Source of the DNA: Tubiluchus corallicola
Lineage: Eukaryota; Animalia; Priapulida
DNA: 64,000 nucleotides
Assembly (NCBI GenBank): GCA_030141605.1
Contig: JAQGDQ010000329.1
Span: 186,001-250,000, forward strand
Direction: 5' to 3'
Shown: positions 1 through 64,000 of the stretch, piece by piece
Numbering within the stretch: the first letter of the stretch is position 1
Layout of the letters: every line of letters begins with the position of its first letter
The notes under the pieces: generated by a model
The model's input: only the letters and a program-made list of their open reading frames with translations
Databases searched by the model: none
What the model was told of the DNA's origin: nothing
Position numbers and translations under genes: made by a program

Positions 1-389
1 TACAAGCCTCATAATGTCAGAGCACCTATGTTGTTAATACTGCGTTTACTACTAATTTCACTTTTGTGCTTTTGTGTACTGTAACACTTTCGTCTAAGAT
101 TTTGTACAGTTGATTGTTGTTTTACTACACAGGCTAACTAAACTCATTATTATTAATAGTGATTGCTTGCCTTTTGCTTTTGTTTCTAGGCATTTACAGT
201 ACATGATATTAATCTCATTAGTATTGATAAACTCTATGCTTCACTGTTAGTTTTTCTTAAAAAAATATTCCCTAAAAATGTTTTCACTAAAGTTTATAAA
301 ATTTGCAATGGCTGTAGGTTTCTAATTTAAAATGTGACATGTGCATTTAAAATACCTTTTATCTAAAATTTGTATATTGTTGTTTTCAG

Positions 390-3300
390 ATGGAGAAACA
401 GTAAGCATTTTTGACAGTTCCGGGTATCAGCCGGTAGAACCGCTTCGAATGAAATCTCCATCACCTCCACCGACTGCAGTGGCGCTTAGTCGGGAACCGA
501 CACCAGAGAATCAGAGATTTTCGTCTCCACCATCATCATCCACCTCAGACAGTGGTTCTTTCCCCATTCGATTTAAGAGAACTGCTACTCCACCTGCCAC
601 AATTCTGCTAGATCGTGAATCGTCACCACAACATAAACGGACACCCGGCTCTCTAACACCAGCGGTATGTAATTATTTCAGTATATAAAAAATTAGAGAT
701 CGCAAAATTCTTATTCTAATTGTAAAAATTTTTATATGTGGTGAAAAGCTCAGTATATCAAATTTTTAAAAAAAAATGGCCAACCTTGCAAACTTGCATT
801 AATCAGAATCGTAAAGAACACATAATGAACAAACAAATTAAGCCAAAAAACCCTGCCCATGCTACTTTTTACGCTTACGTCAAATTCTTGCCTTACTATA
901 GGATTGTTAACGGTTTATAAATGACTGAAATATTTGCGTCATTTATATCAATTTTGTTTGATACTGTTCTGGTTATAATTGTTATTGTCATATTCCACAG
1001 ACCAGAATATGAATGTGTTTAACTGGATGCATCTTTCACACTGATCTTTTTATTCATATCCCTCTGTTCTTTTATGGAGGAATTCTATTATGATTTGTAC
1101 TTCATAATTAATGCATGTCCATGATCATAATAAGACGGTATTTAATTGTTTAACAGGATTCACTAAGTACGGCTGATGATGAAAGCGAAGGGCTTGATGT
1201 AAGTAATGCAATAGATGAAGCGTTCAGATTTCAAGATGATATGCTAGACACCACTCCTACTAGTGCTGAAATTAAAGAATTTCCATCATCTGTCCGTGAT
1301 GCATCCAAATCGCCTAGCGAAAAAAATGAAGATGTGACAGTCGATTTCAATGAAACAACAATTAATGCTGGCGATATTGAACAGAAATCGCCCATCCAAA
1401 AAGGCATTGCTGCGCTAGAGAAAAATATCACTCATGGTGAACATAATGTTGACCGAATGTCTGCTCATTCGGATAAACTTTCAGACAGCTCCAGCAATGC
1501 TGCTCCAAGTAGTATTGATAGCGACAAAGAAAAGCGGTCGCTTGGGCAGGATGTAACAGATGAAAAACCAAACAATAAAGCAGACGTATTGCGAAGGGAG
1601 CTAGACAAATTGTCTGAAACAGCGAGTACGAAAACGCAGAACAGCTCCGGAACAGAAAACAGTTCATCTGTATCAAAAACTAAAGAGAAGGTGATTGTTA
1701 AATCAGATGTTTTTAATTTTCGAATAACAAAGGTGGGATTATTCAGGTTTTAGTTTGGAAATTAACAATCGTAATGGCTGTTCGTTAATTTACAACCCCT
1801 GTAATTTTTTATATATCGGATAGCTTTGTTTTGTATCCTCCAGTTTTATTTTAGTTCCAATTTCAAATCAACATGATCATTACAAAGATATTCAGTTGAA
1901 AACTATGTAATATTTCTCCCCCAAAAAATGTAATGAAGCAGTCATCAAAGTGTAATGCTATTAAAATATGGTCATCACTTTCTGATGAAATGAAAAGTCG
2001 TAGCTTTTATCAATGCACCAAACCAGTACTTACTACAATGGTATAATTAATACATGACTACCTGAGCTCATCCTGAATTTACTAACAAAACTTATTTTGT
2101 TTAACTTAGTAGGTTAACATACGTGTAACATTATGTAATGTTAATTGTCAATTGCTGTGCTATTTGAAGAAGAACTGGATGGTTTAATGCTCCTTCCGCC
2201 ATTACAAGTGACTCGTATCAGTTTAATGTGGCATCGTGGTATTTGTGACTATGTATATGTATTATTTCACTGTGAAACAAATAAATTCAAGTTTTCGGTG
2301 TGCCAATTTTGTGTAATAGTCTAGGGCAGTGACTTTAATTGGCCCTTAAGATTGTGTGTAAGGTAGCAGGAGTGCCATTCCAACTCCATACTTTCCTATC
2401 TTTGGACAATTTGCTGAACATTGAATAGAAATTTATCATCCCTGTTAATTTAGATATTAAAATTAGCAGCTTATTATGAACTATGCTAGATGCTTGAAAA
2501 ATTGTAGAATGCAATTATTTTTCATTCTTTGCAGTTTCATTTGTGTAAATATTTTTCCGATAGAATGTAACTATGAGAAGAATATTTGTCTAATGTACCG
2601 CTGATTTCGTTAACCCATTTTTTTATTATATCACAGGCAGAAAATGGCCGTCCATCAAAGGCCCACTATCAAACACAAAAAAAGACCCGCAAGTTTGTTG
2701 TGGATGGGGTGGTTGTCACAACAACTGTGTCAAAAATAGTTGGGACTGAAGATGAGAAGCGAATTAAAGAAGACTTTGCTCTCAGGTGAGGATTTAAAGC
2801 CATTTGGCACTGTTTTTTAATTTCTTTGAGCGAGAACATTAATTTAGTTCTTAATGGCTATAACTTAATGTAGTTGTCTTGGGATTGTGGCTATATATTA
2901 GACATTATTTATTGTTGTTGTTGTTGTTGCTGCTTGCAGTGAGTCTGTTGGCTAACTTTTAGTTAGATCTGTAAGTTTATACCTAAGCACAGATGCTCTA
3001 TACATGATTATTTACTTATCATTATTTGTTGGTAACAAAAGCAACTTTCACTCTTAAAAACAGTATTATCCCTAGAAGTAATTTCTTCTATGATCTTGTT
3101 TGTATTGCATGGTAGGGTTTCTCAATGTTTAATCGTGCATTTGATTACTTTATTCTGCATGCTAACAGTCTCAACTTTGAGGCTCTACCAACTATTTGGG
3201 AAAAGTTGTACAGGTTTGTATTACACTTTTTATTGAAGTTTATTGTTTCTTAAAGTGGTCTTATGTTACTTCATCTTACCCATTTTTGTACACTTGGGGA

Positions 3301-6300
3301 CAGAACTATTAATGCACATGAAATTTTTTATTTTACAAATCACATTGGCAACTTACAGAAACTTACGCAACACGGACTAGTCGAGAACATTGATTTTATA
3401 TCAATTTGCTGTAAATGCTATTTGCGTCACGAGCCGTAGCAATTACTTTGCATGCACAATGAACCTTTATGCTCTATTACCGACATACACTAAGCTCCGT
3501 TTTCACTTATAGACCCAATAATCACTTAAATAAATTTGCTTTGAAGCATCTGTGCTAACCACTTATATAAGGGATGTGTGGAAGCTGTCTTACTGGTGAT
3601 TTGGTATTAAATATGCATAATGATTTACTTTTAGGTGTACTTAATTTTTCTTACGAATATTGTTAGTTTACTCTGTATATGCAATTTTGGTCATGTATGT
3701 CAGTAATAATCATTAACAGGTTTAGAAATATTAGACACCCCTTTTGAAATGGTGCTGACTGACTGAATTTGACTAGATCCGAGCTAGACAGTCTTGGCGT
3801 GCCAAATGCTCATTCTCTAAGCAATCGCCAATTTTAGCCTGTGTATTATAGTTGCAATCCAGAAGTTGTGCTGAAGTTCAAAAATGGCTCTGCCTCTCCA
3901 GGTTTTCTATGTTTACAATCAAGTTTATAAAAAGAGGTAGAAGCTTTCTGTGCTTGGAACCAATCTGTACTTACAAAATACGCCATAATATAAGTGCAAA
4001 AATGACTTTGTGATAATTATCTAAATTACTTACCAAAATTTTGGTATTATTTGCAGGAAAATGGAACTACGTGAGCTGAAGATGCTTCAGAAACAGGAGC
4101 AGAAACAGTTTCAGGATTTGGCTAGCAAGGCTCAGTATGCTCGAGATCAGCAAGAAAAGAAATTTGAAGCTGATATGACGGTAACTTTTACATCTGGTAC
4201 TCTGGTTATATGATTTTCAAAGGATGCCGAAATTTTTTTAAGCATGTTTCGTATTATATTGCCATGTTTAGCACGTGTATTTATATTTCTTTAAATTATG
4301 GTTAACATAACAGGTTATTATCCAGCTGTCTTTAATGATCTTTTCTGATCATTCATTTATGATTATAATGTTGAGTGACCTTGCATGCAATGCGCTCACA
4401 TACTAAAACGTAGGCTTCTTTTTTTACATTGTAAATTCTTAAATCAAATGGTCTCTAATTAATTTAATAATAACTGCTACATTTATTTCAAGTAACTAGA
4501 CAGTACCTGATGTTATGTTAATGTGCTTTCAGATAAATTGTTGAATATGTAAAACAAATTAAGTGTATTTTTAGTCACTAGTAAAGAATTATCAAAGTGA
4601 TCTCGACATGCTGGATAGGCAGCAGAAACAACAGGTGGAGAAGGCCGAGCAAGCTCAAGCTCTGGACTTGCGAACAAATTCTAGAACCATCAAGGCAGAG
4701 CAAGTACGTTCTTAATCTTAACTGGTCCATCCTACTAGCGATAGATGTATTGCAAATAATGTTAATGTGTGTCTAAAATCACTTTGCTTAGACATCGTTG
4801 GTTAATTTGGATACTTAGTTAACATTGTCTATTGGTGCTCCAGACTACTGTATTTTGCACATTTTAAATAAATTTAAATCTAAAGACTATTTTAGCATAT
4901 TCTTTGCAAGTATTCCCTTTTTTGTACCTTAACAACTAAGTCACACTACGTCTGAAATTCACTGGGTTCCTCGTGGCTAGCCTGGGTGGACTTGGAACAC
5001 TTCCCTTACGGGCTTTATCCAGAATATCTAGTAGAGACAGTTTCACTAACAAGTTTGTGAAAATTGGCCATTTCAAAAATTAATGGATTTAGTTAGCACA
5101 CAAATTTAGTCACATCTGCTATTTTAACCTAGCCCACACTCAAGTACTATGACTGCGGTAATACTGTAATCGCCTAAAACTTTTTTGGAAACGTTTCTTT
5201 ATCCTCAGGATTTTTCAGGAAAAGGCTTTAAAGAACTTCAGAGATAGTCTCAAGCAAGAAATGCGTTACCTGAAAACAGAAGTAGAAATGATACCAAAGG
5301 ACAAACGAAAAGAAGTTTTCAAGAAACGTAAGGAAGTTCTGGAGGCGGAACATTCTGAACGGGTAAGTTGATTTACATTTCCAAATTTTACAATTATAGC
5401 TGGTCGACGACTGTCTTTAGTTCCGACAGATCAGTCTTAAGATGATCTTGAGATGTTGGACATCTTTGTTCAAGTGTTGCACCCCTTCACATTAGGTGTT
5501 ACATTTTACAGTTTCTACCATTATCAGTTTATGCTTTCATAGTACATTTAATGAATCTTTATTTTCTCATTGTGTTTACTACTTTATTTCTTATTCCTTA
5601 TTCGTTTTGTGTTTTTACTTCTGTATAGATGTCATCGTTAATGCTTTGGCGTTCTTCTTACTTTTGCAAACATTTCTGTCACTTTTACGTAAATAAAAGT
5701 AAAATGCTTGCATCGAGTGTTGTATGTTGTACAAAAGAACACATTATTTTGCAGGAAAAGCGGTTTGTTGATAAGTTATCGGAAGATCATGATTCAACAA
5801 TAAAGCGGCTGTCTGATCAACATCGAGAAAAAATTGCTTTGCTAGAAAGACAGTTTTTGCAGCAAAAGCAGCAGTTATTGAGAGGTTAGTGCTAAGATCT
5901 TAGAAGTACTCGTTTCAGTCATTTGTTTTTCCAGGAACTATCATTATATTACAGTAGTACTGGTGTTATCACAGAATTATTGGCATTTTATAACTGAGAC
6001 TAAATACTACCAGCTGTGTTCTGTTTAATAACCATGCACCTTGTGCTAAGAAAGTAAAATAAAATCTGCAGTGGCACATATTCAGACTTGTCTACAATGG
6101 CTAATCCTAATTTTTCATATCTAATCAGTTTGCTGTGCTATGCCAACAGCTACATTATACTGAGTGACTAAATAATGTTAAAACTGCATAGTTATTTCAT
6201 TTGAAAAAATTTAATGGATTGTATTTTTTGGTAAATAAATTGACTAACCTTTGTTTTTCCTGTTTTAGCACAAGAAGCAGCCAAGTGGGAGCTTGAGGAA

Positions 6301-9300
6301 AGGCAGTTACATGAAAAGCACCAATTAGCAAAGAAACAACTAAAGGATGTTTTCTTCTTGCAGCGACATCAAATGTTAATACGTCACGAAAAGGTAATTT
6401 ATTGTGCATCAGTCACAGAACACGCTGTCTATATTCACATTAAACTGTCCTATAAAAGTCGCAAGCATTTTTTACATAGTTGAAAGAATGCTATGCAGTT
6501 ATACATACTGTTGCTTTTTTGAAATAACACTGACGTACAGTTGATATTGGTTGCTTAGTTATGCTAACCTTGTTCCAGGAATAATTTGCATATGTTACTG
6601 CCAGTGAGTATCTGGGGAATGATAACTGTAAGCAATGTTGTGAATGGACAGTTATTATAGCAACAGATAAAGTAATACTCTGTTTCAGAATACCAGCAGT
6701 AGTTGACATTAGGTGACCACTGACCGAATAAACCCGTTATGTGTGTGTGTGTACTTCTTGAGAATACCCGAATCCTTCTCAGAAACTAATTCCATTGAAG
6801 TAGCTCTTTTCTTAGAATAAATTTGGCTGATTGTACTATATGTGTCTGTGTATTTTAAATGTCCACTGTTGCATAGTAGCACCAGTTTGTTGCCAGTTAG
6901 CTGAATTATTTTAAATTTTATTATATTTGTGATGCGTACAAACAGTGAATGTCTATATTTCACTTATGTGCTAAGCTTTATTTTAGAAATGTGTGGGCAT
7001 ATTCGAAATCAAAATACCTATTCACAGTCATATCTTCCAACCTGAACCACCTGTCCAACTGAACCCATATTTTCTTAATATTTGAAATTTTTGTGTTGCA
7101 ACATTAGGCATTATTGTAATTCTGATTTCACCTCAATCTGGATTATTTACTTGCTGAATAAGTTGTAACAATAAAAAAGCTGGATATCTAGCAAAAGCCA
7201 TACGACAGAATAGGCCGTTGTAACGCTTGTGCTATTTACTTATAATTCTAGGAACTTGAACAAGTACGGCGATTGAACCAACAAAAGGAGGAAGAGTTGT
7301 TGCGACGGCAACAAACAGAGAAAAAAGCACTTCCTAGAAGGCAGAGACAAGAGATGAAAGTTCGCTCGATCATGTTTAAAGAGAGCTTGAGAATCAGTAA
7401 TCAAGGCAACAGCTCTGCTGAAAGTGACCGGGCTAAAATTAAGCATGTACGTAACATTTTTAACCCACTAGTAAATGTCACTTGCATTAATTACTTCTTC
7501 ACTAGTTGTTGCTTTGTACTTTTGGTTACAAAATTAAAATTCACTAGCAGTTTAAAGAAAGTACAACAAGTGTATCCACTTGTTTATATATTATATCAAA
7601 ATATATAGTCACTAATCCTAGTTACCCTACGTATAACGTGACTTAGTCTTTAATAGATTTGACACTGTTAGTTATTCTCGGACTGGCATTTGGAAAATAA
7701 AAATTGGATTAGGTCATTTAAAGGAAACCAGGATGACTTTTTGTATCCTACATTTTAACACGTATAATTATAAAGAGATTAAGTTATTAGCAAGCCAAAC
7801 TAGTCATAACATCTCAAATGAACATAGTATTCAACATGAACATGCCATGAACTTGCTGCATGTACTTACAAAAGCAAAAGTTGAAGTGTGTGGAGCTACT
7901 GTACAACATTTAGTGTGATGTACGAAAACTTGGCCAATTATAAGTTTAAAATTCAAGTTTCAAGTTTATCGCTGTGCTCACGCATGAGCTCTTGAACTCA
8001 TTATATCACAACTGAACACCTCTAAACTGAGAGGTACAGCACCTGTTTTTGTGAAACGCATTTCCGAGATACAGACACTAGTCTAACTAGCGAATGGCGA
8101 AATGCATTTAACAACGAAGAACTAGTTGTGCGTTCTGTGGCAAAATTATTTCACAAAAGTCATTCTTAAAAAATAGTACAGTCCCTTTTAATATTTGGTG
8201 GGCAGATTGTTTTAAGCTATAGTTTAAGATTGGGTTCGGTTTTCCTTTAAAATTTTACTGAAATTCTTAGATTAGCTTTAAAATTTCTGACAGCACTTTA
8301 AAGGCGACATTTTGGTACTGCAATTTGGGCACAAGAGGCCAAAAAGAGCATTCCCAAAAGGCAGCCCAATTTTCCCCTATCCAAATGGCCTATCACCTTT
8401 GTATTGTAAATATTTCTGATTCTTTTTATTTCCTTTTAAGGTGCACATATTGTTGTATTGGTTGTCAAGTAAAATAAATAAATAAGCAACGTGTTTCACT
8501 CATGCTGTGTATAATGTTTGTCCCAAAAATTTAGCATAGTTTTTCTGCATCTAGTTTGAAGAAATGGAAAAGAAGAAGTATAAGGGTGACCTACTAAAAC
8601 AAGAGGCCAAGCACAAGCGACAACTGGACGCTTTACGAGCAAATGCTGAAATGGCTTTGAAAGAGTTGGAACAGCTACAGAATGAAAAACGAAAGATGAT
8701 AACAGAACATGAAAGCACAAAATTAAAAGAACGAGACACAATTTATCAGCAAGATTTGAATGACTGGCGATCAAAACTCCGGCCTAGAAAACAGGTAACA
8801 ATTTCTAGACTTTGTCTGGCAAATAGCAATGCGTAGGTATCCTATTAGGTTTCGTTTAACACATGCCTTAATATTGAGAAATGCCTTCAATCAGTATGCC
8901 TTCAAGGCTTTTAGTCTTCAATACGTATGCTACTGATGCAGTACCAAGGTACCAACATTTGTCGTGCAAGTAAAGTTACATAACAACTGTAACTAACTTT
9001 CTGGTGACTGGACGTTTTGAGAACTTTTAATTTTTAGTATGAAAAACAATGGCTTCCTCTCTGTTGACCAACACTGCTTTATAGATATCCATCAATAATC
9101 TTATTTGTACAACAAGCTGCTTCGCACCATTTTTATTGGCAGACTAATTTTAAATTGGATTTGTCATAATTGCGCTTAACTACTAAATTAATAGTGATGT
9201 CAAAATTTGATGCAAAATCTGACAGATTTACTGTTTTTAGTTCAGAACATTCCACAGAGGGTTCTTAGTCCTTAGGTGTGACTTGATTAATTAAACAAAA

Positions 9301-9783
9301 AAATTAGCCCCTTATTCAGAGATTTGGTTAACTTTAAAAAGAAATGATAGTAAAAGCTGTCACAATTACATAGAATTTACATTAGTAATGCAAAATTATT
9401 TAAACTTCAGCTACTTGAATACTAATAATAGTTAAAATTGTTGATTTTATATTTAACATTATAGAAAAATCAGTTAATGAAATGGTCATCAAAATTTTAT
9501 ATGAACCAAATTCGTAATATGAATTTTTCCCAACTCTGTAAAAATAATCAAGACGTCGAATTTTTGTCCAATTTTTACTTTTGTAATTTTGTATGTGCAG
9601 AAATTGGAAGAAGAATTTCAAAAACAGCGTAACGAACAAGAGTCATTTTATGGGCAGCTTGTAGGCAATGGAACTGGCCAAATTTTCCACGATGACAGTG
9701 TTAATGGTGCAAATAGCATGGCATCTGGTGAAACTAATTCTTCAGGTAGCGACAGTATGCCTCCTCCATACATGGTTTATTAG
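390..9783 (+). CDS. SLK: STE20-like Ser/Thr kinase SLK/STK10 (Slik), 3' portion (linker and C-terminal PKK coiled-coil); kinase-domain exons lie upstream of the window
   Basis: Phase-consistent GT-AG exons: 390-664, 1157-1690, 2637-2785, 4057-4180, 4575-4703, 5219-5362, 5755-5884, 6269-6393, 7252-7446, 8555-8794, 9601-9783 (TAG). Peptides [59 protein letters not shown] and [12 protein letters not shown]...KLRPRKQKLEEEF match the SLK/STK10 C-terminus as I recall it. Confidence 0.92.
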
Positions 9784-10251
9784 TGAATATATACCCGAGT
9801 TAGCAATTTGCTTAAAGGTCAAAGTCATATTTTACAGGTGCAAAAACTGTACCTTTGTGTCGAATATTTTTATGGCTTCCATAAATGGCCATTATTTTGT
9901 TACATAATTTGCTAAACACTTAATTTTAATGTATATATTGGTTAATGTAAGGTGCTGTTATCATCATTTTTAGTTTTATGTGAGCTTCGAAACTTGTTTA
10001 TCTATAATCAGAAATAAACATTCTCAAGAAGTGCTTGTTTAGGTCTAGAAGTTGGCTCCAGGCACTGTCCAAATAATCCATACTGTTTCAGATTTCTTTT
10101 CCCTTGTAGCTGAACTGAAACATTAAAATGAATAAGACAAATTAGAGCTTTTTTTAATTACTAATCATCAATCTGTTGAATAGTTACATAAAGAACGAAA
10201 AATAGCACTCATTGATAACAGATATCTGTAAAAAACTGAAATGTAGCAAGT

Positions 10252-10368
10252 AATCTTATTTTATTTGTTAAGTACTGAACATAGGCAGTCTGGGTGTGCC
10301 AGAGCGTAATCTTTTTATTTTGATTTGTTTAGTGCTGAACATTGGCAATTTGCTTGTGCCAGAGCATA
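10252..10368. repeat. Imperfect ~57-bp tandem duplication in the probable SLK 3' UTR
   Basis: Two diverged copies of taatctt..ttatttgtt.agt.ctgaacat.ggca...tg..tgtgccagagc. Confidence 0.6.
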
Positions 10369-12484
10369 AAATGTTGTGACGATTGAAAATTTCATACAAC
10401 TGCTTCGTTAAATGATTAGCATCTTCTAAATTTAGTTTGTGCAGAAAGGCTGCAGCACAAAATATATGTGAAGATTAATGCACAAAATATATGTGAAAAT
10501 GAATGCACCAATTATTTCATGATTTTGTAAAGCACAACACAACGTTGAATTATCATTGTCATCTAACTCTTTCTGCATGGCTAAACTAGTTTCTGTTATG
10601 TTGCAAATGCATTGTTGAAAATCTTGCAATTATTTCCCAACTCTCATCCATTATGAGCACGTCTTTGAAATCTCCTTAATCGACTGTTAATATTAATTCG
10701 AAATACAATTAAAATTTTATTGAAATGGGGTTGCTCCATGTTTAGCACTTAATTTGTACAGTGATAAATGTACTGCACAAACAAGCACTTCATTCAATTT
10801 TTTCCTTTTAGCTCTAACAGCGTCACTTAAGCCTGTATGCTGAAGCATCAATTTTTTATTGTAAAGATTTATTGATTGTATCTTTTTTGTTACCCTGTAT
10901 TACTATTATTACTAGATTGTGCTTGATGGTCATTCTTGGTAAGTTTATAGCTTTACTAGGATATTTATAACTGCTGGTCTGTAGTCATCCAACTTTTCTC
11001 TGTCATCTTAGCAGCCACTGTTTTTATGAAGCAATTTACTTTTAAAAAAATTCTTATCAGGAAATTAAAGAAAACGAATTGGGTGCTCTTGCCTACTATA
11101 TTCAGTGTAAGGTTGCGGTAATTAAATTATGATTTTACACATACATGTATATTTATAAAAGCACTTTATAAATTATTGCAGAGTCTTATTCTCTTGAATA
11201 TGAGCAGAATTATTTGAACAGTGTGAATAAAGCTTATGGAGGATTGTTACACATGTAAACAAACAATATATGATTAAATAAAACAATAATTTGAAAACTG
11301 GTTTTCCAGTGGTAATGTGTCCTTTTTCAACTTTTGTCGAATGATTGTGTTAAAATTTCAAAGACATTACTACAGTTGAAATAAAGATTATATTTAATTA
11401 CATGTTTCATGTCTTATGCCAGCTTTCAGTTGCTTGTTACTTTGTCGCTATATGCGTTAGGCATGGAAGTAGTCTCTTGCACAGGCAACTTAATTAGCTC
11501 GTATTGTTTCTGTAAAAATCCACACTTGTATCACTAATTTGAATTTATTTTTCGCTCCCAATAAGTCTAATGTCATTTGCCAAAACCATTCAAGACTGTA
11601 CCAACAATCAGCCGTCAAACAACAATCAAAGCAGCGATTTTATTACATTTGCTCAAACCCCTCAAGATCAAAAGGGTTCTTTAATTAATGGCATATCATT
11701 TCTTTTCACTTTCTGCCTTTTACCGTGGATACACACGATCCTCTTCCCAACACACCGAGCAAACTGACATCAATAAAAAGTGCCAGTTTGCAAGATCAAA
11801 AACACGTATTTTGTTCGCTTTGTACACAAATTTCTTCTTTTCCATCAATCAACAATTGCTGTTACTGGTTTGCAGTCTATTAAAATTGCACACAGCAGTG
11901 CCTTTTTCCTGTTTCGGCCTAATTTGTCAAACGAACGTTACAGCCATAATTAGATTTCGCTGTCTTTAGCATTTCATATTTTAGTTCTTTTTTCTCAGAA
12001 ATGTGTCAAACGATCATTAATGTCGATTTTATTGCTTTAGCATCCCCCTCAATTTCTGTTTTGGTTGCCAGCACGCTTTTTTTAACTTTTTGTTTCAACA
12101 CACATTCTTCTCATAGTCTTTCTCTGTTCTAAGTCTGTCTAACTTAGTCATTACATGCATACTGACACTACGTAAAATCATTTTGCCTCGTCGACGAAAG
12201 TTCTATGAAAGCGGTGCACCTAGTTTCTAGAGTATTCGATTTTAGCACAACAGTTAACTCAATATGGAAGATGGAAGTTCGTGAACTATAATTTCGTAGA
12301 TATATGAAAATTAATCGTATTCACTTATAGTGAAGAATGTAATAATAGTTTGCGTAACGTGCAGTTATATACATGCTGAAAAAATCTTCGGCGGTCTGAC
12401 TTAAATTTAGACGATAACGTCGGTAATCAACTTAACAAAGAACCAAAAGCAAACAGCTACACTAGCTACGGACTCGGAGCGCAA

Positions 12485-13378
12485 ATGGCGGTGGTAATAC
12501 GTTTTGTGGAAAGTGCATCATTTTGTACTCAACTGATTTCTAAGAATAGTACACACCTAATCAAAGTTAATTTCTCAACCCATAAGACTTCCTGCTTTAA
12601 CTTTCATAAACAGTTTTTGCTAAGCACTCGTTTAAGAGGCTTGATGTCTCAGGCTGCAAAAAATATTTGTGGGTTTGGATTACGTGATTACCAGCTTTGT
12701 CAAATCGCGGCGAAACGAAGTGCACATTGTGAAACAGGCACAGAGGGCAAGATGTGGTATTCAAGTAGCAACTACAAAAATGATGACAGTTCAACTGAAA
12801 AGCAATTTAAAATGAAACTTATGGATGTAGAGCACATATTGTGGCCAAATATATGGAAAACAATAAGAAATCGAATCTACTACAAGCTTGTGCAAATATA
12901 TTTTGACAATAAATTTACAATATCAGAATTTGCAGAAGGTGCAAAACAGGCATTTGTCTACGTTTCTGATCTAATAGCTGGTGGAAGATTTGATGAACTT
13001 GAAGCGAAACAGCTTGTGTCTAAGGAGGCACTTAGTGAGATAAAGTCAAACTTTAGCAAGCTTAGTGTCCAGCAGAAAATGTTGTTGTCTGTCCCCCTCA
13101 CAGATATTTACTTAGCATTTCCTTATGAAGCCGGAATTATATACGATGAAGAAAGACAGGAGAGGTTTTTAGAAATCATGATGGTTTTCCACTGCTTTCG
13201 GGGATTTAAGGAATTCAAAGAACAATCTGAAGCAGACTTAAACATACAGAAACACAAATCCAACATTACCATAGCAAATTACCGATTTGTGAGAGAATAC
13301 ACAAAAGGTAAAGAAGACCAAGGCTGGACAATCAACCTGCTTAACCACATTCGACCAGCAGAACACACATCATATTAA
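12485..13378 (+). CDS. MAIP1: m-AAA protease-interacting protein 1-like (MAIP1/C2orf47), mitochondrial; intronless CDS, 297 aa
   Basis: Uninterrupted ORF with a basic, hydroxylated N-terminus typical of a presequence. Motifs YFDNKFTISEFAEGAKQAF, LVSKEAL, HKSNITIANYRFVREYTKG and WTI resemble the MAIP1 family (Tim44-like fold). AATAAA follows at about 13448. Confidence 0.8.
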   Translation: MAVVIRFVESASFCTQLISKNSTHLIKVNFSTHKTSCFNFHKQFLLSTRLRGLMSQAAKNICGFGLRDYQLCQIAAKRSAHCETGTEGKMWYSSSNYKNDDSSTEKQFKMKLMDVEHILWPNIWKTIRNRIYYKLVQIYFDNKFTISEFAEGAKQAFVYVSDLIAGGRFDELEAKQLVSKEALSEIKSNFSKLSVQQKMLLSVPLTDIYLAFPYEAGIIYDEERQERFLEIMMVFHCFRGFKEFKEQSEADLNIQKHKSNITIANYRFVREYTKGKEDQGWTINLLNHIRPAEHTSY

Positions 13379-14084
13379 CATCAAAAGGCAGACTATATGG
13401 AAAGTGATTTTTCTTTATTTACAAGTACAAATAATTGAACCATAAAAATAAAATCATGGACTGTAAATATTGTTAATTTCATAGGATTTTCTGATTTTAA
13501 ATTTGTGTTTCTACAGAACGTGCAATTTATTCATTTTCTGATTAAAAATTACTCTGTTGGAAGTGCAGCCTCTAAAACATTTTCAATAAACCCCATCATA
13601 CAACCAAACAATAATACATACTACTGTTTTGCAAATATAAGTGTTTAGCATTGAAACCTAGTGTCATTTATCAAAAAAATTACGTTCTGTAATAATTAAA
13701 GTGTGATATGTGCTGATAACTGATGCCTACCCGCACTGCAATGCAAATCCAAAAACATTCCAAGCATCATCCTATCATTACCAAGCTGTGTTAGCTTGCT
13801 TTGAAATTGCTGGCAGGTATTTTGTGTTTACTGCATATTGATTGGAATATCAATTAATTAAATCATGATACTGTCTCTGTAGCATTTGTAAAGATGCTGC
13901 GATTTTCTGCATTACCTTATTTGCCTAATATATATCAAAAAAATATATTTCAACACTGTCAGTCTGTGTGTCAGCAATTTGAAATATGAAATAGAATAGA
14001 CCCATTTTTCAAATTAAAGGAATCAAACTTCAGAGCATTTTTGCTTTACATGCAGACATACACAATTAAGCTTTTGACAATTCG

Positions 14085-17000
14085 TCATGAAGACAATACT
14101 GTCTGAGGTGGAGCCACTCTAGCAACTTTCCGATTTTCCTTCACAAACGTCTTTGGGCACTGCATCTCTGTCCAACTTATCGGAATCATAGCTACACCTA
14201 CATTAAAGCAAAAAAATGTTAGCCTAGTGACTACATGTGTATTCTCGTACCATACAGAGAACGGCATGAATAGGTATAGTTGAATGAAGCACACCAGTAA
14301 AAAATGTGTAGAGTTGTTGTTTATTCTTTGACATATCTTAAAGCATCCCTTATAAACAGACAGACTCGGTGGAAAATTTGAAAGGAGTAGATAGATGATA
14401 GAGAAGGTTTCCTAAGAGCTACCTAAGGCTATGTTAAATCACACAGACTATAGAATCACCTGTCCAGTAAGTTACAAAGACAGAATTATTTAGAAAAACA
14501 GAAAAATATATAATCGCCAATCATATCGAACTAAGACTAGCAGTTACAATCTGTTGTTTCAGGGACTAAAAGGCATTATGACATTTATCATTAAAATTAT
14601 TATCTGCACAGTAATACAAACCTGCTTCGCTGTGAGCTATTACCACTCCAAGCTCATTTTCAGCAGTTGTCAATAAATATGAATAGGCATCACCAAGTGA
14701 AAGCTAAAAGCAGCAGATAAAGTAGGATAACACAAAAAGCCTTCTTAATCAACGGGTTAGAAACCTAGCAAGCAATAAAATTTTGCTGATTCAAACAGAT
14801 AAACAGTAAACTCTGTGTAATTTGGATAGCTAGGAGCTAAAGAACTGTCCGAGTTGAGCGATAAATTGAGTTTGGCAAAGCTGCATGTTCGTGCATGCAT
14901 TTCTTGGTTGATGCACTGTGTGTTGAGTGTAAATAGTTATTAAAATAGGAGCCTGCTTCATGGCCAAATATTAACTCAGTTTGCTTTAACATGATTAATT
15001 CATGATTGGATCCATTTGTTTTGAATAATCTAAAATGCCCAGGCAATTCCACAACCACCTCACCACAGCTCAAGATGGAACAGCCCAATTATTATAATTA
15101 AGCAACCAGCAGTTTATATACTCGCATGCACACACAAAAACATGATCTGTGTTTATTGCAAAAGATAGTGTGTCAGGGCCTACTGAAACTGACTACAGAA
15201 GTCCAAGCAATAATACTGCAGTCAGAATTTCCGTTCTTCCGTTTTATTAAAAGGGTAAAATCAGTGAATTACTAGCATGCAGATTCCTCGGCAAGCAAGG
15301 TAATTTTCACATGTCACGTGAATAAATACCACTAGTAGTGTTTCTTTATTAGTTTTCTGATTATTTTACACCCCTACTAACGAAAAAGCACACATTCATT
15401 GTATTGACAATGTTTCTGCATGTCCGAGATAAGCAGAGCAAATACAATAGTTTTTGCGCAAAACATATTTTATGTAAGATAGAATCAAATAAGCTTTACT
15501 TAACAATTAACAATGCTTTAGTGTTTTTACATTTCGTTGATCTTTTAATAATACTTACTTTCACAAAAAAACTGTGATGAATGTGAAAGATTAATAACAA
15601 ATAACATAACCCTGAAGCCCTAGACATTGAGAAGGACAAATTTGAGTTGCACACTTTTCTGGTGTACAGCATGGGTGCCGCCTAATTTTAAAAAAATTGA
15701 CACAAAAACAAGCTAAGGGGTGTGGGGAAGCGCTGTAATCTCCCCCAGAAGGCCCGGGATGGAGCCCCCGCCACAAACGCATTTTCCTGTATTTTAAGCA
15801 CATTTTGGAGGCGTCAAATGAGATCTAAATTCTGGTACATAGATTTCTTCAAATGTGAAAAATTCTATATTTAATAAATATATTTTATCTACATTTACCT
15901 AGGTAATATTCATTGGATTCTATTGTAGTGGTCATATAACAAGTTTGTACTACACTGCAATGCGGCTGACCCATTACTTAAGCTTAATTTATTTAGTGTG
16001 AAGATTATCACCCAGCAAAAGGTGGATGTCAAACATAAAACTGATTTGAGACCGTTAAGTTTACATCTCACCCACTTTTCAAACAAAATTAAATAAGTTT
16101 GCGTGCATGCTAATTTTTTCCATCGGATACAGTTAAGCGACAGAACGTCTCGGCCACATATACATTTTGCTACATTTTAGACTATTTTGCGGTTGCTACA
16201 AGGTATTTCCTCAGGCGAGTTCATTAGTTTAAAACTCATTATGTCACCTCAAACTCGTGGCTCATAATTTCACTACTACCGTGAAAGGCCTGCCCCCCCC
16301 CCCCAATGCAGAAGTGCAGTTGCAATTAGCTAAAAACTATCTAGACAACGGAAATCACTGAGAAAGTCGACACTATGTAAGCAACATACGTAAACATAAC
16401 TTCACTATGCAACTCAACTTACAGCTCGGGTACTGCGCAAACAAACTAAGGGTTGATGCGTTTCTTCGTTTACTGCTAAAAAATTTTATTTAGCCATAAA
16501 AAATATTTTCTTAACCAATTCTGTGGACGCACGTGCATCGGTGCGTCCGTGGCACCCATGGTGTACAGCACTGTTCTCAGACAACAATTGGAAAAATTAT
16601 ACTATTTTTCCAAGCACTGTATACAGTATACACCACATGCAGTTTCAATTTACAAGACTGAAACAAGTGCAAACATAAATTAAAGACAGTCTCTTGCAAT
16701 GTTTTTATTACTTCTGAAGTTTTGATCATTAGAACAGATAAGCGTATTTTAAAGAAAAAGCCAAGACTCCTGGGAAGTTAGGCTTATTTGAATGTTTGCA
16801 ATGTTAGGAGAACTTAGTAATAAAAATGTGATAAACACTCTAAAATTAGCCATTTTAAAGTTGTGATCAATTCACGCTTGAGCACTCCCATTTTGAGAAC
16901 CCATTCTTACACCAATGACATGATTCATCGATTGAAGAAAAGCAGCGCACTGTCAATATCCGTCAAAAGTATAATTTTTTGCAAAAGATTGGATAACAAA

Positions 17001-20000
17001 TTTGTGATTTTTTGCATATATTAGGTACGCCACGTGAATTGGTTTAAGCAGCATGCTCTTACGGAAAGCCACAATGCGCTTACGAAAATCCACCAGTTAC
17101 ATCACAATTTTCAAGTGTATGGCGGCAACCACCGTGCCTGAAAATTTCTGTACAGCAGTAGTATAAATTAACTTTCTGGTTTATAGACAATTTTTGTCAA
17201 TTTCTTTGTTATATTTTTCTAAATTTAAGTGATGTACTTTCCTTTATTTCTCTACAGAAACAAAATTCTTGTCTATAAAACTTGTAAAGTTATAACTTTT
17301 GACAAAAGCAAAAAAATGAATTTAACAATGCAACTAATGACAGCATGCTAATGTAAAGCTCTATGAACAAAGGATACTACTCTGGCTAAAATGATGTCAC
17401 CGGGTCTGAAACTTTTGTAACACTCCACCTACAAAGACAACAAATAGCTGTATGGCGTGATCTATTCATTCAATAAACATAACAATAACATAAACCTTTG
17501 TTATATGCAGTTACGATAAGAAACCAAACAACATTTTTAAAAAAAGGATCAGTATTGCGTGTGTGCAAGTGTAAATAACAGTGATGGTGGTGGAATGGTG
17601 CTTAACGGAATAATGACCTTAAATACAGTATGGCAGCATAAAAAAAACAGAGTTAGGGTAAACATACTTTATCTTTTTCCGTTGCTCTGATGTCTTCCTT
17701 ACGTATTTGGCCTCTAAACGATTCCTGCAGTACGCTGTCTTCCACACACAAAATAGCACATTTGCAATATCGTTGATATACATGAGTAATCTACTTGTAT
17801 AAAAAACAGTTTTACTTTACATTTGAAGTTCCAAAGTGAAGCGATTATAAAGGCACTTTAAAGAAAGCTATTTTCAAAGACAACTAAGCTTATATGTGTA
17901 CATTTAAGTTCACAAAATTTTATACAAAGATAATAATACAAATTTAATGCATTTTCCTTTTGAAATACAATCACTGTTACATGACTGAAATTTCACAATT
18001 CCATCACATAACATGCATAATCTGCAGATTATGTAGTATAAAATAGTCATTAAAAACCATGTAACATCTTGTAAAATCAGTGAAAGTTTTCACCTTACCT
18101 TAGCTGTAACAATAGAACCAATGTGCGGTACAACCTTCTTTTCCACATCTCTTCTCACCTCAACAATCACTTTCTAATCATAAAATATAAAACAGCAATG
18201 AAACGGGTTTTGAGCACTATCTTTTGCATACTAATAGTCTATATGCTATGCAGAAAATAGTGCAAATAATGTTTAAGTAAACAATTCACTACTTTTACAT
18301 TACTTTTGCACTTTTCCATTTTCTTCTTTTGGCTTGGTTTGGTTTCAAAAATTTGGTAATTGTGGATTCGTTCCATCATTAACTGATAATGCCTTAATAA
18401 AAATAGTTAAATTAATGACAAAAATAATCTAATTAATTGTAACTATACCAGCATGAGCAAACCAACACTTTGAGGTGGTGGTTTGGTTGGTGAAAGCTAT
18501 TAGAATGAAATAAATCTTGCTTCGACCAAAGGTATTAAGGTTTATAATCTAAAGGTACAGTATGTAACAGGCTTCAACAGTATTCAACAGGCTCAGTCAT
18601 AATTCTGTCACATAAAATTATTTACTTTTGGTCTAGTTTGACTTTAGAAATTTAACAATTTTCGATTCATTCTACAGCTTACTCGATAGTTATTTTTCTA
18701 TCGACATGCAGCAGAAACAGTACTTAAAAGTAGGGCTGTCATATTTACATGTGTAAACATTAGCGTTTAGTTTAGTCACTCTAAATGTTTATTGATTTTT
18801 GTAAACAATAAATGATTGCCATTACCATCACACTGCTTCTGAAATGACTATACTAGTAGTAGATGAAACACTTGCTTTTTTAACAGGGGGTATCTACAGT
18901 GATAATCTACTTTACTCATATATTATAATTTTTTTAAATGTTATTTTCATCTGCTAGTAGCTAATATGTTACTATTTGATTGTGCATACCATCAGCATGA
19001 ACATTTGTATATTTAACTCAGAAATTGAAGGGTTAAACTACTACAAGAGATAAACTTGTGCCATTTGAAATTTTGAACACTCCGAGCTTCTTTAATTTCC
19101 TGACATGGCTTATTAGTGAAATTTAATGTTAAGTACTAAGCAGCCTGGCGAGCCTGTACAGCCAGACTGCTGCTTTTTGATACTCATAGGCTATCGAAGT
19201 ATAATTTACCGCTACTATGGGGGAAATATTTGAAAGAATGGTTCACAAATTTCATGCCAAAGCAGCAGCTTCCCTCTCTGACTTTCATATTTTTACTATA
19301 CGGCAGCAGACAAATTTGGCAGAATTTCATATTAAAATTCTTTAACAAACCTTTTAGTAGTAACAAACAATTGATAGCAATGACTACAATATTTAAAACA
19401 GAGCCACATGCAACCGTGTTTACCCACATAAAAGTTTATGTGTTAGGTAATCCAGATGTTACACTTGAACATAACATCAAAAGAATAACCAAATAGTTTA
19501 GGTAATAATAGCAGTTATTAATTAAGGCATCTACATGGTAAAGTTCAAGCTAGATCCTACAGATAAAAGTAATTATCAGCACAAATTTATTCTACATAGT
19601 CCCAAAGAATTTATTGCACGAGTTGGTACCTTATACCTCCACTAATGCATAAACCTTGGCATATTATTTACATATAGAGTGTAAATGTAATCGTTCAATT
19701 TAAAAAACCTGACGGCCCTACTTATAAATCCTATTAACAACTATTAATCATATACAAAAAATACTTTGTCATCTTTTTCATCCGACATGTGAACATAGCC
19801 AGCAAGACTTGCGTAGATAAAACCATGTCGACTGTAGGCTCCATTGCCCGGAATATGGTCATCACCTGAACGACAGATTCTCTGACCTAAACGAACATCA
19901 ACACTAACATTACAAAAGTTTTACAAATATTCATGTAAAAACAATAACATGCATTTTAAGCTTACTCGTTTACAATTTGTTTGCTTATTTAGTAAGCTAT

Positions 20001-22771
20001 ATATGCTTTCAAAAAATATAAGTATTGTAAAATGTGTGTGTAATATAATTTGCTCACATTTATAACGTAATTATTAAAACAATCTTATAATACAGTAGGC
20101 GCCGCTTAATAGACTCACTTTGGGACCCACGTATTTTGACCCAATTAACTGACTGATCCTATTAACCGATGGGTGTAGCATTACAGGTATAGAAGTATGA
20201 ATCATCAGCTTACTACGCACTGCAAAGTTTTTTAATGAATTTTAGAAATGAAGTAATGCCTAAATTCTTTTGTGCAGTTAAAAATTAGAAAAAATATTTT
20301 AAAATATTAATTTATATAAGTGGATTAGCAATAAATTAAAAAGTATACTTTTCTAAATCACAGACTTTTCTCGAAGTCCGTTTATTTGCAAAAATTAAAA
20401 AATTTCTTCAAAGTCGGCTGCTTCATTTTCTCGCGAAGAAGTTGGCCCACAAAGTTCTCGTAATTATAAAAACGTTGAAAATCTGTTGTTGCGTGCCACT
20501 AAAATAGTTCTGAATCGTCTGCTCACTTACATTGCTCTTATTTGCTGTACGACGTTTCCTCTTGTAAGTCACAAGGAATACCAGCTGATTATACTGTACC
20601 TGCATCTTTGACTGTTAACTCATTAAGCCTGAAAGCTTGATTTGCAACGAGAGCATCAAAAGGAAACCGCTAGGCAAGTGATCAAATGTTTAGCTTCCAG
20701 AAATTCTTTGGATAACAGTGGGCGAGCAGGTAACAGATTCAGAGCAAAACTGCTATGCTAGCATATTAGCGCATGATAAACGTACCAGCTTACAAACAAA
20801 ACAATACTAAATACATGATTATTTCTGTATACATAGCGCACAAAAGGGAAGTAAAGATGACATAAAAGTAGGAAAGGCTCTTTGGGCACATACAAATATC
20901 TTTTTTTAAGTAAGTGAATGAGAAATACTGAGTCAATCATGCGGAGTTATTTGAGTCAATTACCTACAGTTTTTGTGTATATTTCAATAGAATGCCGTTC
21001 CAGGCATTTTTGAGTCAATTAAGCAATTGAGTCTATTAACCGTGAGTCTATTAAGTGGTGCCTACTGTATTACAAAATATATACTTAATAGCTATTTAGA
21101 AAATTATGATAAAGACAAACATAATTTAAAAGTTTATAGCACGAACTCACAAATTGTGCCATAGTTATGACAACTTATCGTCTAAATGACACTTTATTAT
21201 TTTATTTCCAGTTTTTTTATTTACTTATGTTAATTTGTTGTTACATATGAATTTATCATGTTATATTAAAAGTTTTTCCAATGGCTTCAATGCTTGCTAA
21301 AGCAAGATCTGCCATTCCCTGAAGTTTCTGTGATGATTAATGATCAATTAACATAGCAGTCGTCCAATGGCAATGTTATCATAAAATGACAAATTTAAGC
21401 TAATTACTGACTGTCACAGACAAGTTTATTTTACATATTACATACAATATTGTATATAAATATTACACTATTTATATATTTTATATATATATATGTATTG
21501 ATTTTTATTTTCAATGATGACAAATTCATTGTTGATAGGACAATAATATTAATACCAGGGTTTGCTCATGGGTGTTAACTTAGGATGGTATGGCACATTG
21601 CTCGGAATTCAAGCCTAACTTTGAAATTTAACATTATTAAATTTCTATTCTTTCTTTCATTTACGAACTTGTTAAATCGGTGCAGAATTTGAGTAATGCA
21701 ACATCTGCTTTAGGCTTATTTTGCTAACTTTGGTTTGTTTGCATAATTTGCACACTTCTGTTTTGGCCTAAAATTCTGCTGTGTGTTACTGTGGATTTTT
21801 TTCTTTGGCCAAATATTTCTGCAGAGAATTTGTTTCCTGTTTTTAGGTATTCTTGTCTAACTGTTTATGGTCACTACCATACAATGTGTGAACTACTTAT
21901 CATTTAGTCTTATATTATTTTAAATGTTTGTGCTTTTTCAAGATATATGCTACAAACTATTGTACACAAGTTTTGTGTCAATCAAACCTCGCTTCACAGC
22001 ATGTCTCTGTTTAGACATTGTCTATACTAAAAGGTGAAATTTTGTTGGCTATTATCATTTCTATTTCTGTGGCTGACAGATAGCAGTTCACTGTTTTGCT
22101 CTACCCAAGACCTACAGTGCTGTTAAAATTGCCCAATGTTGAATGCAATGTATGCCTAAGCACTGGTTGAGAAGCAAATAAGACTAAAAGTGGCTACCTA
22201 GCAATAATTTATTTATAAATTGTACTGACGACTTTACTTTGGGAAGGATTTTATTTTTTGGTGTGACCACTTTACATAATTATAAGTTTTTTATTACTCA
22301 GGAACTGGTTAATTTCTTTACGTAAATTCAATGCACTTTTTAACATGGGAACGCCTACACTAATATTTTTAAACAAGTCACGCCATCGCTGTATGCACTG
22401 CTATAATAGATTATAACAATTCTAACAGGACTAAAAATATAATTTTAATTACTAATTATTAATACTTTTCGTTTTAGTAGTACTTAATAGTAACACTACT
22501 GCTATGCCTGGCACGCTATTCACCAGTAAGTAAATGGCGTGTAGGTGTTAAGTAAGTAAAGTAAGTAAATGGCGTGTAAGCAAATAGTGGAGGCAATTAT
22601 TGGTACTTGAACTTTTCTTTGACTTTACCAGGGCAAAATGGACATTGCCACAAGGAATTGAAAGAAGTGAAAATAATTGCGATACTTCGATTATAATGAT
22701 GTTTGTTATTTTTTTTTAATTTTAATGAAGAAAAAGTCACCAGGAACACAAATTGTCAAGTGTGCAGACAT
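14085..22771 (-). CDS. EXOSC1: Exosome complex component CSL4 (EXOSC1), 198 aa, 7 exons
   Basis: Minus-strand exons 22771-22741 (MSAHLTICVPG), 19886-19765 (GAYSRHGFIYASLAG), 18173-18099 (VPHIGSIVTAK), 17790-17668 (FRGQIRKEDIRATEKDK), 17428-17378 (YKSFRPGDIILARV), 14703-14622 (SLGDAYSYLLTTAENELGVVIAHSEAG), 14197-14085 (MIPISWTEMQCPKT..E.RKVARV). Total 597 nt, all phases consistent. Confidence 0.96.
14704..17377 (-). other. Probable U12-type (minor spliceosome) GT-AG intron of EXOSC1
   Basis: The donor reads GTATCCTTT (minus strand 17377-17369), the U12 5' splice-site consensus. The 3' end has only a degenerate branch-like sequence (ttatcctac) about 20 nt before tttag. Confidence 0.7.
15670..16560. 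mobile_element. Non-autonomous hAT-type DNA transposon (891 bp) in EXOSC1 intron 5
   Basis: Terminal inverted repeats CATGGGTGCC...GGCACCCATG, flanked by a perfect 8-bp target-site duplication GTGTACAG (15662-15669 and 16561-16568). An 8-bp TSD with short CA..TG TIRs is typical of hAT elements. Confidence 0.88.
20093..21067. mobile_element. Non-autonomous Tc1/mariner-pogo-type element (975 bp), full-length copy
   Basis: 26-bp TIRs CAGTAGGCGCCGCTTAATAGACTCAC / GTGAGTCTATTAAGTGGTGCCTACTG with TA on both flanks. A homologous copy starts at 34398. Confidence 0.9.
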
Positions 22772-22867
22772 GCTCTTTACAGATGAAATTTAGGAACGAT
22801 TGATGCATCGTCACTTCCATATTCCACAACGATCTTTCACTTTTTTCAACTTTATTATTGCACAATT

Positions 22868-22987
22868 GACTACGGCCAAATCACGTTGAAAACACCGGTT
22901 CTCGTCTGATCACCGAAGTTCAGCAACGTAGAGCCTAGTTAGTACTTGGATGGGTGACCGCCTAGGAATACCAGGTGCTGTAAGCTT
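22868..22987 (+). rRNA. 5S rRNA-like sequence (head of the SINE; probably not a canonical 5S gene)
   Basis: GACTACGGCCAAATCACGTTGAAAACACCGGTTCTCGTCTGATCACCGAAGTTCAGCAACGTAGAGCCTAGTTAGTACTTGGATGGGTGACCGCCTAGGAATACCAGGTGCTGTAAGCTT is a full-length 5S with recognisable box A and box C. The terminal stem is imperfect and only TT follows. Confidence 0.8.
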
Positions 22988-23270
22988 GCGGGATGCCCAC
23001 ACTGTATCTCGACACTAAGCGGAGGAGCTGCACAAGCAGCCAACGGCTAGAGGGCGAGGAGGTCAAGTTGCCCAACGACCATGTGTAGAGGAGTAAACCT
23101 TCCAAATCAGGAGTGGAGCCCCGAAGGCGGACCAGTGCACCCTGGAGATGTCAAGGATCAGATTGCTCAGCCACAGTCGGCACTGCGGCTCCATCAATGT
23201 GATCAATAACTGATTCTCTTAGTGCACACTCCATTGTCTTCCGAGACAGAAGGATGCCAACCATCCAACC
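22868..23270 (+). mobile_element. 5S rRNA-derived SINE (SINE3-type retroposon), 403 bp
   Basis: A 120-nt 5S head (22868-22987) is followed by a GC-rich ~280-nt body with no oligo-T terminator and a short-repeat tail (CCAACCATCCAACC). It is bounded by a perfect 14-bp direct repeat ATTATTGCACAATT (22854-22867, 23271-23284). Confidence 0.85.
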
Positions 23271-24986
23271 ATTATTGCACAATTCAATTTCAATTCAATT
23301 TCAATTTATTGCTCTAATACATAAATATTGTGTACATTGGCAAAACACAGTACAGTACATGTAAATTGCACAAATACATTAATGTGCCATGGCAAAAATT
23401 GTCAATTACAAAAAAATGATAGTATAAGAACAAATACAATTATGCAACATTGAAAACCATGAGTTTGTACAACTTACTTAAATAGCCTACTTAAATTTAA
23501 TATAAAATTATGTGATCACTACGCAGATTTAGTACCAAAGCAAGGGGGCGATAATTATTATTCACCAGATGCTCATTGCTCACCCTTGCAGTTAGCCAGC
23601 TACCCCTTCACAGTTGATACTTGAATATACTTGAAAATTATGATGTAACTGATGGATTCTGTGACTTTTGACATGCTGCTTAAATTAATTCAAACTTCTG
23701 CAGCTTACCAGTCCTAACATTCATGCAAAAATATCACAAAATTAGCTATCTAATTTTTTTTGTAATAACTTATTATTATATTTTTGACGAAAGCTTATAG
23801 TGTATTACTTTTTTCAAAATGAATAACGTCATTAGAAGACGAATGGGCTTTGAAAATAGATGGGACTTTGAAAACAGAGCGCCCAAGCCTGAAGTGATTG
23901 TGACTTCAAATTTAAAAGTGATTTTACTAGTTAAGCGAGGCACTTATTACAATTTTATTACTAAATCCTTCTAACATTTTCGCAAACATTGAAACAAGCC
24001 TGTCTTCCCACAAAGCTACAGGTCTTTCCCGCAAAGATTTCTGCATCGCATTTTTTATATCATTTTCAATTCACATAATTTGGACACTATAAAAATGCAT
24101 TCTGCCCAGTTTTGCTAGTTTCTACAAAATTATATTGATCCGTATTTTCCTCAAAATTGGATCCAATTAAATGTGCTAAAATGTATCAATGTTAAAATGT
24201 TATTGACATTAAAATTAATTATTTCGCAAATTTCTAATTATTGCAGAAATTGGGGAATGAAATATCTGTGTGGCCACATTGTGCGCTTGGTTGCGAGATA
24301 AAGCAAGTCCTGATTTAGTTAATAATTAGATTATGGATAAGTCACATGTCAAAAAATTTGAGCTTCGATTTTATTAAATGAAATGCAATTCTTAGGTAAT
24401 CAAGCATGGCAAACTCAATGGAGGCAATATTAAACATTACTAGTGTACGTTACTTCTGGCATGCTCAAGCTTTGGTGATGGATATTATTACAAATCTCTG
24501 ACGTGGTTTATTTTTATGAAGTTTTACACTAGAACTATGAAATATTTGTTTTATGAAAATATTGGCTTGTTTTTCTTTCATTGGTGATGCAGTCGTGGAG
24601 TGCAGCTGGAAATCAGTCAGTAAGTTGGGAAAAAATAACCCACATTGCAAATTTTCAAAATGCGCAGCAAATTTAGGAAATTGTGAAAATCACAGGATTA
24701 TTAAATTTTGTTGTGGTTTTTTGTATTTGTTTGTTTCATCCTTAAGTTTTTGAGCTTCAAAGTTAATATATTATAGCTGACCAGCATATACTACGGTCCC
24801 ATAATTTTAGTTTAACATGATAGTTTGTGGTACTCAGTCAGTAGTTTCTATTGTCAATTTGTCATAGTCGCGCCTGTGGATAGTGTTTACATTCACTTTG
24901 TACATTCAATGCTGATAATATATTCACAGTTGATGTGATTTAAATTTCACTGTGTTACTTGATAACCTCAATACGAGAAAGTGGTG

Positions 24987-25857
24987 ATGTCAGATAAACA
25001 TGGTCGTTCATCAAGTTTAAATATAGTGGAGGTAATTACGGAGTAACATTAGCCAATGCTGGGATGGCTATTTTCCGAGGTTTAGTTAACAGATATCTGA
25101 GATAGTGTTGCATGACCAAGGCATAAGTTTACTACGTCACACTACTTTTCATTAGTCATTACTCCTTTAAATTAATTAATTGATCATCACTGCATCACGT
25201 AATTTAAAAGTACTTGAGTTGGTGTGTGTGATTGGATAACGTATGTTTTTAGCCACCGCTTTCCATTTGTCTGGCTATCTGTTCATTGTACTAATTTCGT
25301 GTATATATTACTTTGGGATAAAAATGAAATGATGTAGTTGGTTTTGATTTGAGACATGTTACTGTTGCCATTCATCTCTATACAATATTACTGCTAACAA
25401 AAAGCAGCAAAATGTAGCACACAGAGTAGCTGTCAGCTGCGTCACAGTTGGACGGACCATATCAAACAAGAAAACATTGGTCAAGCTTCTTGCTATGAAA
25501 CCTTGCTGCTTTGTTTTTTATTTTTGTTCTGTTCTTTGAGATTCTTTTGCATCAGACTTTACTTTCCAGAATATGCATTGCTCTTTGTGTAATATAGTAA
25601 ACTTTGTAAGAATTAGTATTTAGCCTGGTAGGCCTCTTTTTTGTTTCTCTCTGCAAAATGTACTTAAAATTTAAATTTTATTGATGCTGGCATTGACCCG
25701 TATGTGACCTTGAACTCAGCCTTGTTTGAAATGTTCAACCTCCACCTCAATACAAAATTTATTTGGGGCTACAGCCCAGATCATTACTATAATTTTTCAT
25801 AACTATTTTTGCTTATAAGGATTTTTTAAAAAGACCTACCATTCCCACTTTACAACT

Positions 25858-25899
<42 letters not shown>

Positions 25900-28800
25900 A
25901 AATAGTTAAGTTTGATTTGCATATTTTGCAGGCTTCCACTGGCTATGGCTCAGAATTTGAATATGATAGTGAACGAGAAAGAAAACGGTATGGTAATTAG
26001 ACTTCATCACAGACTGTATAGTGACATTAATGTCTGCTAAATACTAAATGTTTTTTATATTAGGAATAGGAATCCCCGAAGGCACATTTTCATCAAGCAA
26101 ATCAAAGCCAATTTTTTATGCTTGATTGTCATTCTACCGAAGTTCATCCGCGTAATCTGTGTTGTACTGAGCCTAGTTCCGAATAAAATATCAAGTTAAA
26201 GTGGAACATCTGAACAGAGCCAAGCCGAATTTTTTACTGAAACCGAATTGAATTTTCTTGTAATATATTACTTAGAATGCAAACATTCCAGCAATTGAAA
26301 GGAATTGTAAAATTTGTGACATTTAAATCGTTTTAAATTGGTAGTGGTTAGTGATCTCTGTAAAATTGTTCTGGTTGCTGAATCTGTGTTTTTATTTAAT
26401 GATTAATGTAGTAAGGCATTACATATTTTAAAACATTTTAATTATTTAAAAAGCAGTCTAAGCTTTCACTAATTTATTTTCTCATGTACAAGCGAATACT
26501 CTGCGACCACACTATTGTGCATTGACACTCATGAGTTGGATAGGGACCTACTGATGGTGCATCACACTTTTCAAGTTGTACAGAAACAGTACAAAAACAG
26601 AAACAAAATGTCTGGTGTTGTGCCATGTTGGCTGTTTACTATCACCTTTTTTCTGATAAGTTTTTGAGAGTAGCAGGCAAATATTTGGTCTGTTTAATAT
26701 CATTTTCACAAAATGTTACCATAAGCTTTTTCATGTTACCACGATAATATTACCAATGATTGATGATGATCGTAAAAAGGTCAAAGGTTAAGTGTACCAA
26801 ACAGCGTATTTGTGTACACTTGACAATGCCTCCCAACCCAAGCTACTATAATACTAACAGTTTTAACAGCTAACTGGATAACTCTACGCACAGACTAATG
26901 CATAATTAAAGTCCACTTAAAACAGCTGAAGTTACTAAACTGATATGGGAGACGGCTTTGTTTACCCACATTTCACGTGACTATTGTACTTAAGACACGT
27001 TGCTGTGGTACATTTAACCTTTGACCTACAGCAACTGTGAGTGTGCACAACGAAACTGTGAAATGATATACATACATACTTACGTTATATGTGCATTGTC
27101 ACAAAGACATGCTTTCCAGCTGTTTAACTTTGCAACTTTTTAGTGTACAGTCCAGAAAGTATGCCAAAATTCAAAAGCCTTTTCCTCTTTTAATACCGTT
27201 ACAACATAATTTGTTTATATTTCGCCAGACGTGTTTGCTGTTTACATCTTTTTTCTGCTGGATAGATGTAATTTTACATGAATGTCACCATTTTATATCA
27301 GGTTAGTTATGCATGTCTATTGCTACTACTTTTTCTAACTTGTATGTTCAGTTGATGCTCAGGTAACTTTTTCTTCTCATTTCAGTTTTAAGAGGAATGA
27401 TCTAACTGCAAAAGAACCCATCCGAGCTGAGAATACTTGTTCGTCGAAGAAACATTATGAAAAAGAGCTTAAGAGGTTGGCCCATTTTAACAGTTTGGGG
27501 TGATGATTTATAAATAAAATGTAATTTTGGCAATCCTAACAAACCATGTAATTATATTTAAAGCATCACTTTAGTCATAAAATGAAATTCTAGTACCTGT
27601 AGAAGTTGAGCACCAGGTTCATTTGATGTATTAATCCCTGATTGCGTTATCAGACCAGTCAGTTTTATCATCTTATTTATTTTTTGAGTTGTTTTGAGCA
27701 TAACAATAATTGGTTATTCTTATTCATCCTGTCCTCTGTCTGTTTGCTCATGCCACTGTTTTATTTGTCACTTAGTAAATTAAAATTAGCAAAAATTTGC
27801 TCATTTATTCTAACTATACCGGTTCATATCTGTGTCTGACTTTGTCTAAGAAATCCATCATGTAAAATGTTATTTTTACAATTTTTTAAGAATGAAACGT
27901 CGAGCTAGGAGTGCATCCCCAGTGCATGAGCGAACAGACAGGGTAAAGTCGCACAACCGAAAGAAAAGACATCACCATAATGATATGAACCAAGAGCCTG
28001 ACAGTGACGAACATGAATCAGACCGGTCTTCACACAGAAAAAAACGCAAGAGGCGATCGCCAATCATAAAGAGAGAGCCTTCGGCAGACCTAGATCCCAA
28101 TCTGCCAATCAAAACTGAGCCTGTGGATAATGGTTATGGTAGACGTTCACATTCGAGGCAGGATAGCCAAGATGTTAGTCGGCTTCATGACAAAGACGAT
28201 AAAAATAAAAAGGCAAAATCAACTGAAAAACAAAAGCCAAATTTCGAAATCAGTGGTAAACTTGCAGAGGACACTAACACATATCGTGGAGTTGTAATAA
28301 AGTACAACCAACCGCCGGAAGCAAGAAGGCCCAAAACTCGTTGGAGGTTGTATCCGTTTAAGGGAGAAGCTACACTCCCTGTGCTGTATGTACATCGTCA
28401 AAGTGCGTATCTACTTGGTAGAGATCGACTAGTGGCTGATATACCTGTTGATCATCCGTCGTGTTCAAAGCAGCATGCAGTGTTGCAGTTTCGGCTGGTG
28501 AACTATAACCGAGAAGATGGAACAGTTGGTCGTAGAGTCAGGCCATTCATAATTGATCTGGAGTCAGCTAACGGCACGTTTGTAAATAACAAAAAAATTG
28601 AGTCCAGGGTTTATGTAGAATTGATGGAAAAAGATGTGCTGAAGTTTGGCTACAGTTCTCGTGAATATGTGCTGCTGCATGAACAGTCCAAAGATGATGA
28701 AGCTGATCACGAGGATGCTGACTAATTTGACTTATTTGCTTATTTCAAATTCTTATCTTGTGTTTTTGACTAAGAAGTTAGACATTCTTAAACATGTGTA

Positions 28801-31800
28801 ATTAGACCTTTGAAGTCTAGGGCTCTTTAGGATAAAATGGCAACATCATTGCAGCAACTTTTATCGATAATTGAATTGATCTGTCTATGTCTCCATTATT
28901 AAATGAAAATATGTGAACAGTATGTCCTGAAACATTTTAAACATTATTGTTTGTATAGTTTCAGTTAGATCGCATGGCATTTATGAAAGTTATATAGTTT
29001 AAACGGGCAATTTGGTCATGGAACTATTGAAACATACAACCTGTCAATTCGACTTCTAACTTGAATATTTGTTGGCTAAGCTGCAAAACTTATTATTTTT
29101 TCTCAGTTTTAAAAATTTCTGTTTTATCCCAATCGTGTCACTATGTGAAATGTGTTGTTGTCGCCTGAACATTTTTTGCTGTAAATAACTAATAAATGTA
29201 GAAAGAAACATGAGCTGTCTTGTGTTAAACATATCACTTAATTTGCTGATGTAGTGCATTTTGACGAAGTTCTATAGCAATGCAACAACTTTGTGTATGC
29301 AAACATGTAGTACAGTAGATTCTATTCAAGTGAGTCGCAATTTTCCATAGCTTCTTATTTCCAATGTTTATAAACAACCGATGATACACCTTCCTAAGTA
29401 TGGCCTTTGATGTGCTAACACTAAAATTTTTATTCGTAGAATTAAGAAAGTTTCATAACTACAATATACATACAACACAAAATTATCATTAAAATGTTTC
29501 CTGGCACAGATATAGGAACTTCCGAAAATAAACAAGCACTTTGAATTGACTTGTACACTTAGCAACACCTTAGTAGCAGTTCATTAAAATCAATAAATAG
29601 TTCGTTACAAGAATTTGCAAATTTTGTGAATGTTGCATCAGAACATTTCTTAGTGGCATCATCCAGTGACAGTTAGTTACAATTTTTTGTAGCAGTCTGG
29701 AATGCAATATGTGTAGCAATTGTTTAGTTTTATAACCAAAACTTTGAAATAGATTTAAAATATCAATTCATGTGTACGCACTTGTTGCCACTCACTTTAA
29801 TGATTAGTCAAACGCTTCCAGTTATTAAATTGTCCATAAAATGTGCCAAGACGTTATACTTGAAATCACTGTGATGGCTAATGAAGGCGGCAGCATTTGT
29901 TTTGTTTTTGACAGTCATAACAGCATGAATTTATATCTTACTGGCATGCAAAATTGCTACAGCTATTTTTTTCAGTACTTGTAGAATTGTAATTCAGAAT
30001 TTCTTTGTTATAGGTACCAAGGGCAGCCATACAAATTTAGCACTTCTGGCTTAGATGCTGTATCCATTTTGGTAAACTAGGGACAAGATTTCTTCAGTTA
30101 ACATCAAATTCACAGAGGAATTTAGTGGCCCTTTTGTGGTTTATCATTTTGAAAAGTGTAGGCCTTTGTTAGTACATCATAAATTGGCTTTACTGTTTGT
30201 TTAACTGCTTGAAGCATAGCAGACTTATCATGATAGCAGAATAATGTGTTATTTGATTATAATTTAATACTGATTATGTGCAAAATGTTTCATGGTTTCT
30301 ATTAGTAAAACCTCCTTATACTGCTCGCTATGCGACTCTAGAAAAAGCTGACATTAAGCAAGTTTGGCGTGATGATGAGATGCATTAATACATACATGTC
30401 TATGCAAATATGGACATTTTCTTTTATCAAAAAATTGGGTGTTAAACGAGGTTAGCATTATAAATGCGGGCTATATAACGAGGTTTGGCTGCATTATATT
30501 TTAGTAATTCACAACATTTTCTTAACACTTCTGTCAGTTCACAAGGCATAAACTCTTAGTCAACAACTACTTACTTTATTATCCTGGTGCCAGAGAAGAA
30601 CATTTCAAACGAGATTCGTAAGTTTTAATCATTCTGAAACTCATGTTATTTAACATTGTTGATCGTCAAACTAACAGTTATTAAATATAGATAGACTAAA
30701 TTTTTTATACTTACTTTATTCAGTCATTCTCCTTTATCAAATGGTGTCGGCCCACTTTAAAACTGCACGCTTTCATTTCAGAATAAGTGAAGTTTTACTT
30801 GTGTTTTCTATTCACATGGTGATTGAGGATTGATTTTTTCTAAACAAGAATGCCAATTCTTTGCTTCTGGGTTATGTGTTAACAAACTGTGTAGGTTAAG
30901 GAAAAATTCATGATGGGGTTTCACTTTAACAGCAGGAAATATTTTTGGTTTTCCTCATCCTGAAAAAATTGTCATTTTCTGTGCCTTTTAATCCCAAAAT
31001 TCAACGTGTTTAGGTCAAAAGACAAAAAGGACATAGACGTCATCAGAGAGCATCATCAGTTTCTCTGGCGTGAAGATGACGATACTGACAGTTTGTGGTA
31101 AATTTCTAACAAGGTTTTGCCTAAATTTGTGATAGTGATTCTTACTAAAACTTACGTTAAACTCAAAAGGCAGTCAGTAGCCGTATGCATTTAACAGTGG
31201 TGTTTAGTACATTGTTTACACAATATTGTTTCACTCTTGTCAAAGTTTATGTTGGCATCTATAGGCATCTATGGTAAAGTAAAGGTGCAAATGGCAAAAC
31301 TGAAAAATTAACATTAAAGTGGTTCACAGTAAAATGGTAAACAATAAGCATGGAGATGTTTTTCGTAAATAATTCTGAAAGTAGTCATTTTCTTGCAGGG
31401 AAAAGAGGCTCGCAAAGAAATACTATGACAAGCTTTTTAAAGAGTACTGTATCTGTGATCTTTCTCGATATAAAGAAAATAAGGTGATTAGTGATGTGCG
31501 GGTGCACTTAGTTGTTATACAACTGAAGAATCATGGTTTCTTAGTTTGTTATTCAAAAAAGATGTTTTCTTTGTATCCTTGACTGTCAGTCATTTTACCT
31601 TAACTAGCACAAAAAAATTATCTATAATTATTCATTTGCAGTTGATACTTCTTGTAGGTAATGTAACCTGTGTTCATTCGTATAACATTATTGCATCTAC
31701 ATTGTTAGCCATCCTAAAAATCTCAGTTTTATTCTTAAGGTTGCAATGAGATGGAGAATAGAAGCTGAAGTAATATCTGGAAAAGGTACGTTTGATATCC

Positions 31801-34800
31801 CATTCGTTGTACATTCATTGTATTGGGAGTTGCAAGTTTTGCAAAATATTTGCAAGTTGCAGGTCTGCGCATGGTCAGAAATGTCATTGTTCTACAAGAA
31901 TCTATGGGACTCATTTTTAAATTGTATTTATAAATATACAGTCTAGCCTCGTTATCTCGCCCCTCGTTATGCCGCCAAACTCGTCTCTCGCCATAGATTT
32001 TACCAGGACGGATTTCCTGCTTTGATATTTACCTCGTTAAATTGCCACCCTCGCCACGTCATGCTAGGATGAGTACTTAGGTAAACTATATTCGTTATGT
32101 CGCCAAACAGACAAACTCAGAGGTGAATCGATCAATACATATACTGCGTGTGGATCAATATAACCGCGGTATGTAGACAATGCTGCTGTACTCAACAGAC
32201 AGACATAATTAATCTAGTGTGTGTCTCACCAGGATTAGATTAGGAGTGCTGTGGTTGGTTAATGCGCAGAGAAACTAAAGCGTCACCGATATCCTTACTC
32301 TATAACACCAAAGCTGCGTTTAAGTTTGAGTTTCCACAAAGTGTGAGCAACTTTACATGATGTCTCTGAAGCGAAAACTGTTTTGTCTTAATCCTGAACA
32401 AAAAAAGGAAATTTGTATTTATCATACGAACGGGCAGGCCGCGGGCAGCAGCGATGAAGATGACACGGGCAGTTGCGATGAAGACGATGGCTCATCTCAT
32501 GTATCGAATGACCAGGCAGCAGCAGCTGTCGACACACTGATGCGATATTTTGAACAGTCTGACATCGTCACAAGTGACGATATTCAAGGATTGTGTGTAT
32601 CATCAATGAAACAGTCGTCTCTTCTGAATTATTTCAGTCGTCAGTATCTCATTTGTGAACATTTCTAAATCTTTTGCTATGTTTATTGCATTTAAGTGTA
32701 TACTCGAAAAAGGTTTTTTAAATAAAAAAATAACATTCTAAGATTATTTTTATGACATTTTTTTCATTTCTGATTTAATGTTGATTGGTATCATAATGCG
32801 AAATATATTTTATATGTACATAGAGGAACACTATGTTAATCAACTATTATGTACAGTATGTATATACATATAGACTAACTTCGTTATATCACCGTTATCT
32901 CGCCATACTCGCCTCTCGCTAAAAATTTGCCCTAGACAGACAGGGGCGAGTATACTGTTAGACTGTATATGTTAATACAATGTTAATGGCCCTGTTGCAG
33001 ATATACGCTTCGCTCGGCGATGAGGTATTGAAAAAAAGTACAAGCGCTCACGGTACGTCGTCCACACTTAGTGCATTTATATAATGAATAAACTTTCTGT
33101 GCACTTTTTACATTAGTTGTCTGACTAGTTTATATGACCACCAGTGAACACAAAAAAGGGACCTCAGAACGAGTCAACGGACTGCCGTGCAGTCACATAC
33201 AATATACACTTAGTGTGCCAATAGGAAAGAATAAAGTTTTGCAAACTGATGTTTGATGGGAAATGCGTAAGATTTGGGTTATCATAATAAGTCTTTTCAC
33301 AGTCTTCACAGGTCAAAGGTTATGTGTACCATATCAGTGTGTCTTAACTATAACCATCACACAGCATGTGCGTAAAGCAAAGCCATCTGCTCTGTACCAA
33401 TTCAGTAATTCACGGTTGTTTTACATGGGCTTTACTTAATTATGCATTATTCTGTGCGTAGAGTGATTTACTAGCAGGATCTTGCTTGGGAACAAGAAAA
33501 AATTAACTGGGTGAGGTTCTCGGTAGCTGTTAAAACTGTTACTATTATAATGGCTTGGGCCATGAGGTGTTGTCAAGTGTACACAAATGCGTTGTCTGGT
33601 ACACTTAACTTTTGAGCTTTTCGCAATCATCATCAATCACTGGAACTGTGAAAAAGCTTATTATGTTAAGTCAAACTGTTATGCTTAAAGGCACTTAGAG
33701 GTTGATGTGGGTGTGAATACTTAATTTTAAATAAGGAATAGGCAGAGTTTCCTTACTGTGTATGACCTGAAAGCTTGTAACGAGGCAGATTCAACCCTGT
33801 GAGTTTACTCGACATTACGTGTCATTTGACAATCAAAGATGGCAAATGACAGCTTCGAGTCACTTGATGGCAATTTCTAGGACATGTCTAAGAAAAGCTC
33901 GATGCTATATTTAATAAAAAATAATAAAACCACAATGGCTCATTTTTTACTAGTCAAGGTTTCCCACATTTCTAAGCTTTTGTAGGACACTTTCAATGCG
34001 GAAATAACAAGTGCAACAACACAGAATCGCTTAGGTCTTGGGAGGTCAATTTTGGATATGTGGAACATGGAGAGAAGAAGAATGCTCTAGTCAAACTAAG
34101 TATGTAACTATGATATTTCATTAAACTGAGACAAAACATATCTTTCTTACTAGAGATCCATATATGAATAGACTATAGGCTTATTAACACAGATCGAATA
34201 ATTCAAAGTAACCCACTCCGCATTTACCCAATGCCACAAATAAGTAAACACAATATACTGGGCACTTATAAAATTGCACTGGTAACTGTGATTAATGATT
34301 GTATCAATGATTAAATGTATTGTATGAACTGCATTGATTGTAGGCATATAGTATTCTATTATATCGTACGGTAATGTATTGTTTTAAATCAATAATACAG
34401 TAGGCACCGCTTAATAGACTCACTTTGGGACCGAAGTGTTTTGACCCAATTAACCGACTGAACCTATTAACCGATGGGTGTAGTATTCCTGGTATAGAAG
34501 TTTGAGTCACCAGCTTACTATGCAAAAGTTTTTAATGAATTTTAGAAACGAAGTAATGCCTAAATTTCTTTGTGCAGTTAAAAATTAAAAAATGTATTTT
34601 AAAATATCAAATATTAATTTATATAACTGAATTAGCAATGCATTAAAAAGTATACTTTTCTAAATCAGACAAGTCTGTTTATTTGCAAAAATTACAAAAA
34701 TTCCTTCAAAGTCAGCTGTTTCATTTCATCGCAAAGAAGTTGGCTCACAAAGTTCTCATAATGACAAAAACATTGAAAATCTGTTGTACGATGCATAAAT

Positions 34801-36604
34801 TCTCGTAAAACACTTAGTGCTTGGCGTGCTTAAATTGTTGGTGATGCCCACGTTTCCCCGCAAGTAGCTTCGTCTGTAGTTTTGCCTAAGCTTCTGCTTG
34901 CTATTGTGACACACTTACTGTACTGTACCTGTATCCCAGGCATAATGGCAAGATCTACCTGGTTAAACTTTCTGGCAAAGACAGCCTCAAAGGCAAACCG
35001 CTAAGCAAGTGATTAAATGTTTAGCCTCCAGGAATTCTTGGGTAACGAGGTTAATTGCAGTAGATGTGCTGGTCAAAGGAAACCATCAGGCTAGCATATT
35101 AGCGTATGATAAACGTTCCTGCTTACAACAGACCAAACGGTACTTAACATGATTATTTCTATGTATATTATAGGACAAAAGCGAACTAAGATGATGTGAA
35201 AGTCATAAAAGCTTATTAGTCACACGAAAGTGTCTTACTGAAGTCAGTTATTGTATTGTATTGAATAATGGCTGCATAAAATGATCGTGACTCTCTTTTC
35301 TATTGTAAATGCAACTGAACCTGCTTAATAAATCAATGATTTTTGTGTTATGATAGTTCAATTAGTCAGTGTGGATGGTATTAATTGTGTGATTAGCTTT
35401 CATTTGGTTTGTTCTGCTACTTTAGTTTAGTATTTTCATGTGCTCCTTGAACAACAGTTTTTTTCAAATACCAGTTTTTTATCTGTGATAAATTGCTGTT
35501 CATTAACTTCCTTATCATACACAACTGTTATTCAGTATAATAGTAAATAAAGATTATTCTATCTATCTAGGAATTGGGAAAGTGCATTAATAAAAACCAT
35601 TAGCCATGTGCTTTGCTTTATTTTTGTAGGATTATGCCTGGACTGCTCTTACATGCTGAATTATCATCATAAGTAAGTAAACATTTTCTCGTATAGTTAC
35701 TGAGTTAAATATCTTAGCAATGTATTGTGTTTTAGGTTAATTCATTTTATTAGTAGGCTGTATTTTTTGTTCATTTTCCAGAAGAAAAGATGTAACAAAC
35801 AAGCGAAAAAAGAAAATCCTTACTCACCATGGTGTTGATGAATTGACATCTACACCTGCTACCACTTCGAAGGGTAAGCATCATGGTTTACATCTCCCAG
35901 CAAATCTGTACAAGAAAACTTGTTCACTTTTGTAAAAATTATAAATCATCTGGATTTTTTCAGACATTCCGTCTTCATCAAATAAAGGTACAATTTCATC
36001 AGAACAATCTGAAGATGAACCAGACCAGGTTGCAGAGTCTGCAGAAGATATATGGAAAGCGCCAGTTAAATTCACAGAAGATAAAACAAGGTTACATTTC
36101 ATTTACTTTCTGCATTTTGCATTCTTTTAAAAAATTTTGGTAATAGTTAGGGTATGAACAGAAACTGGAAAATTCTACTTGCACAAAATTTTAAAATTAA
36201 ATTGTTTGGATGAATATATACTTTATCAAATGTTTCAGTATTTGATTAGAGTGTATCAATATATCAAAGAATATTTCGCTACCCCAAGAAGACGTGTCAT
36301 TATATATCATGAATGCATTAAAAGTAGTACATACTTCTTTTGTTTTGAAGATTCCTGGTAAGGGAAAGGTGCTGTTTGTTTGCTTTTCTGCAATGTTAAA
36401 TGTGTCTTTATGTTCTACTTCTAATTATGTGTAAGTGTGAACAGTTTCTAATGCCTTAATCAAGTGCAGTAACGATGACAACCAGTAATTATCCTTTTAT
36501 TCTTTGTAAGCTTATATATAATGTTGTGCCGTTGTTTTATTTACTGTCTTTATTTTTTTAGGAATGAAGAATTTGAAGAATATTTTGAAGACCTGTTCTT
36601 ATAA
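24987..36604 (+). CDS. FRA10AC1: Protein FRA10AC1 homolog (spliceosomal C-complex-associated), 316 aa, 13 exons
   Basis: Exons 24987-25031, 25932-25987, 27386-27475, 30014-30059, 30538-30617, 31014-31097, 31399-31483, 31740-31785, 33986-34099, 35630-35672, 35782-35873, 35964-36090, 36562-36604; 951 nt, open throughout. Peptides DIDVIREHHQFLW, WEKRLAKKYYDKLFKEYCICDLSRYKENK, RWRIEAEVISGKGHFQCGN, LRSWEVNFGYVEHGEKKNALVKLRLC and C-terminal EEFEEYFEDLFL* match FRA10AC1. Exon 1 is inferred from ATG, phase and a GAG|GTAATT donor only. Confidence 0.93.
25864..25893. repeat. (TA)n microsatellite
   Basis: About 15 TA units just upstream of FRA10AC1 exon 2. Confidence 0.9.
26720..27026 (+). mobile_element. 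MITE-like dispersed repeat, copy 1 (inverted relative to the copy at 33311-33665)
   Basis: Internal inverted repeats GGTCAAAGGTTAAGTGTACCA...TGGTACATTTAACCTTTGACC. The body aligns by eye with the reverse complement of 33311-33665. Confidence 0.7.
27892..28725 (+). CDS. SNIP1: Smad nuclear-interacting protein 1 (SNIP1/Pml1, FHA domain, RES complex); single coding exon nested on the same strand in FRA10AC1 intron 3
   Basis: 277-aa ORF with a basic/RS-like N-terminus, then KPNFEISGKLAEDTNTYRGVVIKYNQPPEARRPKTRWRLYPFKGE and the FHA motifs LLGRDR..ADIPVDHPSCSKQHAVLQFR, IIDLESANGTFVN and KFGYSSREYVLL. It is preceded by an acceptor (tttttacaattttttaag|A ATG). Candidate poly(A) signals: ATTAAA 28898, AATAAA 29191 and 29592. 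Confidence 0.96.
   Translation: MKRRARSASPVHERTDRVKSHNRKKRHHHNDMNQEPDSDEHESDRSSHRKKRKRRSPIIKREPSADLDPNLPIKTEPVDNGYGRRSHSRQDSQDVSRLHDKDDKNKKAKSTEKQKPNFEISGKLAEDTNTYRGVVIKYNQPPEARRPKTRWRLYPFKGEATLPVLYVHRQSAYLLGRDRLVADIPVDHPSCSKQHAVLQFRLVNYNREDGTVGRRVRPFIIDLESANGTFVNNKKIESRVYVELMEKDVLKFGYSSREYVLLHEQSKDDEADHEDAD
30060..30537 (+). other. Probable U12-type intron of FRA10AC1 (intron 4)
   Basis: The donor GTATCCATT is one mismatch from GTATCCTTT. A branch-site-like TTTTCTTAAC ends 11 nt before the exon start, with no long pyrimidine tract between. This is the U12 3'-end architecture. Confidence 0.7.
30303..30492 (-). mobile_element. ~190-bp pogo/Tigger-type MITE family, copy 1
   Basis: Ends TAGTAAAACCTCCTTATA...TATAACGAGGTTTGGCTG. 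The reverse complement matches the copies at about 60655-60808 and 62281-62420 (shared atatttgcataga..tgtatgtattaat core). Confidence 0.7.
31939..32965 (+). mobile_element. Internally deleted pogo/Tigger-type DNA transposon with a transposase remnant ORF (32357-32668)
   Basis: Termini TA-CAGTCTAGC...GTTAGACTG-TA with repeated subterminal CTCGTTAT/CTCGCC motifs. The ORF joins a CENP-B/Tigger-like start (KRKLFCLNPEQKKEI) to a Tigger-like end (AVDTLMRYFEQ...KQSSLLNYFS) and lacks the DDE domain. Confidence 0.8.
33311..33665 (-). mobile_element. MITE-like dispersed repeat, copy 2
   Basis: GGTCAAAGGTTATGTGTACCA...TGGTACACTTAACTTTTGAGC; reverse-complement homolog of 26720-27026. Confidence 0.7.
34398..35245. 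mobile_element. Second, right-truncated copy of the 20093-21067 element
   Basis: Starts TA-CAGTAGGCACCGCTTAATAGACTCACTTTGGGACC and is colinear with the 20093 copy for about 850 bp. No right TIR is visible, so the end is approximate. Confidence 0.85.
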
Positions 36605-37929
36605 CAACAGACATTTCTAAAAGTGCAGTTTATCAAAAGTTTTGGAAGTATCCCCTTCTACATAAGCTTTGCTTAGTCATCAGTCACCTTACTGTATACT
36701 AAAAGTTGTCGATAACCTGTTGTGCAAAGTGCATTAGTGGTGGCACTTATTGATTTTTCGCTAAATTTAGGTATTTTTTTATAACTGAACATTCAGAGTG
36801 ATTTAATTATTGATATTATTGAGAATTTTTAACAGCTGTTATCTACACCAACGGGAATTTAGCGGAAACGTACTGTCTTGTGAAACTGGAGATCCACTTA
36901 CTATTTCCATAAGACACGCTGAGATATGTAAATTAGGTTTTAAAAATGTTGATTATGACTTAATGTGAATAAAGCAAGTGTGTAGTGATATTCAGAGAGA
37001 GCCTGCTGCTGGTTATTAAATACGCCGTAAGCACATTAAAATGTATGACAATGAAATATGTACTTTCATGGTATTTTTGACCTAAAGTCATTTTCCATGG
37101 ATTAATCATGACTGTTAGTAGATATTATAATATCAGTAACATGTAGAGCAGAATAGAATAAATTTATTATGCAATAATGAATACAATCAATACGATAATA
37201 ATAATAATGATTGAAATGTTATTGTAAGGAGGAAGTACTTTTTATCCTTCCTCCTACAGGTGATTACAATAACTGACAATATTAATTTATAACTACTTAA
37301 ATTCATTTTAAAAGCAAACTGTAAATTTCAGGAAACCGGTGAAAATTTAGGGAACAGCTTTTACCTCACTGTGTCTTAACAACAGATAAACACTTAAACA
37401 ACTGAAAAGCTCTGAAAAAACTATTCTCAGTCACCAACAATAACTCTTAAAGCAGATACATCTAGAACACACTTATTGGATATATTATGAATAATGATGA
37501 AATGGAATTTATTTAATTGATTATTTTAAACTTAAACATTTTAAATTCAATTAATGTAGAATTAAATTTAATTCAATTGTGTAGAATATCTAATTAATAT
37601 AGTACAACAGATTTTTGTTTAATAATCAGCATTTTATTGGTTTTGTTGTTGTTGTATCGGATATCATCTTTGGAAGAATGCTCCATTCTCAGTACCAAAC
37701 ATTTAGCTATTTTACAAATACTAACTAAACACTCGTTGATTAACATTTGAAAAACAATGGAATTCAAAGAATTTAGCAATGCATTGTCAGATGTCAGAAG
37801 CAACTGGCACTGATTCCTAAAACTCACAGAAATATAATGCTTACTGTAGTATAATTAATTTTTGTGGTCTGATACAGGTACATGTAATTGCCCAAAGTTT
37901 TATGATTCACGTTTGTAAATTGCTCGAAT

Positions 37930-38520
37930 CCACAATTGTCGATAGAAGATGGCGACACGATCCCAAAACAAAATCACAGTGGCGCGACTGCGTGGTGGTC
38001 GGGGGGAAGATTCTGCCGCCCGTAGATGTACAATTTCTGTTGATGACAGTTATTTTATCGTTTTTGTGAAATTCAGAAAATGAGTTAAAAGTTTGATATG
38101 AACTAACGCAGCTATTGATAAGAGCATATTCAGTTTATTAATAGGCGATGCTACCGTTAGCATTTTGGAATCAAAATAGGAAACTTGAGCAGACGAAATC
38201 AGAAAGCGATGCGATGAAAGGTGGGTAGGAAACAGGGTTTTGACGTTGAGACTGCTTTTGGCCTGTTTTCGTATTGTTTTCGATTTTTACTCTTGTTTTG
38301 TTCGAACTGATACGACCACAGATTATCCGTTGTGCGCGTACTGCTCGCTGGCGCTTGCAGGCTGCATTTTGGCCGGGCACTAATTTTTAGCTTTTTCTAG
38401 TACTACTACTACTGAGTACTAGTGTGTGTTTTCACCGGTGTTAAAAAAAATAGACATTTCTATCTCTTAAAGAGAGACTAAAAAGAAGGAATTAAGAATT
38501 TTAGTGCTTACAGGTAGTGC
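37930..38520 (+). promoter_or_regulatory. CpG-enriched region, probable LANCL3 promoter and non-coding first exon
   Basis: Local rise in GC and CpG, and a YY1-like AAGATGGCG at 37946-37954. The LANCL3 ATG at 42480 sits 2 nt after an acceptor (gtttcag|ctATG), which implies an upstream UTR exon. A candidate donor CAG|GTAGTG lies at about 38513. Confidence 0.45.
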
Positions 38521-38703
38521 TGGGAATTAATTTCAGTTTTATGATTATTTGTCAACCTTCAGAAACGATTGATGACAGACTAATAATCGATCGTGATATT
38601 TAGTAATGCTGCTTCAAGATGAAATTACAACTGACACTGTATGCGTTGTTTGTCCTACAGTAATTAAATTTCAGAAATGAGTGGTGAAGTGTGCAAAATC
38701 TTA

Positions 38704-38830
38704 TGTTGCATTCAGGCATAATGACTTTTCTCACAACTTGCTGCACAACTTCTCTCTGAGAGTAAAGTCACACTTGTGAACGGGTTGACAACCTAAGTTG
38801 CGAGAGAAGTGTCTATGCCTGAGTGCGCCA
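38704..38830. mobile_element. PIF/Harbinger-like MITE (127 bp)
   Basis: Imperfect TIRs TGTTGCATTCAGGCATA / TATGCCTGAGTGCGCCA, an extended palindromic body, and TTA on both sides. Confidence 0.6.
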
Positions 38831-39354
38831 TTATTCTCCTTAAACGATCGTCGATCATGTTATGTTATAAGCATCACGGTTGACAGCCTTTCCATAAAAT
38901 CGATTAATCTGAGCAACACTACTTACAACACACCATCAGTGAGTGTTGCCTGACCCTTAACCCTGACAATTTTTGTAACCTATCCTTTCAAAATCATACT
39001 CGATTACACAATATGAATTAGTTAAAGGTGTGAAGTTTCTTCTGTTGGTCTGCAAACTTATAATTTGAACTTCAAAACCAATCGTGCATTTGGACTTACA
39101 ACGTTTTTAAATATTATGATATATTTTTGCAAGAATGGACACATATATACTTCCTAAAAGTATGTTTGTCGCGTATGAAATTTAGCAATTAACTTGTTGA
39201 CACATTACTGGCAACACAGCTACCTTAAGTCTACCAAGCTTGTTGGTTTAGTGGTTTATTTTTGAATGAGTAATTATTGATAAAAACTGAACAATTTAAA
39301 ATTAATTTTTGGTAGTAACAACTTAGAAAAGATTTCACTCATGAATTCGAATTA

Positions 39355-40625
39355 CAGTCAAACCTCGTTATATCGCCGACTGTTATACTGCCAAACTTGT
39401 TTAGCGCCTGCAAAATGTCATGGAATGCAAAATGCTAACAAAACGGCTGCATTCAAATGTATATAAAAATAACCCATTATACTATCTCCTGTTACCTGAC
39501 ATCCGACTGGCAAACTACACTCATATCTCGGTTTGCCGGACCTCGCTTTTACGGATATCAGCAAAGTCAGACAATATCTGGACCTTTAAAAGTTCTGCAT
39601 TCAACGGATACAGTCCGTTGTTTCGCGAACTGACCGCTAATTGGTGGGCCGTGATTTCGTTTTCATTGTTACACCAGTGCAGCCAATTAGCGTGTAACGA
39701 CACGTGTAGCTTGTATGTCAAATATTTTTGAGACAATTAGGCGATTGATTCTATATTATTGTGAGTCTAATACATGGCTGTATTACCTGAGTATCAGTAA
39801 ATGCGGACGATCAGCAAATTCGGAACGACATCCACCCGCTTTTGTCTGGCAAACCGAAGACGTGATATATGTTCAATGGGAAAATTCCACCAATGTCTCA
39901 ACAAAGCTTATGAATGACTACCACTATGAGCTGGTCTCTACTAGTGCCAGGGGCTTCTCTTTACAGCACCAACTGTTTGGCACTGCTATATACTCCGCTG
40001 AGTCGCTGTCACGCACTGGTCAGATGTCGCTTGTTATACTCTGCTGAGTCGCTGTCACACACTGGTCAGATGTCGCTTGTTTAAAATAATGCATGTTATA
40101 ATGTTTTGATTGTCTACAAGTTGTACTATACATCGTACAACACAATAACAATATTCTGACTATTGTCAATGCCAAGCAGTCATAATGGCAACTGACAAAA
40201 AAAAACATTACTCTTCTTTCATGAGTGAAAAGCGTGAAATTTTGCTTGTTTTCTAAGAATCTTCTAAGCAAATCACAACAAGAAAGTTGTAGTTATAACT
40301 CAAAGCTTTTTTTACATGTATCTTAGTGGAGACAACAGTTTATTGCATTTAAGACTGAGTACACGGCACGTTTATTATGTAAACAAAAAGTATTTAATAA
40401 AACTTGATTGATTTTGAGTGAATCATTAATTCACAGATAATAATTTAATAATTTTCTTTTAATTCATTCTCCTTTAGAGTGAAAATTGAGAACTCTAACC
40501 AGCATCTACTTGTTCTGACTGCTTCAAAATTTTACTATGGCAAAATTTAACACAACTCGTTATAATGCCAAACTCGCTATAAGGTCAACTTTTTTCCAGT
40601 CCCAAAATGGACGGAAGTTTGACCG
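39355..40625. mobile_element. Degenerate pogo/Tigger-type non-autonomous element
   Basis: Termini TA-CAGTCAAACCTCGTTATATCGCC...GGAAGTTTGACCG-TA with subterminal CTCGTTATAATGCCAAACTCG repeats like those of the 31939 element. It contains an internal ~46-bp tandem duplication at about 39989-40080. Confidence 0.65.
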
Positions 40626-41539
40626 TAGTACATTGAGTACAGTCATAAATGTGTCAAGCACTTTTTCCTGTTACGGTTTTGTTTACACACAGATGATTTA
40701 GATCTTAGAAAACCACTTCCCAGAACAAAATTGCCGGAATTTTTTCCCAGAGAAACTATTTCCTAGAAAACTCATTTCGCAGAAAAAATGTTTCCCAGAA
40801 AGATTTTTTGATAAAAAACCACAGCTATGTTTTCAAGTTCTAAATCTGCTATTTTAATAGAATAACACCTTGGACTTCTCTCTCTGTTTCCTTCTCCTCC
40901 TTTACCATCCTACACCCTCGCATCTTCTCCCTCTTTCCTTTCCTGCTTGTCTCTCTCTCCCTCTTTAAATAAGGGATCAACCTTGTTTTTTTATTTTATT
41001 TTGGAAAAATATTTTGTTTTGAAACTTCATTGCTGCAATTTCAAGTTTTTAGGATGAAATTGTTTTCTGGGCAAAGTAATTTGCAATGTATCATTTGCTG
41101 CATGTAATCACTGCATATAATAGGATTTGAAAATAAAGTTTAATAAATAATAATTATAAAAACTGAAAACACCAAGACTGCGAACCATACAGATTTGTTA
41201 ATATTTTGAGTCAATTTTTGCTCAAAAATTTATGTTTCTTTGAAATTTTTTTACAGATTCTTTTATGGTAGGGCCAGATCTAGTTCATTATCAAAATAAT
41301 CCTCTGAGATGAAATACTGACTTTATTTTGTAAAATTGGAAGATTTTTGTTATGTTACTTATTACTCTGTTATTAGTGCTCCTAGCAGAGTGCTTTTCTG
41401 AAATGATGTTTTAGTTATATGTTAAATCGCTGGTTGTAAAAGGGCAACTGACAGTTTGAAAATGTTAAGAGTGAGCTAAAAAAACTAACTATTTTATTTT
41501 CATTGTGTTACCGGAACTGGTGATCTCCTATAAGCATTA

Positions 41540-41930
41540 TATGCTTTCACATTGAGTTTTTTAGTGACTTGATTAAAGTCATTTAACACTATAACTTTTT
41601 TAGTAAAACCTAAAGCAAGTCTTGTTTCAGTCGGAGATTTTTTTGCAGTGCTGCCTGTCGTTTATGGGAATGCGCTTTCAGATGAGGTCAAAAACTCCAA
41701 AAATATTGCTATTTTTAAATGCAAAATTAAAACACTTTTATTCTTAGAAACTATTTAACTTTTTGTTATCTTCATCTGTGTCTATGTAATTGTGTTCTTT
41801 AAAATACAGTTCATAGCTTTTTGTGACTTTTAAATGTTTGCATGCCAAAGATCATTTTTATATGGATATTAGTAATAAAATGATGATGATGATTATTACT
41901 GTTATTTTTATTATTACTATTATTATTGCT
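41540..41930 (+). mobile_element. 3' end fragment of a CR1/L2-type LINE
   Basis: Frameshifted remnant reading ...NALSDEVKNSKNIAIFKCKIKTLLF, similar to the L2/CR1 ORF2 C-terminal WNxLP...FKxxLKTxLF motif, followed by AATAAA and a (TGA)n/(TTA)n tail. Confidence 0.55.
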
Positions 41931-42479
41931 GTTGTTACTTTGTCTCTTTGGGTTAAATTGCCTATACAAAAAATTGGTTAAAACGATGGTAATTATTTGT
42001 TTGTTAATGTAAGTAACCTTAGATTATTTTTACTTCAGTTATAAGATGTGCGAAACGAAACAAAGGTTTTGTATATTAGGCACTGAGTATAACCCCGAGA
42101 GACAAACTAACGACAATTCTGTCAATTCATGATACGCTTATTGTGACAAAACTGCATCTTAAAATTTCATTTATATTTAAACTTCTTATGTTTGGTGATC
42201 TTTCCTGAAATGAATAAACAAAATGTCTAGTCTTTAGTCAGCTGATAGTTGATACTGAAATTGCTGTTTCTGATTCTGATAAAGCAAGTAATATTGCCAA
42301 TTCTCTCAATTTACCAAGGCTCTCAATCTTCACTGTAGCTTAATGTTACAGCAATGCTGCAATAGTAAGTAACAGTCATGCATGATAAATCAATATGTCT
42401 GTCATAATATCCACAGAGCCCTTCAAGTTTCTAAAGCTTCTCGTGTTTATACACTGTACCTTTTCAATGTGTTTCAGCT

Positions 42480-45400
42480 ATGACAGATATCAGGAGGAGG
42501 TACTTTGTCAACAAGCTCGCTGACTACAAGGAAGGACACATTGTCGTCGATAAAGAAAAATGGACGGAACGAATCATTTACTTGGTCAATAATATTACAA
42601 AGGATCAACCGGCTAAACTAGACCACTGTGATGGGGGTCTGTATGTGGGTTGTGCAGGTATTTCCTACACACTTTTTAGTCTGGCAAGATATGGTGCATT
42701 TAAAGACAATGAGACCATGCTGCTGAAAGCTGCTGAGAGTTATGCCACCACGGCGTTTCAGTTTGCGCAACTTCCAGAAAATAAGAATGACCAGCAGATG
42801 AGGTCTTCATTTTTGCTGGGCAACCTGGGTGCCTATGCTGTCGCTGCCGTTGTGTATAATGCTATTGGTCGTGATGATTTGACAGCAACGTGTTTAACTG
42901 AGTATGCACTGGCTGCGAATCTTGTAACACCAACACATTTCTTACGTTGCGGATCTGATGAACTGTTTGTTGGCAGAGCTGGCTACCTGTGTGGTCTACT
43001 AATGTTGCATAAATTCACTGGACAACAGGTAAAGCTTTTAAAACCCTGCATGGCATTGCCAAAAACACTACTTGTTTTAAATTACCAAATAGAATTTGAT
43101 TGTTAATGCACTGTAGGAACTTACACTCATTTTCTCATTCATTATTACTATTTTCTTTAGACATTTTTTATCTTCACACAAAGCAGTCTATAAAATATTG
43201 ATATAATAAATGGCAATTTTTTCAACATTACATTTATCTCAGAAGTTCTATACAACATACAAAATTAATATGTTTATAATATGCATATAAAGTCACACTC
43301 ACACACACGCATGCATGCACGCACACACGCGCGCACACACATGTCAACAGAAAAACCTTATTGTGTAAGGTTATGCTAGGACTAGTACCTTGCTCGTGAA
43401 GTTTAGTCCGCTAAGATTGCCACGTTCAGATTACCAGAATCAGTATGGAGAATGGAATCTTTAGCCTGACTCAACCATCTATTTACAGACTAGAGACTCC
43501 GTGTTGCTTAACTTGTGGTGCTCAGCAAAAATCGTGATCGCTCATCTATTCTCCTTGCCCTCATGCTTTTAAAACTAGACTAAAAATTCAAGCTGTCGAT
43601 CACGTGCATTGTCTTCAACATGCACATGATGACTCACACCTTCCTAGGCTCCTAGCTGACATAAGGAATCTGGTCTACCAGACGTTTGCTTCTGTGTGAA
43701 CAATATTGTCAACTAGAAGGATCTCACTCTGTGGTAAGCTTTGAAAACAACCCCTTTGGCATTTGATTTGTTCTGATACGCTTTCGGCAAAACCAAGTTG
43801 AACGTTTGTGTTTCATGTTTAGGCCTTTATGGTTTACATACGTTTAATATTAATTGCTACACATACATGTATGCTATGCATCTGGTAAAACTTTGCCTCT
43901 TGAATACAGGTGGTAAGCCAAGAACTGGTTGATGAAATTTGCTCTGCAATAATCAAGTCTGGTAAGGAATACTCAAAGCGTCATCGATCACCATCGCCTC
44001 TTATGTATGCTTACTATGACACAGAGTATATAGGTAAATTCCTAAGTTAAGGTACTTTAAATTTAGTTTGTGAGATATGAGAACCGTTGTTATTAACTTT
44101 TTATTTTGTCAAATGAATTTCTTATAAAATTCTGTTTGTTCAAAATTTTTGGGGCATATTTGGTTTACAAAATGTTTAACTCGAAGTTATATGCAAATTT
44201 TTGATGCTGATTTATCTTATAAAACACGAAAAAAGAGAGCTTATTTTTTAAAATCCGAGTTTATAGTGACAGTAAAATGTTAAACAGATACCACAGTGTA
44301 CACGTTTAATTTTAAAGTCTTGTTTCCTTGTTTATGTTATCTTTGTTAACAGGACCTGCGCATGGCATAGCTGGTATTCTGCAGATGTTGCTGTGTTTTC
44401 CCGAATTTGTTAAAAAGGATCCGACTGTGGAGAAACTAGTCAGAGAATCAGTTGAATTTATATTGTCTTTAGAGCAATCGAATCACAATTATCCAGCAGG
44501 CATGGATGAAGTGAGTTTCTCATTTATTTTAGTCTTAATTCTTAATCACATTCTTACCTATTAACAGCTAACATTTAAAGAAGAAGAAAATGAAATTTTG
44601 AAGTATATCTAAAGAACTTTCCAAACAAAGTTATATTACTTATTATTTCGCTTAAACTTTTGAAAGATTTATGTAACTGGAAAAGAAAATTCTGAATGAC
44701 TTACTATATTCACTTCACCTGGTGAAATGGCACTACATTCCAATGCGCACCACAGATTCATCAAAAAACACATTAATTTTATTGACAATATAAAGTAATT
44801 TAAACCTTTGCTTAGCAAAGATTGTGCTACGAATGTTCTGATTATTTTTTCAAACTTACTGCAATGTTAAGTATACTTGTTTCAAACGACTTATTGTTAA
44901 AATGGCTGCACCTAAAGGTCATCACGGGAATTTAAGTTTAATAAGCTTTATACAACGTTACTCGTTAACGTTACAATGTTAACGAAGCTCGTTGTCCTAT
45001 AAGAGGGCATGTAACTGATGTAGCAGTAAAATTTCAAGGCAAATTTCTTAAGCTTGATTTATGAAGAGTGTTTTCTTGTACTTTAACTGTCTTTGGCATT
45101 ATCCAGGATGCTTACAATATCCTGATATTGTTCTACAAAATTTTGAATTTTTTAGAGTGCAATATCAATTTTCACCACAGCAAGTAGTATTTGCCTACTG
45201 CTGCTGCTGCAGCTGTCAAGATACAAAAGTTCAAACACGATAATCCATTGATCTGACACTGATATGCTTGCTTGTGTCAGCTTTACATTTTGGGCGTGAA
45301 GTTCTTGCTGCTTCTTAACACTGCTGGCTAGGCTTTGTTTGTTCTTGTTCAACTGAATCAATACTGTGAGCTGGATAAATTGCTTTTTAACCAAAAGTCT

Positions 45401-48400
45401 GAAACTGCAGCAGCTAATTCGGGGCAATTGCCTCAGAAACCACTGTCATTAATTAAACTGTTGATGTGGTGCCTTGGTTTTAAAGGCCAAATACAGCATA
45501 TTTTATGAAGTTTCAGTTTTGCACAAAAGCAGAAAGAAAATGCGATTTTCTGATACTTTTAACTTCTTCTTGGATAATTTATATAAGAGGGAAGTTGAAA
45601 GAAAAGTGTCATTTGCAAAGAAAGTGTGGAATTTTATCTCGCACATTTTGCTCGTTGGATGGCACCAGCAAAATATTCCCTTAGGTTACGGTGGCATTTT
45701 TGTTTGGTTATCTCTGTGTAGCATTGTTTACAAATTCAGAATCACAGAATCGATGCGTTATCCAAGGAAGCCGTTTCTAGCACTTGTTTTTAGCCTGCGA
45801 TTTTCCGAAGTTTCACAAGCAAAACCGAACAAAATGTTTTGGAGAAAATGCAACTTCGAGACCAGATTTCATTAGGAAGGAAGCCTAGAAATTTAATAAA
45901 ATCTGTATCAAATTTTAAGTTACACTTAGCTCTTTTTATTAAAGAAAACTTGTGTTTACGTTAAATTTGTGTTTATGTTACCTTTAAAAACATAATCTGT
46001 GATAAGCCTGACATAACTTTCCTGGGCATGCGGTTTACTGTAGTTGTGCAAAAATCCATTGGGACATTATAATAGCTTGTTTTCTGAAACTCAGAAAGAT
46101 CACTTTCAGGTAATGAACTCGTATCAAAAATTTTCTGATCCTGAATTCACAACTTTACAGTTACCTAGCTCTGATTGCCCATGCTGCTAGAGTACCACTT
46201 TGGTAGCTACATAATAATTAGATTTATACAAAGTGCATGCTTAATGCACAAAGACTAGTGTAATGCATTAATGAGTTGCCATTGTTATATTAAAATTCTA
46301 TTCAAAACTTTTTTGGATAAAGAAAAATCAGTGGTGTAATGAAGTATGTCATTAATTTCTTTTCCTCCAAAGAACCATTCTGCATGAGTAATGAATTGTT
46401 TTCTGAATTTCTTGCTCTCATGGCGTTTTTTATGCAAAAAAAATCATTTTAGATTGCTAAATGGTCTTTTTGTTTTGTCATATATTAATAAGTAAGTAAG
46501 ATCTCAATTTAAACTTTATTTCAACAATGAGCAAAACTGCTTTACATGTCTCTTGAGTGTAAAATAGATCTCAATTTAAACTTTATTTCAACAATGAGCA
46601 AAACTGCTTTACATGACTGTTGAGTGTAAAATACACTAACTGCACAATATATACACAGTAAATTATAAAACAGTCTATTTTAACCATATAACATATGACC
46701 CATCTGAGTTATTCATGAAGAATACATCTCACTGTAGGTTTTTGAGCACTTCTTGTTAATATCATAGTTTTCAACGTTTTCAATTAGAATGTAAGCCAGT
46801 TGATGTTACAGGTTACTTCTAGAAGACCCGAAGAAGAAGAATTGGTTCACTGGTGTCATGGTGCTCCTGGTAAATAACTTACTAGACTAGTTTTTTTTTT
46901 TTTTTATTTAACATAGACCTGTAACTAAGATTTTATTTGATATGCACTGGTACATTATAAATTTGGTTACTTATAAGTAATGATTTAATATAGTCTAGAA
47001 GCTATTTGAATAAATTTAATGTGATTTAATTTGGTTCAATGCAACATGTGCAAAGTGTAAAATTATCCATGTGACTTGGATTAAGCGATCACAATTATGT
47101 CATTTGAATTTTGTAATTGATATATGGTATAAAATAACTTAGTATGTTAGGAATCTTACGGTCCAAGCGAACTTTGTTAACGCTGTCTCGCTACATTTTT
47201 TCTGAAAGCCTGAAGTTAAAGCTGAATCAGTGTTTCTGGAAATACAATTTAATGCCTTTACTTGGGGTGAGCATAGTCTACCAGAAAGTGAAATTGAATT
47301 GAATTTGTAGAACTTTGTTAAAATTATGCTGTCTCGTTACATTTTTTCTGAAAGCCTGAAGTTAAAGCTGAATCAGTGTTTCTGGAAATACAATTTAATG
47401 CCTTTACTTGGGGTGAGCATAGTCTACCAGAAAGCGAAATTGAATTGAATCTGTAACTTTCAGGCTTGAATTAAGCTGTATTTCAGCATATTCGAATCCA
47501 AATCGAATTTGAATACAGTTATGAAGATTTTTGAATGACTAATAAAAAGCGGTCTCACAAAGATCATGCATACTACTTGATTTCATTCAGAAGTACAAAC
47601 ACTAATAATTAGTTGAAAATTGTGCTGATTGTGTGATGTTTCAATGTTTTCATGATAATGAATGTTTGTAGTTGCAGTGCTCGATTGTTTAAATCTATAA
47701 TTTTAGATTTGAATCAAATTAGAACTAAAACAACTCTTTCAAATCAAATTCGAGGGTCGATGCTCACACCTAGTCTTTACGACCATGTGTGAGTAAAAAT
47801 AATTTGTACACAATTTGTTTCGTGCTTAGGGAACGTATCAGCTAAACAGCAAGTACATAGAAGCAAGCATAGTTATGCAAAAGTTTTGCCAAAGTACATA
47901 CTTTTTTTTTATAAAGCCGACTCACAAACCGATAGGAATATGTTACAAATTTTAAAGATATGTAAAGATATTCATTATCCGTCAATTATTTTTGTTTACA
48001 TTTGTCACTTTGAGTGCAGTATGTTTGCATTTCATTATAACAAGTCTCAGAAATGAACACCACCTTTCCACCTTTTTTGGAGTTTATAAAAGAATTAAGG
48101 TAAAGATTTTTCACATTTTGAATGTCTGTGGCAACATCGTTGCGGCATACCATTCAATTTTATGCAGACCAATCAGTAGCTGAAAAACGTTTCGGTAAAC
48201 ACATAATTCAGTGCAAAATCCCAATGATATTATTGATTTTAGTGTTTTTGATTATTAATAAGCAAAATATTAGTATTTTTATTCTGTTTTATTAGTAGTC
48301 TTATAATAGTAAAATAATTCTGAGCACTAATGATGATGTAATGGATGCTGCACAGATTTCCAGGTTTCCACACAAACGCTGAAGTAAATAACTCATTTAT

Positions 48401-50437
48401 GTTGTTGGTCTTTCTCACTGGCTATAAGGATTTTAAATGATACAAATTTGGCGATACAACAACGATACAATACTTTTTTCCAGTGATATCGATAACCTGT
48501 TTTTCAGATGATACGATCAATTATTTCAAATGATAACAACGATACTGAACTGGATACTCACTGTATTGAAACACCACATGTTTGCAGGCTGTCCTCCAGT
48601 TAAAGCATAGATATATGTAACCTATGACAAAGTTCTCTTCTTTATCTAGTCGTAGAATAATATTAATATGTGCGCTACAACAGATAAATATATTACGTAT
48701 AGATTTAATACTACAGTAACTGCCTGAATGTAACTGGAAAAATGCCTCTAAAAATGCCACACTTGACATTCATGTGTCACTAAACCGACTGAAGACAACT
48801 GCTATTGCAAGAAGAAAGTACAAGAAGATTACTGAACAACCTTATTGAATTAACTAAATCTCTTTTAATTTCTGGCATAATTTTGTGTCATAACTGAAAA
48901 AGCAAAGTGAAATGATTTTATGAAGGTGAGCAGTAGCAGGGATGTGCAGCAGATTTGATACCATAACAGTTAAACAAATTTTTTGTATCTATATGACATT
49001 CGATAATTATGGAGTTATTGTTAACATTTCTACTTACTATAACAAGCAATGTGACTTGGCATTGCCAGCTAATGAGTCCATCTTTAAAATAAACTGTAAC
49101 ATAAGTAATAAAGCAATATGCATACAGTCTGCTAAGGTAAACTGGATAGCCAATGGTCACAGCATTTGTATCACAACTGAAATTGAGCAATGTTGAGAGC
49201 TTGAGGCTGGTCATTGAGTGACTCTTGATCACCCGAGTTCAATACTCACTGTCGACGGTTTTATTAGCTGTATTGATTGTGGTATGTTGAGAGAAGATGG
49301 ATACTATTCAAACATAGCTACGACATCTCTGCCGATATGGTGACCAATCATAAAGAGATATCGTTGACAGTGAGCAAGGTTCCAGTTTTGCAATAATGTC
49401 AAAATTAAGTAGGCCCTGCCATTGAGTGCTAGATTCCAGCTTGCAGTGTGGCAAAGTATGTACAAAGATCCTTAGCTAAAAACAGAATGTACATAAAAAG
49501 TCAAACATTATATAAACATCAATAAACTTTTTTTAGCTTGTACTCAATAACTGATTTTTGCTGTTTTTAAACTCGTCTTGAAACCTATCTCATTTCCATA
49601 ACGTTTAGTTAGTGTGCCTGATGAGTTTTTATTGTGTGCTTTATTTTTTATTTTTATTGCACTCATTTTTAATTGTAAGCCTGTATTATGGTGCAATTGA
49701 TGACAATAATTGGTCGATTTCTGTGCTCTACAAATAAAATATCATTATCATTATAAACAATGTAGATAGGTACAAACAACACACAGACAACTACAGCAAC
49801 AATATTATATATATATATATATATAATATAAAAACTTAACACAAATTTAGTTCTTAATGACAAGAATAACAACAAAATAATGATATAGAAAAACCACAAA
49901 ATGTTAGTACTGGCATCATGTGATTTTCTTTTGTCACCTGATGATAAATGCTGCAGCGGTTTGAAACTTTCTTTTCATTGTTGTAAGTGTTTAACTTTTT
50001 AATAGTTGACAAACCTATAATGTACTGCAATTTTTGACTTTATCATAACGTGATTATGTCTTTTTATAGGTGTAGTTTATATGTTTGCAAGAGCCTACCT
50101 GTTCTGGAAAGATAACAAATATCTGGAGGCTTGCAGACGATGTGCGGATTTCACTTGGGAACGGGGTTTACTGTTGAAAGGTCCGGGTATTTGTCATGGG
50201 GTTGCCGGTAGCGGGTATGTCTTTCTGCTTTTATATCGACTCACCGGCGAACAAAAGTACTTACATAGGGCTAATTTATTTGCTGAGTTCATCTTCACCG
50301 ATGCATTTAGGAAGTACACTAGAACACCTGATAGCCCGTACAGCTTGTTTGAGGGTTATGCAGGTACTGTTTTGTTCCTTGCTGATTTGCTGGAACCAGA
50401 CAATGCTTCTTTTCCATTTTTTAATGTCTTCTTGTAA
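42480..50437 (+). CDS. LANCL3: LanC-like protein 3 (LANCL3), 418 aa, 5 coding exons
   Basis: Exons 42480-43028, 43910-44033, 44353-44510, 46812-46869, 50070-50437; 1257 nt in frame. Motifs GGLYVGCAGI, GSDELFVGRAGYL, PLMYAYYDTEYIGPAHG, LVHWCHGAPG, KGPGICHGVAGSGYVFLLLYRLTG and PYSLFEG are present, with the LanC Zn-binding WCHG and CHG motifs intact. Confidence 0.94.
46499..46632. repeat. ~67-bp tandem duplication in LANCL3 intron 3
   Basis: agatctcaatttaaactttatttcaacaatgagcaaaactgctttacatg..ttgagtgtaaaat occurs twice, nearly identical. Confidence 0.85.
47170..47456. repeat. ~141-bp tandem duplication in LANCL3 intron 4
   Basis: aactttgttaa..gctgtctcg.tacattttttctgaaagcctgaag...gaaattgaattgaat occurs twice with few differences. 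Confidence 0.85.
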
Positions 50438-52528
50438 CTTAACTTTGCCAGCTCAGTGGCATTGATATTGCTGCTTTTGTAAAATTAATCAATGTCCCAT
50501 TCACTTTGTTGTAATAATTGCAATGTGCAATCACATAACTATATGGAGTTATTAGAGTTTTAGAATTCATTGTACAATTATGGGCTATGCTACTAGATGC
50601 ATTTAGAAGTCACTTTTTTATTGGAGACCTTTCTATTATAAAACTTTCTTAAACAAGAACAAATAAGTATTACGCAGTTAATGTAATTATGTGTGAGAAG
50701 CTCCATTAGCCTAGACGTGCATCTTGTATTTAAAGTACAAAGTGTATAAGTGCATGTCTGTAATAAATGACTAGAAAAAATAATTTTTTTATTTTGTCAC
50801 ATGGTGTTGCACACTGTTCACTACTTAATTCTCAGTCTTTATGAGTCATCCAGTGTTACATGCATTATTGCAGCTAGATTGTGCTTGATACTTCATCCTT
50901 TTACCTTAGTGTATGTGACAGATTGAAAATTTTTATCAACAATCTAGTCAGGTTTGATTTGGGATTAACATTCCAGTCTCTTGCTCTCCGAAGATCTATT
51001 GCCTCATTAAGCCTGTTTTAGCGCTACTTTTTTAGGAGGTCATAATGAGGATCTCTCCCTATTAGTTCCTGAATCATGGTTTGCTTGGAGTACTCGGTCT
51101 TTTCATAATTTTAGCCTTCCCATTTCTAGTTGCAAAACAGCTGGTTATTTTAGTTCAGCGCATTCAGCATGGAAAGCTATGACAACATATTGATGGTTAT
51201 AAAATAATTATGATTTTCTAAAATAAGATACTGAATGGACTATGATTTTCCCATTTTCGGATGTTTATTCATCCTCCTCTGACGAGACAAATAGCCTAGA
51301 AGTGATTTTCCATGGTATCATACATCCATTTACAACCACACCCAGTGTAGCTTACATTTCTACGTCAACCGTTAATTTTATTCCCTCACCTATTAACTTC
51401 AGCAGTCATATATATTAATAACTTGCTTGACTCAGACTGAAAGGTGGAATAAGTTGACAGGCATTATATCTCGTGTTTATGTAAAGAAGTGGAAGAAGAT
51501 GTCTAACATGACTCATTTTGCTTAATGTCATCCAAACTAACAGCATTTGAAACAACATGTGCACTTTTTTGCAAGTGAGTATAAAAGTGGTATGATCCAT
51601 TAGCTATGTGAAGAATTAACAAAACATTTTCTCTAACAGCAATTAGTTGATTTTTTACTCCATAATAAAAAACTAAAAAAACTCCACCTAATAACTTGTG
51701 TTGAGCAAATCACAATAAAAATATTAAAAAATAATGTGTAGGTTGAAATTAATTTAATTTGCAAATTAATTTAGTATTACCACTAGGTTGTAAACAATTG
51801 AGATTTATAGACTTGGGTGAACATTCTTGACAATAGCTAATGATGGGTAAACTTGGAATTAATGAAAAACATTGAATTATAAAGTCGCCGAAGCTGTCTG
51901 GAAAACCAGATACAACAGGTGTCTTGAGTTTTTCAAAAGTCCGGCATTGAGATTTTACAAGAGGGTTCACATTTATTTCCTAATCAAATTTACATTAAAC
52001 TTTCAGTGTGAAAGCTTGGAAAGCTGCTGTGGGAAACGTAATTATGAAATCTTACTGCATTTCACAACAAAACATGCACAGCCTACATTGCATGTAAACA
52101 CCAATCATAAGGTTTGCAAAATTTGACTAGAATTGATATGTTACTAAGAATCTTCTCACACCATTTGCACCATTTATTACATACACCTGCATACACATCA
52201 AGCTCAAGTTACATTTATACTTACTCACATATACATGTACTAGATTTCAAAAATATATTTACACGTCAAAACTTTATGTAACAGTAGTATAAATCATCCT
52301 TATATATCACTTGTTTACTGCACCTCTTTGTGTTTATACTTTAGTGTGAAACAGTGAGCTGTATGATTGAAATCTGTGAGACAGTTCTATGCAGCCGACT
52401 TTGAAACATTTTACATTGCATGCAACAGTATAAAGCACAATAGCATAAAATTTGGATTGTAAATATGCATCCCTTACTTATTCAACAAATTATTTTAAGA
52501 GACCAGTGAATGCTAATCATCATCAATG

Positions 52529-54624
52529 CTAATAAATGAATTTTTCGAAAAGCTTTGGCGTAGCTTCCTCAACATTTGAATCTGTGGCTATCCTTTTGTA
52601 TTTTCTTTTGTTTGGTCTATTTGGCTGTCCTTCTATGCAATAACCCATAATCTAAAAACAATATTCTTATTGTCACAGGCTTTACTCGCCAATTAAATAA
52701 TATCTAATATACGAGTATTAACGTTGAGAATTAAGGCCAAGTGAAAAAGTCAGAATGAAGGGAGGGCTGTTAAAAAGTCTTTAAGTAGCATCTATATAAC
52801 ACTAAATTTTTATTTAAATACAGCAAAAAGTTGACACTTAATTATAGGATTCTAATTTGTAAGTTGTCAGAATGCAAAAATGAATCTTACCTGTAATCTT
52901 TTGTGATAAACAATGTATGCTACTATTATAATAGTAGTCCCTGCAAGAAAATATCCTATGAAGTGCTGCCCCTTCACATGGTTGATCACAGACTGTACCA
53001 CTCTCTGTTTGCCTGTTGAAAGAAAAGACCCAAACTTATTTTTGAAACTTTTGGCAGTTTTTTGTGTTTGCTCAACATTGCTTTCAAGAGAAAATTTAAA
53101 TTTATCAGTTTTGTTGACAAAGGGCATTAAATTTTTTAGCTTTAAGGCCAACAATTAATTCCAAAAAAAATTCTGTTGCAAATGTCACTTGTGTCACATC
53201 CATACTTATGGTACTTATTAGTGTCTTGTGTGTCAACTAAAGTGGTATAAGACTCTTAGAATTCATTGTTGATTAGCCATATGTGGATTTTCATATAATG
53301 TATAAAACTCAGAAAAGTGTGCGCTGATTTAACTGATTGGAAACATGTCCTGTAGGAAGACTGGCAATTTTGGTTTTTTATCTTGTCCACAGAATTTAGT
53401 AAAGCATCTTAATATATTGCCTATTAACATTCCGTTGTGATCAGTCAGCAAATTGACAGGAAGGAACTAAGAATGACTTCAGCTTATGCATTCTACCTTC
53501 TGTCAAAGTATTGACAATACTGGTCATGAATAACATCCTGTAGTGTATTTTTTGTTTGTAATAAACAAATGCAGTGATCTTCAACTTTAAGTTTAAATTT
53601 TACCTGAAGTATTTTCACTGTTATCGCTATCTGGTTCATCTGTGGTACCTGCTTTTTTGTCCTTGGTTCGGTCGTTATTTCTGTTGTTGATTTGCTCTGC
53701 ACTGCCTTTATTTACTTGCTGCATATTTTGTGGCTCTGGCATTTTGTTGTCGGTGTTCTCGGCACCCACTGTAGGAGTACTGTTAGACATGTCATCACCT
53801 TTGTGTATGTCACTCTGTATTGTGCTTGTATTTGAAGTTTCCTTTTCATCAGCTACGGGTTCAGCAGTGGTATTTGGTGTATGTGGTAAGGCTGAAGTGC
53901 TGCTCTTCTCAGGCTTACTGGATGTTGAAGTTGTTTTCTCATTGTTTTCATTTTTGGTTGTAACAGACACCAACTTTTCTGTCACTTCCTCTTTCTTATC
54001 AGGACTGCCATCTTTGCTACTTACTGTGCTTTCTGAAATGCCATTTCTGCTCTTATCAGATTCAGCAATTTGTTTTGCCAAACTTGCGAGTTCAACTTCA
54101 GCTTTGCGCCCATCTGCATAGCTAAGAACTATCTTGGCCTCTACGGGAGATGGGTCTTCTGTAAAAAACAGAAAAACAAAACCTTCTCTACTGGGACGTA
54201 TGAAAACCTTCACATTTATAATATTTATACAATTCTTTTGATAATAAAAGTTCACATTGTATACATAAAATATTGAGATGTTTTTTACAATTGTTTTAAT
54301 GGTGCTGCAGCCCCAAAGGAATAAAATTTCGGAGGGATTTTTTATGTATTTACTCACGTTTTCCAGCTGCATTTTGGTTCCTAGAAATAGCAGACGTGGA
54401 TTGAACTTCATTTTGGTTGCCATAGAATCCAGCAGTCTGTAAATTCTTGTAATTTCTTTCCTGACCTTCATATTCGTTATATTTCTTAGCAGGGTGATGA
54501 TTATTTAGATATCCCGGTTGGTCATTAATTTGGCTACCTTGATAATCGTTTATGTAGAATTGTTGCTGAGGAGACTCAGTTATATAGCTATTTCTATTTC
54601 TGTGTTGAATGTTACGCTGAAAAC
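52529..54624 (-). CDS. TGN38/TGOLN2-KCT2(C5orf15)-family type I membrane protein, paralog B; first exon(s) not resolved
   Basis: Phase-consistent exons 54624-54358, 54158-53604 (S/T/E/K-rich lumenal region), 53012-52891 (HFIGYFLAGTTIIIVAYIVYHKRLQ, TM helix) and 52651-52529 (IMGYCIEGQPNRPNKRKYKRIATDSNVEEATPKLFEKFIY*). This resembles the HFFAY...YHNKRKII...EG...YQRL...NVNEAMP...YIF pattern of TGN38/KCT2. A possible upstream exon lies at 55502-55437 (GVGLTVVNAQGRFHQQQPQYTN). Confidence 0.75.
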
Positions 54625-56378
54625 CTACAAAAAACATGCAGGTTTAGCTAGGTTAGAAATGACATGACCCTATCATGGCAAAATGGGCATTGAAATAAGG
54701 AATTCCTGTCTCTTTATGAATATTTAGCATGTTATAAAAACTTGTTGCCAATAATCACGAGAGCCAGCTGAAGTAAGTCTAGGATGGGTCCTGTACCAAG
54801 TGAGCCATGAGGTTTTCCAGGCTATAGTATGGAGATCCACGTCCTAATTATTTGAGACTAAATAAGCTTGCCAGTGTTTTACCCCGTACTTTTTGGAGAA
54901 ATTATTAACTTCTTTCATGGTACTCGCAGGTCTCGAGTAGTACAGGACCAATAATAACAGATTTGTCAAAAATTTTGTGTCTGCCATGATGCGCCGACAG
55001 GACTCAAAAACCAAATCATTCCAAAGAAATGACTTTTATATGTAGCTTACAGCACGGCAAGCTTCAAAATTATCGCTAAAGAATATTCAGAAGTGGCTTT
55101 AAATTTATTGAAATTAAACTATTTACATTATCTGATCTGCCAGTCGGTCACCCGATACTAACAATATTACATGATTTTACCAAAGGATCGATATAGCCTA
55201 TTTTCACAAAGCGTTTCGCCAAACTGTGTGAGACAATACTAACTCACGCACACACAAACAGGCACTTACGCACGCACGGACACACACATTTGGTACAGCG
55301 TTAAGCTACGACTCCACGTGCGCGTAATGCGTGATACCGAACGTCTGAATACGCATTACGCGCACGCGAGTCCTAGCTTAAACCAAGATAGAGAGAGCGA
55401 GCCTAAGAATGGAGTAATGAAAAAAATTCTAGATACCGTTCGTATATTGTGGCTGCTGCTGATGAAAGCGCCCTTGTGCGTTAACTACTGTCAATCCCAC
55501 TCCTAACAAAAACAACAAAAACACTTGCATTTTAAACACTAAACCTGCCCCCAAATACTTGCTCACAAACTGTATTGCCAACTCACACATTATGTAAGAA
55601 AACTTAATAATTCAAAACCGGTCACGATTCTGAGTGGGTTAATGCATTCAGTAACGCTTGAAAAGCTAGGTCATTAGCACTTGGCTGCTATACGTGTTCA
55701 GGAAGCTATACAGTGCGCACCATTAAAATATACGAAATATACGCACCCTAACTAGATAGGCATATTTTAGCACTCACAGTTCGATCTTAGATTTGGGGTA
55801 GTAACATAATGCGCCTGATAGATATACGGGATGTCAAAATATTTTGACAGATATTAGAAGTTTTTGTATCCCTATACGATAGCTAGTTCTTGGTCATGTG
55901 CCTTCGTCGTGAAGAAAACTTCTTGAAAGGCAATATTTTGCACTTGAGATTGGCAGTCGAGGTTTCATTTCGAATACCAATCAGAAGAGTTTAAAACGTT
56001 TCATAAATTTATAGCATAACACATGAAGTTTAAAGATTTCAAACAGAAAGCTGCAATTGTCATATTTTATTATTTTTAAATCCAAAAACCGGACTTTTGT
56101 GAATCCAACATTTTTAGTCCCGTAGATGTTTTAGGCCTGTGTTTCAATTTGATTTTACTATATTATTATTGCAACAATTTTAGATAATATACAACTTTTT
56201 TATAATGTTTAAAACAACTTATATTTGTATTGAATTATTTTATCTTGAAATTTGCATGTACTTAATTCTGTACTTTTTAATTTATTTTACGCACCATTTT
56301 TTCAGACTAAATGTCGGCGCGAAATATAATAATTATTACTATTATTTCAAAAATGCTTGATAATTGCAGTAAAACTGT

Positions 56379-57224
56379 AATTCACTAACGCTGAAAATTT
56401 GTTTTCATGAATTTTAGCTAGAAAGGGCTAGGGTATTAATAGTTACAGTATTAGAAAGTTGTTACTAGCAGCTAATTCAAGAAAATGCTGCGATATTTAC
56501 TAGTGACCAGCATATAAGTAGTGTCGAAAATTATAAAATCTGAGAAATACGATAAGATGGAGCACGCTTTGATGTACGGCATGCCGGCAGAGTTGCAAAA
56601 AATTGTACAGAATTTCTCAGAAAAGAAATGAGCGTGTGCTTTAGCTATGGTACAAAATATTTGCAATCACTTTTGGTGGGGGTTCGTCGATATAAAATGG
56701 TGATGCCGATGATTTAGTGAAACGCTTCCAATCTGTTCTTCAACACTATTTTAATAGGTCTGCCTGATATGATGAAGCTTCGACTTAGCAACATTGTAAT
56801 CAATTCACTAACGCTGAAAATTTGTTTTCATGAATTTTAGCTAGAAAGGGCTAGGGTATTAATAGTTACAGTATTAGAAAGTTGTTACTAGCAGCTAATT
56901 CAAGAAAATGCTGCGATATTTACTAGTGACCAGCATATAAGTAGTGTCGAAAATTATAAAATCTGAGAAATACGATAAGATGGAGCACGCTTTGATGTAC
57001 GGCATGCCGGCAGAGTTGCAAAAAATTGTACAGAATTTCTCAGAAAAGAAATGAGCGTGTGCTTTAGCTATGGTACAAAATATTTGCAATCACTTTTGGT
57101 GGGGGTTCGTCGATATAAAATGGTGATGCCGATGATTTAGTGAAACGCTTCCAATCTGTTCTTCAACACTATTTTAATAGGTCTGCCTGATATGATGAAG
57201 CTTCGACTTAGCAACATTGTAATC
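56379..57224. repeat. Apparently exact 423-bp tandem duplication (56379-56801 and 56802-57224)
   Basis: I saw no differences between the copies, and the ORF track shows two identical 64-aa ORFs 423 nt apart. Confidence 0.95.
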
Positions 57225-58834
57225 ATAAGGAGATTACATCGAAGAAAAAAGAGAAAATTTTGTTTCATGCGAACAGCGAGTGTTACGAAAAGCTTTCAAG
57301 GGTACTGAGTACTTTCAAAACTCACTAAAGTAATTAGAAAATTGCGTTTTTTATTCATATGTCTGCACTTGAAATGTTTCATTATGTTTTACTAAAGCAA
57401 GCACCAAAGAGACTTTATCCCCCTCTTAGAAAACAAGTTAGCGAGAATTTAGCCAACATTGACTGATGAAAATGTCAACATGAGTCATGTTCTCCTTCTA
57501 GGATATCGTTAACCATCGTACAGAAAAACAACAAAAAGGTTCCACGAAAGAAATGTCTATGAAAGAAAAGATTACAGCTGGCGCAGAATGTTACTTTGTG
57601 AAATTTTCAGACGCTATTATATTTAGTGTTTGTGAAATTTGGGCGATTAAAGTGTTTTTATTTTCCACAGTTTTAAAACAAGGAAGTTAAAAAAATAAGC
57701 TGAAGTTTAATAAAAAAAACTGACTACTTCCTAGCTTAACATGTTCAATTTTTGTGATACAGCTGAAAACTTCTGATACAGTAGCGTTTTGTTTGTTTTT
57801 CGCATACGCGCGTTTTGTGAAAAGCGTTAGAGATACCATTGACGTCAATCGAAAACTAAAACAGCTTATTTCTGCATGTAGAAATTGCTTGTCAATTTTA
57901 AATATGATATAGTTATCCGCTTATAATCAATAATGCGCGAACATTCTACAAGTGTTCATTTATTTATCTAACTCAAAGCTAACAACAGCTTTTACAGAAG
58001 CAAAATTATAGACCGAGTACAATAGCTGGCGTCAGAAAATAATGGCTTTGCGTCAGCAGTTTTGTAAGCTATAATCTTCCGAAACCGAACCTCTGAGCAA
58101 CTCGTCATCGCTCCTCTTGGTGACGGCGACTCCAAAAGGGACGTTTTTGTTACAGGCTGTTCTGTCACAATTTTGAAAAAGTGTAGTTAGGTCCGTGAAA
58201 GCGTCCTTTAAGTGACACCATGGCCCTCCCGCCAATTCTAAATATGCCTACTATACACACACCGTTGAATGGGCTATCTAACCAATACCAGCACTCCCCT
58301 CAGCCCATTGCCGATTACTAGAAAAAGAGGCATAGGTTTTGCGAAAATGAGTGAGAAACGGCTATTTTTGGAAGTTTTTCGCCCCCGTTCCTATCAATGA
58401 GACGACATTAGATCTTGAATAGATTTTGCAAACTAAGAAGAGTTTGCTCATCTATTGATGAAGTGGATCTAGTGGAATCACAGGAATCACTACAGCTAGA
58501 CCTTTCGTTACCAACCTGATTGAACCTTTCCCATATTAAAAGTAACAAGGGGAGTCTTAGCTCACACTAACTTGTGTTAGTATTAATTAGCTGTTAGTTT
58601 ATATGATGACTTTAATCAGTAGCTGGGGGGGGGGAGGTATTCGTATTGTAATAGCTTTGCTAGAGTGTGCTTTATCGCTTAGGCAGAGACTGATTTTCGA
58701 AGTTTTGACAAGGAACAAAGAAACAGCAACTAAAATGTGACTACAAACAAATATCACAGTGTATTTTTTTATTAACACATCAACAACTCATTAAGCTTGC
58801 AAAATTTAAGCAAGTGTAACTTTGTAAAACTAAC

Positions 58835-59110
58835 GGCGCATTCAAACTGGCGAGTTTTCTGTCTGACACCAACCTTGGAAGTGTGAACTATTTTGACTGT
58901 TGGCAAGCTATTGCAAACTCTCCGACAGTTGAGTTACTATCTAGTGTGAATACTTCAGCGAGTTACTCTGGACACTTCTCGCAGTAAATACAGAGTGTCA
59001 GCTGACGCTTACTGTCGGATAGCAGCTTGTAACAAGTTTTGCTCTATAGTCTGAACACGCTTGCAAAGTTAATGGCAAGAAAACTCACTAGTCTGAACAC
59101 TGAACGCGCC
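58835..59110. mobile_element. PIF/Harbinger-like MITE
   Basis: Termini GGCGCATTCA...TGAACGCGCC with subterminal inverted CTGGCGAGTTTTCT / AGAAAACTCACTAG and TAA next to both ends. The TIR is related to that of the 38704 element. Confidence 0.55.
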
Positions 59111-59739
59111 ATAACACAATGGCAGCTAAAACATGTTCGCTGTAAATAAATGTATAAAAATGTTCTAATGAATGTATTCTATTGCATATACTATTTTGCG
59201 TCTTGTTTAATCAAATCTGTTTGCTTGGGGTAATGTAAATCACAAAAAGGTGTGTCTACTCAGTTTTTAATTCAGTTCATAGCACATTTGTATTTCACTA
59301 CTCTTGGTAAACAAAGGGCCAAACAGAGCAAACTTCTTTACATCTTATAATTCAAAAACTTATTTACTTGAAATCTTAATAAAATGCCACTTTCAGTTTT
59401 TTTAAATGATGGTGACTGCATGTACGAGGGGAAAAAGGGGGAATTTTAAAATATCTCCTAAAAAACTTTCCATACAAAGTTATATTAGTTTGCATTGTGC
59501 TTACCTGTTCTAAAGACTTATATAACTAGAAAAAACTTAGTTATTTAAAATGTTTGTGCCAGCTGGTAGATGTCACTGATTCACTTTCCCAGTGTGCACC
59601 ACTGAGTCACCAAAAAACATATTATTAACATTACTAACAAGATAAAGCAATTTATATTTATACTTTTGCTTAGTTAGTAAAGTGTGCCCTACAAATGCTA
59701 TGATTATTTTCTTAAACTTTACTCAATTTTATCTAAACT

Positions 59740-59920
59740 AGTTTCAAACGACCTACCATCAAAATGGCTGCTCCTAACAGTCATTGCGAGAGATTAAATT
59801 TTCACGTTTTATACAGTACTGCTGTTAACACAAGCTCTTCGAGCAATAAGGCAGTATATAAGTGACACAAAATTTCAAGATGAATTTCTCTAGCTTTATG
59901 TAAGTAAATGGTTTTCTTGT
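59740..59920 (+). repeat. Dispersed repeat shared with about 44880-45080
   Basis: Both copies read ttcaaacgac....aaaatggctgc.cctaa..gtcat...ttatac...aaatttcaag...aatttct..agctt...tttcttgt. Confidence 0.55.
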
Positions 59921-60654
59921 TCTGTTAACAAATACAATTGTTACGTGTGGAAACTTTACTGATGCCATCAAAACCAGAATGTCACAATGTAAATGCAATA
60001 ATAACTTAGCTGCAGCGAGCCATCACATCATTTTATACACCATTATATTTTTTACAGTGACGCCAAGTACACAAATACTTTAATAAAAAAATAAATTACA
60101 GCAAATATGAATGAATTATTGCAGTGTTTTACACAAGCGCACTATATGCTGAGGTGACCATACAGAGCACAAAATATACATAATGACCTCACAGTTTTAT
60201 AACTAATTAAAAGGCACAATGGCTATGAACTACATACTCTGCATTTGGGCCATCTGATTCAAAGCCAAGTTACGTAGAAAAGTAATGCAAGTTACGCTCT
60301 AGCATAAAATCATTTATATATTTACTGAAAAACTTGGATAGTTGTTCAAAGTCAACACTTAACATTATCATGCATGGGTCTTTGGAAAAAGTTTGACAGA
60401 GTGACCATTTTCAAGCTTGTACTTAACTATATTAATCACAAAAACGATAATACAGTGCACAACAGAAAAGCAAACTCGATTTACAAGTATAATGGCAATG
60501 TCATACATTACTATCATATTTAGCAAAAGATAAAACAGTTTATAGTTTTATAAATTCACACTTTTAAGCGCATTTGGCTATTTGGAAATCACAAAATTAC
60601 TTTCTGCACAATTTATGTTATGAGTTCGCAAGGGTAAATAATAAAATAATGCTA

Positions 60655-60808
60655 CACCTCGTTATAATGCCAACCTCATTTAATGCCCAAATTTTTAGCA
60701 AAACAAAAATATTTGTATTTGCATAAACACGTATGCATTAATGCAAAACTCGTCTAATTACTGCCAACTTTTTTGTAGTGCCTACTCAGGCTGTATAAAG
60801 AGGTTTGA
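60655..60808 (+). mobile_element. ~190-bp MITE family, copy 2 (partial)
   Basis: acctcgttataatgccaacctcatttaatgcccaaattttt...tatttgcataaacacgtatgcattaat; homologous to the 30303 and 62281 copies. Confidence 0.65.
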
Positions 60809-61245
60809 GGATCTAAGAATTTTGTTGACAACCCACTGATAGTTACTTGCACCCAAAGCAAAAGTTATTACGTTACCAATGAAATCTGGGTGTAGCGAGT
60901 TCAGTACACACAAAAGCTACTGCTATTGTACTACTGTTCAAGCAAAAGCAAAAAGGTGGAGAAAAGAACCCTGCCCAAAAGGCTGTCACACCTCACCTTC
61001 AACACTAATCAAATAACATCATAATGCTCATGTCACACTTTACAAGCTTAAAAATTCACAAAATTGGCTTTTTACGGCATGATCAAAGCTTGAAATAGTC
61101 TACTAATACAGTTAAAAACACGTTATTTAAAACAATAATCTTAATAAAAAACTCAGTTAAGATATAATGCACAAGCTTGTCAAGTGGCCAACAGTATTTA
61201 CATTTTGGAAATGGAATGTGTGTGAACAGGAAATAAAAATCTTTT

Positions 61246-63599
61246 TCAGTATATATAACCTTCATGAGGAGTTTTTGTTTTCAAACTCTGCATCACATCT
61301 TCTACCTGTTCTTCTACTTTACCATAATGTCTTCGAGAAGGTCGTTTTTCGCCCTTCCTCCGTCCTTCAATAATGACTGCAATTATCTGAAATAAAAGCT
61401 TAATTTCATTGACTTGGGCAATTTTAATTACAAGTAGAAAATTCTAATGTCAGGTAGAGATACAATATTAGTCTTGAAGCCAAATGTTTTTCAGATTTCA
61501 GATTGTCTTGTTGGCACCAGTTTGTATCAGTATTAGTCTGATTCCTATTTCTTGCATATTGCTACAGATTTTGTTCTTGGTCTTAACCTTTACTCTTATT
61601 TACACAAAATGCACTTAATGTTAATTTTAAATGTTAATTATTCATATCACCAGATAGTGCATGAAAAAGTAACATACATGAAAAAGTAACATAATTACGC
61701 AAAAATGTTTTGAATGCAGCATATTTAATAGGTCTGAAACTGCTTTCTAGGAAAAAAGTAATGTCCGTTCCTACTCTCAGAACAGTCTTGATTTTGACAA
61801 TCTTGGTTATAAATGTTAGAGTCTTATTATTGGTCTTGAACATGGGTTTTGGTCTCGACTACTCTTATCTCGACGGTCTTTGTTGCCTTAGTGAACACCA
61901 CAGTACAGTATTTTTTATCTTAAAATGATCTCTTAAATTTCATCTGTGCATTCTTTTGGTATGTCTAAGTTGAATTTAGCACTGAACTGCTGGTGGCACC
62001 TGGTTCGGGCCTGCAGGTACAGAGGTGGAGCAGCCTAATAATGATTTGCACATAACCACAATTAAACAAAGCTGAAGATTTAACTACAAAGAGATTTAAA
62101 TATTACAAGGCCTAAACTAACTATGACAAGATTTTAAACAAATTAAAGAAAAACAGAACAAAGAAATAAAGGCCTATATTTTCTACATTTTTACTTTACA
62201 TCTCTTTGTTTTCAATAGCCTACAGTTGGCATTGCTAGTACTAATTCTGCCACAACATTAGCTAAATGTGTTTTTATGAACAGTAAAACCTCATTATAAC
62301 GTCCCCTTTTATAGTGCCTACCTCACTTAATGCCCAATTTTTTGGCAAAACAAAATGTTTATATTTGCATAGATGTGTATGTATTAATACACATCGTTAT
62401 AATGCCAACTTTTTTGCCGTAGCAAACTAGATAGTAAAAAGAAATTTGACTGAATCTGTCTTATTATTACAAACAACAAATAAAGGAATATCAAGTTACA
62501 ATAACAACCTTGTTTTTATTATGGAAGAGAACGTAGCCAAGTATACAGAATGTTACTGCAAAGAGAAAGTATGCCATAAAATGTGTGGTTGGAGGAGAGT
62601 ACGTCATTTGTGTTACATCGTTTTGAACTTGTTCAACTGCAAACAAAAACATTATGAATCATTATGAAATGTCATTGTTTTGAATTGGAAAACTTGTATC
62701 ATTAGGTTTGTTGTCACTGTTTAAGTGTTACGTGAACTATTATCGTAAGCATTATCGTAAACATCACAATAAATTTTAAGTTTTGAAATGCTTCCTAAAA
62801 ACTTTCTGAATTACAGTAAGAGTGTAATGAGAGATCGGGAAACAATAATCCTTGTGTATCTGCACTGCAGAAATGAAATAATATGGCATTTGGATAATTG
62901 ACCTTTAGTTAAAGCAGAACTGACTTCGATGATAATTATTTTGGACACCCAGAATTTCTGACATACTATAACTAATAAAAACATATACAATCTGCACAGT
63001 GTCCAATACATAGCATAACCACTTTCAAAAAATAAAAGCTAGTCGACTAGTTAAACAAGATGTCAAACTACCATCTTTTCTCTAAACATTGTCCTGGTAT
63101 AAAGAAAGCTTATGGGTAAAAATATTTAGATGATTAAACAGAAACAACTGAAAAAATCATTTCTACCAACAAGAGTCACATTTGACTAATTTCAGGCTGT
63201 ACCATGTTTTTTATTTTGTTCTTTCTTTCTTAACTTATTAACTTAATAGTTATATATTCTTAAGAAACAGAATATTTAAAATTTCAAAACCCGTTAAATG
63301 AATAGCAACAACTTACTTGGCACTTCATTCGGCTGTTTTTCTACTCCTGTTCCAGGTTCTTCATTTGCTCCTACAAAAACAAAAAAAACTAATGTTGCAT
63401 ACAAAATGTACCGCTTTTTTAAATTTATAAAATACATAACATAGTTTCTATTTTTAATCTTATTTTTCATTCATTTTGCTTTTTGAGCAATAGCAGCATC
63501 AATGATAACGATAAAACTAACCAGCATTTGGCAAATCTTCAGTATCCCCACCAACGATGTCTTGCTCATCATCTCTTTCTGTTTCTTCTGGGCCATCAT
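61246..63599 (-). CDS. TGN38/TGOLN2-KCT2-family type I membrane protein, paralog A; 3' exons only (5' end probably beyond the window)
   Basis: Exons 63599-63522 (acidic DDGPEETERDDEQD), 63370-63317, 62636-62509 (THFMAYFLFAVTFCILGYVLFHNKNK, TM) and 61386-61246 (IIAVIIEGRRKGEKRPSRRHYGKVEEQVEDVMQSLKTKTPHEGYIY*). Phases are consistent, and HFxAY, HNKxKII and EGRR are the family hallmarks. The TM and tail exons are absent from the ORF track. Confidence 0.8.
62281..62420 (+). mobile_element. ~190-bp MITE family, copy 3 (partial)
   Basis: CAGTAAAACCTCATTATAAC...tatttgcatagatgtgtatgtattaat; homologous to the 30303 and 60655 copies. Confidence 0.65.
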
Positions 63600-64000
63600 C
63601 TGTAAACACGAAACATGAACTATGCCAGGAAATACTGTTATCACCCACAATATGTATATATTCGTTGCTACAAGCAGTACATAATTCAGAAGCAAGCAAT
63701 TTTCATCTTTGGCAAACCAACAACTGAATCTGAGGATTAATGTAAATGTGCCAAATGCAGACCTTTTGTAAAATACCTAGGCATTTTATATAATACCAGT
63801 GCATTTCAGGAGAAGTACGAAGCACATTTTTTGTTGTCACACTTTTCCTAGACATTTTGTGTAATAGGTAGGATCTACATGGAATGCGTAAACTGGTTTT
63901 TGCAAAGTGCAGAGTAAACACAATTCGTGTTGAATTTAACTTTTCCTAGATATTTTATACAATATGTGAAATGACTTGGTCAACATATTAAATTAAGGGG

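Follow-up and report, generated by a model that had tools for sequence, protein, structure and literature searches.

A 5S rRNA-headed SINE of bipartite RTE design, probably an undescribed family, in the priapulid Tubiluchus corallicola

Analysis of a 64,000-nt stretch of the Tubiluchus corallicola assembly (the window) confirmed a short interspersed element at 22868-23270 on the plus strand, 403 nt long and bounded by direct repeats, which sequence comparison identifies as a genuine SINE3 belonging to the bipartite-RTE subtype, a published design. We are confident in the following explanation: the element is a copy of an abundant, dispersed SINE with the order 5S, RTE 5' piece, RTE 3' piece, for which RNA polymerase III is the likely transcribing enzyme and a related, low-copy host LINE the likely source of the copying machinery. 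The family is probably undescribed. A first-pass annotation, made from the letters of the window, had assigned the element to SINE3 and proposed insertion by LINE machinery; the assignment was borne out by a 5S head, the lack of a T4 terminator, a LINE-derived 3' tail, an exact target-site duplication (TSD) and dispersed copies, and LINE-mediated insertion was likewise supported.

The TSD is a perfect 14-bp repeat at 22854-22867 and 23271-23284 (plus strand), as had been reported. Its 14-mer occurs twice in the whole window, with a chance probability of about 1e-6 over 30 offsets, and its initial two letters may be tail sequence rather than TSD. The short-repeat tail CCAACCATCCAACC was found at 23257-23270, and pooled host contigs give the family a 3' end made of an AAC repeat. 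About 10 nt 5' of the TSD start is a T6 run (22841-22846), which agrees with the RTE insertion signature of a T-run before the insertion site, as given in passages of PMC6007223; comparable T-runs are found at 3-4% of random sites and the SINE offers one site, and we regard the run as mild support for RTE-type insertion. The absence of a T4+ Pol III terminator inside the element also held, the first T4 being at 23666. Neither a second copy of the SINE nor a reverse transcriptase (RT) fragment was found in the 64,000-nt window.

The 5S rRNA-derived head, with its internal promoter region, occupies 22868-22987 on the plus strand. It matched Rfam RF00001 at 22868-22986(7), covering model positions 1-120 completely with 97.3 bits, which upholds the earlier claim of a full 120-nt head, and it was the sole Rfam match at gathering score in the window. 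Within its head, the window copy departs from the family majority at 22921, 22937 and 22983. Position 22921 is within box A of the 5S internal promoter, and the family majority there carries the letter of the Rfam model. As judged from the head, RNA polymerase III probably transcribes the family from this internal promoter; the window copy may not be transcribed, because its box A is altered.

The body (22988-23270, 283 nt) has a GC content of 0.55 vs 0.30-0.38 across the window. The size of about 280 nt and the GC richness described earlier were therefore correct, whereas the description of the body as unrelated sequence was not: its alignments indicate that it is a non-coding 5' plus 3' derivative of an RTE-type LINE, LINE-derived almost end to end. 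The comparison is with L008, an element on a metagenome contig from another sample than the host, which was among 14 loci recovered by scanning metagenome contigs with a degenerate 3' motif and matching that motif by construction. The 5'UTR-derived segment of the SINE (22988-23139, plus strand) begins just past the predicted ribozyme of L008 and lies outside the search motif; window positions 22992-23138 match the L008 5'UTR (2035-2186) at 124 of 152 positions (82%, E 2e-36), with a score of 160 vs a maximum of 27 in 100 shuffles. The 3' segment (23151-23258, plus strand), comprising the last ORF codons and the 3'UTR, matches the ORF end and 3'UTR of L008 (5773-5872) at 77 of 109 positions (71%), and with the search motif excluded scores 37 vs a maximum of 30 in 300 shuffles. 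In translation this segment still reads SRIRLLSHSRHC, the end of the L008-type C-terminal motif, up to a stop at 23211-23213, followed by a 3'UTR part of 45 nt in which a 5-bp hairpin is predicted at 23235-23248. The first-pass annotation had expected the SINE 3' end to be shared with a LINE, and such LINEs were found: besides L008, the element L015, recovered by protein search and hence independent of the 3' motif, matches at 77% over 95 nt and itself terminates in an AAC repeat.

Between the two segments is an 11-nt deletion junction (23140-23150, plus strand) that is probably the leftover of a later 5'UTR stretch, judging by a match of 9/11 to L008 at about 2337-2349 that is not significant alone and is equalled at L008 4862; loose ends of host contigs fall at 23139 and 23151. 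Bipartite-RTE SINEs are recognized by a LINE 5'UTR piece joined to the extreme LINE 3' end, and the 82% and 71% matches to L008 identify both. An Rfam search of the body at E<=10 returned nothing, and its predicted fold was only modestly better than that of shuffled sequences (z -1.8).

L008 encodes a single ORF of 1082 aa with the Pfam domains Exo_endo_phos and RVT_1, corresponding to an apurinic endonuclease (APE) and an RT. The longest ATG-started ORF upstream has 54 aa, and 46 nt separate the stop from the element end. Members of the RTE clade have a single ORF with APE followed by RT, no ORF1 and a very short 3'UTR, and the single APE-RT ORF, missing ORF1 and 46-nt 3'UTR of L008 correspond to this architecture. 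A C-terminal CxxC..SRxGL..H...C motif was found in 97/120 homologues (the best 120 of 924). In addition, a 5'UTR motif at window positions ~23088-23133 is common, by eye, to Repbase RTE-12_AMi in portions of the PMC5786205 supplement. L008 is thus classed as putatively RTE-type from its architecture and 5'UTR motif rather than from a tree including named RTEs; the best 120 of its 924 homologues included no named RTE reference, and a PDB search for RT relatives returned L1 and R2 only.

The element at L008 1856-5872 is apparently complete, RTE-type and open in its ORF, and no clear TSD fixing its 5' end was found. Its family is widespread: the best 120 of 924 homologues include named ones, 62-73% identical, from lancelet, snail, oyster, shrimp and sea star. 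The 82% identity of the L008 and SINE 5'UTRs would fit horizontal transfer, but RTE 5'UTRs this conserved between distant animals are described in passages of Kojima (2018, PMC5786205). What genome contigs yielded was limited to fragments of related LINEs (L015-L017), from the ORF or the 3' end, plus three distant RTs; none added a 5'UTR, and scans of viral contigs for related elements gave nothing usable. L015-L017 are animal-type RTE fragments on short contigs of an Alcanivorax assembly and a Cohaesibacter MAG, and are probably host contamination.

L008 positions 1856-2027/9 fit an HDV-like double pseudoknot under our own descriptor, with P1 of 7 bp, P2 of 8 bp, P3 of 3 bp, L3, P1.1, P4, and a J4/2 containing the presumptive catalytic C. 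The descriptor was composed after the L008 sequence had been seen; it gave 1 match in the 14 loci plus the window (both strands) and 0/500 in dinucleotide shuffles. An Rfam search of L008 yielded no ribozyme match, and the descriptor found no ribozyme fold in the SINE. We regard the L008 5' end as a predicted HDV-like ribozyme. Ruminski 2011 is reportedly the primary paper on RTE ribozymes. Sections of PMC6765202 and PMC3774820 report HDV-like ribozymes at RTE 5' ends, and the Discussion of Kojima (2018, PMC5786205) puts forward the suggestion that a ribozyme would truncate a SINE head. The RTE part of the SINE starts at L008 2031-2035, 1-5 nt past the last P2 pair, and host contigs at 80% identity leave L008 1750-2033 almost uncovered. 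A 5S join placed just past the predicted ribozyme fits Kojima's idea of ribozyme exclusion, the ribozyme prediction being that for L008.

Abundance and dispersal were assessed in X1, X2, X4 and X5, out of six listed host runs from two studies, four of which contain the window stretch; X1 and X2 are from one sample, which may be the source of the assembly. Contigs were aligned at 80% identity, and the summed contig depths given here are not copy numbers. In X1 the flanks had a depth of 166-210, whereas 22870-23245 formed a sharp-edged plateau of 0.7-1.8 million; over the same plateau, depth rose from 9-11 to 75,000-163,000 in X2 and from 8 to 33,000-88,000 in X4. At 23261, 65 X2 and 22 X4 contigs leave the element into long unlike sequence (agreement ~0.5). 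The join of 5S and body is bridged by contigs with 18-19 differences from the window copy, and the 5S 3' end stands directly before L008 2035 in 10 X1 contigs and 8 X4 contigs. These contigs show that the SINE family is abundant, that its copies are dispersed and that 5S and RTE are joined at a fixed point. In X5, a run with the same species label, 22964-23245 was without cover, in contigs that cannot prove absence. No joint skipping the element was present among the 15 of 48 joints listed, and left-junction contigs reach only 28 letters into the element.

Contigs also depart from the window copy at 23139 (73 in X1, 65 in X2 and 8 in X4), their onward letters following the L008 5'UTR, and depth over L008 2176-2317 in X1 is 380,000, against 26,000 in the bin that follows. 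There is an abundant longer form that keeps ~150 nt more of the 5'UTR, in a piece of ~310 nt vs ~150 nt. This may be the main form of the family, and depth and loose ends, rather than any single contig, suggest that it is also 5S-headed; the short junction of the window copy may mark a subfamily or a private deletion. Host contigs further match a related LINE in its 5'UTR, over the endonuclease and RT regions and at the 3' end, covering at >=80% identity 21/30 bins of L008 in X1 and 23/30 in X4, with depths in covered ORF bins of 58-3,500 (X1) and 2-170 (X4). As read from depth, the host has a related low-copy LINE, and SINE, longer form and partner LINE are found in the same runs. The number of X6 contigs aligning to L008 was 0, which is not evidence on expression.

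These contigs also bear on other accounts of the element. A one-off chimera, formed by a template switch of the RTE reverse transcriptase onto 5S rRNA at this single insertion, has comparable chimeras of LINE-1 as precedent, and the internal junction of the window copy (23139/23151) may be private to it, but the identical 5S/RTE join recurs in many diverged contigs of two samples; we rejected a one-off origin of the join on these grounds and consider it very improbable. The single-copy outcome that the first-pass annotation named as fatal to its own reading did not materialize either, the join being present in many contigs with many 3' flanks. The other outcome it named, a body that is the spacer of 5S rDNA, amounts to a displaced unit of the tandem 5S array. 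The complete 5S portion would agree with such a unit, yet no T-run follows the 5S and no terminator occurs before 23666, the window holds a single copy with a TSD, the body is LINE-derived, and the 3' flanks differ from copy to copy. This candidate was rejected, and we find it barely credible.

A subtler possibility concerns which part of the element does the work. The mobile unit could be a bipartite non-autonomous RTE, transcribed by RNA polymerase II or by read-through, in which the 5S is a fixed passenger with an inactive promoter. Substitutions are present in the head, and type-1 promoters are said, in passages of PMC3272025, to need upstream signals. A passenger role is nonetheless unlikely given a full-length head at 97 bits to the 5S model, head depth equal to body depth in host contigs, a majority letter at 22921 that agrees with the model, and an element without a T4 terminator. 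The reading that we prefer remains a likely Pol III-transcribed SINE with a LINE partner.

The age proposed for the window copy requires revision. It had been called young and recently active, a reading not borne out by its at least 12 differences from the family majority in 403 nt (at least 3%), box A included. At 8/9 listed body differences the majority letter is the L008 letter, which indicates that the changes are derived in the window copy or its sublineage; majority letters at 23182 and 23187 are those of L008. From the exact TSD, the insertion could be moderately recent. Overall, the window copy is a shortened (~150 nt less than the longer form), mutated and probably passive member of its family.

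The origin that we propose would begin with an internal deletion in a LINE, leaving a non-coding 5' plus 3' derivative, followed by a template switch or recombination in which 5S replaced the first ~175 nt of the LINE. The replaced ~175 nt would be the region predicted to form an HDV-like ribozyme in L008. Such a ribozyme, if functional, would cleave the 5S promoter from every transcript, and a join past the ribozyme would for that reason be the form able to spread. Mobilization would then proceed by binding of the LINE protein to the SINE 3' hairpin and tail, nicking of the target ~10 nt past the T-run, and target-primed reverse transcription that would produce the 14-bp TSD.

The SINE is head-to-head with EXOSC1, a minus-strand gene (matches to Pfam ECR1_N and EXOSC1, and to PDB CSL4), and points away from it. 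The first coding exon inferred for EXOSC1 (22741-22771, minus strand; MSAHLTICVPG, phase 1) was the sole candidate in 19900-27800. Its ATG, at 22771, lies 83 nt from the TSD, and the 5S starts 97 nt away, in accord with an earlier placement about 100 bp upstream of the start and antisense. The interval was then described as lying between EXOSC1 and FRA10AC1, which was not upheld: a SNIP1 ORF (27850-28725, plus strand, FHA), the next identified gene there, separates the SINE from the first FRA10AC1-like exon detected. FRA10AC1-like exons were found from ~30545, with Pfam matches at 30964-34104. SNIP1 is probably the divergent neighbour of EXOSC1, and it may be nested within FRA10AC1, the exons of which are located only from ~30545. 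SNIP1 is in one uninterrupted ORF, with AG immediately preceding its ATG (27892). No weight was given to an ETS-like GGAAGTGAC at 22810-22818, which has one further occurrence, inside an ORF. The position of the SINE near EXOSC1 is a lead only.

Other features of the window include several repeats. A second, lower-copy repeat with a (TTCAAT)n run abuts the right TSD (23285-23527); AATAAA precedes (TTCAAT)n on its minus strand, and it resembles the tail of another non-LTR element. Its depth in X1 was 3,300-7,500 vs 178 beyond, and a partial match was found in X5 too. The SINE insertion point seems to be the tip of the tail of this repeat. Another repeat has two copies, 65% identical and on opposite strands (23625-24010 and 16771-17120), and 23669-23762 is very deep in host contigs. 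Introns of EXOSC1 and FRA10AC1 contain a repeat pair at 20087-20890 and 34392-35224 (86%/73% identical) that may be a MITE; short inverted matches occur at 20082-20118/21042-21078. At 56379-57225 there is a perfect 423-bp tandem duplication (100% identical) that is either very recent or an assembly artefact. A MAIP1-like ORF (12380-13378) had 2 matches at E<=1e-20, one at 81%, and Priapulus caudatus at 66% over 64% of the query, which by itself points to a priapulid or a related animal as the likely host; SNIP1 homologues gave no such placement.

Several described SINEs resemble this one. CoeSINE5 of coelacanth is annotated as "5S - RTE5' - RTE3'" in sections of Kojima (2018, PMC5786205), and like the window SINE has that order with no other body and a short AAC-type tail. 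It differs in being 225 nt long with RTE pieces of ~50 nt whose sequence is unrelated by eye, whereas the window SINE has a 5'UTR piece of ~150 nt (~310 nt in the longer form) and a 3' piece that includes the last ORF codons. Ped-1 of springhare, with BovB as its partner, shares a 5S head and a bipartite RTE body according to passages of PMC3747384 and PMC5786205, but is mammalian and BovB-derived, the likeness being one of description, not sequence. HaSE3 of the moth Helicoverpa, as portrayed in parts of PMC3272025 and PMC5786205, is also from an invertebrate and has a 5S head, RTE 5' and 3' pieces and a host RTE partner; unlike our family, which has no extra body and appears abundant, it has an extra unknown body, a derivation from the tRNA-SINE HaSE1 through exchange of the head, and a reportedly low copy number. 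SINE-1_Pmo has a similar architecture, as far as the passages that mention it indicate. OegopSINE and the Ceph-SINEs, together with the RTE-12_AMi 5'UTR, share by eye the motif at ~23088-23133 and the longer-form continuation in portions of the PMC5786205 supplement, but these SINEs have tRNA and CORE heads and different 3' ends. In passages of that supplement, 2/12, 0/6 and 0/2 short window or L008-type motifs were matched, and closer RTE matches are possible. Passages of Kojima (2020) record SINE3 from vertebrates and some insects. Within a literature scope that lay outside subscription papers and the sequences of Repbase, Dfam and SINEBase, we found no priapulid SINE and no SINE with its join mapped to a ribozyme boundary. 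What is new here is the priapulid host, and a join 1-5 nt past the predicted HDV-like ribozyme of L008.

In this family a rare SINE class has arisen independently, in an animal group for which few repeats have been described. Annotation would mistake many of the copies for 5S rRNA genes. Two ideas of Kojima (2018), that SINE bodies come from deleted LINEs and that the ribozyme is left out, are testable in one genome, because SINE, longer form and partner LINE are all in the same host runs. A bolder proposal, on which our judgement is evenly balanced, is that this is the first SINE3 from an ecdysozoan of priapulid grade, that its abundance is unusual among 5S-headed families, and that it was born by a swap of the parent RTE's HDV-like ribozyme module for 5S at the ribozyme 3' boundary. 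If true, it would provide a natural case, at nucleotide resolution, of the rule that a SINE can keep its promoter only by dropping the self-cleaving ribozyme of the LINE.

Follow-up and report, generated by a model that had tools for sequence, protein, structure and literature searches.

A SNIP1 exon inside a FRA10AC1 intron: two spliceosome proteins as probable alternative products of one promoter

Introduction

Guest coding sequences that serve as the alternative last exon of a host gene, or that are expressed from a host promoter, are known from TRIMCyp, CSB-PGBD3, and Utp14b/Acsl3; the guests at these loci are retrocopies or a transposase rather than the last exon of a core splicing factor. 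At the C. elegans unc-17/cha-1 locus, complementary sequence pairs reportedly control the splice choice, a result said to have been obtained by Mathews et al. in 2015. One source (PMC3875643) describes the layout of this locus, which is shared by the one presented here: one of the genes lies within an intron of its partner, a 5' exon is common to both, and the two products act in one pathway and their ratio must be set. According to the same source, it is chiefly through repression of the near acceptor that the donor of C. elegans unc-60A/B comes to wait for the far one (PMC3875643). In insects, Krauss et al. (2006) described the fused locus Su(var)3-9/eIF2gamma and proposed that its guest arose as a retrocopy (PMC1435931). 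There, as in our case, a single large guest exon lies on the same strand in a host intron, and alternative splicing chooses between the products, as it probably does here; some restraint on the guest acceptor is anticipated by the authors (PMC1435931).

The locus presented here has SNIP1 as the guest and FRA10AC1 as the host. As in Su(var)3-9/eIF2gamma, 5' coding exons are common to both mRNAs (contributing 79-84 aa in insects and 64 aa here), and a host mRNA without the guest exon encodes an intact host protein, represented in our case by the protein P0121 of a relative. SNIP1 and FRA10AC1 are unlinked in human, and literature searches, among them a full-text search by both gene names judged by titles and abstract openings in a library that covers few subscription journals, found no report of a SNIP1/FRA10AC1 fusion. 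SNIP1 is described as recruiting the RES complex at spliceosome activation (PMC13194972), and FRA10AC1 as present in the Bact, C, and P complexes (PMC10048706).

Results

The window, that is, the whole 64-kb stretch of DNA that was analysed, contains an intact FRA10AC1 gene of 13 exons and 316 aa, which spans 11.6 kb on the forward strand (24987-36604). All 12 introns begin with GT and end with AG, the acceptors being CAG in six cases, TAG in five, and AAG in one (before 31740), and a Pfam scan located the Fra10Ac1 domain (PF09725) in exon 7 of an intact full-length frame. The coding part of exon 1 (24987-25031), exon 2 (25932-25987, homologous to the FRA10AC1 N-termini of Mytilus and Patiria), and exon 3 (27386-27475) contribute 191 coding nt in total and end in phase 2. 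Intron 3 (27476-30013) carries a same-strand, single-exon SNIP1 coding region of 277 codons, which matches human SNIP1 with E 7e-78 and contains a C-terminal FHA domain of the SNIP1/Pml1/DDL type (PF00498, E 4.5e-16; residues 173-253, 28408-28650). The donor of exon 3 has two acceptor options. Joining 27475 to 27891 removes 415 nt (27476-27890, GT..AAG) and opens a single uninterrupted frame of 341 aa, in which 64 residues of FRA10AC1 precede 277 of SNIP1; with the join of 27475 to 30014, the FRA10AC1 frame goes on.

The coding part of the SNIP1 exon (27891-28725: 1 nt, 277 codons, and the stop) would thus form an alternative last exon, with a presumed 3' UTR (28726-29600) and, within it, hexamers that are candidate poly(A) signals (28898, 29191, 29488, 29527, 29583, and 29592). 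Downstream lie the FRA10AC1-specific exons 4-13 (30014-36604), namely exons 4-8 at 30014-30059, 30538-30617, 31014-31097, 31399-31483, and 31740-31785, and exons 9-13 at 33986-34099, 35630-35672, 35782-35873, 35964-36090, and 36562-36604, all on the forward strand. The first-pass annotation had placed the SNIP1 coding sequence on the same strand in FRA10AC1 intron 3, and the frames, the Pfam hits, and an unspliced contig described below agree; its 341-aa join (64 + 277) was recomputed as one open frame, and the AAG acceptor that it had seen elsewhere in FRA10AC1 is indeed found, as one of 12. The host genome is AT-rich and that of an invertebrate. In a quick SNIP1 tree, the window sequence groups with Priapulus and the protein P0001 (SH-aLRT 90, unstarred), and in a FRA10AC1 tree it stands beside P0121 on an unresolved branch. 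An Rfam scan of the gene and a solved-structure search with FRA10AC1 each returned no match.

Probable spliced sequences from relatives carry one join or the other. Record 9 of sequencing run X2, a contig of 247 nt (depth 65.5), aligns to exon 3 over 89 letters and to the SNIP1 exon over 142 (eight differences in each) and skips exactly the predicted intron of 415 nt (27476-27890), with GT..AG ends. Its first 10 letters do not follow intron 2, which would fit a preceding splice to exon 2. The junction 27475-27891, proposed in the first-pass annotation as a check, was hence seen in one contig from one relative's run, mapped at 85% likeness, and we take this run, by a guess that we consider probable, to be RNA. 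Since the X2 pieces are only 91-94% identical to the window DNA, they probably come from a related species despite the identical label. In run X1, which is nearly identical to the window, positions 27155-28413 are present unspliced in one contig with two differences in 1259 nt; this contig is collinear with the window, and the arrangement in the DNA is therefore not an assembly error. The comparison covered these two runs, X1 and X2; the runs listed included no RNA from the window's own species, a blank that has no bearing on expression.

The other join is implied by a protein. P0121, found by a search with exon 9, is a protein of 316 aa encoded on a contig of 2329 nt, and no gap interrupts its alignment to the 13-exon model, with 86% identity overall (including exons 4-13) and agreement in 56 of the 64 residues over exons 1-3. 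Given that the match is gapless, begins at the same Met, and crosses the exon 3-4 join, the contig is most likely a spliced mRNA of a close relative. The SNIP1 join and the exon 3-4 join come from different libraries, and record 9 and the P0121 contig each cross the point at which the two joins part without a break. Together, they support the earlier proposal of one transcription unit with two mutually exclusive 3' ends. Among the 15 joints listed out of 165, none is the exon 3-4 join. Searches for a full-length fused protein returned none: exon 3 gave no hit among 1.84 billion representatives; only P0121 emerged among seven candidates for the first 66 aa; and none of 120 SNIP1 homologues has a FRA10AC1-like start. 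Four frames of the window are absent from the protein collection searched for fusions. Contig depths were left out of the ranking of isoforms, and X2 depths for the bins with exons 4, 6, and 7 (3.18 and 2.9), being inconsistent with a single contig depth, were set aside. A trans-spliced leader (PMC8527503) was considered as the shared part and rejected, as the shared segment is a cis-linked coding exon.

The SNIP1 acceptor is strong in sequence. Scored with a matrix built from the 12 acceptors of FRA10AC1 itself, the U-rich tract and AAG at 27871-27890, used in X2, rank first among 150 scored AG sites in intron 3 (6.2, a score that an unused AG at 29915 practically equals, also with 6.2), and the far acceptor of exon 4 scores 5.7; both acceptors are matched in phase. 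Of 16 scored AGs between the donor and the SNIP1 ATG, only the one before 27891 is in frame up to the SNIP1 stop. The first-pass annotation had put the chance of phase agreement at one in three; the acceptor's rank, its being the only in-frame AG, and the X2 joint add to this argument.

Since this strong acceptor also comes first, a brake on it would be needed, as in unc-60, and the best candidate is a predicted RNA structure. An inverted repeat pairs intron positions 27734-27758 with 27920-27943 in the SNIP1 coding sequence, a purine-rich stretch at +30 to +53 of the exon, in a predicted helix of 24 bp (20 unbroken pairs and four past a bulge). The helix encloses the SNIP1 acceptor as well as two candidate branch points in its loop (27810-27814 and 27836-27840), which were assigned by consensus match alone. 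Over the 20 unbroken pairs its energy is -34.9 kcal/mol, which places it first among the window's 70 helices of at least 14 bp whose loops do not exceed 600 nt and which none of 400 shuffles of the intron reached (mean -13.1, sd 2.6); values at the 12 other acceptors range from -5.9 to -14.3. The local fold has a z-score of -4.25, calculated for a stretch that was picked after the repeat had been noticed, and a 281-nt segment around the helix lies outside the 14 lowest-energy ones among the 295 of the gene. The first-pass annotation had overlooked this structure. The mean unpaired probability of the SNIP1 acceptor is 0.22, the second lowest of 13 acceptors (another has 0.13), and it is 0.40 when the intron arm is blocked and 0.25 before the exon arm has been made. 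The predicted masking of the acceptor is therefore modest.

We consider it an even bet that the helix regulates the splice choice. The inverted repeat could instead be the neutral scar of a small inverted duplication without any such role, for which we see slightly less than an even chance: the modest masking fits this explanation, and mobile elements also give strong helices in the FRA10AC1 gene (26778-27027). Against it, each arm is single-copy in the window and one of them encodes protein, and both mismatches between the arms in the DNA become G-U pairs on the sense strand (-39.6 for sense versus -33.6 for antisense). The strongest short-range helix in 64 kb, moreover, sits on the sole acceptor that would need regulation.

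As to the origin of the nested exon, we favour, without being certain, a capture of the native last exon of SNIP1 at the level of DNA, which appears likelier than retroposition because the guest exon corresponds to that native exon in size and start. The SNIP1 gene of termites has three exons, the last of which encodes 222 aa after a phase-2 intron. In 16 of 49 metagenome SNIP1 loci of at least 2 kb, 120-128 aa separate the best acceptor from the SGKL motif and this acceptor opens an exon of 278-286 aa (120 and 277 in the window), with the qualification that these acceptors were picked heuristically, are apparently in phase 0 (phase 2 in the window), and come mostly from close kin. The conserved SNIP1 core lies in one stop-free frame in 68 of 80 loci, many of which are possibly transcripts. 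No FRA10AC1 was found (best E 2.1) in the 80 metagenome loci, which add up to 337 kb and most of which are short, such that the unfused state is shown for termite-like loci with flanks of up to 10 kb. The SNIP1 model of Priapulus caudatus (XP_014667962, on a 282-kb scaffold) is 5'-partial, a state equally well explained by a nested exon and by a gap in the assembly, and the arrangement might be old and have been overlooked by annotation.

The alternative is a retrocopy of SNIP1 that was inserted into the intron and uses a cryptic acceptor, the route proposed by Krauss et al. for Su(var)3-9 in eIF2gamma (PMC1435931). One large intron-free exon within an intron-rich gene, an ATG at the start of this exon, and its phase 2, as opposed to phase 0 in the best-matching loci, are all features that a retrocopy would explain. 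The intron-free state as such was rejected as proof of retroposition, given that SNIP1 natively ends in an intron-free exon of equal size and starting point in many animals. A full retrocopy would also have brought along SNIP1's own N-terminus, which is absent, and neither a remnant of poly(A) nor a duplicated target site was conspicuous. We regard retroposition as the less probable origin.

Translation of the SNIP1 mRNA is expected to start at the shared ATG, and five out-of-frame ATGs lie between this codon and the SNIP1 ATG, which makes the 341-aa fused protein the likely product. The SNIP1 exon begins near residue 91 of human SNIP1, so that about 90 N-terminal residues are gone and 64 are supplied by FRA10AC1. 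These 64 (15 K/R, 12 D/E, and 9 S) stand in for a charged N-terminal stretch, suggesting that an unrelated stretch of charged residues may replace the disordered N-terminus of SNIP1. Residues 1-63 are derived from FRA10AC1, with matches to P0140 from a Mytilus cluster (E 8e-9) and to Patiria (E 5e-5) within a set of 120 proteins, and with no match among 120 SNIP1 homologues (best E 1.8). Length is a weak argument here: in 20 named homologues, left from 21 after removal of one false motif match, SGKL is preceded by 113-307 aa, compared with 120 in the window's SNIP1 part alone and 184 in the fused protein.

Human SNIP1 needs the FHA residues K265, K301, R365, and E366 to bind phospho-SF3B1, according to PMC13194972. 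By an alignment to human SNIP1 on which the correspondence was counted by hand, all four are kept (K157, K193, R257, and E258), and the fused protein should therefore work as SNIP1. The same four residues, and the fact that X1's sole difference inside the nested copy is silent, argue against the alternative that the genome has a canonical SNIP1 at another place and that the fused one is additional to it. Coupling of dosage would not be forced if there were such a second gene, which we think rather improbable.

Still less probable is an ordinary same-strand nested gene, in which SNIP1 would have a promoter of its own in intron 2 or 3 and start at the ATG at 27892, with the exon 3 join as a minor by-product. 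The ATG does lie 1 nt past the acceptor, and the unspliced X1 contigs are deeper over 27155-28888 (114 and 73 versus 10-22 elsewhere); if X1 is RNA, this could reflect retained introns or internally started transcripts, with the proviso that depth cannot show levels. However, the only listed X2 contig over the start of the SNIP1 exon is the spliced one, the ATG corresponds to the region of human residue 91 and not to the native start, and just 415 nt lie upstream, with 30% GC and a CpG o/e of 0.22. The first-pass annotation had also reported that these nucleotides contain no promoter-like stretch, to which we give little weight: the region upstream of FRA10AC1's own ATG likewise lacks TATA, DRE, and Ohler-1 motifs, and the motif scan is therefore uninformative on SNIP1. 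Its poly(A) signals downstream of SNIP1 are present, but AATAAA, which occurs three times from the SNIP1 stop to exon 4, is no more frequent there than chance predicts (a mean of 1.5 in shuffled sequence, with three reached in 195 of 1000 shuffles), and these signals likewise carry little weight. Finally, the joins might differ by species, with no single species switching between SNIP1 and FRA10AC1, in that they come from separate libraries whose sequences are 91-94% (X2, DNA) and 86% (P0121, protein) identical to the window, and the species that P0121 comes from may have no SNIP1 join; we hold this to be the most improbable reading, as the window itself has both frames intact and two high-scoring, phase-matched acceptors (6.2 and 5.7), and contigs lose rare variants.

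Discussion

We propose, at a probability of roughly 0.86, that one promoter yields either a SNIP1 of 341 aa or a FRA10AC1 of 316 aa by the splice choice at exon 3, because spliced sequences of relatives join this exon to either gene. The exon 3 donor would take the near acceptor at 27890, as the join from a relative suggests, and the SNIP1 transcript would then be polyadenylated within the intron, at some point in 28900-29600. Alternatively, the donor would wait for the acceptor at 30013, as a relative's protein implies, and SNIP1 would be removed together with the intron. The 24-bp helix, if it acts at all, which is a toss-up, would cover the purine-rich stretch of the exon, dampen the near acceptor, and set the ratio of SNIP1 to FRA10AC1. 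With regard to the past, the large native last exon of SNIP1 would probably have entered the intron with its own acceptor by an event at the DNA level, and FRA10AC1 exons would have replaced SNIP1's own first exons.

This arrangement may couple the dosage of the two factors and may be open to splicing feedback. A self-sensing switch goes further: if the nested copy is the sole SNIP1, the choice might respond to the levels of SNIP1, which acts at activation, and FRA10AC1, which acts later, and might balance early against late splicing factors. In Chlamydomonas, loss of FRA10AC1 leads to tolerance of mutant splice sites (PMC5881031), which by analogy might provide a route for such feedback. We nevertheless regard self-sensing as speculative and improbable.

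Two unrelated conserved genes with common coding exons and either-or splicing form a rare class, and the locus is an example of how genes may become fused by capture of a native last exon. As both products are parts of the spliceosome, it also lends itself to asking whether a single splice decision lets the spliceosome adjust the proportions of its own components, and the helix provides a specific cis-element that is open to mutation. Models of SNIP1 that are labelled 5'-partial in genome annotations may conceal the same layout.

The layout of the locus is already known from Su(var)3-9/eIF2gamma and unc-17/cha-1, while the pairing of SNIP1 with FRA10AC1 appears to be new, as does the helix. 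In unc-60A/B, the products are paralogous cofilins and RNA-binding proteins exert the repression (PMC3875643). At unc-17/cha-1, the shared exon is non-coding, whereas the shared exons of our locus encode 64 aa; three exons belong to unc-17 alone, and the products of the locus do not act on splicing. In Su(var)3-9/eIF2gamma, the two proteins are functionally unrelated and the guest is a proposed retrocopy. Here, in contrast, both proteins belong to the spliceosome, the guest resembles the native last exon of SNIP1, and a predicted helix encloses its acceptor, whose sequence is strong.

Read depth and variation across the shared exon and SNIP1

In X1, a sequencing run near-identical to the window, the unspliced contigs covering 27155-28888 reach a depth of 73-114, as compared with 10-22 for other single-copy pieces, and these deep contigs end shortly 5' of the ATTAAA at 28898. 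The excess over this stretch could have been caused by uneven amplification, by capture or by additional copies. It could equally reflect RNA that retains the intron, or the run having been selected through this very stretch. X1 also carries a single-letter difference at position 27442, within shared exon 3, which replaces Ser with Leu and would alter both the SNIP1 fusion and FRA10AC1.

Elements within and around FRA10AC1

A small inverted-repeat element occurs twice in FRA10AC1, in intron 2 (26778-27027) and, in the opposite orientation, in intron 8 (33430-33626). Pairing between the two copies could produce a helix of 32 bp (-52 kcal/mol) around exons 3-8 and the SNIP1 exon. Elsewhere, a short-looped hairpin of 17 bp (55317-55366; -30 kcal/mol) ranks third in strength among the 70 short-range helices of the whole window (at least 14 bp, loops up to 600 nt). 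Intron 8 further contains, inside a repeated region, a 112-aa frame (32330-32668) without a match in a Pfam search, which is probably the remnant of a DNA transposon.

Approximately 2 kb upstream of FRA10AC1, a 5S rRNA-like sequence (22868-22986; Rfam RF00001, 97 bits) lies within a very high-copy region. The neighboring features are a kinase with a PKK domain (338-7608), a 332-aa single frame (12380-13378) that had no match in a Pfam search and that we take to be MAIP1-like, a LanC-like gene (42435-50437), and a frame on the minus strand (53593-54504).

SNIP1 in other genomes

The RefSeq SNIP1-like model of Priapulus caudatus (XP_014667962; P0021) is 5'-partial, and its start resembles a phase-2 acceptor translated in frame. 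SNIP1 of this species may be nested as in Tubiluchus corallicola, or the model may be truncated by an assembly gap. Among the 80 metagenome SNIP1 loci, L044, L045, L056, L063, L066, L075, and L077 carry frames of 670-945 aa that end in a SNIP1-type FHA core and far exceed the usual length of SNIP1.

Follow-up and report, generated by a model that had tools for sequence, protein, structure and literature searches.

A FRA10AC1 gene hosting SNIP1 in Tubiluchus corallicola

The window analysed here, 64,000 nucleotides of contig JAQGDQ010000329.1 from the priapulid Tubiluchus corallicola, is A+T-rich, with about 34% GC, and its protein matches have an animal character. It contains a FRA10AC1 gene of 13 coding exons (24987-36605, + strand), whose predicted product of 316 aa carries Pfam PF09725 and shares 86% identity with P0121 from end to end; no PDB match was found for FRA10AC1. 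Coding exon 1 (24987..25031, +) holds the start codon and matches the N-terminus of P0121, so that the label "exon 4", under which the original prediction had introduced a very small exon further downstream, fits. Exon 2 (25932..25987, +) and exon 3 (27386..27475, +) follow, and the U2-type donor of the latter, GAG/GTTGGC, is the point at which two isoforms branch. SNIP1 lies within FRA10AC1 intron 3, on the same strand, as a single intronless exon (27891..28725 up to the stop codon, +), identified by the Pfam FHA domain (PF00498), a PDB match to human SNIP1, a spliced joint in X2 and its reading frame. This frame (27892-28725) starts with an ATG of its own at 27892, the first codon of the exon, and is in frame with exon 3. 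The intronless SNIP1 is likely a retrocopy that would have reached the locus by retroposition. Candidate polyadenylation hexamers for SNIP1 span 28898..29597 (+), namely ATTAAA at 28898 and AATAAA at 29191, 29527 and 29592, 422-1116 nt before exon 4; the three AATAAA copies in 28726-30013 are close to chance, 1.5 being expected by shuffling, and thus constitute a weak signal.

Exon 4 (30014..30059, +), supported by an X2 contig and the gene model, is 46 nt long, runs from phase 2 to phase 0 and is the first FRA10AC1-specific exon. Intron 4 (30060..30537, +; 478 nt) separates it from exon 5 (30538..30617, +), which is supported by an X2 contig and by alignment. The remaining exons, all on the + strand, were taken from the P0121-matching model: exons 6-9 at 31014-31097, 31399-31483, 31740-31785 and 33986-34099, and exons 10-13 at 35630-35672, 35782-35873, 35964-36090 and 36562-36605. 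The introns between exons 6-13 are without U12 motifs. A candidate exon at 33001-33052 was discarded, as the FRA10AC1 model matches P0121 without it.

Several further features were observed in the window. A second intronless reading frame of 297 aa at 12485-13378 resembles m-AAA protease-interacting protein 1 (Atlas score 0.95) and is possibly another retrocopy. A single 5S rRNA copy (22868-22986; Rfam RF00001, 97.3 bits) precedes FRA10AC1 exon 1 by about 2 kb, and exons of a LanC-like (LANCL) gene occupy 42435-50434, with PF05147 on the first large exon.

SNIP1 is spliced in frame to FRA10AC1 exon 3

The RNA support is derived from one run, X2, with one contig per splice event; X2 comes from a related source, its RNA label is a guess, and the divergence between its exon pieces and the window is ~2-9%. 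One contig comprises the end of exon 2, as a 10-letter loose end identical to the last letters of that exon, and continues through exon 3 into SNIP1, of which it covers the first 142 nt, with position 27475 joined to 27891 across a GT..AG intron. The reading frame continues across this joint, giving a predicted protein of 341 aa, residues 1-64 of which are from FRA10AC1. Exons 2 and 3 are shared by the two genes, and exon 1 is predicted to be common to both mRNAs. A second contig joins 30059 to 30538, removing intron 4 exactly, and 30617 to 31014. The joint between exons 3 and 4 is not among the X2 contigs listed; it rests on the continuous reading frame of P0121 and on 22 unplaced letters that, by their coordinates, precede exon 4 in the X2 record. 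Neither retention of intron 4 nor skipping of exon 4 or of exons 4 and 5 occurs among the X2 contigs listed; since contigs drop rare forms, this blank carries no weight. The original prediction that FRA10AC1 competes with SNIP1 is borne out insofar as SNIP1 is spliced in frame to exon 3, whereas redirection by minor-spliceosome activity is a hypothesis.

An unspliced X1 contig (29680-30179) has one listed difference from the window, at 29813, and none at the intron 4 donor. The X1 unspliced contigs over exon 3 and SNIP1 (27155-28888) have depths of 114 and 73, as opposed to 6-22 in the other listed single-copy X1 pieces, several of them also exonic; a bias from exon capture or from amplification could account for this. 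Pieces of high-copy repeats with very high X1 depth and loose ends are found at 30364-30432, inside intron 4, at about 26500-27100 and at 31900-35200.

The two acceptors available to the exon 3 donor differ in position and composition. The donor itself agrees with the U1 consensus at 5/9 positions, which is on the weak side for a U2 donor of this gene. The SNIP1 acceptor is 415 nt away and the exon 4 acceptor 2538 nt, which places the former 2123 nt nearer. Pyrimidines make up 15/20 positions before the SNIP1 acceptor versus 12/20 before that of exon 4, and by pyrimidine content the SNIP1 acceptor ranks in the top 5 of the 150 AG sites of intron 3.

Within the reach of the databases, exon sharing between FRA10AC1 and SNIP1 appears to be lineage-restricted. 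A profile built from the N-termini of 40 FRA10AC1 proteins detected a FRA10AC1-like N-terminus in none of 267 SNIP1 homologues (120 of 3598 plus 147 further ones), while both positive controls were found (E 6e-6 and 1.3e-7). Searching with residues 1-64 of P0121 returned P0121 alone, among 8 candidates. A tblastn search with SNIP1 against 63 FRA10AC1 loci, for which the positive control worked, gave no match, many of these loci being transcripts or including little of intron 3. A shared locus was also absent from the titles and abstract openings of the papers listed for both gene names.

The arrangement as such has a precedent. This is a locus of the Su(var)3-9/eIF-2gamma kind, in which a guest in a host intron is spliced in frame to the 5' coding exons of the host, with a common promoter predicted. 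As described in the consulted part of PMC4528330, Su(var)3-9/eIF-2gamma, listed by FlyBase under "Genes with CDS overlap", likewise places an unrelated gene in a host intron, and no isoform has both domains. Host and guest there have their promoter, start codon and first 80 residues in common; for the locus here the same is predicted, with 64 residues. It differs in involving other genes, whereas the locus here contains two annotated splicing factors, and the next intron of the host is U12-type. FRA10AC1/SNIP1 exon sharing is a new case, and the CDS-sharing kind of nested gene was already known.

Intron 4 is U12-type by motif and orthology

A 46-nt exon followed by a U12-like intron had been proposed from the letters of this stretch. 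The exon (30014-30059), the donor GTATCCATT at 30060 (30060..30068, +) and the AG at 30536-30537 were all confirmed, as was a U12-type branch site near the acceptor (30516..30527, +), where TTTTCTTAAC starts at 30517. The predicted branch A at 30525 falls at -13, within the 11-13 nt given as optimal in the consulted part of PMC3584512.

U12 scoring relied on consensus matching and look-up of catalogued motifs, using the consensus sequences RTATCCTTT for the donor and TTCCTTAAC for the branch site, with 9 positions each. Intron 4 matched 8/9 on both motifs and was the only such intron among the 12 coding-region introns of the gene, the other 11 reaching at most 6/9 on either motif. On the + strand, 10/3684 GT sites and 7/3434 AG sites score at least 8/9, a joint frequency of ~5.5e-6 if the two are independent. 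The donor 9-mer is present identically in 10 cells of the MIDB table, e.g. for PTEN and PPP2R2A, and the 12-mer of the branch site is identical to that of the human and mouse LSM5 minor intron, with an MIDB score of 84.3. By these catalogued scores the branch site is no weaker than those of human and mouse FRA10AC1, which score 77.5 and 69.8, respectively. The 15/20 pyrimidines before the intron 4 acceptor, within the range of 11-17 of the other 11 introns, largely represent the branch site itself.

Scanning by motif found no convincing second pair of U12 donor and branch site in the window, and Rfam found no minor snRNA in it. A lone U12-like donor, GTATCCGTTT, occurs at 28350 in the SNIP1 coding sequence, where it is explained by the codons, and X2 has A at its first base. 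Another, GTATCCTTGA, lies at 31573 within intron 7, and a search of the sequence downstream gave no branch site to match it.

Conservation of the minor intron and exon 4

Human and mouse FRA10AC1 are both catalogued as containing a minor intron, with the donor GCT/GTATCCTTT (MIDB; supplementary files 1 and 8 of PMC6717393, as far as consulted). In our alignment the donor-adjacent Ala codon (GCT) of human and mouse falls on the last codon of exon 4, orthology being matched via the exonic GCT and protein alignment rather than by alignment of human genomic DNA. Among 63 FRA10AC1 loci, an acceptor at the codon of intron 4 was found in 12, and for eight of these a donor as well, leaving four acceptor-bearing loci (L029, L039, L040 and L050) at which no donor was found. 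The intron is U12-type in five of the eight (L036, L037, L053, L057 and L061), representing about three independent organisms. It had been proposed to check whether this intron is U12-type in other animals; it is so in the human and mouse entries, and in 5/8 of the genomic loci. Intron 4 itself was thus already known, given that the catalogued minor intron interrupts the gene at this very Ala codon and that the intron is U12-type in these loci.

The other three, GC-rich loci have a U2-type donor and no U12 branch site at the same position (L025:9650-9749, L031:2450-2549 and L035:5937-6025), a state consistent with conversion from U12 to U2. The human and mouse introns agree with intron 4 in codon, phase 0, GT-AG ends and the presence of U12 donor and branch site, in the consulted part of the catalogue (MIDB; PMC6717393). 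They differ in that +7 is T there and A here, in the higher score of the branch site here, via its catalogued twin, and in that an entire second gene occupies the upstream intron here.

An exon of identical length, 46 nt, and identical phases is predicted in L053, L057 and L061, whereas intron 3 is absent from L036 and L037; exon 4 and the minor intron would thus predate the insertion of SNIP1. In L036 (1558-1767) and L037 (773-982) the 210 nt that precede the U12 donor form an open frame, and both loci appear to have lost introns 2 and 3 while keeping the minor intron. Exon 4 had been called tiny, which is right for its 46 nt, but neither is the size distinctive, since the internal FRA10AC1 coding exons range from 43 to 127 nt and 3/11 have at most 46 nt, nor is it derived, the size being ancestral.

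The exon 4 donor agrees with the U1 consensus at 3/9 positions, the lowest value of the 12 donors, and no cryptic U2 donor of at least 6/9 was found in 30014-30260; thus, only U11 can define exon 4 from its 3' side. Exons 4 and 5 together have 126 nt and are in frame. The 16-residue peptide of exon 4 has a mean identity of 0.23 to seven distant homologues, which share 0.61 among themselves, and no other of the first 10 exons has an identity gap as large. This divergence could reflect either new splicing constraints or a relaxed protein constraint.

Discussion

The locus combines a choice of terminal exon with a minor intron further downstream, and two known systems are useful for comparison. 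In SRSF10, according to the consulted portions of PMC7244321 and PMC8329584, a polyadenylated upstream exon spliced by the major spliceosome is likewise set against a full-length mRNA needing the minor spliceosome. There, however, U12 and U2 donors compete within one exon and the short product is non-functional, whereas here two U2 acceptors compete, the U12 intron follows one exon later and each product is a full protein. The U2 donor of exon 3 is the partner of either acceptor, 27890 or 30013, and no U12 branch site is present in intron 3 (best match 5/9), unlike the nested U2/U12 competition of the SRSF10 and prospero kind. The second system consists of the USSE-controlled genes RNPC3 (65K) and SNRNP48, which involve the cross-exon contact of U11/U12 to U2AF on which a switch at our locus would depend; in RNPC3, U11 drives the choice of terminal exon (PMC5473595, as far as consulted). 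A USSE, however, is a tandem repeat of non-spliced U12 donors, while the donor here is single and really spliced, and no pair of RTATCY within 40 nt was found near exon 4 or the SNIP1 acceptor.

We consider it probable that the minor intron acts only after the choice between SNIP1 and FRA10AC1, limiting the yield of FRA10AC1, so that any shift in their ratio would be passive. The choice would be made at the exon 3 donor by ordinary competition between the SNIP1 acceptor with polyadenylation and read-through to exon 4, and transcripts that read through would then need the minor spliceosome. When this is slow, intron 4 would be retained, the in-frame TAG at 30078..30080 (+), a predicted premature stop, would be read, and the mRNA is predicted to decay. 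The SNIP1:FRA10AC1 ratio would rise passively, with no additional SNIP1 mRNA. The SNIP1 acceptor, nearer than that of exon 4 and at least as pyrimidine-rich, speaks for this order, and the candidate poly(A) hexamers, situated 468-1162 nt ahead of the U12 donor, would be transcribed before the U11 site exists. Data on the human orthologue point in the same direction. Its minor-spliceosome dependence has been shown (bioRxiv 10.1101/2020.07.18.209528; PMC8034651), and in the consulted data of PMC8034651 the orthologous intron was retained at 0.33-0.70 in RNU4ATAC patients as opposed to 0.08-0.17 in controls (p = 0.013). Intron retention is also the typical outcome of minor-splicing defects, as stated in the part of PMC8329584 consulted. 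Human FRA10AC1 does not occur in Datasets S2, S3 and S6 of PMC8034651, the tables on alternative splicing (124, 62 and 179 rows, as consulted), in which gene-name labels were confirmed by PHB2 for S2 and S6, but not for S3. It is missing from Dataset S1, the morpholino retention table, too, and its blank in S2 may therefore reflect coverage. Human FRA10AC1 is not known to have a terminal exon that competes from further upstream, and for this reason its behaviour may not transfer to the priapulid locus.

The original prediction can be extended to an active switch, which we consider unlikely: U11/U12 at 30060 would bridge to U2AF at 30013 and favour exon 4 over definition of the SNIP1 terminal exon, and low activity would divert transcripts to SNIP1. 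That U11/U12 can contribute to the definition of an upstream exon, as had been stated, is published (PMC8034651 and PMC8329584, in the parts consulted); bridging operates in RNPC3 and SNRNP48 (PMC8329584; PMC5473595) and genome-wide (PMC8034651), and SRSF10 offers a case in which minor versus major splicing picks a polyadenylated exon. In some genes, flanking exons are skipped more often when the minor spliceosome is inhibited (PMC8034651, as far as consulted), and since U11/U12-U2AF bridging across the upstream exon has been demonstrated and loss of U11 raises such skipping, an active effect is possible. The poor fit of the exon 4 donor to U1, the lack of a nearby cryptic U2 donor in 30014-30260 and the modest exon 4 acceptor all suit such a switch. 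The PDB match does so as well: the matched human SNIP1 is a chain of 7dvq, the activated minor spliceosome, and as a subunit of this complex SNIP1 would close a feedback loop.

Against it, exon 4 and its minor intron are ancestral rather than adapted, and no tandem USSE-like element lies near exon 4, the sole close RTATCY pair in the locus being at 31773/31795. If exon 4 definition failed, skipping of exons 4 and 5 together, in frame, would be equally open; to our knowledge, moreover, SNIP1 is not specific to the minor spliceosome. Published data weigh on the same side: in the consulted part of PMC8034651 skipping of both flanking exons was up in 29/30 such events upon U11 knockout, and the human orthologue is listed there for retention only, while PMC8329584, as far as consulted, describes flanking interactions as still without evidence of a regulatory role. 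A passive shift of the ratio through loss of FRA10AC1 is hence the likelier course, and active rerouting to SNIP1 is doubtful. An unchanged isoform ratio, which had been named as refuting the prediction, does not separate the two models, because the ratio also moves passively when FRA10AC1 mRNA is lost to retention.

Two other readings would remove the coupling altogether. The two genes could be largely independent, with SNIP1 made mostly from its own promoter or from ATG 27892 and the exon 3 junction as a side product entailing little competition. SNIP1 does keep an ATG at the first codon of its exon, and the P0121 contig has an unbroken FRA10AC1 reading frame; but the X2 contig in which the SNIP1 exon begins represents the spliced form, with exons 2 and 3 ahead of SNIP1, and the in-frame join and the high rank of the SNIP1 acceptor among the AG sites of intron 3 (top 5/150) make such independence decidedly unlikely. 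Alternatively, intron 4 could keep U12-like signals and yet be removed by the major spliceosome, as a conversion intermediate, or the lineage could be without a minor spliceosome. The deviation from human at donor +7, the GT-AG ends, the window's lack of a minor snRNA or of another convincing U12 pair, and the conversion at the same position in L025, L031 and L035 would fit. We regard this reading as highly improbable, since both U12 signals are at catalogued strength, the donor fits U1 poorly (3/9) and an unused branch site would have been eroded by drift.

The passive model thus retains our preference, and the locus offers a means of comparing it with a switch: here a failed cross-exon contact has a ready, productive alternative output, so that the switch and passive models give different, countable results. 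The locus also calls for caution in annotation, as the combination of a GT-AG minor intron with a nested last exon is easily mis-modelled. Among the papers listed for the minor spliceosome together with intronic polyadenylation, no title or abstract opening gave a precedent. We know of no described minor-spliceosome switch between two genes, the described ones being between a productive and an unproductive isoform or between two isoforms of one protein. It is rather improbable that a single transcription unit yields one or the other of two unrelated splicing proteins according to U11/U12 occupancy on exon 4, in a homeostatic circuit where weak minor splicing would yield more SNIP1. If this were true, a gene fusion would have linked an ancestral minor intron to SNIP1, itself part of the activated minor spliceosome.
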